Source: Raillietiella orientalis
Taxonomy: Eukaryota
Direction: 5' to 3'
DNA length: 64,000 nucleotides
Assembly: GCA_036172245.1 (NCBI GenBank)
Contig: JAYWIR010000042.1
Location: forward strand, 1,054,001-1,118,000
Below, piece by piece: positions 1 to 64,000 of the stretch. The translations under genes were made by a program, and so were the position numbers. Numbering within the stretch: the first letter of the stretch is position 1; each line of letters starts with the position of its first letter. The notes below the pieces were generated by a model. That model was not told the origin of the DNA and searched no databases. It worked only from the letters and a program-made list of their open reading frames with translations.

Positions 1-516
1 CCACTTGTGGGGAAAAAGAGGGCATCCTTTCACATTTCGTGTATCACCACCACACTTACATCTCCTTGCACACACCGAAGTGCACGTCTCGGAGCCAGGA
101 AAAAGGAGCCTCGCGAACAATTTCCGAAAAGGAAACCATCAAAGAAAAGTCGAAGAAGGGATGTTCGGAAAGAAGCAGGGGGTAGCGACCCGGTTTCGAC
201 TTCTGGACAAAAGAGAAACCCCACGACCCCTCACTCAGATTCCTATAAGGAAATCCTGTTTCCAAATTTTGGGTATTTCTCCCAGAATGCTGTTCATCTG
301 ATCTGGATGAAGCAGCTCATTGACAAAGCATAAATTCACGACGATGGCCCAAAATGTAAAATTCTGAAAGCGCGAATGAGGGTGGGATTTCCGATTTTAG
401 CATTTCGATTTTCTCTCTCTCTTTCTCCATCAATGGATTGTACGTGCATAAAGGGATGGATTTTGAAACCATTAAAAACATTTTATGAACATTCGTTTCA
501 TTATAATTACTTTCAG

Positions 517-1695
517 CGTGTTTTGGTTTCTGCGCATCCTTCTGCTCGTTATTCTTCATCAGGGATGACACACCAGGCATTTGTTGCAGGAAAATCTGCC
601 ATGACTCTTGAAAAATCTGCTCACCATTTGCAAGATTGGCATTATGACGCTGAGATGGCACGTCTGAAAGAACCCAAGGTGATGGAATTCAATTTGCAAC
701 AACCTGTGCGTTGGCCGGCCGAATGCCAGGTAACCCAAATTAAATTACATAACTGAAGTCGAAGTCGCTTTACGATTTAGTGCTTGATAGAAGAAGTATC
801 GCATCTGGATTCTTCTCCTGAGAAAGGAGAACCCTTTTACGAAGCCAACGGAGATGAACTACAGGAAATGCCAAGAGGAGAAACGCATGGCACTGTCATA
901 TACGATTACAAGCTCACGCCTGCTGTGAACTACGTAAGAACTGATTTTGGGGGAAATGTTTATTTCAAGCAGGGCAGCCCCTTTTGGGGTGGCTTCTCCT
1001 AAATATCGAGCGCGCAAAATTTGTTTCGCAACATGACTGTGGTCCAGAAACCGAGAGATAGTTGCTCTTTGCTACCATTTCCGCGATATTCCCACCGAGA
1101 AGGGACAAATTTCTGTACGTTGAATTCAGATCAAGGAGCTCATAAAAGCTACGAAAACTCCTAAGAGAACGCTCAATTGAGACAGTCTGCAGGAAATTTT
1201 CGCTTTCCATTCCATCTCTTTCTCACCTCTGAAACGTACCTCTCGCTACTATGGAACAGGGAAGGTGGTGTTGCAATAAGGTGATGAGGGTGGATTTTTT
1301 TGAACCGAACATCTCTCAAGAAGTGAAAACTCGGGAAACTCAATGATTTCTGAATATTTTACAAAAACATTTCACACATTCTCTGCAAAACAAAAAAAAA
1401 CTTCCTTTTGAGATGCAGTTATTTCATGGATGAACCGAACTTTCTATTTCGAGATCAGAACTCGCCTAAAGGGAGTGATGTAAGGTTTTTGCATCCGTAT
1501 CTTGATCCTTCTTCCCGGGTGCATCCACCATTACGCACTGGATGTGATCAGGACTACTTCAGTGAACAGCCCGCGAAATCCTTAGTGCTCGATAACTCAA
1601 AGATATCCTAGGAAAACGCATGACATAAAGGATCCTCGCTGAGATCTACATTTCTTCTGAAGCGATGACACCATAATGATGATGCTTGGTAGTGC

Positions 1696-1727
<32 letters not shown>

Positions 1728-4700
1728 CTTTACCGGGACACCCTCAGGTCACGGAAAGAAACAGAGCTTCAACACTGTTCTTTCTGTTCACAATGTGCGC
1801 ATCTGTACACGAGTTCACGAAGGGCTTAGAAGTGCCTCTGCACATTCCTTTCCCTTTTCTTCCTTCCATGTTTATTCTAGGAATCAAAAAGGCAAGAACC
1901 ACCTACACCAAAAATTTCCAAATTGCTCAAATCATTTGCCGATATCTGTTTTTGAATGAATCCGCGTCAGATCTCATGGTTTCTTTAGAGCTCTGAAGAT
2001 ATCAGAGTATGTTTCATGCAAGCCGACAGAATTCTCATCAAGAATCCTCGCCACTTTCGCATACGTTGTTAACACTTCCGCATTCTGCTTATGTTCTCTA
2101 TGTATCCTAATTTAACTGAGCGCATATTTTTTATCTCGAAGCCTCCATCCCAAGCTCAAATGGCACAGATCTTTGCGTATCGGTCCCCGGAAGAGAATGC
2201 TGCAAATCACCTCATGCGCTTTCCGGCGCACTCCTGTGCAGAGACCACGCGAAAAATGCACTCTTTCCTTCCTTTCTCTGAAGAAGCTGAATGTGATCAA
2301 GCACCTTGATCCCATCCAGCTTCCGTAGACCGATCTGCCAACAAGAAATGGGCACCCACGTATGCACGTGTGAGCGCATCTCATGAACGTGCGTTTCTTG
2401 TGCATACAGAAGTTTCCCGAATCCCGAGATCGAAAAGAATGATGAAAAAAGAAACTGAATCGAGCTAGGCAAGGTTCCAAGCAATGTTGATGTATTGCCT
2501 GGAAAAGAAAAAACAAAAGCCAAAAAAAAAAAAGAAAGAATGCCGAAATCACATCGAAATGCTGCGAACCAAACGATCTCCATGTGTCTTGGGCACCAGT
2601 GAGTGATTATAGTTTTGCATGATCAGGAATCCATGTGTCTGTGTGAATTATGCATTCATAATTAGAAAACTCAAGCCACACAGAAATTCCCGGAGCACTG
2701 TAATGAGGAAAGCTCTCCATTTCTCATTTCCCACACCACGGATCATTTCTGTTTATCAATCGCTTCACATGATTTTCCCTCAGCCTCATTGAATGAATTC
2801 TTAAAAACAAGGTTGCACCTTCATGCATCGGTAAGAATTGGTGCGATACAGAAGTCACACACTTTTATACCACGCCAACTATTGCAGGAACCACCAAATT
2901 TTCTGCTAATTCCATCTAATTTCCAGTTCTTCCGATCGTGCTACGTTGACGAACTCTCTCAAAGCTCAGAAGTTGCTGCGAATGGCCATCCAGAAAGCCT
3001 GCATTTCGAATCGCGTTTCGAGTGTGGAAATTTAGCCAAAGTCATAGAGATCAGTCCCCATGCCTACGAACTGCATCTGAGACCTGATTTGTACACCTGC
3101 CGACATGCTCAGTGGTACTATTTCAGAGTGCAAAATATGAAAATCAATGTCGTTTATAGGTAAGAGCTTTATATCCGGCAATTTAGTAAGGGTTTCCTTT
3201 GTGGCATTCTTCCATGTTGAGTGCCTCTTATTTCTGAAATCCATTCTTACAATTCGTTCGAACGTACGAATTCTTCTACGTCTGATTTTTCCATCGTGAA
3301 CTTTCAACGGCTAGCCAAGGTTGAGAATATAACAAGGAAACTCACACGGAAACATTTCGAAACGAAAAACTTTTGAACTTCCACACGCAGCATGCATTTC
3401 TAACTTTTAAGAGATCGAATTTGAAAAAAAAAAAAAAAAAAAAAAGCACCAATCTTAGACGTTAAAGAGGATGGACGCATATCCAGGGTTTTCCTGAGCT
3501 GACGGAGTGCGTGTGACGTGTGTGACGTTTTTATTTTTGTTGATCCAAGAGGGTTCTAATCCCTTCTACTCCATCATGGGGACCGAACTCCATTGAAGTT
3601 TCTTTGCATGTCGGCACGCATTTTACATGCGTACATCTGTAGGTGAGCGCTTTGAGAAGGCCAGGAAAATTTGTCTTCCACTCACAGAAATTAGATTTGG
3701 GATTCCCTCAAAAAGATGGTTAGGAAAACATTTATATGACAGTTCTTTCGATGGCGTTAGTTTACCGACGCTGTCGACGAAACAGTAAATGAGAGAACTT
3801 GAAAAGATGCAGTGCAAATAAAAAGCATTGAAATTACCGAACTGATGCAAAATTTGGGCGGATTAATTACTGATATTGGAATTCATGGATTCCATTCTGG
3901 GGATTGATCCTTGAGACAAGGAAGAGAAATGAATCCATGTATCTCGACAGAGTCACCAGATCTTGGTCGAAGCGCTTATTGAGAGGAATTCAAGCTCAGT
4001 CAATACCAATCAGGAAGAACAGCTTTGAAAATCTCCATCCTCGGGATGAAAAGTGTCTTCTGATAGGGAAAGGATCATGAAATTCTGACGAGCAAGCTTT
4101 CACACGACCTAAAATGGGTTTCTAGATGCTGTTTCTAACGCTGGTGCTGCTGGACTCGCTTTTTGTCCTTTCTGCTTGCCTCTCGAACCGTAGAGGCCAA
4201 TAGAGGGATCGACACTTCCGAGGCCCAGCCGCTCATCTGTCTTGATCTGCACCAAGAAAACACGCAAAACGCCATTCAGCAAAAGTCTCGTTTGTTTCTT
4301 TTTTTTGTTTCTGATGATGCCAACGGAAAATGAAAACGCGTACAGGGTCACACACTGTAACAAAAATCGCATCATTCCCGAGGGCAGTGCAGACTGCGCC
4401 AAAGAGACAGCTGCGAGCCGATGGCGACGAGATTGTGCGGAACTGGCGAGGACTCACGTCAAAACCTATTCATGGAGCCACTACTGATAGCAGCAGTTAG
4501 AAAAAAGCCTACGGCTATCGCTTCTCGTCAGTGGTGCTCCCCAGCTGTCGGATCCACGAGTCCTGGGTACCTCGAGATGGGCGGAGAAGGCCATCCGGAG
4601 GGAAACCATGGTGGAGGCACCCGAGGGAGCTCAGGGCCTTTTAAAGGTCCCTCCTACCTCAGCTTAATCGATACAAGAAGATCCCCCCTCCAGCCACCCG

Positions 4701-7700
4701 CCGTCCTTGGCATTGCAAGTGCACTGAAAAGCCTCCAAACTAGAGAGTCTCTGCATGAGCGAGAGCGCTCTCTTGAAATCCCTGCCTCGCTAACCCTCGC
4801 TTGCATTTTTTTCCAGTTTCTCCATCGTCAACCTGATGAAGACTGACAGTCTGTACCTGCAGGGTCTACGTCCTGTCATGTATTCAGAGAAGGAAGCGGA
4901 GGTTTCCGGAAAGGGATGGCAACGATGTGCCTCTAACATCTCTTATTTCTGCAACCAGAAGGAGTGAGAGATCCGGAGTACCGGGGGGTGCAAAAAAAGG
5001 ATTGGGTTCCATCACGCCTCCTCCTTTGGTTCAGGAGAAAGGATATCAAGAGGAGAGGGAGAGGAGGAAACCATGACCTGACCTACAGCCTCCGTTTCGA
5101 CATCTCTTTTCCTTTCGAGGATGACAGCGTGTACCTCGCTCACTGCTATCCCTACGCCTACACCAAACTGAAGAGATTCCTGAAGAGCATACAGGTGGAA
5201 TATTTCAGATGATTTTTCCTTACCTGATGACTACCTGATCCTCTCGTGGTTGGAACGATCCCCCTGCTGCTTTCCTGAAGACCATATTTTCTGGTTCCGA
5301 GAGCACGAAGAAATATTCCCTTGACAGTCTTCCACAAAACGGTTCCGTCTCCCTCCTATTATTCCGGATCCTCATCATCCTCACCACCTACCGCCATCTT
5401 TCTTCTTTCTCACAGCTCTTTTTCTCCCCACGCTTAGTTCTTCTAATTTGTCGACTTCTAGAACGATGCAGAGTTGGCTCGCTTCTGTCGATCCAGGCTG
5501 ATGTGTCGCACGCTGGCAGGAAACCACGCGTACCTACTAACGATCAGTGAGCCTCCGGCGGACCCGGACGTGAAGGTCGGTCAGAGGGTGCAAGGAAACA
5601 GCTAGAACGGTTGCTGCTGATATTCAGAAGAAGGTCGTCTTCCTCACGGGAAGGATCCATCCTGGAGAAACACAGTCGTCGTGGATACTGCATGGCATCA
5701 TCCGCTTCCTTACGTCTCAGCACTCAGTCGCCAAGGTAACCCACTAAAACTCTCACCCTTTCCATGAGGAAGAGGAAGCGAGCGAGAAAGAATGCAGAGC
5801 AGTTTTTGGTGCCTCCGGCCGAAGCGACTATCATGCGCGGTGACTGCTGATTATCGGCTTCGATTAGCGACACAGCCGTGTCTTCCGGCTGTCGCATCCG
5901 CGGGTTTGGGTACCTCCAGAATGGATGGGAGGAGGCCATCCGAAGGAGAGCCACGGTGGAGGTGCCTGAAGGATCTCAGAACCTTTCGGAGGTCCCGCCT
6001 ACCTTATTTCAATCCGCAGGATCCCTCACCACCCTCGGCACGTCTCGACCACAGGGGGCGAAACCATTGCGCATACCTGCATATCCACCACCACAACCAT
6101 CGAGAAGATGGCATGGTGCCCTCTCGCGTTCTTTCCCTCTTCGACGAAAAGTTCATTGATTCTCCTTTTGCATCAAGCTGTCTCCTGGAGTGCAGCAAGC
6201 TTCCAGACAACAGCTTCGCCTCTCTGAGGGCCGAAAAAAGAGCGCAGAGAGATCCGTGTTTTCTCCCTACTTTTGCCCTCTTCAGTGACGGCGGCACTCT
6301 GTGCTAGGCCCCTCGAGCGAGCGTGCGCTCTCGTGAGCATTCTGCGAGACCCGTGCGGAGATTGTACACTTGGGTCACTTCCCCTCTCCTCTTCTTTGGC
6401 CACCTCAGCAAAAGAAAGTAACGGATACTTCTCGCTCTTTTTCCGACTCTGTCTGTTTCTCCTTCTTCTTTTCTCTTGTGCTCCTTAGTTTGGTTTGTTT
6501 GTTTGTCTTTTTCTGGTCTCTTCGTTTTCGTCCAGAGAGGTTTAGAAGAACGAATCCGTGTGCGGAGCACCACGCAACGGAATCCTCTTTTTTGAAGCAA
6601 TTGCGAGCCCCACAGGACGCGCTCTTGTAATGAAGAGAGCTGCGGAGCAGGGCAGGAATCCCCCCGAGGCATCCCATCGCTCCTTCTAGAAGAGGGCGGT
6701 GGAGCCCCCGAAAGGCATAACCGATGCCACCTGTGAGTTCTTGAGAGGCGGGGGAGCTCCGGGAAGCTGCACCGTGCACGAGCGGCAGGGGCACCTGCGC
6801 GTCTCTCCGAAGACACCTCATGAGGCGGAGCTCGCGACGGGAAAGAGTTGTTCTGTGCTGCGGTGCGATGATCGCGTGGCACGTGGATCGTGGGCGTGCG
6901 GTCGCGAGAGATGACGGTGGAAATGGCGCGCGGGAAGCGTTCAAACGTCCATCCGTTCCACAACTTCAAGCTCTGCAGGAGGGCAGTCGTCAAAACCGTG
7001 AGAACAGGAAAGGAGGACCAGTAGAGGTAACAGAAAGAAGCGGCGCCCAGCACCCTCATCAGTATTCTCGGAACGTGGAGGAACTCATGTTTTCCAAATT
7101 GGAAGAGCGTCCTCCCGGAAAAAAAAAAGGAAGGAGGAATGGGATGATGATGCATTCCGGGAATCGGAAAGATGAGATTCGTCTTCCTGCGAATGTCATC
7201 CGCCGCGGATGAGGTGTCAGAATTCCCGTCCCACTTGCCTGGATGCACAGGGAACTTGTCTTCGACTAGGAAATCCTGTTTCGATTTGAAAGATCAGTCA
7301 GGACGTCCTCGAGAGAAGAAAAGTGAAATCCAAGGGAGGAATGAAGAAGGGATGGATTCGGTCCGGTGATAGGAAAAGGCGAATAAAGTGTCAAGGGTAG
7401 TTCTGTCATCCGACGAACGGATCTCCGATAAGCTTCCGGACCCGAGCTGCCATCATGGATTCATACATGGGAGCCCGATTCGATTCCCGAGACCCCCATC
7501 ACGGTGATTCTCACCTCCCGATTGCGCGCTCTGGCGCCGGTGCCGGCGGCCGAGCAGCAGCCGGCCATTTGGCTAGGAGACTTTCCGTAGGACCGCGTGC
7601 GGAAGAACCCGCGCTCCTTCTGGAGATGCAGAAGCACTCCCTCGCTACCTCCTTACATACGGGCAGTATCGCGGCCGCTGAACGAAAGGGAGGCGCGATT

Positions 7701-10700
7701 ATTGCTAGTTGAAAACTACCTCCTTCCAAGCAGGAGCCGCCCTCCGCTTGCTTCCAGGAAGTTCCTGTCTCGGCGACTCCAGAGGGCGCCCGACTCCGAA
7801 TTTTCCAGCCTCGAAGACGGATCCGGAAAGGAGCGACGGGAGACCTTCGACGACACTCCGGAAGCAGCTTCTCGCGGACGACAGGGATGCCCCTGCGGAG
7901 AGCGCTGCCTATTCCCGGTTCTGCATCGGAACCGTTGCGGCTAGTGAAATCAGCATCAGATGGATTGAACTTTATGGGCACCCTCGGTGCTTCCACCGTC
8001 TGTCGAAGCGGCGCCACGAGAGCGGCTCATCGGACTTTTGCCTCCATTTCTAGAGCTGAAGTGTGCTCGTGAACGTCTGGACCTATCTCTTACGGGGCTG
8101 AGCGAAATGAAGAGCAGCTTGTGGGAAAAACCAACTGCGCGATCCCGAAACTGATGCTCCGCACAACTCAATGAGACGTTCCTCAAGGAGAAATGGTACT
8201 TTCACCGGTGCACCGGCAAGTCATCTTTCCATCATACAAACTACCTTTCATCTGCATTGCGACTCGAAAACAGAGAGAAAGAGGGGAGAGAGGGAGAGAG
8301 AACGAACGTTCACTGATTTCATTTTCAAGTGCACCAATCTCTGCGAGATCGAAAGGGTGCGGGAAAATGCTTTCATTGGTTTCCCTTCGGGATTTAGTTG
8401 AAGAGTGCATCCACAAAAGAAACAAAAAAATGCTTTCTAATGGTTTTTGTAGGATGTTAGTAATTATTGAAAGCATTTCGCAAGATGAGTGTGTGTGCTT
8501 CCTGATCCCACGAAGGCATTGAAGAGTCGATGCAGTCCCATCTGCAGCCTCTCGCTGTCTGTCCCGCGCTTCCGGAATAAAAAGAAAGTGTTCCCCCTCC
8601 TCCTTCATATTGCACTCCGAAGTTGCGCTCGCCTAGAATCTTTTTCGACCTAGGGTCTACAGAAGAGAACCTGGCCTTGGCCAGCACACAGATGCTTCTT
8701 CTTCACCATTGCTTTTCGATCTCAGGCAACCTCTGCATGCGTAAGAAACGCACGTTCATGAGATGCGCACGCATGTGCATATCTGCAACATACGCGTTTA
8801 TACGTGTGCGTGCATATTTCTTGTTGGCAGACCGGTCAACGGAAGCTGAATGGGATCAAGCACCCTGATCCCATTCAGCTTCTTCAGAGAAAGGAAAGAG
8901 TCCAAGGTGCATTTTTCGCGTGGTCTCTGCACAGGAATGCGCCGGAAAGCGCCTTGCCGATGAGGTGATTTGCAGGCGTTCTCTTCTGGGGACTGATACG
9001 CAAAGATTTGAACCTGGGAATGGAAGTCGCGAGATTAAAGTACCTGCATCAGCATTCTCGTATGAGAGAAGAGCCAGGATAGGTTTGTTGAAATCATGAA
9101 GGAACATTCTCAGATAATGATGGGTTTGTAAAGCAAATAGGAATTGGAATGTTAAGACTTTGGTCAGCAAAAAGCTGGATTTCAATTACCTAAAATGCTG
9201 GAAAAGGAATTATTGCGGAAAGAATTTAATCTTTGACGATTCATAATTCTGCTTAATCAATAGAAAAACTCCGTGTTCGTCCACAGAACCTTATCAGTAC
9301 TTATCTCTAATCGTAAGGGGAAGCATTTGAGATATCTGAATGTGTATCTTTCATCTTCACGCAAGAATCCCACAAGGGAAAAAAAATAGCTGGATTTCAT
9401 TTAGAGTGTAGCCCGTGGGATGTTCATTAGTGTTATGACAATCTTGCTTGCTTTCATGCCAAACTGCCATGTTCTCATACAATCATTCCGTAAAGCATCC
9501 AAATGCCTCCATCAGTCTTTTGAAAATACTGACAAAGAATCCAGTGTTTCACAACCGGAAAAATCAAGTGACACGCAGTGTCAATTGGTTGTGATTTCGA
9601 AATTCCCTGGAAGGTTTGCATCTTCTTTTCTGATCTGTCACGATAAAAGTTCATTTCGTAATGATTCGTTGCTCATCACGGTGATTCTAGTGGTCATAGA
9701 CATTATCTGAAATCATCTCCGCACAAGCAAATCTATATATGTCTAGGAAAAAAGGTGCATGTGTGCCCTTTGAGCATGCAGGGATCCCGTTTCCGAAGCC
9801 CCTGATTACTCAATTATACTCTATAGTGTAGCCGTTCCGACACACTGAATAACACTGAATGTGATCTCTTGAGTCGAAAAGATGTACATCTCGTGAACGA
9901 GTAGGCTTTCCGAATTATTCCAAGTGTTCGGTTGCCTCGGCTCCGAGACTCTCTGACCAGAGGACGCGAATCGAGAATTAATCAATTGTCATGTAGCTGA
10001 AAGAAAATACTGGAAATCACTCGATTTGATTCTAAAACTTGGATCATAGGGGAGGTGAAACTGAGATGGCACTAGAAAAAAATGAAAAGTTCATTTCTTT
10101 CTCACGTGTCTTATGATTCCTTATACATATCGTGAGTGAATTTGAAATTTTTTTGTCGAGGAGCAAAAGTTATGAGGAGCAAAAATGAATTCAACCCATA
10201 TCGACATTCCGGCTGGGAGAGACTCGGATCCACCCTCTGAAAAATCCAAGATTGTACTTGCGGCATTCTTATTCATTCTTGTTGCTTTTGATTTGTTTTT
10301 GTTTTTTTTTGTCTCTTGATCACTGGTGAACAAGGGCTTCCTTGAAAATTTCAAACAAGAAAAAAAAAAAAAAAAAGGAAAGTTGCATGGAGCAAACCAG
10401 TATGGTAAGCAAAGCTTCGTCGATAGCAGGCATCATTACGAGGAGCATTCGGTAGTTTCTCCAGTTATGAATGTTTCTTGTCATTTATGGCATCGAATGA
10501 ACTTCATCCTCCTCAGGACAAGGTGAAACTGAAGGAAGTTTATGTATGGACCAGGATTTCCTCACTGGTTAGCACTTTAGTACCGTAATGATCAGTGACT
10601 GTCATTGCTATATTGCTCAGTTCAGCTACAGCAAATTGAAAGTGCACGAGAAAAATGAGCATTTGCGATGACCAATCGGGAACAGAACACCATCTCCGTA

Positions 10701-12722
10701 CAGTAGTGGACGACTGCCCCGTATATACGCTTTTTGATGCTTAAACGAGGCTAATTTCAATGGGCGCTCAAATCAGGAACAATGGCACCGGCGAGATGTG
10801 CCCACGCTGAGGAGTCCCTTTTGTCCCGAGAGTTCCACGAAGAAATTTGCGGTTGTTCAATGTTGGCTTTGCTCATCGCAGGGTTCCTGGTGCCGCAAGC
10901 GGTCTTTGGAGCAAGCGACGCTGAGAGCGGCAACCTACCGTTCCGAAGAATCGACTCCAAGTTGCGTGCATCCAAATTAAAGAAGCGGATCAGCAGCAGA
11001 TGTGTTCCTGTATTACGCTTCGGATACAGACATCTTCCGAGCTCACTTTGTTTTTGTTTTCTTCCTCTCCACCTCCACTCCCTACCCCTGAGCCCTCGAA
11101 CTCTTGTCTGTGGAAGCCTTACCCCAAAGGGAACTGGCCCTACCGAGTTTGAACAGGTCGGCACGAAGAATAGGCAGTAAACTTCACGGAAACAAACCCC
11201 TGCGGAACGATGAAAACGGAAACGCCTTCGTGTCGAGTTTTGCAGCTCAGCCATCTTGGCAAAGCAGGTCGTGGAATTTATCAGGGTCTCCGTTTCTTCC
11301 TTCCATGAGAACGTCACCGAGCACCTTGGAGGGCGGTCGTCATGGACGCTGCTCCTCCTTCCAAGCTGCGTCAGGGAACTCGGTGCAAAGTACCTGAACA
11401 AACACCAGGGAAAACTCGACGCCTGTTCCGTCCGGTCTGGGCCCGTCGTTTTGGAATGCTCTTGGCCTTCGGCTGCAGTCACGTCATCTGTCGGATGCTC
11501 CGTCGGCCCTTTCGCACGGCGAAGTCAAGACGAGGTCTGCTGCCGGCAGAAGAAAAGCGCGCTCTCCCCCTTTGCCCTTCGGAGATAGGGGCAGTGGGAA
11601 GGGTGTCCAGGGTGGCGCGGGTTCAGCTCCGTCGTCGCTTCTCGCAGACAGTCACCACCACGCCCCAGCAGCGGGCGGCGCGCGGGAACCCGTGGATCCT
11701 CTGCGCGCCTTGGCCAACGCGCGTGCTCCTCCTCGAAAGACGCGGCACCCGATGCACGATGCTCGCGACGCCTCTTGTCCAGGAAGGAGCTCCTTGAACG
11801 GCGCGATCGAGAAGAGGAGTCCCGAAACGGGGAAAGACTCGTTCCTCTCGCTCTGCCGCGCTTGCTTCCCCTCCTGCCCTCCCCCCTTCCTTCCTTTCAT
11901 CTCAGGTCACGGCATCCCCTCTGATCACCTGCGGATCGCTCATCCCACTGTCCTTGCAGATTTTACGCTCGCGGTACATCTTCAAGATCGTTCCCATGAT
12001 GAACCCGGACGGGGTGGTTGTGGGGAACAGTCGTTGCTCCCTATCCGGCAAGGACCTCAACCGCCAGTTCAGGAACGCCTCGAGGGAGGTCTTTCCCACC
12101 ATCTGGCACATGAAGAACATCGTGAAGAGGTGAGGCGAGGAGCTCCGGTCTCCCTAGACGCCTGAGCCGTCCGACGCGCGCTCCCCCTCGCGGCGGGGGG
12201 CCGTGGAGGGAGTGCCGCGAGCACGCCATTCGCTGCTCGCCCCCCCCCCCCCAGGCTGCTCAGCGAAGGAAAGGTCGACGTCTTCTGCGACTTCCACGGC
12301 CACTCCCAGAAGCACAACGTCTTCATGTACGGCTGCTGCGGGAACGCCTGCGGCGTCGGCGAGCTCCTGGAGCGGCTACTCCCGCTGCTGATGTCTCGCC
12401 GCTCGGCGGAGAGGGTGAGTGGAGGCGGAAGGGCGCGGCCGGGGGGGCGGTCCCACCGCTCACAGCCAGCGCGGGCGGGGGCGGGCGCCCTGCGCAGTTT
12501 TCCTTCGTCAGCTGCAAGTTCGACGTGCGGGTGGCCAAGGAGGGCACGGCGCGCGCCGCCCTCTGGAAGATGGGCCTGCGCAACAGCTTCACCCTGGAGG
12601 CGTCCACCGGCGGCTCATCGGCCACCAGGAGACTCTTCACCATCCGGGACTACCTGAGCGTCGGCAGGGACTTCTGCATGTGCCTGGAGGAGCTCGCCAG
12701 CTGCGACCCCATGGCGGTGATG
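517..12722 (+). CDS. Nna1: Cytosolic carboxypeptidase (M14D, Nna1/NnaD, CCP2/CCP3 = AGBL2/3-like tubulin deglutamylase); core 10 exons, 5' and 3' ends uncertain
   Basis: Phase-consistent GT-AG exons: 517(or 590)-729, 781-933, 2927-3159, 4817-4963, 5035-5194, 5462-5575, 5628-5735, 11960-12129, 12255-12414, 12498-12722. The spliced protein has [10 protein letters not shown] (CCP2/3-type N-terminal motif), [22 protein letters not shown], zinc motif [31 protein letters not shown] and catalytic Glu in SFTLEAS. Start codon not established. No stop at 12722, so further exons must follow (candidate 13251-13762). Confidence 0.93.
1699..1727 (+). repeat. Poly(T) mononucleotide run (29 nt) in a carboxypeptidase intron
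   Basis: Directly visible. Shorter A runs also occur, e.g. 3424-3445. Confidence 0.9.
2166..2446 (+). repeat. Dispersed ~280-310 bp repeat, copy 1 (probable non-autonomous transposon/MITE-like), with internal hairpin at 2283-2323
   Basis: Aligns by eye along its length with the reverse complement of 8702-9010, e.g. cctgtgcagagaccacgcgaaaaatgcac and gcgcatctcatgaacgtgcgtttctt. Confidence 0.85.
8702..9010 (-). repeat. Dispersed repeat, copy 2 (inverted relative to copy 1), with perfect 17-bp hairpin at 8842-8882
   Basis: Reverse complement matches 2166-2446 with a few substitutions and small indels. Arms are gaagctgaatgggatca / tgatcccattcagcttc. Confidence 0.85.
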
Positions 12723-13250
12723 GTACGTGCGCGCGCGCGTGGACTCCGGACGATGAGGGGAGAGGCGCCCCGAAAGGCGCGGAAATGTCCTTTCGGACCT
12801 CTCATGCGACCCCTGGGACCCCGGGAAAGAGGAAGGCAAGGAGGAGCTTCTCCCTTCCGCCTGGAGGGAGCACCGGCCGTCCCTCCCCTCTCGGAGTGAC
12901 GGAGCTCCCTCCACGTCTCCCTGACGATCCGCGAGGAAGTGCGGCAGACGGTCCCCCGGGTGGTCCTGGAAGAGTCGGGATTGTTCCGTCCCCACAGACT
13001 ACCGCGCGCGCGGCCCTCGCCGCAACCCCCGCAACCTACTGAGGAACCCTCTGAATCCGGAGCGGCCCAGCGATCGTGGACACCGCTCGCTTACCCCCTA
13101 GCTCCCAGAGGTAGCTCAGCGGAGACCTCGATCTGCTCTTCTAGTCAACCGTGCTGCCCAGCCCCGCCGATTTTACATTAAGAGAGCGAGCGAGCGCGCA
13201 GCGTCGGAGAGCACAACCGCACCATCTCCTGCCCTTCCTCCTTTCCCCAG

Positions 13251-13762
13251 GAGACGAGCGGCGTGGAGGTTCTCCCCTCGGCGGCAGCAGCCGCTTCTTG
13301 GAGCAGGGTGGCTCGCCACCACTCCCCGCGGGCACGTCAGACAGGGCGCCCTCCTGGAGGTCGGGGAGCGGGAGGCAGGCAGACGACCCTGGTCGCTGGC
13401 AGGGGCTGCGGCGGCCTCCCTGGAAGCAGGAAGAGCCCTTCCATTCCCCCGGAGAGAGGCGGGACACGCCTTGGAGGCGTTCCCCAGCTCAGCCTTGCCC
13501 GCCCGCATCGCGGCCAGGAGGTGGCTGCTCCCACCCTTCCGGGAGCCGCAAAAACAGCACGGGGCATTCCGGCGACGGCGGCGGTGCCTCTCGGCCGGGT
13601 GTTCCGGGACGCCCGCTGCGAAGGACACTTGGCGGGGGCGAGCCCTGAAGCCCTACAGCCCCGAGTCCGGAAGGAGGGCGCGACGGGGCGCGGAAGGCGG
13701 CGGCCGAGGAGGAGACGTCGGCGAGGAACCGACGGAAGGCGCCCCCCCTCCGTCAGGAAGAG
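13251..13762 (+). CDS. Candidate next exon of the carboxypeptidase (low-complexity Arg/Gly/Pro-rich tail)
   Basis: Strong pyrimidine acceptor (cccttcctcctttccccag) in phase 0, matching the phase-0 donor at 12722/12723. 512 nt open, ending at AG|gtaggt. No homology support, and GC-rich sequence stays open by chance. Confidence 0.45.
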
Positions 13763-16700
13763 GTAGGTCGCTCCTCCCCCTCTTCTCGCTACGCCCGCTC
13801 CTTCCCTCCTGGAGCCGAGGAGCCGCCCACCCTCCCCCGCGGCTCAGGAAGCCTGGAGGAAGGGGAGTTCCTCCCCCCTCCCCCCTGTCCCAGCCGGCTG
13901 CCTCCGCGGACGCTCCTGCGCTTCCGCCTCCGGGAGGTCGGTTGCAGCCCTTGTCGCCGCACCCCCCCCCCGCCTTGGAGCCTCCAGCAACAGACAAAGA
14001 AGCGGGAGACGCCCTTCTTCCCCCTCCCGCAAAGGAACGGGAGGCGGGAAGGCAGCCCTCCCTTCCTTGACTGGGACCCTCCAGCAGGTCCCGGTCAAAC
14101 GGGTCTTCATTGCAAGATCTCCTCATCTGGGGCCATCGTCCCCCCCCCCAGCGCGCTTGTGACAAAGGCGGGGGGTCAGGCCCTGGTCTTCTCGCAGGAA
14201 GGAGGGGTGAGGCCCTCGGCAGGTCCAGATGAGTTCCTCTTCCCTCCCTGCCCCACCCCAGGCGCTCCCACAGCTGCTCTCTGCCCACGTCACCTCAGGA
14301 ACGTCCATCGGGAGAGTTTAGAGCGTGGGGCGGAGGTTGGCGGGGCAAAGGGGGGCTTCAGCTGTCTGGTGGATCGTTCCCGGAAGACCGCCTCTATTGA
14401 GGAAGCGGGGAGTAGGGGTGATTGGGTGGGGAATATTGCACACACCGCTTGCGTTTGCAGGAGGTCGGTGCGTTGCCCCGGCTCAGCCGCTTCCCGGAGC
14501 ACGGGCGGACGGCTCTCCGGGGGACTGCGTCGGGAGTCCACCCTAGGACAGAGAAAATATCGTAAGCCCTGGGGCGCTCGAAAAAGCGTCTTCTTCCCTT
14601 GCTCTCAACAGTGGGCGCGGCGGGTGGATCTCAACCGCATGGTCAGGTCCCGCGCGGACACTCCCGCCTTTCCTCTGCCTTCCCGCGCGCCGCTCTGGCG
14701 GGTGGGAGGTGGGGGAGACGGCGACAGCTCCTCTCCTTTAGGCGAGGAGGAGTGCGTGCACGTGTTCCCTTGAGCGCTCTTCTTCCTTCCAGCAACCCCA
14801 GGGTCGTCCGTCCGAGGGTCTCGTGAAGTCTCCCGAGACAGAGCAGGGGACCACAGCAAGGACCTCCTCCTCCCGCTGATCTCATCGCCAGCACCCAACC
14901 GCGACGGCGGCCCGCACGCGGGAGGAGATTCCGGAGGCCTTCCTTCCTTCTTCAGGCTGCCGAAGGAACCACCATGGAAGTCATCGTTTGCCCCTTCCTG
15001 GAGGCAGGCGCCCGCACGCGGCGGACGGCACGCCCATCCAGTGTCCCCACACCCCGACCGGGGGAGCAATAAACCAGGGAACGTGACGCCGGCCCCACGG
15101 CCGCATCGCCGGGCACTTTGCGGGGTCTCTGCAGGCTCACGAGAGGACACTTCCTTCCGGACCCTCGAAGTGAGTGTTCCGCCTCCCTTCCCGGTGGAGG
15201 AGCGCGAAACCTCCCGGAAATGAACCAGAAACCGGAGCCGAGAGGGCGCTCCGCAAGATGGGGAGCCAGGAAAGCACTTGGGGTGCAGCATGGGAGGAAC
15301 CACCCCTTCCTTCCCTTCGGCCGAGACATGAGAGAGCTCATGGAACCTGCGGGCGAGATCGAGGCGATATCTCCTTTCGGAAAGCTGAGCGGCTCTCGCC
15401 GAGAGGAGGTCAGGCGAAAGTTGGTCTGTCGGCTGTCAGCTCTCCGAGACTTCCGCTTCTCGAGGGAGGCCCCTTCTTCCCTCATTCCCCTAACCCCACC
15501 GTCCCTTTCTTCCTTAGCAGACTCCACTGCGCTTGCATCTCCTCCTCCGTGCCCGGCGAGCGAGCGCGCAAGAGCGACGCTGCCAAGGAAACTAGGTGCT
15601 GACCCGGCTTGTCGATGAAGACGGTTGGCGGAAGGTGAGGGCCTATGGAAAGCGGCGGCACGTGCAATGCCGACCATCCTCGCCAGCGACCGGCTGACGA
15701 AGGCGCAGGACTTCTGACCTGGAGTTGGAAAATCGAAACGGAGGCAGGAAAGCACCCGTAAGGGTGGAGTAGCTCCGATGGGTGCAACTGCATGCTGCAG
15801 AACGAACTCCACCACCCCTAGTAGAGCGGAGAGGAAGCGACCCTCTGAAGGGACCCGTCAGTGGCTGCAGAGCACGGGAAAGTCACGCGAAAGGCGACGG
15901 ATCGGGCAGACAGCAGCATTCGAAAGACTTCGGAGGCAGAAGGCGAGGACCTCATTCGGATACGGAGGTCACCGTGCTGCGGCGACGGCAGCAGCAGCCA
16001 CGGAGCGAAGTGTCCAGGCGTCCTACGGGGGCATGCAGGAAGCTGCCTCCTTCCTACCCTCATAGATGGAGGAGGCACGCGTGCCAGGGGCAGCATACCC
16101 CGGGAAGAGAATGCCGGCGAGGACCCGCTGCGCTCCTTGCTGGTCCGGACCAGGAGACGACGAAGAACACCGTTCAGCAGCAGCAAAAGCTGCAGTTTGA
16201 GAGCCGTAAGAGTTGTTTGGACATTCGGATGCATCCGCCCCACTGATTACCCTTCCGCTTCTGCAGCGCCTTCATATAAAAGGTGGATCCTGGTTCCACG
16301 GTCACCACGAACAACCCCAATGGCGGGTAGCGCAGATTCGAGTGGATCTGAGACGATTGGTGAATCACCCTTCTGTGGGTCGCGAATTTCCTCTCAGGTC
16401 ACACTCGCGACGGTGCCTTAAACGTTGGTTTTGCATAGGAAGACTACAGTCCGGCTGCCCTCCGGAAAAGAATCACTGACCCGCTACCTTGGCGCGCGTG
16501 GAGCAAGGAATGGCGGAGGCAACCAGGGGATCGGAAAGGGCGGCGTCAGTGGGTGAAGCGCCCTCAGAGCCCATCAGGAAAAGCACGAAAGCTCTTGGAC
16601 GCCAGAAGGAGCCTCCCTCTGAGAAAGGAACCGAAGGAGCCGCCCTTCGAGAGTTTCCGCAGATTGGCAGGTCCCCAGCTTTGCCTCTGGGAGCCCGGGG

Positions 16701-19341
16701 CCTCCCAGACTGCGCTTGAGTACGCACAGTTGTCCTGAGACGAACCTGCTCAGCAACCGTCTTCCCGAGATAAGCAGGCGCGCGTCGCGGTAGAGTGAAT
16801 ACCTCGGCTGGCGACAGCTCCATGAAAGGTGAAGGACGCGCCATGCAGGCTCCTCTTTCGAACGCCCACCCTTCGCTTACCCCTCGGGACGGCTAGGCTC
16901 GCGCCGTACCTCTGTAGGCCGCGAAGGCGGGGGAGGGAAGCGGGCAGCGACTGTGGCGCTTCGAGGTCCACTTCGAGGACGGGCGAGATGCGTTCGACGG
17001 GACACTCCGCCCTTCTGCGGACAGCCTTCAGTTTCCTTCCCTACGCCGCGAAGCGGAGGACCTCGTCTCCCACGCCTCGATGGGTGCAGCAGCTGCTCCT
17101 GGGATCGAACGTGGTGGAGAGGCGTTACACGGTCGACCGCAGAAGCAGCCTGGGCGGCGGAGGCAGCTCTGGGATGGTAATGTGGGCAGCTCGCGGTGGC
17201 GCAAGAGCGGCAGCCAGATCGACCCTCTCTCCTTCTCCCTCCCTCCCACAGCTCGCCCCCAAGGAAACGGATCCCTTTTCGTGCCTCCAAGCGGTGGTAA
17301 AGGGTGTCGAGAATTGAGCAGTCGGGGAGTGGCTCTCCTGCCCCACGCTCGCCCCGAGACGCCTTTGGGTGCGGAGGTCACCGGACGAAGGCAGGAAGTG
17401 ACAAGCCACAGAAAGGCCTCTCTTTGTCCTCAGCATCCGCGGACAAAGACTGGAGCGCACAGAGGATCTTGCGCGTGCTGGGGTTAACAGCCCAGCATGC
17501 ATTCCTGGGGCTCGCCATCGTCCGCTATCTGGGCGTGATGCTCCAGGAGATGACTTTCCTAGCGACCGGTGAAGCGACCTGAAAACTTGGGATGTCGGGT
17601 TCCTTGCCAGCCGCAGTGCTAGGTGGGAGAGGAAGGGCAGAAGGGGGAGGTCAGCACGCGTCGGTCAAGGCGCGCTCCGGATGACCTCGGGCCTTGCTCC
17701 GCGTTTCCTCCCGCTCCTGGCTGCTCCCCTCGACTTCTCTGGACGACCTCAGGCGAGCGTCTCCGGGGAAATCGCAGCGGCCCCGAAAGAGGAATCGTCC
17801 CGAGCGAGCTTGCCTGAAGAAAGGGGAAGAGAGAGGGGAGGGAGGGAGTTTCTTTGTGAAAGTGGCACGGCGATCCCCGCGCAAGCTCGTCTGCGGGATC
17901 TCCCGCTGCACCTGCAGCGGGGATCTTCCTCCGGGACCGTCATGGATGTCGCGAGAGCTTGGTAGAGACGACCCCGGCGTCTCAAAGCAATCGACCCGGA
18001 AAGCGCGCCATCGAATCCGTGTCAGGAGGTTGCCATCTCCTCCCTTGCCCCTCCTGGGATTGCTGGACGCGCGCGTCGCGTCGGACGCTCCCGCAAGGGC
18101 ACATCGCGACGGAACTTCCCAGCGCGCTTTCCCGTACTCGCCTCCGAAGCCCGCAAGAGCGGGAGGATTCCCAGGATGGATGGCTGACCGAGAGGCGCGT
18201 GCACGCGCACGTCCCGCCTGTTCGCGTTTTTTGGTGCTGCGCGGCGTGATCGTTCCGGAAACGGCAGGAAGAGGGCCCCAGACGCCATGTTTCCCGCTGC
18301 AGGCCCCTCAGCTAATACCCTTTCCCTAAGCGCTTGCTAGGAACAACCGCTTCTGCTTCTCGCGAGATACTTCGGAAGATGCTGGAATCTTCCCGATGCC
18401 CCGCAATTGTGGGTCGGACTTTCAAGACGGAGAAATTTCGGGAAAAACAAGGCAAAACGGAAGCGAAAAATCGACACACAGAACAGACGTTTTGCGGGAA
18501 CGCGAACGCCTGTGTCCGAACGGTTGCCACCCATTGCTGACGGTGTGCGGCGTCGCCTCGCGTCGTGAGGTTGCCACGTCCACGTGGAGCGTCCCCTACC
18601 CGCGAGCAGGTTCCGCTTTTTTCCACCCGGGTTCCGTCCGGCGAAGGCCGAGGATAGAAGAGCCTCACCGGGAATTTTCCATTACGACTGACTTCATTCA
18701 GGACCAGGACAAACTTGTCGTGCTTGTGGACATGCGGGAATTCCCCCTCGCGAGTGCAACCGTTTGAGCGGCACGGAGGCGCGCAGTGGAACTACAAATC
18801 ACCGTGGCAGAATGATGGAACTCAACAGGTCTCCCGAGTTTTGTCATTCCTTCGGCACAAACTACAAGGTAGATCAATGGAATGCCATTCAGGGGAACTG
18901 CCGGGAAGCTTGTGCCTTTCCACGGGCGCAGCCTGGTTCGCACGAGTCTGAGGAACGCGCACGATCCACCCCATCCCACCCCATCTCCTCCTTGAGCGGC
19001 GTTCCCCATGACGGAGCGCGTCGTTGTCAGCGGCCGGGCTGGCACGTTATCTGAACCAGGAAAATCAGTGGGGAGCTTCGCGGAGAACCGCGCGCGTGGG
19101 GAAGGGGGGGGGGGGGATACCGCCCTCGAGGAGGAAGCCCGCTCACCTAGCGGCGGCGGGCGAACGCAACCGAAAGCACAACTCTGGCAAGCGCGGTCCC
19201 GCGAAGCCGAAACTTCCAGAGCGCGTTTCAGGAAACTGCGTGGAGCGATCCTGCGATCCTCAGGAAGCCGTTATTGGATGCTGAACAGTTATCTCTCGTG
19301 ACGCGGAAATTTGAAAGTCAAGTATGGGAAGAACTCTGGGG

Positions 19342-19349
19342 TATAAAAA
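19342..19349 (+). promoter_or_regulatory. TATA box of the calcitonin-like gene
   Basis: TATAAAAA inside very GC-rich sequence. It is followed by a plausible non-coding first exon (~19372-19481) ending in G|gtgagt, which splices to the acceptor ttgcag|20175 lying 16 nt before the ATG. Confidence 0.65.
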
Positions 19350-20190
19350 GGGGTGTGTGCGCAAAGATGAGCAGATCGTGTCTGTCCATCACGCCCTCAG
19401 CTGCCTCGTGCCGCCACAGGAAGCAGGAGAGGAAGGTGTCACTCTGTCGTTCCTGGTCGCCTCTTTCTCCGAGTGCGCTGGGTGAGTTCGGTTGTCAGTG
19501 TGCCCGGGGGAAGGTAGGGGGAAGGACCTACCCACCCACCCACCCTCCCTCCCCTCCAGCCTGCCGTCGTCCGCGAAGCTGCCGCTGGGGAGGCCTTCCG
19601 TCTTTGAGGACTTCGGCGGGGTTCCCTCACGCGCTCGGAAGGGAGCGCGCACCTCGCTGGGGAAATCTCGTGCTCTCCAACCCCCCACCTGGGAGGCGGA
19701 TGGCCACATTTCTCGGGGTATTGGCGTGGGGAAAGGGGAGAGGGGAGGAAAAGGGGAACCAGGTTCCCCCGTCTTCCTGCTCTCACCGCAGTGTCACCCC
19801 TCAGCTTCGACGCGGATCGGGGTGGCCGAGTGGCTCGAGAATCGCAAAGGGGAGAAACCTCCCGCGCCCTGTTCCACAGGTCACGCGGGAAGCTCGGACT
19901 GCTCCCGTGCGGGCTGGGGCGAGGAAATGGGGGGAGGAGGGACAGGGGTGGTTGGAAAGAGACCGCGGGGAGAGCGCGCCTCGGGCTCGTCGGCCATGCG
20001 CTCCCGGACGCTCCCGTCGCGCTCGCATACGGCGGCCACCGGCTGCGGCGGCTTCCCCGCGTCCAGCGTTGACGAGTGCTCCCTCGTCCCTGATTGGCCC
20101 GGAGCCCCCGGACGCGAACAACCCGGCAGCCGGAGAGCTCTGAAGCAGAGCGGCCGCTTCTGTTGTGCTTGCAGGTTGCTTGCGGGAAGC

Positions 20191-21855
20191 ATGAACGGCG
20201 TCTTGGCGGTCTTCGCGTCGCTGATGCTCCTGATGAGTGGCTGCTCAGCGACGACACAGGAGGAGCTTATCTTGAGGTAAACCCTTGCCCCTCCCCCGCC
20301 CTCTCTTCCTCCCCACCCTCCTCCTCTGCCCCACACAGTTGGGGGACTCAGTGGCTGGCTTCCACAATCCGCCACCCTTCTCGTCATCCCTCGGTTACCT
20401 GAGCAATGATCAGGAAGAAGACGAAACGAACCTCACCCCACTCAAGGTGGATGTCGGATGCACCCAGAGGATGATGACGAGGATGGAGCAGAGCAATTCT
20501 CTCGGCGCCACCCTATTCCTGCGGGGGGGTGCACAGGAAAGGCTTCTCCCTCAACGCCCCATGGGTGCCGGAGGCAGTCGGCGGTCCTCTCTCTCGCCCC
20601 AGCAGCAATAGGGCCAACCGGAGGCTCCTCAAGTCCCAACACTCCCTCTTCCGTTCCGTCGAAAGCCACTCTCTCTCTCTTTCTTGTTCCTCCTCTTCCC
20701 CCTTCCGCGTGCTCCCGCCTTGCTCTCCCTCCCTCTTTTTCTTTCTTTCAGATACTTGGAAGACCTCGAAGAGAACAGGAAGACGATGGAATACCTGAAG
20801 GAGCTGGTGCAGTCTCTAGACCAGGGGATCGAAAGGATGCAGTGAGTTTGCTCGCGCGCTTTCCCGAAGGCTCCCCGAAGAGGAGCGGTCCTGCCCTTCC
20901 CTCCATATTAGTGCTCCCGCGTTCCCTCCCTTCCCCTGCCCCCTCCCACCTTTCATTCCCCTCTCTCATCCGCAGAAGGAGAGCAGGGGAAGGGGAAGCT
21001 CTATTTTCCCTCCCAAGGCGGCGGCATGGAAGCATCGGGCTCCCCCTTCCGAGTGCCGGAGGGCGTCCTTTTCCAGGCTGCAGAGACAAGGAGGGAAACA
21101 ATCGAGGACTCGTTCACAACCTCTGACGGGGCTCCCTGCCCACGGCTTCCTGCCTGCCTTCCTCTCTTTCCTCTGTGCCTCCAGGGGAGGAGTGCTACTC
21201 CAGTTTGCTGCCACGATGGCAGCCGGTCCAGAGACAGGCGCCTGGATTTTTGTTCAGCTTTCTCCCGAGGCTCCTTCCAGGCCAGGAGAAGGAGGAGACA
21301 GGTGGGGTGAGAGACGGAGGACTGAACGGAAGGGCGTCAGAGGAAAGTCCTTCCGTTGGCGGACGCTCCGGCGCCCCCGTGCAACGCAGCTCCTCTCCCA
21401 GAGTGGCGAGGCGCTCTCCTCGTTGCTCACTCGCCCGTCCTGCTCTCGGAGCTGCGGCGGATGAGGGAGGGGAGTGGGTGAGAGGGTGACACTGCGGCAG
21501 GGAAAACGCCTTCTCCGAGATGCCCAACCTCAGGACTGCTCGCCCTTAGCCCTCCGCATCCACCACCCCTCCCGCCTCTCCAACCGCGGCTGCACCACCG
21601 TCCTTGGGGGACGCGCATGCTTGGCGATGATATCCTTCTGCCCACCTCCTCCTCCGCTCCTTCTCACTCTCTCTCCCTTCCAGCAAGCGGACCTGCAGCA
21701 TCGGGGCGGGCCTGTCGCAGAGCTGCGACTACAAGGACGTCCTGAACGCGGTCAACGAGGCCAACTACTGGGGATCCAAGGCGTCCCCCGGGAGGAGGAG
21801 GAGGAGGTCGGAGGAGGCGGCCTCTCCAGGCGTCCTTCCTGCGAGACTCACGTAG
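20191..21855 (+). CDS. Calcitonin-family neuropeptide precursor (115 aa)
   Basis: Coding exons 20191-20276, 20752-20841 and 21684-21855, joined by phase-2 GT-AG introns with long pyrimidine tracts. Protein: MNGVLAVFASLMLLMSGCSA (signal-like) TTQEELILRYLEDLEENRKTMEYLKELVQSLDQGIERMH KR TCSIGAGLSQSCDYKDVLNAVNEANYWGSKASP G RRRRR SEEAASPGVLPARLT*. A KR-cleaved 33-mer with an N-terminal Cys pair and C-terminal Pro-Gly-polybasic (Pro-amide) is the calcitonin architecture. Confidence 0.9.
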
Positions 21856-21935
21856 GCTTCGGGCGCTCCGCGGACGCACGCTCGCCTGGGGCCCGCCAGC
21901 TTCCCATCTTTTGCTTGCTCGGGGTCTCCCCGATG

Positions 21936-21941
21936 AATAAA
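21936..21941 (+). terminator. Polyadenylation signal (AATAAA) of the calcitonin-like gene
   Basis: AATAAA 80 nt after the TAG, in GC-rich context where this hexamer is rare. Confidence 0.7.
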
Positions 21942-23062
21942 AAGTGGGGAAAGCAGTAAGAGCGAATGGGTGTGTCTCTCCGTCCCCACCCAGGTTTCTT
22001 CGGGAAACGAGATGAGGAGGGGGGAGGGTGCAAGAAGGCATGAGGGAAGGGGGCCCAACTGCGTTTATCCCTTGCGCCTTCCCTGCTCTCGCAGCTGCGC
22101 CTTTTCAACCTGGTCTGGACGGCAGGGCAGGCTCGCCGCGGATGGGGAGGGGCACAAGGAAAACAGGCAGAGAAAGAAGCTTGAGACGAACGCATCCGAT
22201 CCCCACCCCCTTCATCCCACGTCCCATTCGAGCACTTGCAGATTGGGGAGGGATGCGTCGGGAAGACTACCGGAACCTTCGTCCCCATCTCCTTGGTAGC
22301 GGTGCCGTACTGTTGCAGAACTCGGACCTTCTCACCCTCCTACTTCCCTCCTGGCTGGGCATCCTCCGGAGGTTGCCCAGCAAGAAGGGGAAGTCTGGAT
22401 CGGTCCCCTCAAGTGCCCTCCCTTGGACATGCACCAGAGAATCAGGAAAAAAAAAATCCCTCCTCTCTCCTCCTACTGGAACAAGAGAGTGGACCCGCGG
22501 GCAGATCACAGGCCCTTTTGGGCCCCGATCGAGGGCCCAGTGATGTTCCCTCCCCTGACTCGCGACGCTGCCCGGGCTGTAACCAAAGGGGACTGGCTGG
22601 CACTCCCGTCGATCCGCTGCTGGCGGACGAGCGTGTGAAAAAAAGGCGGACTAGTCGGTTCAGGGATGGAAGATGGGAAATGAGAACTTCAGGTTCCCAA
22701 GACTCCTTAAGGATACAGGCCGGAGATGAGCAGAAACCTCCCAGATCTCGCCCTCTGGCCCCTGTTTCCCTTGCTTCCGCTCCCCAAGAGCTTCGACTGG
22801 AAGATTTTGCAGGAAGCTGTCTGTCCGCTGACCCATCAACGCCGCGCACATGCAATCCTGCCAGAGCTTCCGGCTCCCGGGACCTTTCTTCCCCCGTTTC
22901 GATGCCTCTACAGGTTAAAAGCCTAACCCCTCCTTCCCTGTTCCATCACTGTGTCACCCTTCCCAGTTCTCCAAGCTCTCTTAATGACCAGGTTCCACAT
23001 AGTCCCACGAAACTCTCCCCAAACCTGCGGCCCTCCCATGAAATTCTGTGCCCAACTGGGAT

Positions 23063-24048
23063 CCGGCCCTGCCTCGCCTCCTCGATCCCTCTCCCAACAC
23101 AGGGAACCCATCGAAGAGGAATGAAAGAGAGTCGAAGATCTTCCAGGGCGGCTGGACGAGTGACCAATAGCGACGCGAGTTGCCGATCTCTCCGCAAACG
23201 TTGATCGCAATTGCGTGCGCCTCTCCGGAAGGCGTCGTCGGTTGCACGCACATAACTCGCAGCAGAAGGTTCCGCTGCCTCCACGAGGACGATCCTGTGA
23301 GTCGAGGACGAGAAGGACAGGGGCGAAGGCTGGCTCCGGCAAGCGCCCGTGGGGTCTTGCCCCCCTCCCCTTCCCATCTACTGGGCATACATAGGAGACT
23401 GCGAGCCGGGGGAGAGGTCCCAAAACCCCACTAGGTCTTCAGACCGGAACTCGAGGCTATGCTGCTTCCCCGCCCCGTTTCTGGCACGGTGCAAGAGGGC
23501 GAGGTGTGGTGCCTTCTCGGCATTCCCCTCACCCTTCCCCATGAACAAGCCTGATTGATCCTTTGTCCGGGTGCGGAGGAAGGGGGAACAGAGCTGAGCT
23601 ATCCCCGCCCGGCTGCCTGACTGGCTACCAGAGAGTTCCGAGAGAAGCCCCGGAGTCCCTAGAAAGATGCCCACCGCAGCCAGGAGGCGGTACATTAAAC
23701 TTCCTCTTCCCTTCATCTCCGATGGGAAGGAGAGAGGTAAAAGAGAAGTAACAGCATCCTTCCAGACGGGGAGTCAAAAGGAAAGCTGATCTAGGGAAGC
23801 GGGAAGGGTTGACTGGGGAAATTCCCCAGAAAAATTGAAACTAATGACAACGGCGCTCCGATATCCATCTGCACCCCGGCCCTGCCTCGTTCTCTTCCTC
23901 CCTCCCACAACGCAGGGAACCCATTGAAGGGGAGTGGACGGGCTTCGAAGATCTTCCAGGGTGGCCGAACGAGCAACCAATAGCGACGCGCAAGAGTGAC
24001 GCTAGCGACCGATCATCAGTTTGCTACGCAGACGTTAATCGCAATTGC
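23063..24048 (+). repeat. Diverged local direct repeat, two copies (23063-23214 and 23876-24048)
   Basis: Shared blocks ccggccctgcctcg, cagggaacccat, tcgaagatcttccaggg, accaatagcgacgcg and atcgcaattgc occur in the same order in both copies. Confidence 0.8.
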
Positions 24049-27000
24049 CAGAGACCTCCCGCTGCTCTCAGGGGCACATCCGACGTCCCTATGGCAGGTT
24101 CCCGAGCCTTCCCCTACGTTCCTGCAGCAGGAGGGAGGGGCGCAGGTAATCCAGCATCCCCCGTGGGTGAGGGAAGCGACCCTCTGCTGCTGTTGCCAGA
24201 AGCAGAGCGGTCGAGGAGCGATTTGAGGCGAAAAAGGTCTCCCTGACAACCCTGGTCGGAAAGAGGGTGGGAAGCCAGGGAGGAAGGTAACCCCTTCCCC
24301 TTCAAAAAGGAAGAAATAGCAGAGAATCAGCCCGTGTGCTCTTCTTGGAGGGCAACAGAAGATCCCTTCCCACTCCTCCTCCCCTGCACAGGACCCAGAC
24401 ATGGACGTCCGTTTCGTGCAGAAACAGATTCTCGGGTCTCGGACTTCGAGAGAAACCTGAGTCCGTTACTCCAGCGCACGGAAACCCGTCAACGGGTCGG
24501 TAATGGTCGGGAAGTCAAAGGGGGGTGGAAGGGGCGAAACAGGAGCGAGAAACCTTCCTTCCGTGGTGGACAGTGGTCAGAGAGACCTCGAGAGAGCCCA
24601 AGCCGGAGGAGAGGAAAGGAGTGGCTTTCTTGCTGCAGGAGGCTCAAAAGCCTCAGCATCCCGGCTGTGAAGCGTCTCTTCCTTCCTTCCTTAGAGCGAG
24701 CCCTCTTAGAGCAGGCAATGCGCGAAGAGGTCGTCGTCGACAAGCAGCTCCCTCCACCCCGCGAGCTCCCCCGATCCTTTTATCCACTTATAACTCCGAG
24801 ATCAGGGAAGCAACAACGAGGCTTCTTTCACCTTCCCGGCACGGAGCAGAAGTCTCTGAAGACCAGAAGGTCCTGACCCACTCATCCGTGGTGCGAACCT
24901 CCGTGGGACGTCCCTTTCATCTTCCCAGCGCTTCGAGACAGGGGGAAGCGGATAACGAGGAGACGAGGAGAAGAGGATAGCGATCCTCTTCTCCTCCCTC
25001 CGAAAAAAAAAAAAACCTTCAAAGAGGGACGGGAGATGACTGACTGGAACTGACGGATGAGTCGCATGCTGGGAACGGCCTGTCCTTTCACTCCCAAGCG
25101 TGTGAGCTCAACGAACCGCAGATCCTAGTCGAAGATGACGCCAGCCGGTGCCGAACCTGGACTGAGTGAAAGAGGACAATGGTCGCCGGGAAAACGAACA
25201 GGGAGTCAGTGAGGAATCACAGTTGCGTCCCTAAGGTGCTAAAGACCCTCCCGGTGGCACAGAGGAAAAACCTTCTCTTGGGGTCCTGAATGCAAGGAGG
25301 TTGCCTTCTCCGAGGATCCTTGTGCAGCACTCGCTCGCAGGTCGCAGTCGAGAGACCGTAAGGCAGCAGAATTATAGACGAGAGCCTCCGAGACCCAGCC
25401 CTTGATAGCACTGTCCCCGTGTCCGCGGGTGGTCATTTCGGCAAACCGATGGCCGGCATCTCTGTCGTTCATTAAAAAAAAAAAAAAAACTCGATTGAGT
25501 TTTCGAGGTCCACGAATCCGTCACCTCTTCTGACGTTCACGGGGCGGAGTTCTGCGTGGGGATTCTCGTTCTGAAAGAGACGGCTTCCAAGGAAGGCAAA
25601 CGAAAATCAGGCAATGGAACGAAAGGAAAAAGGGGTGGGAGCGGAGAGAGAGAGAGAGAAATCTCCTGTTCCAAAACTGAGAAACGAAGTGACACTGAGA
25701 GATGATGGGAAGTGTGTGTTCAACCGTTCAACCAGGCAGGGGGCGATTCCGATATTTTTCTGATGACTGCGTAGGGATCACTCCTCCAGTTTCTAAGAAG
25801 TCTTTCAGGAAGGAAGCAGACGTTTTGTAAGTATCACGGCGGCTGCCTCCTGTGGTGCGAAGACACCTGATGCGAACGGGGACGAAGAGGAAAACGATGA
25901 CTACCGAGGGTCCCAGGAGTCATTACAAAAGTCTTGGATAGGCTAGTAGTCGGGGTCACGCCATCAGCAAGAAACGGTCAATTCGGGCGAAGAAGCGAAC
26001 CACGATGGAGCCAGGAGGACGAATTTAAAAGGTCAGGTTAGTAGGCGAGTGGCTGGCTGAATACGAAACATGTTAATGAAGTTCGAATTGGAGGGAGTGA
26101 TCGAAAGGGAGAAGGTACAGAGTCTCAAAAGTAAGGTGCAAATAAATAGTTTGAAAACAATCCAAAAATTATTTAATGGGAGATATGAGGAAATCTGGAT
26201 ACGATATTTGAAAGTCAAGCATCCTGCGCTGATGCCCACCATTTCGAACTGGGATTTACGGACTTCCAAAAATTTTTGTGCTGAGAAAAAAGGAATAAAG
26301 TTCTGTCGAAAAAAGCGACGTCGGATTTTTGTGTCGACTGATCATCGTAAAAATGGTGCACTTCCATTCTCATCGAGCCCATACCTTCTGAGATATGTGC
26401 TAGATGAGAAATATAGGTGTTTCGCAACTTGGATGGAGTGGATGGATGGCCTATTTTATCGGGATGTCACTTTATTTTTCTCGGCCTGGTACACAATAAG
26501 AGTGTGTCTTAGGTGTACGTATAAAGGAAAATGTGACAGGGATATGGGACAGGCACCAGCAAGCCTTATCGTATATGCATATGGTCGACATGTTGTTCAC
26601 GTTGGTAATGTTTTTTTCCTTTGGCAAAATCAAAAATGCAGAAAAGGCGAACTTTTTTCTAAAGAGAAAAAAAATAAAATAATAATGCATATCCATTTGC
26701 GACTTAACCAGGATAAGGGAACCTAGTGAGGTCCTGCTGTCCACACATTGCTGTTTAATGTTTGCCATTATTTTCAAAGGGAAACGCACTCATTATCTCA
26801 AAAAGAAACTCCTGAATGGCTCCTTTCCTATGTCGTGCAGAACGATTCACTTTGACACCGATGGAATATCCGCTGCATAATAGAATACAAAAAAAGATAT
26901 CTAGGAGTCGTAACCTCGAATCAGAAACAGACCAAATGAGCGTGGATAGAATTTATCCACAGTAACCTATACATCTAGTCTCGTCTCTACAAGACTTGAA

Positions 27001-30000
27001 AGCAGTACTAAGATTCAGAGCTGTTTCAGAATTGCATATGCGGTTCGAATCCCACTCTCAAAGGCATTGAGCACAAGCTGGCGGGTAGCTGACCAGTCGG
27101 AAAAGCTATCTGACCAGTTGGAGCGGCTGATTTTGTCAACAGAAGGAACGTGGCAGTCCGAAACTTCAGGTTTTCTGTTTCAAAAAGCCGCTTATAGCAA
27201 CTCCAAAAAGTTTGTTCTTTTCAAGTATCAGATCCTTGATACATGGAGATAATGAGAATGAACCCTCTATAATTCATGTGACGAAGCTCCCCAGCGAGTA
27301 TGCTGTGGATAGTCAAATACAGGTCAGCTCATGGTTTGTTAATCAACTGAATTGATTAATAAATGATCCGAAACAGCAGACTAAAATCCGAAGAGGACCA
27401 GATCCAGGGGAAGAGGAAGGAGGAAAGATCCATAAAGCTATCGTCCGTGCTTTCCATAGCGCGAAGTGAGTTTACAACCTGTACACTACAAGAGTACGAA
27501 CCGGTTGACACTGCGGAGCCTTCGGATGCCTGCACTCTGAACGAATTTTCATCTTTTTTCAGCTGTTTCTTGATGCTTTGATGAATTTCGTAGTTGTGTT
27601 TTGTTTTGTTTCATTTACCATTCAAGTATTCTGGAACTGTTCTATCCTACATTCACAACGCAAAGAGATTAAAATATATGGAACTTGAGAGTCAGGAAAG
27701 TGAAGCTGTACTGATAAAAATTAAATCGATTCGGTATTACGTGTAGAAAACTAAGGCAAGATTCGAAAGGTGTCTCATTTGAAATCATGAAGATACTCAT
27801 CTATTCAATCATTTTTGCGTTTATTTTTTTCATCTTATAGCCTTTTCTGTCGGTTTTCAAAATCACCTTTTTTGCGGCGGTTGCTAGCATGAAACCGTAT
27901 CTTGATTGACGGATGAAGAGATCAAAATTCCTTTTGACGAGCTTACATCCGTGCAGCGAAATCAACATTTTCAGTTTGTTTGGAAATTTTGTACACCAAT
28001 TATGCAGAAGCTGCTTGTTTCTTCGGACCCCGCCAGCGGCATTTTTTAATACACGCTCCAAAACACTTTCTTTACTTCTGCTATGCTTTTCACTCCATTT
28101 TCAAAAATGATCATAATAATTCGTCCATTTTAGAAACTCCCATGGTAGCATTCTCCACTAACAACCTCTTTCTAAGACATATTGCCAGACACGAAGTATC
28201 TTGTGGGCTGTTACCCACGAAATACGTCGCATAAATCTAGTTTCCTTGGTTTTGTTTTTCTCTGAAAGATTTTTCCTGCAGATCCAGCGAAACTTTTCTG
28301 GACTCACGTCGCACGGGTCCATCACGGTACACTTTTTCTAGGGTCAGCCTTCCTCCCTTTCCCCCCTCCTACGGAACCACCTCTCAGGTCTTCGGGCGAC
28401 CTTGGACCTGACCTTGTGTACAGGAGTCATGGAGAAAATGCACCAGAAGAGAGCGTATGGAAGAGAGAAATAACTCTTGGAAGATGCGTTTAAACCCAAA
28501 CACGCCCACATCTTCAAAGCGCAAGAACGATTCTTCTGGGGATCGAATGGTCATCGGATTCTACATCTGGTCTGAAGGGTGTAAGGGGGTCTGTTGAGCT
28601 CCAGAGGAAATTCTTTCTTCAGCTCCCCCTGGTTGCGGTTGCCCATCGTCTGCATCCCTTAGGGAGAAAATCCCGTGACTGCCGTGGCGGAATGAGTCTT
28701 AGATGGCTGCACTGCTAGAACCCTCAGTGGATCGAATCTGCTCTAGCAGGCTCTCGGCGGTGGAGAAGTTCAGTGAGGTTATTTGTTTTTCTCCTGTAGA
28801 TTGCTCTCTGCGTTAGGGATGCTCTCGAACAATCGAAAATTTGCATTGGTTTGCTTTTTACAAGAATCAGTAAATGTCGTAGAGGCATCGGAAAGGAGTG
28901 CACGTCACAAGAAACAAAGTGATTTTCGAAACCCTTCCTAATTTCGAATGCTGAATCTGGACTGGAAATAAGGGGAGGAAGGGGGGGAGGTGCAGGGAGA
29001 TGAATTCAAAAACTGTTCTTCGCGTGGGAAAAAAAATTCGTCCTGGGGAAAAGCCGTCACCAATTGAAGTGCAAAAAAAAAAACAAACAAATGATCTTAT
29101 AGGTCCCGCATGCCGAAAACAGGGCTGTACGAACAGCGAGCTTCCTTGAAACCACTTTTCATCCAACTGGGGCAAATGGATTTTCCAGCAAATGAATCCT
29201 TTGTTTAGGAGCAGGAGCAGGAACACGCTTGCTCAACGGATGCCAGAAGGCGATAGGAACGTGACCACTGGAATCCATCTTTGTGTGTTGTTGTCCTTTC
29301 CCGTTCTTTGTTTTTCACTTTTTCGCTTCTCATCCGTCTGGCTGTTCCGATTCCACGGACGCACCATGAAACGTGGACTGTGGATACTTTGATCACTTCG
29401 GTCTATGGTGGACTGCAGGAGTGGGGGAACCATGGGCAGGTAGCCGTACGGATCGCGGTGGTGGCGCCCCGCCTTCCCTCCGTCGTACAAATTGCGCAAC
29501 GCCACGGCTTCGTTGTACACGGGAAAAGCACGGGCGGCCGTGCTGTTTTGTTGCATTGCACAGGGATGAGATCGTGATGACATTGCAATCTTTTCTTTTC
29601 TTTTTCTTTTAGCTTTATCGACGCACAGTGAACTCATAGCAGGACTGTGAACCTGGGCGTTTATTTAATTGAGTGAATGGAGCCTGCCGCAAACCCCATT
29701 CGGTGCCATTCACGAACAGTCCGGTTTTGAGTGTAAAAAGGATATACACCAGTTGTGTATTGCATAGTAAGTAATTAGCAGAAAATTGCCACCGAAAAAC
29801 ACGAAACGAAAGGAACATTTATTTTCAGTAAGAACGAAAAGATTTTCCTTGATTTTGGTATTCCAGAGTAAACTTGTTTTGGATATGTGTTTGGACAGTT
29901 AACAAATGATTGCTTTTTTTATGCGTGCAACGACACACTTTGTGATATCGAATCGGTCTTTTTGCAAACGTCCCCTCGTGCTTCCACTCCGTTAAAATAT

Positions 30001-30319
30001 TATTGAATACAGTTTAAGTATATGCTTAAATCGTGGACGCAGTTTAAAATGGGTATTCTCTTGGGGTAATGAAAGTTTGGGGAGTGTAGTTCATGCAGCG
30101 TTTGTTTATGCAGCTTCATTATCCGATCCAAGAGTGTGCCTCTGTGAGAAAACACATCATTGTCATCATTTATCCAATAACAGGTTTAATAATAGAAATT
30201 TGTTCATTACTGATGACAAATTTTCAGGAGTTTCTGACGAACTGTATCAATTGTTTCACGGTGAGATTGATCTACTCATTATGTGAATGAGCTTCTGGTA
30301 AAAAAATTCCACAACCAGA

Positions 30320-31324
30320 ATGCCATTGTCCGGCAGTAGTAGCATAATAGGTTCAAGCTCCATACGATCTCTGGTTTCAACAAGAACTTCTCGAACAGGT
30401 AGAAGTTTAAAGAGCTTAAAGCAATCTAGACTTGACAAGTTAAAACGCCCATTGTTGGAAACAGCATATTTTACTGACTTGCAAAATGGATCTCTGTTGG
30501 CTGGTATTTACTCCATTGTAAGATTTATTTCAGTGCATAATAATAAATGATTGTGATTTTGTTAGGTGCTCAGTTTATTCACTGTTTCCATTTCCATTTT
30601 TGATATCTATTGCTTAGCAATGGCAGAGCCAGGAGTTACCCACTATGGTTATTACATCTTTAGCTTCGAATTTGTTTATGTTGGCAACATGCATGGTAGA
30701 TATGTATGGCTAATTGTAGCTAATTCTTGGATTTTCTTATATCTGTCCAAATAGTGAGAAATTTTCTGATTGTGACAGCTGCTTTGAGCATTATCTTTGG
30801 GATAGCCATAACATTTACCTCTGCCTTTTTGCTAACAGGAGTCCTGAAAGTAAGAACCTTTACCATTACAATTTTGAAATAACATTACTTTATTGTCTAA
30901 TGGGTGGATTTGTAGGAACGGGAGCAAAAATTCCTTCCTTGGCTGTATTCTATGGCAGCCTTCATCTTTTTTCGCCTTTTTGCTACCATCTTCAATGCAA
31001 TTGTCAATGACCTCATCTACAGTTACCATATAGCTATGCTACTAGTATGGATGGCATCTCTGGGAATAAGTGTATTTTTCTGGCTAGTAGTGTATTCATT
31101 GTATATGCAATTGTGTGATCTCACACGTCTGGAGGACTTGGCTAAATTCAAGGTCAGTAATCAAGGATTTTTTCTGATAATGGCACTTTTAATTACAGCT
31201 GGGTACCATGAGCTCCCTGAATGCCTCTCTGTCACATCACTCTATGTCAATGAGCCTTGGAGGCTTGGGATCACGACCCACCACACCAGGAGAATCCTTG
31301 TCTGTTACAGGAATCATGTGTTGA
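30320..31324 (+). CDS. pasi2: Pasiflora-2-like tetraspan septate-junction membrane protein (261 aa)
   Basis: Exons 30320-30517, 30566-30695, 30755-30849, 30916-31152, 31199-31324 (786 nt, in frame). It has a Ser/Arg-rich N-terminus, RPLLETAYFTDLQNGSL, FDIYCLAMAEPGVTHYGYYIFSFEFVYVGN, four hydrophobic segments, and DLTRLEDLA..GTMSSLNAS..GSRPTTP, all as I recall them from insect Pasi2. Confidence 0.88.
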
Positions 31325-31441
31325 AAAAGCACTGGGAGATTTTTTTATCACAAAATACAGAATGATAGATCATCAGTGTATCTGACTGCATCCTTGCCAC
31401 CATAGGGAAGATGATGAATTTGAATCAGCACAATTACCCAG

Positions 31442-33481
31442 TTACTTGGACCGGAATGAGTCTATTAGGTGATTCATGGTAACATAAGACCCAGTGGCAA
31501 AACCCAAGAGCCCAAATATGCATATGGCTGCATTCTTCCACAGACGCCAGTAACCCTTGCCCCAGCAAGGCCAAGAGACGGCTGTTTCAATTATTGGTGG
31601 AAAGCAGAGGGCCAAAAAGGTGCTGCTCCAACAACCGACCAGAGCAATGAACAACTCAATCTTAGGGATGGTGGCAGCCAAAAGAACTAATGGGAACTAA
31701 ATGGTAATTATTAGAAGCACTTACATGTGAAAAGCAGCAACACCAGTCGCAGACCATATTCTATCCATATCACATTGTAGATTGGCGAAACTTTTTCTAA
31801 TACATAAGGCAACATGATTTCAATAGGCACATAAAACTGCAGAGGAAATGAAAAAAAGATGTCAACTACAATAAGCACTGTCACAGCCACAGCCAGCCTG
31901 GAACACAAAGTGCTGTGATCCACTGCTAAGTAAAAACATATATGTCTTACGGATCTCCCCGTGGCAAATTGAGAGTTACACTTCCTTGTGCATCATCACC
32001 ATACTTCAAGTAGCCATAAAAACTCATAGCCACGTAAAGTAAAGTTGCCAGGTTCATACTAGTCACTAGTACTCCACTGCAACCCACAAAGTTCTGAGGA
32101 TGCTTCATTTTGTTCTCAATTGGTAACACCTAACCAACATCTAACTTATTACTCCAATATTATGCTTACTACGCCTATGGATTCATAAGCAAAGACTATC
32201 ATGCCAAAGAAAAATGGCAGCTGTTCCCAAGAAGATACTAGTTTACACTCATACACGTCAGGTATATCAGTGAGCAGGTACTTGAAGATGATAATCAAAC
32301 TTATGGCCAGTGCAACATTGGCCAACGTAGATATGGGAGCCAAATATTTCAGATTTCTGATGGAACAGAGCATTATATACAATGGTAAAAGCATGATGAA
32401 ATAGTATTCCACACGAATGATGATACTGGGAAAGTAATGATCCACCATCTGAAAGCATGTGAATATGCACATCGAACTTTAATGGTTGCTTGCTTACACT
32501 TTTAGTACTAACAGCAACAAATACAGCATATACACAACAGAACCCCATCTGTGTGATACACAAGAACAAATTAACAATTTTCCTGAAACAGAACACAGTA
32601 CTTTGAAATACTCTTCTTGATATGGTTGCAATTTATCCAGATAAAAGTGTACATACCATCCAAGTTGAAATACATAAGGCAAACTGTACAAATGAATTAC
32701 AACTAGAAATATTAATCTGAACCACAATAAATTATTTTTTCCAATTAAAACAAGGGTGTAAGCTCCTTATCATAACTATGCCAATTACTAATATTGATGA
32801 AACATTTACAAATGACAGTGAGCCAAAGTACAAGATGTTTTTACCTCATAAAAATTGAATACTTTTGAAGCTTGACTGGACCATGCTGAAAAGAGAGTTC
32901 AGCTACTTGAGCATATGTCAAGTTATTTTCTTGTAAACGAAGACACAATTCATGGCAGCAGTTGACCAGCATGTGCATGCAATAAATGCAGATTGCTCCA
33001 ATAAGTAAGAGCCCTAACAAGCCTACACCTAAACCAGCATAGGCCATGGCCTGCGGCATGGCAAGAACGCCCATTCCAATATTTGCTTTCAGTAGATGCA
33101 CAAGAGCAACAAGGCTTCTAAAAATAACAGATTCTATGAGGAATTAAAAAAAATGCATCCACAAGAAATTTGATTTTTCTATGTAGGGAATACAAAAATA
33201 TTAGAGTGAAAAAAGTTTAATTTAAAAAAAACATACGAAGTACTGTGTTCAAATTCCCTCTTCATGTGACCAGTCTTATTGTGTAGGTTTAGGGGCATCT
33301 TCAGTTCAGTCTGATCTTTGGAATCATCACTGAAAACAAAGAAAACACCAGTTATTTTTTAAAGGAACATCCCATAAGGCATAATAACTGTTTTATAAGC
33401 ACTAGTATACCGGGATACATTGATCTCTGGCAACAGGGGCTGCTCCTCAACATCGGAAGAAACACTTTCATCGGTGTTCAT
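31442..33481 (-). CDS. Proton-coupled amino acid transporter (SLC36/PAT, pathetic-like; 465 aa)
   Basis: Exons (plus-strand coordinates) 33411-33481, 33237-33329, 32845-33117, 32498-32582, 32170-32448, 31951-32129, 31725-31897, 31442-31686 (1398 nt, in frame). Motifs: HLLKANIGMGVLAMP, TQMGFCCVY, IRNLKYLAP, FAYESIGVVLPIENKM, GYLKYG, PLQFYVP, FPPIIE. Confidence 0.93.
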
Positions 33482-36400
33482 ATTTCTTCGAAATATGATT
33501 GAAGCCACTTGAACAATGAGTTTATCTTAATACTTGAACAGGCATCGCAATTTGTTTGGGGCTTATGCTTCAAAAGTACCTTGTGAGCACGAGCAAGGGC
33601 CAAAAAAAAAAAAAAGACGACCCTTTGAGTTCTGCTGCAATGCAAGAAACATACAAGCCAAGGGCGCGCAGCTTTCAGTATGACGATAGTACAATGATTC
33701 ACATTCTTCCGTACAATCCAGATACGTATGCATGCTGCAAAAGGGAATCCTCTCGTCCGTTTCCATCAACGACAAGCATTTGCATGGAAATGTCGGCCGA
33801 TACACTGAGATAAATCACCCTTGGCGAGTTTCCCCATGAAAGCGCTGATAACCCCCGCCAGTGACGTGGAACAATCCCGCCGTCAACGAGAACAACCACG
33901 GAACGCAACCTCCCTCCGGCCAGAGACTCCTCACTCAGAGCTGCCAGCAATTCAAAGAACAAAAAGCAGGACAAACGGAACACGGAAGTTATTTGGAAAA
34001 CATATTTGAAATGTGCGGAAAGTATTCAACTCTGAGAACAGAAAACAGAAAATACAGGCATTGCATATCGTCTGAGGACATTCCATCACACAACGTGTAT
34101 ATACATATATACGAACGGACACCCGGACAGGGAAAGAAAGCGGTGTGGGGCACCACCACGAAACCACCGATCTGTGTCGCTGTTCATGGGGCCACAGAGC
34201 AAGTTGCCCGCGTGCATTCAGCCGTGCCACAGGAAGTGACCACTCGGTCGTGAAAGCGTAATCGCAAGGGGGGGGGGGGGATCAGCAGGAAAGTTATTGG
34301 GGGATACATAAACAGCGTGTCATTTATTTAGAACGATTGGAACCGAGAGGTCATCTTGGAGGGGGTGCCCTCGCGTCGGGTTCGTTGGTGTTGACACGCA
34401 TTTGTGTTTTGATGGGATTCGGCTGCGCGCTCGGTGTTCGCTGGAGCGTACACGCGCGGTGTCGCGGCCGCCCCGGGCCCCGCTTGGTTTAATCCCAGGT
34501 GAAATCTGAAGGGAAGGACCAGGGTGTGAAGAGTCAATAAATGCACCGAAAGATTGCTTTTATGAAGATAAATGGCTGATGCAGGTTGGACTCCACAGTT
34601 TGTGAATTTGCCGATCTGGCAAGCACTAGGGCATCCCAAATGGCTAGGGTAGCGATTTCTCTTCTGACTTAATTTTTTTTCTTTTTTTTTCTTTCTTTTT
34701 TTTTTTAGCACCACATCTGCATACATCCCACATCTTGAGATTTTTACTTAGCGACTGAGAGTACAAATAGGAAAACAATTATAACTCCAAAACACCTGTT
34801 GTGAGTTTTGAGTCATCGTGGAAAGCAGCTCGAGACAAATCCAAAAATGCTAATCTTACATGTGCTGAAATTCATACACGTCTGGTATATGAAGACTCTT
34901 AGATGATACATTACCCTCAGGAAGTTGTCAATCCTCGAAGTAACGTAATATCCCCCAATTTCCAAATCGTCAAAGCAACATACTGAAAGAGCAGAAGGAG
35001 AGAAACCGCCGTACAACTTGGGGCAACATGGACCAAACCGACTGGCATGAAAATCTCCCTTCAGTGCAGCTGAGTTCGATTTCACTTACGTGTCATTATG
35101 GTGGGATGGGTGCTTTTGAGTTCAGTCGAGGATTTAGATCATATCAAATACGATTATCTAAAGTACTTGTAGCAGGCTTCGACGTTAGACGAAGTACATT
35201 TGAGGAAGGTACAGTTTACAGTATGAGATTCAGATTAGCCTTTACCTTATTCGATAATATGAATATCACATATTTTTTTGTATTTATTCGTGCTTAATGT
35301 TACAAATTAACATGCCTATGATGATGGTCACTCATATGATAAAATCATCTCATTTAGAGATGATATGTGGAAATATATACGTTTAAGCCGACCAATATCA
35401 TCGCACATGTTGCCCAGTGGCGGCTAGCGTGTCAAAATGAGGACACTGAATTAATAGCTGCATGGAATGCAACTATGGATGAAGTCATTGATTAAATCAT
35501 AACTTATTTACCAATCAGCTTTTTTAATCAGTGATTTTAGCTTACATCGAAATGCCAAAAAACAAATCGGCATTTTTTATGAAGCACTTTTCTTAATACC
35601 TTTATCTAAATTTAATGGCTGAAACTTAGGTATCTGGATTTCATTTTGGCACTGGAGAATATAAGCAAATCTTTCGAAATAGCAGGTGCACGTATTCCCC
35701 CCAAAATAATAAATCACACAAATGCTGATGGAATGTGCTAATGGTTCGCAAATACGAGGATGATATTTACCTCACATAAACAGAGACGTCTTTTATTCTT
35801 CCATTCTACGCGGATGCGGCATTCGCTTTATCCTTGGCCATACTGATTTGAAAGACTCTGCACAGAGTTTCCTCCTACAACGTGTACTTTGCCATTTGAC
35901 TGGACTTTATAATGCAACGCATCGACCAACACAATACACTCTTCAGAGCTGAGATATGCTTGAAAACTTCGGCACACCAGGCATTCGTATCTTGTACACG
36001 AAATCGATACCCATACACGATATCTGAATGTGAATGGGTATGACCCGATTACTTCCTCAAACAAAGACGTGTGTCTTCCACGGGATCTTCGTGCATACGC
36101 GCACACCACCGTGTAGCAATCATAAGCATCATCCACTCCAGCTTCGTTTTTAGCTGCAGCAAATCGCTGAAGTGCAGTTTGTTATCTTGGCGAATACAAA
36201 TATTTCAAAAATGCTTCCGTGTGTTGACCTCCTGCATCCACTCAATCGCAGTTAATGTGTGCAAACAGAGAATCCGTACATCCTAATCGAGGAAAGTATC
36301 TCTGAAGTTCACTGATTAGCTGATGGTTGGGAATTCAGCCTGGTCACATTGGGTCTTATCGCCCTCGTACATCTACTTAAACGAGCCTTTTCCTCGAACG

Positions 36401-38299
36401 AGTTTTCCTGAAACTTTTCCCAATCAAAAGGACGTGTATTCGTCCTCCTATAATTCAGGGCGGCCGCTACGACGAATTCGTGTGAATATTTGTCAATTTT
36501 TCTAAATTTCTTCATGGGCATAAATAATCAAACCCATGCGTAACGTTTCTGAAACAGATAGACTGAACAAAAGGAAAAAAAGCATGCTCCGAATTTAAAT
36601 TCTCTACAAGTCTGGATTCCTGCTTTCCATCTACAATGTTTGGTTTCGCTTTGTTTTTTTTAATCTTCAAAAAATATATATTTTTTAAATTATTTATGAC
36701 ATATATGACCCCGCTACAAAATTCCTTATTGATATGCACAATCAGGTTCTGAATGTAGCGTTTTCACTACTGATGAGCAAGCAGGCGAAAAGGATGCCTT
36801 GACTTCCATACGACCCGGTTTGAGTCCCAAATGTTACACCTTTTATTTCCTAAAGCAGATGCCAATTGAAATCACAAAGTCCTCGTGTCATCACGATCCT
36901 ACAAGATGGTGACCTTTGTAGGGTATGCGCGAACACACGAACTGAAATGAAGAGCAGCTTTCTCAGGAAACGGGAATGCCCCGGAATCGCAATGCCTGCC
37001 TCTTAACAGAGGCAATAACTTTGCCTAAAGCAAACTCAGGAGGGGTCACTTTCCAAACTTAATCCCGCCTGAAAGGAAAATTATTCTTGCTACAAACACG
37101 GAATATGCGAAAAAGCTCTAGAGTCAGGGATGGACAGAATTCTGCTGTCGTCGAAAGGAAAGGAAAGTCGCCAGCGTCTCTAGAGAGAAAGAAAAAAGCA
37201 AGGACCGAAGAATCCAAGTTGACTGCGAAACCGCGGGCATGAGGGCCGCTTCCAAGCCAACTTCATTCTGAGCAGCACGAATGCGCTTGGCACGCTCAGT
37301 GAGAGAGATGCTTGCAGACCAACGGCCACAAGAGACTTTGGGAGTTGTGGTTCCGGTAGTCTTTGCTTAAAAACATCGTCTGGATCTCAATAGCATCCTG
37401 AAGAAAGGAGTGGAACGAAAACATCGTTCTAGACGACGATATTTCGTCGAGAGGAATCCGAAAGGAACTTTGTCGCAAACGGGCCAAGATGATAAGAAAC
37501 GCGTGCCTCTCCCGGGAGCGCGCCATCTCAATGGCCTACACAGCTGACGCTGGTCCCAGGGAACGAAAAAGTCACTGCTGCAGAAGCCAAAGCAGGAACT
37601 TGGCCTACCCATCCGAAGTAGTAAGGAAAACTTCCGACCGCAAAATCCCGTTTTTGCCGTGTGCTACTACGATCATCCCATTCCTCCCCACCCCATAAAA
37701 CTTTGTCCCCCCGGCGTTTTTGCTTTTTTTTCTTTTGTTTTTTTTGGTTTTCCCGTCCCTTTCGCTTGTAAAGAGTACCACACCGGCGGCCAGCGGGTCG
37801 ATAAGGACAAGTGGAAAAACACTGCCAGAACCATGTGTTCTGGAAGAAGCAATGCCCAAAAGACTAAATTTAAATATAACAAATAATGTAAAATTTTAAA
37901 AATAAAAGCCCCAGCTTATCCGGATGAAAAGCTACGGTCATTCGATGCATCTGTCACTTACTATAACAAGCGTGCTCCCCAAGGTATGGAATATTCAGTG
38001 GAACTTCAATTAACTGCAATTACCTGAAAAAGACACAGCGCCGTTGCCCAAAGTTGTTGCAGACCTCAGACTGCAAGACTTGTTGCCGAGCACGTGCTCG
38101 ACTGCCTCTGGAGGATGCAAAGCGAGTCAGAGCGATAAGAAAGAAAACCAGGAAGACATGCGTTTTGTGAAAGTGAGCTTTGATCCAGCGAAACGTCTTC
38201 AGCGCGAGGATTAGCGTGAGGATACGTTTGCCCTTTTCCTTTCGTTATGTCCACCTCGATGCCGCTGTTGCGATCCATGGCTTGTCGGTTTTGCCTACC

Positions 38300-38360
38300 C
38301 ATTTACTACATAGGTCATTTCGCCTTTGACCTCTCCGCGAAATGACCTATTTAGTAAATG
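38300..38360. repeat. Near-perfect inverted repeat (24-bp arms, 1 mismatch, 13-nt loop)
   Basis: catttactacataggtcatttcgc (38300-38323) pairs with gcgaaatgacctatttagtaaatg (38337-38360). Confidence 0.9.
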
Positions 38361-38710
38361 ACCTTGTTTAGTAATAATGCTTGGTGGACAGAAAAGTGCT
38401 GAAAGACAACTCGGAAAAACGAAAGTCTAAGGAGCAACTCGTTCGGACCTTCATTTGCTTCAGTGACTTTTATTTTTTCCCTTTAACAGAATCTGCATCG
38501 ATTAGGACGTCTTTAGAATCACTAGGGAAATTTTCTAGACCTATTGGAGTGGAGCTGCTTCGATCGCTGCTGCGGTATGAAGAACACATGCATACGAAAC
38601 CAGATTTTTTTTTCTTCAACAGTTTGGAGATGAAAGCTAATGGCAACTGCTCATGCTATTGATGATGTCTTCTGGGAACATAGAATACTCTCCACTCCAT
38701 CTTCCACACT

Positions 38711-40328
38711 CTAGTGGTATGCCGCATTCAGCTGCTCCAAGATGTTTCTTGCTCTTTCCAGTGTTTCCTCATTCTACAGGAGATTTTAACAGGACGAGGC
38801 AGGATGCGATTACCTTTATGAAGCAGAATCGGATGAAATTACGAGCGAGGTGCTTGTGAGCATCACTGTAAAAAGCAGAACTGGGGATGCCCTGCAGTTT
38901 CCATTTTCGGGACATCCACTTGACAAATTTATAGTCTGGAGATTCCTCTAGTTCTTCCGCTGGAGTTTGAATGGAAACTCTGTTGCCTAAGAAATTGGTT
39001 TCTGAGTCCAGCCGAGTCTACCGTAGGGCACAGTACCTAAGGACGACCAGTCTGCCAGCATAAAGTAACCGCCTTCTGGGACTATGGGAAGAAATTCCAT
39101 GTCCTTGAGCATGGATGCCAATGAATCTCTCTTCGGAAGCAAATCTCGAGCAAGAGACTGTAGGTAACACTCAGGTCGGCCGAAGCAGAGAACTTGTTTT
39201 TCCACGAGAGAGGCTACAGCCTCTTGTAAAGGAGTAGGACAAGTGTAGACACAATTTTGGTGTACAAGGCACATGTTCCGCATTATATGACTTGGTCCAT
39301 ACGCCCATCCCAGCTTCCAGCCGGTCACGCTGAATGTCTTTCCTGCACTCCCAATTGTCACGGTTCTGTTCCACATGCCAGGTAACGAAGCTACAGTATG
39401 ACTAAGGTTCGGGAAGCAAATTAGCGTGGGATACCTATGCGTATGTGTTCCAGAGGAGGGTAAACCAACCATTCGTACACCTCATCTGAAATAACAAGGA
39501 CGTCCCATTGCTGCGCTAACCTGGCTATTTGCTCAAGTTCCCATCTAGAGTACACTTTTCCCAGAGGATTGTTCGGACTGTTCACGATTATAGCTTTGGT
39601 GCGGTCATTGAACGCCGATTCTAACTCCTGCAGATCGAATGTCCAGTCTTGTGAAGAACGAGCACCATTCTCCTTGGGTTTCAAAGCTATAAAGACTGGA
39701 ATTCCGTGGGCTAATTTGACCATTGGTTCGTAACAGTCAAAATACGGCTCAATGATGATGACTTCATCATTGGGATTGATGTTTCCCATGATGGCACAGA
39801 AAAGTGCTTCATAAGCACCAACTGTTACAAGAATTTCCGTGAAGCTGTCGATGCTGTGACCAATAAGCGAAGAATAAAGTTTGGATAGTGCGTGGACAAG
39901 CCTCGGGTGTCCCTGAAGTGCACATAAATTCTCATCATGAATTTAGTAATTGTGTTTACACTGCTTCTTGTGTACTGATGCAGGAGGAATCCTTCGCTTT
40001 GAACGACGTCCGTAAGAGCATTGGTCACCTCCCATGGTGGCGCGAAATCAGGAAACCCTTGTCCCAAGTTAATTGGTTGATTATCATGAGCTAATTTTAT
40101 CAATTCCACCCTTCAATTAGATGATAATAGAAGTGATCTTATTTTAGTTCAGGCTACTTTAGAGCAAAGGATCACATTCAGTGGATTGGAAGATTCCAAA
40201 ATTCAATCCACTGGATGTGAAATGCCTTAAAATACGTCTTACCATACATTCTTTTCCATGCCTGCCAGTCTTCTTGCTGCGGGGAATTGGTTACTATCAT
40301 TCCCGCGGTCATCCCCAGACGAATTCAT
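38711..40328 (-). CDS. Kyat: Kynurenine aminotransferase / cysteine-S-conjugate beta-lyase (KYAT1/KYAT3-like, class I PLP enzyme; 434 aa)
   Basis: Exons 40243-40328, 39960-40110, 39435-39912, 39037-39390, 38814-38986, 38711-38773 (1305 nt, in frame). Motifs: INLGQGFPDF, HQYTR..GHPRL, VTVGAYEAL, EPYFDCYEPM, NSPNNPLGKV, ISDEVYEW, PLP-lysine GSAGKTFSVTGWKLGW, GGYFM, IRFCFIK. Confidence 0.95.
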
Positions 40329-43300
40329 CACTTTACACTTTCCGATTTGGCCTGTGTCTGGAGGAAGAAAAAAAATGCGCTCGCAAATGTGATGGCTGAT
40401 TAGTTAAAAAAGATGCACCTTCTGATACATTCACTACATTATGATTTATCTAATCTTACACCAGAGCGACTGGCTATCTGTATTCAACGAGACTAAACGA
40501 TCAGCTCTCATTTGTCGACCTTCGATACTCTATCGAACTGCTATCCACCGAACACTTGATGCGTACTCATGGGAACCTCGTGAAAGTGTTTACCTTTCTG
40601 GAATCGACAAAAAAGGCTCGTTTCTTGTGACTAACGGAAACTTCAAGAAGCAATGTAGGCTTTTAAAGAGAACGGCAAATAACTTGCAACTAGTTAATGC
40701 TTCGTCGCAATTAGCTTTCTTAAGCCTCAGTACAGCGTCTCTGCAGCCTATTTGCCGATTCCGGAAACACGTTCGCAGGAATCCCCATCGGTTCTCATCG
40801 GTTTCCGATAGCCATCAGCTAGGAAGGTTGCCCTAACTCGATAAGCAAGAGGTGAGAGCCCTGGGGGAAAAGCACCGTGCCAGAAGGAAACGGCGACACA
40901 ACCCCTATTGCAACACAATGTGGCAGCCCTTTCTGGTGTTTCTGTCCTTTTGGACAGATCTGACAAGAACACGGCTCGGTTGGATCTTTTTCCACCCTTC
41001 CGTCCTGAAGTCAACAACACTCTTGCGCGATTTGCATGCTGCGAGTGCGTTTCAGAGCAAACGTTGCGCTTGGGAAAAGAAACGGACCATCTGAGGGAAA
41101 TTTGGCTGCAGGATACATCCGCAATGGAGCTTTGGGGTGCTTAAAAGCAGACTTGGGAGTCAGAGGAAACCATCCCACTACCGGCGACATTCTTCCTCAG
41201 GGTCCTCTTCGAACCGTTTTGGACGAACCAAGTTCCGAATCGCGGCGGATAAGTTCAGGGGTCCAGTTCGGATCTCGTGGTTCGTCGCGTTGCTTCCGTG
41301 AAGATCTGACGAGGATGGGTCCACGGATGAAGCGAGCTCCTTCGATAGAAAGCGGCAAAATCTGCTTGGCTGCTACTCTGGCCGTCTCCGGGCGACCGGC
41401 TACCCTTCCGGCGCGAGGAACCCAAGTTTGCAGCACCCGCAGCCACGCGACGGAAGCCACGCCGGGTAACAGCGCAACAGGACTGCGAAGGCAGGTGCAG
41501 ATGCAGCGCTTGAGAGTCATCCCGGCGTGGATGCCAACCCTGTAAACCGCTCCAGGTGGTTTCCGTGGATGCCAACCGGTGCCATCCGCCGTCTCATTCA
41601 GGCAGCGGCCCGGAGCCTCAAGGAAGGCGCACCTGGGTTTCCTGGGGGCTCCCTTCCTATCTGCACCCCCCTCGCCTACCCCATCTTGTCGCAGGACGAT
41701 CCCCCGCACGTGGCGACCTCTTCCCTAAGCATCGAGCTGCCCGCCGAACGGGGAAAAAAATGCCCACGTGGTCTCTGTGTGCCATTCTATCCGGGACGTA
41801 CGCAGACGAGTTTCGCCAAGCATGACGTTCCTCTTGGAAGAGGGAAACTCTTCCCAAAAGCAAAGGGGATGCAGCATGTACTTTACGCATGTTACGTACT
41901 CGAGGAAAGCGTACTGCATTGTGTCGCAGGACGCGGGAACAGCTCGGCGAAGCTGGACTCCCAACTCGAGTGCGAAAGTTTCCCGAGCGGGAAGACAGAG
42001 GATCGCGTGGATCTCGCACGCGGCAGGAAGTGGGCGCAGTTGCTCGCGAAACGGCACGAATAGCGCGTCGAGAGCGCCGCGGGCGGGCGCTCTGCGAAGC
42101 AGAGGGAGAACAAAACGCGTTCGCTCCGGCAGGATACGGACGTACCGAAATGGCAGGCGTCTCCGGTCGTGGGATCCTGTTGCCAGGCTCGAACTGCGAG
42201 CTGGGGAGGGGAATGGAACAGCGACACGCTTCGGGACCCGTTTCAGACCCTACGACTCGCAGGGGACGCGGGAAGAGGGACCCCGTGGGGTGCTCCCGTC
42301 CCACAGCGCGAAGACCGACACTCACCTGAAGTACCCCGACCGCCGCTCCGTGAAGGCTGCACTGCTCCGGGAATGCTCCGAGACTGGAACTTCCACTCGT
42401 GCGCGTGGGCGGACGTGCGGGAATTCCCTCCCTCGCCCCCTCCCTCCCCAAGCTGCTCCCAGAACTGCTGACTGATCGATCTCCCGAGGATTAGAGAAGA
42501 GGCGGATGTCCTCGCGTGCGACCTTACGGGGCTGGTCGTCTTTAGCAGCCGGAACGGAGTCAGCTTTGCCGCCAGCTGCGCCCCGAGGGCAGCCTCCCTC
42601 ATCCTCCCGCGCAGCAGCCTCCCCTGAGCCACCACCGCGGCAGCAGTGCCTTCGAGTTCGACACCGCCGCTTCCCACTACCACCCATCTACCCGTCCCGC
42701 ACCGTGGGCGCTCGGGAGCGCGCCTGCGGGCACGGCCCGACGACGACCGCCACCACTTGCGCGCGCGATTCTAGGCACGGGTTCTGGAACCCTCCCCCCG
42801 TCCTCCCCGTGTCCCACCTCGCTTGGGATGCCCCTCGTCTGCCTCGTCGCCCGGTCCGGGTGATGGACAGAGCTCTCCTTGCGCTCGCGCGTGCCTCCCG
42901 TGATGGTGGGAATGAGGGTGGAGGAGCCTCTTCTCCATCAACGCATCCGCCCACGCGGGAGCAGCGCATGCCTCTCGCTGCGGACCGGGGTCTCCCCTCC
43001 TCTTGCCCCTCCCACGGTGAGTAGGGCAGGGGGCAGAAGGGAAAGGCGAGCGCTCTCGGGGCGAAACGCAAGCGTCCTCCCGAGTCCAGGAAGCCGCTTT
43101 CTCCTCCCAAGCTGGAGCGCCCGCGTGTCCTCTGGTAGGGGCGCTGAGCCTCCTCCGCTCCCGCCGGTCCCGCCGCCCCACCTCTGCCACGGAGGTCGCG
43201 GGGACGAGAGGAGAGATCTTGCGCACTCCTGGCAGTCTCTGGGTCATCTCCCGCGCTCCCTTCCAGAGACCTCAAGGAATCGGGCCTTTCCAGGGGGACG

Positions 43301-43429
43301 GACTTTGCCCCCTTCGAGACCCTGAGGAGCATCGATACGGGGTCTCTCTGTATGCCCAAGTGGATGGACTGAAAGGACGTGGACGAGGTGCGGATGGCCG
43401 GGAGGTGGCCGGTCCGTCGACCTCCCTAC

Positions 43430-44034
43430 CGCGCGCATCTTTCTGCAGGAAGGAATTCCAGCTCTCGGGAAAAGTCGGAGGGAGAAGAACACCCTGAAGA
43501 ACCTACCAGAGGAATTCTTCGCGTCCCGCTTTGTTCCTCCCCATCCCGGGCGGGCTCCTTCACGTTTCCTCTCCATGGCCTGGGGGAGTGTCCTCCGTTT
43601 AAGAGCGCGCAAACGGTACACGTAGGGCCTCCCTCAGGAAACCCCGCGCGTCAGAGGCAAGAGTGTCTGCCGCCCCGGGAGACGGGACGAACCGCGACTG
43701 TTGTTTTGAGTATCTGCGCTCGGGGTGAAAGGGGAGAGGCGGCGGTGGACCTTCCGACCGGGTGCGTAGTGCCGACCTGACCCGTCTGCTCAGGCTCCTC
43801 CTCTCTCCAATTAGGCGGACTCTCTCCCTCCCTCTTCTCCGCGTCTCGAAAAAGCCCGCCTTATCCCCCGTGTCGTGTGGCAACCGTTGCGTCTCCCGTC
43901 CTCCTCCCTCCGGTGCAGCGCGGCTTCCTCTCAGGAGAAACGTTACTATCGCGCGCGCATCTTTTTGCAGGAAGAAATTCCAGCTCCTGGAAAATGTCGG
44001 AGGGAGAACACCCCGCCGAACCTACCAGAGGAAT
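43430..44034 (+). repeat. Local direct repeat of ~85 bp (43430-43515 and 43952-44034), each copy starting with an acceptor-like tract
   Basis: Both copies read cgcgcgcatcttt(c/t)tgcag-gaag..attccagctc...gtcggagggagaa...cacc...gaacctaccagaggaat. Confidence 0.85.
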
Positions 44035-44895
44035 CCCAACTGGGACCTTCCAGGGGAAGGGAACCAAAAGGACGGAACTTTCACACCTCCAGCGGTCCCA
44101 TGATGGAACCGCGGGGGAAATTCGTCGATGGCCGCCACCCAGTGCTCTGTGATCATCCGGAAGGTTTGCTGTAGCTCCGTCTCTCCGGCAAGCATTTTGG
44201 AGGAAGGGGAGGGGGGGCCTTCGAAATTCAGGACTTGAGGCTGGAAGAGGAAACTGCTGGATTTCGTTCCCCTCTCCCCCGGCTTGTCAGGGAGTTCCCT
44301 TTACCCGGTCGCCCATGGTGGGAGAACCAGCGGGCTTACTCGCCAGTTCAGGACCAACAGCAGGCAGGGTCTGCGGGAGCTCTGACTCGCGAATCCGTGT
44401 TCCTCGTGCCAGCAGAGCCGCCGCTTGGCACCCGGCATGCAGCAGTCAGGCGCTGACGGCAACCGAAGGAAGGAGGAAGCTCACGAGCTGGTCAGGAGGA
44501 GCACCTCTCTGGAGCGAACGGCGGTGCCACTGGCACGTCTTTTCAAGCAACTGATCCGCCACTTCCTGGTATCTGCAACTGCCGGGAAAGAGGTGCTGAC
44601 AAACTTGAGGGTTCCTGCAAGAAAACTTGGTCGGGAAAGAGCCCTGGTCCAAGAGACCATCTCACCTCAATATGCACTGCTTTGTGGTTTTACCTTTGCG
44701 GACTGCGATGGCGATGAGAGAAATTGCTGAAAGAAGCCAACAAAGAGTGACTCATCGGAAAGCAGAGTAATTGGCATTTGAAAACAGAAGTGAAAGGGAA
44801 GTTTAGAAACGAATGGGATGCCAGCAGCAAGGAAGCAGGAATTCTACCTAGACTGTGAAACTCCCAAACCTGCATTGCATCGGAGTATAGTAAAG

Positions 44896-44942
44896 TCTTG
44901 AAGATCATACAAGATCGGTTTTTCCGTGTATGATCTTCAAGA
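44896..44942. repeat. Perfect 16-bp inverted repeat with 15-nt spacer
   Basis: tcttgaagatcataca (44896-44911) pairs with tgtatgatcttcaaga (44927-44942). Confidence 0.9.
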
Positions 44943-46376
44943 GAACTTATTTAAGGAGACTATTTAAGACAACTTATTTAAAGAGAAACAGCTCCTGGTG
45001 CAATTTGTGATTCTTATGGAGAATGGATACTGAAAGTTTCGAATACTCTATCCCAGTGAAAGATGAACATCTTGTGTTGTTCTCTAAAGAGTAACTGAAT
45101 CCAAACGGATCCTTTTATATCCTTAAAATCGGAAGTCGCTTGCCAATGGGATCAACGAAGGCAGCACCTTTGCTAAAGCATCAGAAACACTACTAGACTT
45201 AAGATAAAAAACTTTTCTTCAGCAGATCACTTTCACCAGATTTTTCCAATTATTCAGAGTCTGAAGCAACTTCCGTCTTATGCTGTAAAGTAGCCTGGAG
45301 AGGAAGTCCGTAATCATAGATGTGATAGTTGCATGTAGCAACCTACAAATCCTGTAAATATGCAACCGAAAAATGTGAATGCGTTTCTGACTCCAAAACT
45401 TGTAAGCACAACAAAAGTTTAAAGAGCAAGAAACTGATCAAAACTGTATTCTCTGTACATTTGTTGTAACAAAGAGTAACAAAAACCAAAGTACAATATT
45501 AAGCGATGATTTCTGAAGAAAAGTGCGACTCGACTGAAGTAAATATTCTAAATGGGAAATTACATCAAATCTTGCTTGAGAATCAAGCAATAGTCCTTTA
45601 GTTTAATCCCTTTCAAAGCAGTTTCAAGTAAATTTCTTTCAAGTAAATTACTTTCTTTTCAATCCATTCTGTTTCGTCCTTCACTGAATTGTAAACTAGA
45701 TTCAGTTCAATGATACTTGATATTACCGATTCAGAATCGACAGTTTCTAGTTTTATCCTAATCTTCAGAATAAGTAAAGAGTTGAAAGTAGCTTGAACTA
45801 TTAAAATGAAATCAGAGTAGCAAGCAAATAATATTAGAAATGTGCTATTAACATGATTGTTTTTTACTCTACATGTTTACTTTTGCAAGTTTATTCTCTA
45901 TTATATCCGTTCATTCTGCTTGCTTTTAGATTACTTCTCTCTTTCAAACAATGATTTTAGACAATTTTGATTTGTATAAATTTATTTATATATGTAATTT
46001 AATTTTCTTTTGAGTGTGTCATTATTACTTCATTTTATTTTAAGGATTTCATTTGATTTTATTTTAACTTCATTCAAGGATGATGGATGTCATTTTCGAG
46101 GTTCAAATTATTTTCATTCTAATTCCAGTAACAACAGGATTATTCATCTTCATTTACATAACATAATTGCAGTTGTGGATAAAAAAAAATTATCAACAAA
46201 TCCTTGTTTTATTAACAACATTTTATGCATTTAAACACGAGTAGATACTGGAAAGTAACTTTTGCTGAAAATTTAAGAGTAGATGTTCCGAATTACTGAG
46301 AATACTGCATAAAAACTGGTGTGCTTTTCAGTTGTGCGGTTGATTTTCTCAGACGGTAACTCCTAAAATTAAAAAC

Positions 46377-49300
46377 ATGGCTTTGTGTGTTCCGAAACCC
46401 CCTGGAATTTTCCAAATGCTCAAAGAAGGAGGGAAGGTAGGTCTTATTAGTACTATAATTAAGGGTACTGAGGTTTGGAATGTATGAATGCTTATTTGAA
46501 AGTATGGCTGATTATTACCACTTTTATGAAACCAATTACCGATGTGGCACATAGAACGCCGTTCATGAGAAATTATGGACCTAAGGTTTCCAATAAAGGC
46601 ATTTTTTGCCGTCATAATTAGTACATATACACATGGTGGTGTATCAGGATTTGGTTTTTGTTTTTAGGACAAACGTGTTATTTAATTAGGTTTCTACTCA
46701 GATCAGGATTTTGTGATTACCCGTTGTTTAGGGTATTATTGGCTTTTGTTTTAAAACGAGGAAATCGGGAACATATAGTGGGAGTTCATTTTATGACTTG
46801 CGATGGAGTATTCGTAGATATCTGTGAAACAGCTATCAGGAGCCCTTCAACATCTCCGTTTTTTTCCCATGCTTTAGTAAAAATTAGACGACAAAAAACA
46901 AGACAACCTTTTTAATTAAAGTTTATGAATTGGAACTTTTTGTTCGACTTGGTTGGGATTCGAATTTGAATAGATTGGGATTTAGACCCATGTTCTTGCA
47001 GTGATATTAAGCTGCATTAAAAAACAAACAAATGAAATTCTTTCCAGTGAATTCATTCAAACAGATAGGTGTGTACTTTGTCTTATGGAAACAAAGGTGT
47101 GATTATTGAAATATCAGTAGTAGTTGTTTCACAACTGTTTTCAATGGAGAATTACCAATGGTACTACAGTTTGCATTTGACACAAAAACTGGATGTTGAT
47201 CTTAGGTAATTTTATAAATAAATAATTTAGAAACATTTTTTCATCGAGACTTATAAAGTGGTCTTTGATGAGCAAAAAAACAAATTCCAGAGTTCAGAAG
47301 ACGTTTCTGCATTTTTCTTGTCTACCTATAGATGTTAATGCTTGTTATGGGGCTCTGCACATTATTATCACCTAATAAGAAAATAATAAAAATTTCAAAG
47401 CTTTATTGTATTTACCTCAATAAACATGTCATAGTTCAATTAGAAGCTGTAATTAGTATAAACATGATAAATAAAATTGAATTGGAAATGTGTTTCATAA
47501 TAAACTGTACATGATGCACTGCTGTTCTAATTGATGTGATACTTGTCTTTGATTAGTACCTCTCTGGATTGGATGAGGCTGTTCTCTCCAACATTGATGC
47601 TTGTAAACAGTTTTCTCAAAGTTTGGAAACATCATATGGACCATGTGGAATGAATAAATTAATTGTTAATCACTTGGACAAGTTGTTTGTTACAAATGAT
47701 GCTGCAACAATTATCAAAGAATTGGATGTAAGTTTATTGATATCCATTGTGTTTATTTTAGAAAGTCATCCTATTTGATTTCATACTAAATTATTGGAGG
47801 AGCTTTGATTTGATTTCATGCTAAATCATTGGTTGGGAATCACAACTGTGATTGAACTTTTAGGTTAATCATCCTGCTGTAAAGCTTATTGTGCAAGCTT
47901 CTCAAATGCAAGAAAAGGAAGTGGGGGATGGAACAAACACAGTAGTCATCTTTGCTGGCCAGTTACTAGAAGCTGCTGAAGAATTATTGAGAATGGTATG
48001 CTTATTACTTGTGCATTCTGTTTCTAATTATTATTTGGTGAAGGGTCTCAAACCAACTGATGTAGTAGATGGGTACCAGATAGCTTTGGAACATGCGTTG
48101 CATTTACTGCCATCTTTGTCTGTTGAAGAAGTGAAAGATATGAAGAATAAGACCTCAGTGCAAAAAGCCATTAAACCAGCCATTATGAGCAAGCAATATG
48201 AAGATCATGAATTCCTGTCCAAATTAGTCACTGATGCATGCGGTGAGTCAATACTTTTTGATGTGAAAGAAATGTGTTTTTTTAGTGGCTGTTATGGGAA
48301 AACATGGCACGTTCAATGTGGACCATGTCAGGATTTGTAAGATTCCGGTGAGCTTTGTTTTGGCTTAACTTTCTGTGCATAGTCATGTTTTAAAGGGTGC
48401 AGGACTGCAGAATTCTGAAGTTGTGAGAGGGATGATCTTTAAACACCAGGTGGAGACTGCCTGTACAAAAAAGGAATCAGCTGTTGTAGCTGTATACACA
48501 TGTCCAGTGGATATTACCCTAACTGAAACTAAGGTATTGAAAGCTAGATTCATTGGCAACGTGGTTTTCTCAGGGCACAGTGCTTATAAAATCTGCTGAG
48601 GAGTTATGCAATTTCACTGCCGGAGAAGAACACCTTCTTGAATCACAAATTAAAGCCATAGCTAATTCAGGAGCCAATGTAATTGTCTCTGGAGGAAAGT
48701 TTGGAGATTTAGCATTGCATTATATGAACAAGTATAATTTACTGGGAGTGCGCTTAACTAGCAAATGGGATTTACGGCGCCTCTGCAAGCTAGTAGGAGC
48801 AGTAGCCCTACCCAGATTGGTTTGTGGCACACTTTCCTTGCTTTATTTTAACTTGGTTTTAGGTTGCTCCATCTCTAGAGGAATTGGGATCCTGTTCTCG
48901 AGTTTTTGTAGATGAAAAAGGGAGTACTAGCGTTGTTGTTTTTGATCAAGACAATGCTGAAGATGCCTTCTCTATTGCAACGATTTTATTGCGTGGTGCC
49001 ACTGATAATTTCTTAGATGATGTGGAAAGAGCCATAGATGATGGCATAAACACCTACAAGGCTCTCACTAGAGTAAATTCTCAATTCGAAGCATTATAGG
49101 ATCAAAAGTTTTACATGTTTTAGGATGGACGTTTGCTTCCTGGTGCAGGGGCCACTGAAATTGCATTAGCCCTGCATGTTGCCAGGCAGGCAGATGGGTA
49201 CAAAGGCTTAGAGCAATATGCCATAAGGCGGTTTGGCCAAGCATTAGAAGCCTTTCCAAAGTTCCTCGCTGTAAGTTCTGGCCTTTCTCCAGATTTGGCT

Positions 49301-49600
49301 TTGTCCCAGTTGTGTAGTGCAAATGAACTTGGCCGGAAGAATGATGGAGTGGTGATTACAGTGAGTCTTTGTGTTTATGATTTATTATTCAGACTGATCC
49401 TTTTGCTGCAGGATAACCAAGGAACAGTAAAAGATGCAATTGCAGATAGCATCGTAGATCCCTACTTGGTCAAATTCTGGGCACTTAAATATGCCACAGA
49501 AGCTGCATGTACAGTGCTGAGAGTAGATCAGATTATCATGGCCAAGCAGGCAAGTGGACCCAAACCACGTGATAACAGAGATGGAAATGAAGAAGATTAG
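46377..49600 (+). CDS. CCT8: T-complex protein 1 subunit theta (CCT/TRiC chaperonin; 547 aa)
   Basis: Exons 46377-46436, 47557-47727, 47864-47995, 48044-48242, 48286-48347, 48396-48533, 48574-48819, 48863-49072, 49124-49360, 49412-49600 (1644 nt, in frame). N-terminus MALCVPKPPGIFQMLKEG, then SYGPCGMNK, VTNDAATI, GDGTN, AIMSKQY, SKWDLRRLCK, DDVERAIDDGINTYK, and C-terminal VDQIIMAKQASGPKPR typical of theta. Confidence 0.97.
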
Positions 49601-49612
49601 TTTAATCTTCTA

Positions 49613-49618
49613 AATAAA
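49613..49618 (+). terminator. Polyadenylation signal of CCT8
   Basis: AATAAA 12 nt after the CCT8 stop, followed by a T-rich downstream tract (49624-49638). Confidence 0.6.
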
Positions 49619-49654
49619 AAAAGTTTTTTTTTTTTTTTCCAACATTATTCATCA

Positions 49655-51202
49655 TTAATTTCCTTCATTACAAAGCTGCTTCCAGGAGACAGGTTCTGCT
49701 TTTCTTAATCTTATTTCCACTTTTGATGGTGTGTAGTTGACCTCACTTTCATTGACATTTATTACCTACAACATAGCTCAAGTATAAGATTCTATTTCAA
49801 GAAGTCCTACCCCTTGCAAAATAAGATCTTGATCAAAGGACACTTGACTGCCTATGAGATGTAATTTTAGACGAACAGGATTGGCTTGCACTTCACTGAG
49901 GGCTGGGTCACACAGCTTTACATATACAGACACGTACACAAAAGATCCTGTTTGATGCCAGTCATAACGGCACTTCTGCTGACTGACTACAAGCTCCTGC
50001 CAAAAAACTTGTCAAACTGTTTAACTTTTGTTGTTGCTGACTCACTTCTTTAGGTACCCACACATGATCACCTGTGGCACAACCCTGCTGCTGCAAAAAT
50101 GCAGAGAAGTCGGAAGTTTTCTTCTGGCAGCAAGACCAGTACTTGCTACCTTCATGGAAAATAGGTACTCCAGGATGATAGTGACAAACTTTAGATGCAG
50201 TACCTTCAGACTTTGTAAAAGTAAACTACATAAACTTATGCAGAACAGTGACTCACTTGTTGACAGGAATGATTTTTACAAACGGATTTATTGAACAGAT
50301 CGGTCTTATGTGAAGGAATGATGGGAATGTCAACTCGTTTTTGTAGGGCCTCCTCCAAAGTTTTACTGATGTTCACTCTAAGAGGAGCCTGAGAAGTTCA
50401 AAAAAGAAAGAAAAAAAAAAAAAAATTCATTTTTAAATCACATTTTCGATTCAGAATTATCAGATATGATACTATATCTAAAATGTGATTTTTCATTCAA
50501 TGAATTAAGCGTCGCAAGTTTTAAGTGATCATCAATGATATCAGTAGACTTGAGTAATTGGATCTCCAGATGCTGGAAAACCAACAGTATTCAACTGGTG
50601 TTATCTCTGAATAAAAAGAACAAAGGGATTCTTAATATCAGTGTAACAAGTGTAACATCTGTTCTACATTTTTTCTATATCCCAGATCATAAAATTTTCT
50701 CAATTTCTGTTTCCTTAACCTATGCATACCATTGGTGTATTTTCATCTGGACGCACAATAACCAGTTTTGGTTTTCGAGGAACGGGCCTCTCATCTTGGG
50801 TAACGTCTTGCACGGGTTTTACATTTTCCACTACCGCTGGTTTTTTCGGATTATGAGCTCCTCTGCTGCATCCCTAATCAAACAAAGGCGATACTGAAAG
50901 AAACGAAAGTTTCGGGCACTCTGCGATTTACCTTGATATTAAGAAATTCCGAGAAATCTATGCATTTCTTCTTGCAGCACGACCAGCCCTTGTAAGCATC
51001 ATGGAAAAAAGGATCGCCCGGATGGAACACGCACGCGTCTACGAAAAAGTTGTCAACTCCCAAGTGTCCAATTTTCAATCATCACATGGGTGAAACTCGG
51101 AATTACAGTTTCGTCGGCGTGCCGGCACTCACCTTGGCTGTTTTCTGAAATTTTGAACTGCCTCCCACATCCCTTGTTGTAGCAGTAGGCCGATTCCTCC
51201 AT
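49655..51202 (-). CDS. CHORDC1: Cysteine- and histidine-rich domain-containing protein (CHORDC1/morgana, Hsp90 co-chaperone; 304 aa)
   Basis: Exons 51133-51202, 50932-51038, 50730-50873, 50257-50388, 50046-50210, 49811-49996, 49655-49765 (915 nt, in frame). [80 protein letters not shown] domain: [22 protein letters not shown]. Confidence 0.96.
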
Positions 51203-54200
51203 CGTCGGGTAGCACCGGAAAGTTCTGCTTGCCCAGCACGACACGTCTCGGCACCGACTTGCTGCTGCCTTCGGTGGGGGAACCCCGTGAACGGAACATA
51301 ACGCAAAACCCGTACAGCAAACTGCTCGTCCGTATCGGGGAAAGGGATTCTGTGCACACTTGGGCCACAAACGAGGAGATTCTATCGATGGACCGCACCG
51401 AGGATCAAATTTGAATCTTTCAGCATTCCGGGAATGCACGCGAAACGCCCCGCCGTTGGCAGAATTCAACCGAACCACCTCGGAAAATTCACCCCCGACG
51501 GTCGCACCCCGGCGGAAACGACTCGCAAAAAATTGTCGAAAAAGGGGGGTGGTGGGGTGGGGGACAAATAAAACAACGCACCTTCCTTGGATCTCACGCC
51601 ACGGACGTTCCTCTGCCAAAACAACACGACGAAAGTTCTTACGGGGGGGGGGGGGCTTCTTCCAGGCTGTTGCATTTTTCTCACCAAGATGAAGTGCCAT
51701 GTGCTGCAAATCGGGAAGGGAGGAGCACGAAGCTGCAACGGCAAAACGGAAAGTTCACCTTCGTCCGTTCCCCCCCCCCCTCCCTTCCCCCCCATTAAAA
51801 AGGAGAAAAAAAAAAGAAAATAAACGAACCAATCGATCCATTATAATAAACGCAGACAGACAAACAAACAAAACTGGCCGCGCCCTCCCGGCGGCGTGGG
51901 AGAGCGGAGGAGACCTCGAAGGGGAGGGTCTGCGTGTGGGACGAAGAATGGGGGCAGCGGGTGTCGCTTCCCCTGTTCGGGCAAGTCCAAGGAGCCTCTC
52001 CCCCGGAATACCCCTGTTCCTGCGAGCGAGCACAAATACTCTGGTTCGAATCCAAGTCGGAACTCTGTGTCCCGGCCGTCATTCCAGCACGCCGGGAATT
52101 CGACTCGGCACAAATCGTTCGTCCTTCGGTGTGTGTTTTTGTGAGCCGAGTGTGTGTGGGTGTGTGTGGGTGTGTGTTTGTTTGTTTAGTGGGGTGCTCG
52201 GAGGTGTCTTTTCCGGCTCTTCTTTTTCCGCGACGCGTTAGGGTGATTTTAGAACAGACTCACCATCCAATGAGTAAATGAAACGAGGTTCGCTACAGGA
52301 CAGGATTCTGGAGGTGGAACCAGTCCATCAAAAGGCAAACCTACCCCACCTGAGGGAAAGACAAATGCCTTTCCGTGTTGTGGTAAACATGCGATTGATT
52401 ATCTTCAATCTTAGGATGAATAATACAACTGTTTGCTCTCATTTTTCTACTCCGCCTGAAAAGGAAAAAAAACACACACATACATCGTTAAGTTTTGTCG
52501 TCTTGGAGAAAGGCAGCTGTGGAATTATTGATAGGATGAATCTTTTATCTCAGCTGCCTCAGCAGCTTTCACGGCACTGCGTTCCCGTTTTCGGTTTCTG
52601 CGCGTCAAATTCGCTCCGCTGTTGGCAGAGGCTGCTCCATAGAACCGGGGGCTTTGGAAAGTTCAAAGGATGAAGGGCTTCCTTTTTCTTTCCATTTGCC
52701 TGATCGCTCACATCAAACCCAAAACTACTTCGAAATCGTTCCAGTTACCCTTAGATGCACGTGGCACCGGATGATTTGAATTTTTGCCTTCTGTGAGTTG
52801 TGGAGGAAATCAGCAGACCGTTTCGCAATTTCAATTGCTCAATGTTCCCTCACCCCCCACCCCCCACTCCTACAGACCTCATCTGCGACAGCTTCGCTCA
52901 TGCTCTTTACGTCCTTTTAAAATGATAGAATTGACACCCAACGGGAACCTCGAGTGTCCGAATTCCAAGTGTTCTGGCACTTGCACTGTTTCCTTTTCTT
53001 ATACGTTTCCCTTCAGAAAAACAACCATTTCTCACTTACCAATTCTCATTCATCCGTATTCGACTTCAAATAAAGAAAAGCTGCTGTACACGATCGTGTT
53101 TTAATTCACTTCCTCGCGCCGTTGGTTAACAGTGTGAAACCTTTGTGGAAGATGCATTAAATCCGCAAAACAAACTGAAAGGCCGCAGAGAAAAAAAAAC
53201 AGTTTCGGAAGAAACAGCAATGCCCTAATTTAATATATGAATTAACGAACTCGCAATTATAGGAAAGAGAGCCATTTGGGGTGAGGAACAGAGGAGAAGC
53301 AAACGGCTCTTTTTACGAATCCAGTTTTTGATTACGGTTTTGTGGTATCTTCAGAAAAGACGGTCCACCGCGCGGCTGAGTTGCCCAAATCTTCGTCAAG
53401 TACTTTTAATTAAATCTGAGCACTCTGTCTACGGGAAGTACGAGAGATTTCTTCGTGACCCCTGAAAGCATCTCCTATACCTTGTGTGTTTTCACTGAAA
53501 GTTCAAGTGTTCTGAATCATTCCTGATTGCAGAATGGTTTGAATAGTTTGGGAATCAACGGAGCTCACACAGGCAAACGTTTCGTCTGAAGCTCCCTTGG
53601 CCGTGGTTTGAATTCATGAATTCTTGATTTGCGAGGGCACTCACAATATGCCATGGCAGATGATCCGAATAGCCGTTTCCAAAGGGGACATGCTGGATGC
53701 AATCTGCGCCGACAGCAAGCGAACCATGATGTACATCATGTACCATTCCGTTTCTGCCAGGCACTTGCAGCCTCAAGCGGAAAAACTGATCGAATAGCAG
53801 AAACGAGATGAAGGGCAATTTAGGAAAAAAAATGGACACAGGATGAAATCTTCAAAATGATCCAGTGCGGAGATATGGGCACGTCCCTTCTCCCCCGCCC
53901 CTCCACCATCAAAAACAAGACGACTGGTGAATACGAAGCTGCCCGTTTCTCTGCTGTACACACATTTCGCACGAGATGAACTCCTCTTTTCCCCTCACTG
54001 CAGATTCCAAGGAGGTGAACACAGGTCGCTGTGCCATCGTTCGTCAGTATTCCTTCCATCAAAGGGCACACAGGAAAACAAGAAGGCTTCCGAAGCACGA
54101 TCGAGCAAGGACGCTTTCCATCTGGAAGTGAAAGTAGGGCGTTCCCTTTCTACACGATAGAAGATCGTGGTGAAAAGATCTACAAGTTGCTGTTCCCTTT

Positions 54201-57200
54201 TTTCTTCATCTACTGGGCGTTTACTTTCCGGATGAAGATAAATCGTCTCCCTACATGTTCATGCAAGGGAGATTAGCTGCTTTGGTAAAAAAGAAAAAGA
54301 AAAAAAGGAAGACAGTGGCAAACCAGATCAAGAAGTCCTTTCCTGGCGAACCTGCGGGAATGCAAGACGCGCGGCAGATCTGGAAACGACCTCCAGCCAT
54401 GGCGGTGGGTTTCCCTTTCGAGTCTGCAGAGGGAAATCTCTCCATATAGTGACGCGCACGTCGACCATTCTTTGGGCTTCCGTCCTCCTGGTTCTGCACG
54501 TAACCATGTGTCCAAGGAGCCGACGCAGTGAATGCGCATGCGACAGGATGAAGGGGATGGGATGAATGCCGAATTCCTGGACGGTGTTTCCCAGCCCGCG
54601 ACTCCTTCGGGAACGAAATGGCTGAGCAACACTGCAAAGTGAGTGAGGATGGCGGCCATGATGGCAACATGACTCGGGAAGATGAGCACGACCTTCCGTC
54701 TTCCGCTCCCTAAGCTACAGGGTCGTCTTTGGGTCGGTCGTCCCTTGTGTCGGCGACGCCTGGAGCAACAGGACGGTTCGCAAACAATACGTGTACCGCG
54801 GGAAGTACCCCAGTGCGCCGGTCGTAACTCCAACACCACGGAGCTCTGGATCCTCGTCAAGGCAGACTCCAGCGTCTGTACCGAGTTCGTGAGACTCTCG
54901 GGGAAGCAACGCACCTATCCATGTGGGCGGAACGGCGCAGCCAGCTCGATTCCAGGAAAGCAACGTGTGCACAAAAAAACAAAATAGGCCCACGAGGGAA
55001 AACAGGATCGGCAGCGAGTGTGGCTAACCTCGCGGGGCGCCTCGGCGGCTCCCTCCTTCCGTCCCAGAGTGCCAAGGAAGGACGCGTCCCAACGCGCCGG
55101 TGGCCGGAAGGCGGGCAGCGGTGCGCCTTGCCTCGTATTTGATCTATCCTCCTCCTGGGACCCGGGAAGCGGACGCAGTCGCCGTCCTTGCTCACAAAGT
55201 GCACGGGACGCCGCAAAACAGACCGTGATCCCTTCCTGAGCGTCACTCCACTACATTTACATTTATTTATTTTATGTACTTTTTTTTCTCGTTTGTTTCC
55301 CTTCCCTCTGCTGTCGAGGCGAGGTCATGCCGGTCAAAGTGCCGGAGTGGAGGAGGATCTCCAAGTGGCAGGATTTCGAGTCCCGCTGCTGCCGGTTGCG
55401 AGCTGGTCACCCGGAAGCAACCCCGGCGCAACCGGGTGGCAGCGGAGCAGCGCCGCTCCTCTTCCCGCCTCCGCTCGCTGCTGCTTGGACGCCTAACCTG
55501 AAGCCCGGGGTCGCTCTCCTCGAGACCCGCTCCCGTCTAGCCCTCTCCAGGAGCGGAAGAGCCCTGGTGCAGGAAGTTCCGCGCAGGGGAGGTAGCGACT
55601 AGGATCGTGGGTCGTGCTTCGGGCATCCTCCAACCGCCTCGGGTGATCGGGTCAGAGATCGGACGGCGAGGATGACCTTCGTCGGGGGAGAGCCATCTCA
55701 CCGGGAGGAAAGGGGACGCAACGTTCCCGCGGGAACCGAGAGGGTGATAAAAGTCCCCGGGATGAACGGGGAGTTGAAAGAAGGAGGGGAACGACCTTTG
55801 ACCTCGGGTAGGGCGTCCTCGGGCCGAACGCGACCTACCGGACGGAGAGCGTGGGGCGACTTGCCCGGACGTGGCCCCGGGAAGGGGCTCCCTCGTTCCG
55901 CCGCGGAGACATGGGGAAGGAGCCCCTTCCCAGGACAAGGAGTCGCCTCTCTTCCCTCGCTTCGGGTTCCAAGCGCAGAGCCCTGCGAGCAGGTCCCGCA
56001 GGGAGTGTCCCGAGAGGGCACGCTTCCCTGACTCCCCTCTTTCCCGTCCCGAACGCGTACGGAAGGATAGGGCGCCTCCATTCGCCCCTTTCCCGGAGGG
56101 TCTGCTCTCCACCGGGCAATCCCGTCAGAACCGCACGAAGACGCCCTCGGGAAGCTCTCCTCAGCAAACCTTCCCGGGTTCCTGTTCTTCACCGGGAGTC
56201 TCTTCCGCGCTCCCCCGGGGGGATCCGCCGCCAACGAGACCAGGGAGGAGTGCTACCCCGATAACGCTTCCGCTCCTTTCCTGCGGGCCAGCCGAGCAAG
56301 AACTCTAGTCTGCCACCGGGAGAGAACGGCGCGGGCACTTTGTGCGCCCCTGGGGCAAGCTGACTGTTCACGCGTACAATTCGCGCGGAGGGAGGCCTTC
56401 AGCTGGCGATGAGCGCGCATTCCTTTCAGACTCAACCTGCTCTGATCCTCCATCCGTCCCTTTCCTGACCACAGAGGAGCCGCGGGAAGACTCGCTGTCC
56501 TCCCCTTCTTCGGCGCGCGCCCTCTGGAGCCTCTGAGACCAGAAGCCGCCCGTGGGCGTGATCCGGCCGGCGTCCCGGATTGCAGCCCCCCTTGGATTGC
56601 GTGCGCCGAGCGAGAGGCTCCTCCCGGAATGCGGGACTGCGAGATTCGAGAACACCTGCGGGACACCCGGGAGGTCGTTTGGAGGGAACAGGGTTTGCGT
56701 GAGGGAATGGCGTGCATAGACTCCGTGGGTCCTCCCTCTGGCGAGAGGGGAGGCCGCGCTGTCCTCGAAGTCATGGTGCCGCCTCCTTTGCGCCGCCCTT
56801 TGCGATCAGACGCGTGCCACCTGCCTCAGACACACGCGGTGGCGCGCGGCAGTTCCCCTTCCTTATCCTTTCTCTGGGTGGGCGGCCTTGCGACCCGCTG
56901 TGAAGGCAAGTCCTCTGTCTGCAAACTGCCCGGGGGCCGAAGCACCCGCCTCGAGTCGGGGAGCCAAGATGGCCGCACGCGTGACCAATGGCTCTATCCG
57001 TTCGCCACGCTCTGAACATGCGGCAGGACCCCAGGACCGGACTCCAGGATCACCGTTGCAAGGATGCCGGTTCCAATGGGACCTTAGGTTTGGGTGCTCA
57101 TTGGAAGGATACGGTGGCTGGACTTCCTTCTTCTTGGGCCACCAAGTGCTGAAGAACTGCCCGCCTCCTTGGGGGGGGGCTCACGAAGGTCTGTGGAGCT

Positions 57201-60200
57201 GTCCGCGCCATCCAAGGGTACATGTGACTCTTCCAGCTAGGGGATGACCCCGCAGAGACCACCCTATGAATCCAGGAAGGGCTCCAGAGAAAGAAGTCCA
57301 TTTCTTCCAAGCTTGGGAGGGAACCCGGAAGGGAACCCTCGCTCCAGTTGTCCCCTAAGGGAACCACCTCTTCCTTGTTCCCTCCGAAAGGATCTTTCGG
57401 GAAGGATGCGCTCCTGGTTTCCTCCTCTGAAGAGAGCCCCGAAGGTAGCAGCGCGCTTCTTCACATTCACCAAAAGGGGTATCAACCAGCTCCGTGGTAA
57501 CGCGAAGGACGGCTCCATTTTCTCAACCGTAGAGGAAGTCCAAAGCCCGGGCCCTGGGAGGGCCCCGGGGGTCAACTGTCAATTCCTTCCGATCCCGGCA
57601 GCCAGTCGAGGTGGGTGCTGCACGAGGCCAAGTAAGGCGAGGGAGAGGACTCAAAATCCCCCCGACTCACACCCGGTTTTCGGCGTCATCGATTCTTCCC
57701 CAGGCGGAATTCAAACTCAGGACGCCCGGTGCCGCGCGCGTGAGAGCCGCCGCAGCCGCACGGCTGCCAGAGCGGTCCTCAGCATCACAGATGAGGACAG
57801 AAGGCGGACTTGGCGCGCGCCCTCTCCGGCAGTTGAGGGATCCCTGTCCATCCATCCGAGGACTTGACCTCGACCCGAATGAGGAGGCCCTCGCTTGGAG
57901 GGGAAGGAGGAAAGGGACGACCCTGCCCGACCCCAGGCTCAGAGATCCCTGCCGCCGATGCTGCTGGGAGAATCTTCTCTGCCTATCTGGAAGGGAGGCC
58001 ACCCCGGCTGCAAAGCGGGATCCTGCTCACTCGAGGGGTCGCGGCAGGGAGAAAGATGGGTTTCGGCAAAACCTGGCAGAGCGTTGGATCTCACCTGTGC
58101 CGCGTCTTCGTGAGACCCTGGTAGAAGAGAGAACGCAGAAAGCTATCCGGGTGGGTAAGACACTGCCTGCGTTGCCCGCAACCTCTTCAGAGCTCCCTTC
58201 GGGTCGGCTGATCCCCCGGTCCCAGCGAGCGAACGGTTCCTCCGCGTGCCCAAAGGTGAGAGACGAGCGTGGATCTTCTCCTTTTGAAGGAACTCCACAA
58301 AAACAGCGCAAGCGCGGTCGCACGGGAACGCGTGGGTCCCGCTTCCTGGATGGACTTCTTGTCCCGCAGCAGCCTCGGGTAGCCCTCATCCCTTGTCCCC
58401 GAAACTTGAACCCCCCAGCGGGCAACTAGCACTACCTGCGGTGGCGCTCTACCTGGAGATCAGCGAATAGGCCGCGCCGCCAGCCTCTGGCGATCTGCAG
58501 GGTTCCGGCGGGAGGTTTGGTCGCTTTCGGAAGGATGATGAGGCCGCTCGCCAGCAGAGACCGGATGCTTCTGCTGCTGCCGTCCTCCCTTTCCAGAGAC
58601 TGTGTCCCGTTTCCGCTCCTCGCCCCAGTCCAAGCACGAATGAAAGTTGAGGTCCTCCTCCGAGCTCGGGAAAAGCTCGTAGCTTTCCTTGAGAGGGCAA
58701 CGACTCCTCCCGATGTCGATGGAGGGCCTGGCGCTCCCAGGATGCTTCCAGACTCAAGAGTCCCAGTGGCATGCTAAGGCCTGCAGTGCTTCTACCCCTT
58801 TGTCAGGAACGAACTGGATCCAGAGTGACTGGTGGGAGCATTTCTGAACGTTCCGATGCTGCCCATGAAGGGAAAGAGAAGAAACACAAAAGGAAGGGGG
58901 AAGGGGGAATCTTCTATCATTTGTCGCCTTGGATCCCACCTTACAGCAGGAAGAGGTCTTCAGAGGTGGAAGCAGATGAATCAGAGCCCTCATTTTCCAT
59001 TGAGCTACCTCCCGAATTCTCTCTTCCCAGTCAGAAGATGTTTCAAGAACTTGGTGTGTGACGTTTACGTGTGAAGAGGGTCAGGGAGGGAAGTTTTCCA
59101 GCAGTAGATGACTCTTTTGAATGGATGGAGAGATAACAAGAAGCTGGGGGAACGATAAAGTCCAGTCGCTCTTTCCTCCTTCCTTCCTTGCCCTACAAAA
59201 TATCGGCACCGAGTGCGCGATCGTCTCGTTCTGGCTGTCTGAAGTTCTCCGAGAGGTCCATAGATGGCGCTGCTCTGACCCTTCCAACCTCTAGGTGCAT
59301 CCCGTTGCATCAAAGTGGAGCTCCGAAGCAGAAGACCCGTCGGCCTCCAAGGAGAGCACCTAGTGGAAGGGAGCAAAGGGTACGAAATGGGAGTGGAAGG
59401 AAGAGGGGGTATGCTTCTTATCCCCTTCACATGCAGCTGAGGGTAACAGCAAAGGGGGGAACGGGAGAGCAGCCCGCTTGACGGCCTTCCCGTCGCGGGT
59501 CGCCTCTCCTTTGCGAAAAAATCATTTCGTCCCAAGCACTGTTTTTCGGGGTGCCCAGAAGAAACTCGCGGTCCTTTGGTCTTCCACCAGGGTAATCTCC
59601 TACCCTTTCTTGTTGTGCACCCTACTTTTCTCCCGTTCCGCTGAAAGCTTGCCGGACTGCAGCATCTTGGAGGGAACCGAAGTGAGCAGGAACTGCATGG
59701 AAACGGAATGAAGAACCACTTCTCTCCTTCCCGGTGGCGACCTTCCGACAGATGATACACCCAAACTCCCTCACTTCCCGGGGTGCTTTACCTTTCCTCC
59801 GCGGGAAATCCCTCTTCCTCTTTTCCTGAGCGTGCCGCAGCCTGCTCTAGCAATCCTCTGATCATTGCATCTTTGGGTCACTCTGTCTTGAGTTCTTCCG
59901 CCGTGCAATCGCCTATCCAGGGGGCTTCCTTGCTGAGGTCTTCAGGCTTGGAACCTTCTGACTGGGCGGCAATGCTCAACTTCGGAGTTCTTCGCTTTTT
60001 GCTCCGCTGTTCCTTTCGTGCCTGCTTCTTTCTTCAAGCCTTCCCTTCGAAGGGTTGCCTCGGAGAGAGCATCTCCTTGCTTCTGGAGAAGTCAGCCAGC
60101 CAACCAAGATAGCCTCTTCCTGAGAGCCGAACACGGCGGCGGCAGAAGTGATGATGGCTGCTGCCCACTGAGTAGCATGCTGAGAAGTGCTGGTCACAGG

Positions 60201-63200
60201 AAGACTTCCGCCATGCAAAGGGATTTCCAAGAGTCCTCTGGAAGTGATGACGCCGTCGACATTGCCAGATGTAGACGCGGAGGAAGACGACGCAGCCCGC
60301 AAAGATATCCTTGGATGATTCCCTGTTGAAGAGAGATGTCCCAACCCTCACTGGAGCGTCTGCGCCTATTCTCCTCCTCCACCCAAACCGCTCGGCCTTC
60401 GCGTGACGCAGCTCTCTCGATGTGTGAATCCGTCCCTCGAGATCACCAAGCAACCGCCGAGGGTGAGCCTTCAGAAGAAAGATACCGCTCGTCCCGTTGC
60501 ACCTTCCAAGAGCTCTAGCGGAGGGCCAGTCTTGGAGGAACACGGCTCGGGGAGACTCGTCCTCCTCTTCGTGGTGCGTTTCGTTCCGCGCACGGCCGCT
60601 GAGCGTCTTTCGTGGCGGCAAGTGCGCGTGCGCACGTGATCCTGGGGATGAGGTCGCAACGCACCTGCGGACCGTAGATGTGTGTACATGTACACAGAGC
60701 TTTCCCGCTTCCCATTTTCGACGCCTCAGAATGACAGTCAGGTTTCCGGGACTCGTGGGGGAATCACATGGGGTTGACAGATGCAGTGGCAGGAGCAAGC
60801 AGTTATTTGCAGGCCGAATGAGAATTTATGTGATGATTTCTCCTCCCTGCTCAGTCCAGGAGAAAATTAGGCATTAGGGCAGTCTCACCGGATCGGGAAC
60901 TCGGAATTGCGCGGAGTGCCCCGCGCAGCATCCCCGGAAGGAAAGTAGCTGTCGTCTTCGCTAAGGATACGTGTCGCACGTGTGCCGCTCATCGAAAGTT
61001 GAGGCGCAAGGAACTTCCGCCAGCGCGTGAAATGGACTTTTTCGTTGCGCTTTCTGTTTCTATGCTTTTTCCTTTTCGGTTTCGAGGGGGACAGAAATCT
61101 CGATTCAATCTTCGGTTTTGAGGTTTAGGCCTTGAGACAGGACGCGACCCACCCGGGGGCGACTTCCCTTGTTGCGGATATCCCGCTGTGCGTGCAAGGC
61201 CTCGGAACGAGAAGTAGCGATTGGTGTCCGTGTCCCACTCCTGCTTTTTCTGTGTTCGAACCGTCTGGGATCCGATAGGAAACTGGATTAGATCCAGTTT
61301 GGCTGAATTCGATCTCACCGATGGTCCACAGGCAACTTCCCGTCCGCGCTTTCGAGCAGACTTTTTTGATCGCAAGTGCAGGAGTAGTCCTCCACTCTTT
61401 CCCCTTTTAGATGCCTTGCTTCGACCGCAGCATCCTTCCTGAAAGGCACAGTACGGAGTAGCATGGTCATTGCTTTCAAGCTCCAGCTCGAAAGAACACT
61501 TGGAATGGCAGGGTTGCCACGTGCACATGCAGGGAAACAGCGTCCTGTTGACTCTCGTTTATCGTAACATTTATTTACGTCGGTCAAACAGCCCAAAAAT
61601 TGAAAAAGGAAAAAAAAAAAAAAGTCTTTCCTTCGTAGTGGCATCGGTGCCCTGGAAGCAAGCATTCCAGCGACGTTGCACTTTCTCAATAAGGACAGGA
61701 ACCTATCCCGATTACCTAGGCACGGTGTCGCAAAGCATCTACAGAGAATTTCGGCTTCCCCACCATCTGCGTTTTTATCCTTTGTTGCTCCTATGTAATA
61801 TGATTTTCATATTTCTTTTTCTTTTTTTTAGTTTTGTGGCTTCCAATTCACTCTCCGACGCCACCGTCCACTGAGACGCATTTTGGAGCCGTTACGCAAA
61901 AAACTTCTTCTTCAAGGGCACGAGGATGGACAAACAGCATCTTCATGATGCAATTTGCCGAAATTGTCCATCTGTTGGAAGAAAGCGCTTGGTTCACGAA
62001 AAAACTTCGGAAAACAATCCACTGAGGCGTGTTCCCCCCAAATGGAACCTTTTCATTAAAATAGTGATTTATTAGAACAGTTTCCATACTATGCGGCCCG
62101 TGACAAGGGCAACCAATAAATACGCTTATTGCTTCTGATGCAAACTAAACAGTACTTCGTACGGCTAAACACATGATTCTTAAGATTAAGCTGCTGATGG
62201 ATGGACCCAATTTCTTTAAAAGTATTGATGAAAAATCGCTCTTCATCTTTGAGAGCTACCAGGTTCCTTCCTCCCTCCGCTTGAAAGATCCTGATGGGTT
62301 GGTGCAGTCTACTGAATGCATTATCTTCAGGATGTTGCTAAGAAAGCAGAGTTGACAAAAGTTCCTATTACTGGCAATGGCAAACGCACTGAACACGGGA
62401 AGCATAATAAAACATTATTTATATCACGTTCGTTAATACTGTCTGGAATTTTTGTTCACAAGTAGGAATTTGCAGAGTTGGAAACGAACTCTGGCTCTAA
62501 AAGGATGATAAATGGGAGAGCATTCTATTCGTAGATAAGCGATGTTTGCTCGCAATGTGTACGCACGAATTTCGGTGAAAGCCTCAGAGCTGCAGAGCGC
62601 TCGGATGCTCGAAGAAAGAACGATTTTCATTTACCGAGCCTCTGGGGATTCTCATCGACAAGAAACAGAGCAGGAAACCCTCTCCGGATGGTTCGGATGG
62701 GCATCTCTGATGCATCGCCGCACCGCGCGTGCACGTGTACCTCTTTGCCTTTCCCATCTTAGCGTCCCCCTCCCCTCCCTTCCTTTCCCCCCCCCCCCCC
62801 TGATACCTGGCAGCACGAGCTCGAGACCACGTGAACTTGGCAGCGCTCGTCGGGAACGCGAGTTTTCGCCCCTGCCGCCGGCACTGCTGCTATTGGGCGC
62901 CACGGAGCGCCCAGGTGCTGCTGCTATCCGGGATGCTCAATAGAGGGCGACCGACGTACCACGGGTAGGTGCAGCACGACCGGCAACGACACGCGCAGCC
63001 GGCCCGAAGAATTCCTGGGACACAGGTTTGACCAGCCCCACGCGTTGACAGACGGGGAAGGGGAGAAGAAGGGCACGACGAGAACGCGCGCACGATCCTT
63101 CCCCGCAGCCGACTTTGTCGCCGGATTCGCCGCGCCGCACTGAGGCAGTCGCTCCGAGAGGCGGAGAGGGGAGGTGTCGCGGGCCGTTGTCACTCTGAAG

Positions 63201-64000
63201 GCGGCTGCGGTCGGATCTCCACGACAGCTTCCCTCCGAGAGCAATCCCGGAGCTGCTTGCGAGGAGGCCGGCTCGAGAGAGGACCGAGGGCACCTTCGGT
63301 AAGCCGTTTCCATCTCGCCCACCGCGCCGCCTCCGGAAGGCGGCTCACGCCCGCCAGACCGGGGAGCTCCCCTCGCCCCCTTTTTCCGACGAGGTGCAGC
63401 CGCGGCGCTCTCCTCCGGCCTAGGACGAAATCCGGATGTGCCCGAGGTGGTGACCCCAGCATCCGACTGAGAGAGCATGCCAGGGCCGAAGGATCCCGCG
63501 ATGCGGCCTTCGCAAAGCCGGGTCAGCGGTCTTCCCGGCTACTCCAGTAACCTCCCTAGAAGCGCCGACGAGCTCCAAGAGACAGAGATGCACGTTCCAC
63601 CGAGAGACCACGAGGATTCGAGCGCATTTCGTTTCGAGGACCGACGTCCTCGGAACCTCTTCGAAGTCCACCCCTCTCCGGGAACTGCATCGACTTCCCT
63701 CCTGGCGAGCTTTCGGAACACCCTCATCTCTCTCGACCGGCGCGTTCCGTAATGGCGTTCCGTCTTCACCCCAGCAGAGGACTCGAGATCTGATTGGCTC
63801 TTCCACATCGGAACCTGGTCGCGTCAACCGAACGGCTTCTGGTTCGGCACTCCTTCCTTCCTTGTCCCTCGCCGAAGCACTTCTTGGAACGCACTCCGAC
63901 CGGAAGAGCCGGGAGCAGGGTGTTCGGCCCGCCCGCCCACTTGCCTTCCTCTTGCCAGAGCTCCTCGTTCGGAGGACTCATTGAAAATCTACCGAGGCAC

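Follow-up and report, generated by a model that had tools for sequence, protein, structure and literature searches.

A probably intact calcitonin-A type neuropeptide gene split over short exons in GC-rich DNA

Does the GC-rich block of the 64-kb stretch of DNA analysed here (the window) contain a genuine neuropeptide gene and, if so, to which branch of the calcitonin family does it belong? The calcitonin family has been known in print since 2014 as "very generally present in arthropods", and its layout, processing logic and wide distribution in Ecdysozoa were published in the same year (PMC4237046). Our analysis makes it highly likely that the locus is an intact calcitonin-A type neuropeptide gene whose coding sequence spans three exons, probably preceded by a non-coding one.

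All features of the gene model lie on the + strand. The coding sequence joins positions 20191-20276, 20752-20841 and 21684-21855 into 348 nt in frame, that is, 115 codons plus the TAG at 21853-21855; the three coding exons match in phase and have GT-AG borders. Exon 2 (20175-20276), delimited by its acceptor and donor and recognizable from its translation (P0003) and hydropathy, comprises 16 nt of 5' UTR, the ATG at 20191 with an A at -3, the signal peptide and the first residues of the pro-region, and ends in phase 2. Exon 3 (20752-20841), identified from translation P0001 and its gapless alignment to relatives, encodes the acidic amphipathic pro-region. Exon 4 (21684-21960), identified from translation P0002 and from profile and phmmer matches, carries KR, the calcitonin-A peptide, Gly, RRRRR, a 15-residue tail, the stop codon and the 3' UTR, and would end about 20 nt past the polyadenylation signal AATAAA (21936-21941), which itself lies 81 nt past the stop codon. 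The donors read TGG/gtgagt at 19481/2, GAG/gtaaac at 20276/7 and GCA/gtgagt at 20841/2, and the acceptors preceding 20175, 20752 and 21684 are AG dinucleotides after long pyrimidine tracts. The putative non-coding exon 1 (19372-19481) ends at the first of these donors and would start about 30 nt past a candidate TATA box (TATAAAA, 19342-19348), proposed from the consensus motif. Because TATAAA and AATAAA each occur twice on the + strand of the GC-rich block 12001-26000, where base composition predicts about 0.7-0.8 copies, their placement is suggestive but not significant. The exon layout, predicted from splice consensus and homologue collinearity, agrees with that of the termite gene and of the four-exon shrimp gene. 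A tRNA scan found none.

The predicted 115-residue precursor consists, in order, of a hydrophobic leader, a 39-residue pro-region, KR, a 33-residue peptide, Gly, RRRRR and a short tail. The leader, residues 1-20, has Kyte-Doolittle means over 11 residues of 1.5-2.2 and is followed by Thr21, with the small residues C and A at -3 and -1; the signal peptide is predicted from this hydropathy and the -3/-1 rule. The pro-region, residues 21-59, is acidic (10 D/E against 5 K/R, pI 4.56) and amphipathic, its best 18-residue hydrophobic moment of 0.63 being equalled by 12 of 1000 shuffles. The predicted mature peptide, TCSIGAGLSQSCDYKDVLNAVNEANYWGSKASP (21691-21789), is present in a single copy that begins at precursor residue 62, directly after KR; a Cys2-Cys12 bridge and, once processed, a Pro-amide are predicted. 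It is followed by the Gly that would donate the amide and by the RRRRR of a predicted convertase site (21790-21807). The amidated and bridged 33-mer has a predicted monoisotopic mass of 3444.57 Da. In an AlphaFold2 model of a 56-residue peptide, the overall confidence of which is low (mean pLDDT 66.5), a helix follows the ring at peptide residues 14-28 (block pLDDT 74-83), and this stretch is amphipathic, with a moment reached by 22 of 1000 shuffles.

The anatomy of the gene thus bears out what the sequence-only reading had proposed. Both hexamers stand at 19342 and 21936 as claimed; the three phase-matched coding exons were recovered in frame; and the candidate non-coding exon does end in a donor at 19481, the exon itself remaining putative. 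Likewise, the roughly 20-residue signal-like leader, the acidic and amphipathic pro-region, the order KR, peptide, G, RRRRR and the 33-residue peptide with Cys2, Cys12 and a Pro before Gly were all found, the bridge and the amide being predictions.

That reading had also pointed to a resemblance to crustacean and insect calcitonins, which homology searches substantiated. A phmmer search of 1.84 billion representative proteins with the exon-4 product yielded 82 matches at E ≤ 1e-3, four of them at E ≤ 1e-10 and the best at 8.5e-14. The core xC-x9-C...PG[K/R] is present in 67 of these 82 relatives, and 64 of 70 cores are 33 residues long. When a profile built from 58 family cores was run against the 1614 six-frame fragments of the window, a single fragment matched (E 3.6e-20), the runner-up having an E-value of 0.17. 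The window peptide keeps C2, G7, C12, P33 and G34, the five core positions that are invariant (both Cys and the PG pair are found in 58 of 58 cores), as well as the conserved D13 (56/58), S29 (55/58), W27 and A20 (47/58 each) and S32, which is found in 36 of the 58. Its identity to the family cores is 11-20 of 33 residues, the pairwise mean within the family being 15.8, and by identity it is a typical family member. Several of its residues are rare among the cores: S3, Q10, N19 and K30 (1/58 each), A31 (2/58) and G5 (0/58), the last at a position occupied by N or H in 56 of 58 cores. The changes at these six positions could reflect lineage-specific change or relaxed constraint. Outside the peptide, the pro-region aligns without gaps to the relatives P0008, P0018, P0022, P0062, P0068 and P0071 across both coding junctions, and the mature peptide also begins at residue 62 in P0022, P0062 and P0071.

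Other searches returned little. Pfam gave no family for the exon products at E ≤ 10, a sequence profile search of the PDB at E ≤ 10 gave two unrelated chains and no calcitonin-family chain, and the protein atlas gave generic peptide-hormone clusters only, with no match of at least 0.9. Comparison of the exon-4 product with longer proteins produced 132 candidates, none at E ≤ 1, which is weak evidence and is contradicted by the phmmer matches. The family alignment, searched against proteins of 330-2000 residues, a range that excludes normal precursors, retrieved only a Lingula and a Paralvinella protein. Neither the window peptide nor homologue peptide strings had a match in the searched papers, whose figures and supplements, where such sequences mostly sit, lay outside the coverage.

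The closest published counterpart is the decapod calcitonin TCYINAGLSHGCDYKDLVGAMAEKNYWDSLNSPamide, which is identical in Lysmata, Macrobrachium, Homarus and Procambarus according to PMC7212414 and is contained in the library protein P0017. Aligned without gaps, the two peptides agree at 20 of their 33 positions. Both have 33 residues, Cys2-Cys12, CDYKD following the ring, a YW close to the C-terminus and an SP-amide end (predicted here); they differ at 13 positions, including ring positions 3, 5, 10 and 11. In both precursors the peptide stands between KR and a G that leads into a basic run, but the window precursor, at 115 residues, is shorter than P0017 (146) and that of Lysmata (164), and the shrimp gene yields calcitonin-B via an alternative exon, whereas none was found in the 64-kb window.

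The window precursor is also collinear with the published calcitonin-A precursors of termite, phasmid, tick and priapulid. That of the termite Zootermopsis nevadensis has 113 residues and the same order of parts, with a single A-type peptide, a polybasic site past PG and a pro-region motif, ENR[R/K]T...LK.L...LD...KR, which has a similar, gaplessly aligning counterpart in exon 3; its A transcript consists of a non-coding exon 1 and three coding exons, as predicted for the window (PMC4237046, Figure 2 legend). The termite peptide carries one residue more ahead of its first Cys (KR-TSC) and reads CDNRD in place of CDYKD, and the termite gene has an additional exon with three calcitonin-B copies (PMC4237046). 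Judged by eye from the supplement of that paper, Ixodes scapularis, Tetranychus urticae, Priapulus caudatus, Peripatopsis and C. elegans likewise have one A-type peptide per precursor, with C-x9-C and PG plus a basic site. The pro-regions of tick and priapulid are in the same length class as that of the window, and their library relatives P0018 and P0071 align to it gaplessly; among these library relatives, peptide identity to the window reaches at most 17 of 33 (P0018).

The vertebrate peptides calcitonin, CGRP and amylin share general CT-type peptide features with the window peptide (PMC12638048). The common ring-helix-Pro-amide layout comes from predicted structure and involves no sequence test, and sequence similarity was undetectable, with no Pfam family and no solved family member in the PDB at E ≤ 10. 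The vertebrate calcitonin ring is shorter.

Judged by these features, the gene is of the calcitonin-A type described by Veenstra in 2014, and neither DH31 nor calcitonin-B. It combines family sequence similarity, a C-x9-C ring and 33 residues that end in SP and are followed by G-RRRRR with a precursor plan of one peptide copy after KR, behind a signal-like leader and a conserved helical pro-region. There is some ground for a calcitonin-B or DH31-type (calcitonin-like diuretic hormone) identity, in that the three kinds of peptide are related and all end in Pro-amide; DH31 peptides resemble the window peptide in length (about 31-33 residues), in the polybasic site past PG and in the family-B1 receptor class, and a DH31 cluster appeared in the protein atlas at rank 18 with a score of 0.80, low enough to rank as a lead at most. 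This identity is nevertheless very improbable and is already refuted by the features of the window peptide: DH31 peptides, as described in PMC7212414, lack a Cys pair and carry a conserved signature of their own, whereas Cys2 and Cys12 are present in the window peptide and that signature is absent from it. The rule from which the earlier assignment proceeded, that a Cys ring with Pro-amide marks the calcitonin type and that DH31 has no Cys pair, is indeed stated in PMC4237046 and PMC12638048. Calcitonin-B, for its part, has a C-x6-C ring and an acidic centre rich in D/E and in Gly/Asp; its precursors usually hold more than one copy, with just one KR past PG, in contrast to the one copy, C-x9-C ring and RRRRR of the window gene. 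The surrounding sequence might also suggest a chance open frame, since the block at 12-26 kb is 55-70% GC with many long spurious ORFs and the six scanned over the gene have no Pfam family. The probability of this is negligible, and the E-values obtained already exclude it: the profile match at 3.6e-20 stands against 0.17 for the next fragment, the library holds 82 relatives, and three phase-matched exons with consensus splice sites restore the exact precursor spacing of the family.

There is an appreciable though minor chance that the coding part of the calcitonin-A gene is right and its ends are incomplete or wrong, with transcription starting elsewhere without exon 1 at 19372-19481, or with a calcitonin-B exon outside the window spliced to exon 2. 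Exon 1 and the TATA box were placed by motifs, alternative A/B splicing off a shared signal-peptide exon has been described in termite, cockroach and decapods, and the window ends 42 kb downstream of the gene. On the other hand, a profile and three regular expressions applied to all six frames of the 64 kb revealed no second calcitonin exon of A or B type besides 21684-21855, and exon 4 has its own stop codon with AATAAA 81 nt further on. Moreover, the A and B types sit in separate genes in Locusta, and the tick and spider-mite entries in Veenstra's supplement (PMC4237046) are single A-type precursors. The window gene as predicted encodes an A-type peptide only. A silent or recently inactivated relic, that is, an intact-looking gene that lacks expression or a receptor, is very improbable. 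The unusual ring residues G5 (0/58), S3 and Q10 (1/58 each) could be seen in this light, as could the repeated loss of calcitonin genes in insects and the defective remnant in the beetle Photinus; yet the frame is open through three exons, the splice sites are all canonical, and the gene has retained every invariant position and the two processing sites, along with its signal peptide and the motif conserved in the pro-region.

If the calcitonin-A precursor is handled like established neuropeptide precursors, its leader would be cleaved off as the chain enters the secretory pathway, prohormone convertases would cut after KR and inside RRRRR, and a carboxypeptidase would trim the basic residues; the exposed Gly would then be converted into the C-terminal Pro-amide, and the two Cys would form the ring. 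A polybasic run past Pro-Gly is typical (PMC4237046). The peptide would be released by neurons or neuroendocrine cells and would have as its receptor a family-B1 GPCR belonging to the protostome calcitonin-receptor group, in line with the processing logic and receptor class presented in PMC4237046 and PMC12638048. Receptors of this group in an oyster raise cAMP and Ca2+. Formal deorphanisation of arthropod calcitonin receptors was still lacking as of 2019 (PMC6585902).

An aminotransferase gene adjoins the locus, and its best named relative is 69% identical over the exon concerned. In a tree of 30 named aminotransferases, selected from the 120 listed, and the window sequence, the latter falls on an unresolved polytomy among non-insect arthropods. 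One may tentatively entertain, as a possible but rather doubtful reading, that the window comes from a deep, so far unannotated lineage of arthropod grade, in which case this would be the first calcitonin gene from that lineage. Such a gene would be A-only, ending in a stop and a polyadenylation signal of its own, with the window containing no B exon, and its unusual ring, with Ser3, Gly5 and Gln10 each in none or one of 58 cores, could retune receptor selectivity.

As hormones of this kind have already been described from throughout the arthropods and from other moulting animals, the find is in itself an ordinary one, and it neither opens nor settles a larger question. It extends the family by a further calcitonin-A gene, for which a complete exon model is predicted. 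It is also of value for annotation, because gene callers easily miss neuropeptide genes with short exons in GC-rich DNA. For a family whose physiology is little known, the predicted mass offers a direct target for peptidomics.

The calcitonin-A type gene predicted at window positions 19342 to about 21960 lies on the plus strand in GC-rich DNA (GC ~62% across 18-22 kb), and every element listed in the sequence-only reading (TATA box, exon borders, AATAAA) was found on that strand within the stretch 19200-22100, which is inside the GC-rich block. A candidate TATA box (TATAAAA, 19342) and a consensus donor (TGG/gtgagt) after 19481 point to a putative non-coding exon 1; this assignment is motif-based, and the plus strand of the 14-kb GC-rich block has two copies of each hexamer, TATAAA and AATAAA, versus 0.7-0.8 expected. 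The remaining borders follow splice consensus: a pyrimidine-tract acceptor before 20175 and a donor (GAG/gtaaac) after 20276 for exon 2, a strong acceptor before 20752 and a donor (GCA/gtgagt) after 20841 for exon 3, and a strong acceptor before 21684 for exon 4. The start ATG (20191, with A at -3) and the stop TAG (21853-21855) were read directly, and a polyA signal AATAAA is located at 21936. Joined by coordinates, the three coding parts (20191-20276, 20752-20841 and 21684-21855) form an open frame of 348 nt encoding a 115-aa product, as expected from the three phase-matched exons proposed earlier; the introns measure 693, 475 and 842 nt.

By hydropathy, residues 1-20 of the product form a hydrophobic leader; it has Cys at -3 and Ala at -1, after which the signal peptide is probably cleaved. 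The pro-region that follows (residues 21-59) is acidic (10 D/E vs 5 K/R, pI 4.56) and amphipathic, with a moment of 0.63 equalled by 12 of 1000 shuffles, in agreement with the signal-like leader and acidic, amphipathic pro-region originally described. The 33-residue peptide TCSIGAGLSQSCDYKDVLNAVNEANYWGSKASP is preceded by KR and followed by Gly, RRRRR and a tail of 15 residues, the order already noted up to RRRRR and recovered in the exon-4 translation; precursor layout and processing motifs are seen directly in the sequence. The exon-4 product was modelled with AlphaFold2 from an alignment of 25 relatives; the model is of low overall confidence (mean pLDDT 66.5) and contains a single helix at peptide residues 14-28 (block pLDDT 74-83), a stretch that is itself amphipathic (moment equalled by 22 of 1000 shuffles).

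Pfam assigned no family to the exon products at E<=10. A phmmer search of 1.84 billion representative proteins with the exon-4 translation yielded 82 matches at E<=1e-3, four of them at E<=1e-10 (best 8.5e-14), and 67 of the 82 contain the core xC-x9-C...PG[K/R]; among the 70 cores in total, 64 have 33 residues and six have 32. When a profile of 58 distinct 35-residue cores was searched against the 1614 six-frame fragments of the window of at least 25 aa, the sole match was the fragment 21631-21852 (E 3.6e-20; next fragment, E 0.17). The window peptide retains all five invariant positions (C2, G7, C12, P33 and G34) and the near-invariant D13, S29, W27 and A20, and is identical to family cores at 11-20 of 33 positions (family pairwise mean, 15.8). 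At six positions its residue is rare among family cores, in particular G5 (0 of 58), a pattern that fits a divergent lineage and would also fit relaxed constraint.

The family was named through published sequences. One match, P0017, contains the printed decapod calcitonin, TCYINAGLSHGCDYKDLVGAMAEKNYWDSLNSPamide, which is reported to be the same in several decapods (PMC7212414); it aligns with the window peptide without gaps, with 20 of 33 residues identical. The likeness to crustacean and insect calcitonins noted in the sequence-only reading, and the similarity to arthropod peptides by which it proposed to check the gene, are both borne out. The name 'calcitonin' is taken from published convention, not from a test in this analysis, and no sequence link to vertebrate calcitonins was detected by Pfam or by a PDB profile search (two unrelated chains only at E<=10). 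Strings of the window peptide were absent from the literature covered by text search, figures and supplements lying outside it.

An arthropod calcitonin gene separate from DH31 is described as 'very generally present in arthropods' (Veenstra 2014, PMC4237046), with two peptide classes: calcitonin-A, present once per precursor, its PG followed by a polybasic site, and calcitonin-B, present in several copies, with a C-x6-C ring and one KR behind PG (PMC4237046). A-type precursors are printed for a phasmid, louse, spider mite, tick, C. elegans, a priapulid and an onychophoran, and that of the termite has 113 aa (PMC4237046 supplement). The predicted window product has A-type features throughout. 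Several calcitonin-like copies per precursor occur in the library relatives P0021, P0004, P0005 and P0009; P0021 (446 aa), a phmmer match from Lingula anatina, has the sole annotation 'uncharacterized protein LOC106163882'. Calcitonin-B is reported to derive from a second exon by alternative splicing in termite, cockroach and decapods, and in Locusta the A and B types are reported from separate genes. Because neither the core profile nor three ring/tail regular expressions revealed a second calcitonin-like exon in the 64-kb window, and because a stop codon and a polyA signal are both present in exon 4 itself, the gene as it stands in the window encodes the A type only; a B exon may be located outside the window.

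The splice junctions were also judged from homologues, by aligning the joined product with 22 of the 82 matches, chosen for an M start, a length of 100-160 aa and a single core within residues 50-100. Across both coding junctions, the pro-region is gap-free relative to six of these proteins (P0008, P0018, P0022, P0062, P0068 and P0071), and the mature peptide starts at residue 62 in the window product, P0022, P0062 and P0071. The termite A precursor, as printed, has a similar motif before KR (PMC4237046). The predicted gene structure agrees with those of the termite gene, described as having a non-coding exon 1, a common signal-peptide exon and two further A-specific coding exons (PMC4237046), and of the four-exon shrimp calcitonin gene.

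Other genes are recognizable in the window. Upstream of the calcitonin gene are exons of a cytosolic carboxypeptidase-like gene at 2666-3163 and 11798-12657 (+), with Pfam domains Pepdidase_M14_N (2666-3163) and Peptidase_M14 (11798-12133), and between them sits a U4 spliceosomal snRNA gene (7649-7790, +; Rfam RF00015 over the full length of the model, 49.3 bits, gathering score 46). Three exons at 47864-49600 (+) belong to a TCP-1/CCT chaperonin subunit gene (Pfam Cpn60_TCP1, E 1e-18 to 1e-30). GC content is sharply uneven, with blocks of 55-70% (12001-26000, 42001-44000 and 54001-58000) adjoining stretches of 32-46%, and long stop-free frames abound on both strands of the GC-rich blocks; Pfam recognized no family in the eight of these that were scanned (six over the calcitonin gene, 13102-14070 and 22185-23204). 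Two hydrophobic open frames, 30916-31365 (+) and 32267-32632 (-), resemble membrane-protein exons by eye and matched nothing in Pfam at E<=0.01. The kynurenine aminotransferase gene at 38729-40127 (-) is compact; the gaps between its coding pieces span only a few tens of bases (tblastn, four homologues), in contrast to the calcitonin gene introns of 475-842 nt. Its largest exon matched 1533 proteins at E<=1e-20, the closest named single-domain relatives among the matches listed being from a millipede (69%), then Daphnia and locust (66%). In a tree of the window sequence and 30 named sequences hand-picked from 120 listed matches, the window sequence falls in a polytomy with non-insect arthropods, outside the well-supported groups of pterygotes, spiders, molluscs, hemichordates and vertebrates. 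These identities and this position indicate an arthropod-grade source lineage.

Maturation would begin with removal of the signal peptide, after which convertases would cleave at KR and RRRRR (polybasic runs after Pro-Gly are given as the rule for such precursors; PMC4237046), the basic residues would be trimmed off, Pro would be amidated with Gly as donor and the Cys ring would close. The receptor of the predicted peptide would be a family-B1 GPCR belonging to the protostome calcitonin-receptor group. Oyster receptors for disulphide-bearing calcitonin-type peptides are reported to raise cAMP and Ca2+ (PMC12638048), and insect calcitonin receptors were described as not formally deorphanised as of 2019 (PMC6585902). 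In decapods and phasmids calcitonin-A is reported to be specific to the nervous system, and in Locusta to be a product of neurons and neuroendocrine cells (bioRxiv 10.1101/2021.07.28.454216). The original observation is confirmed and its calcitonin interpretation supported, and the gene is an additional member of an already well-described family.
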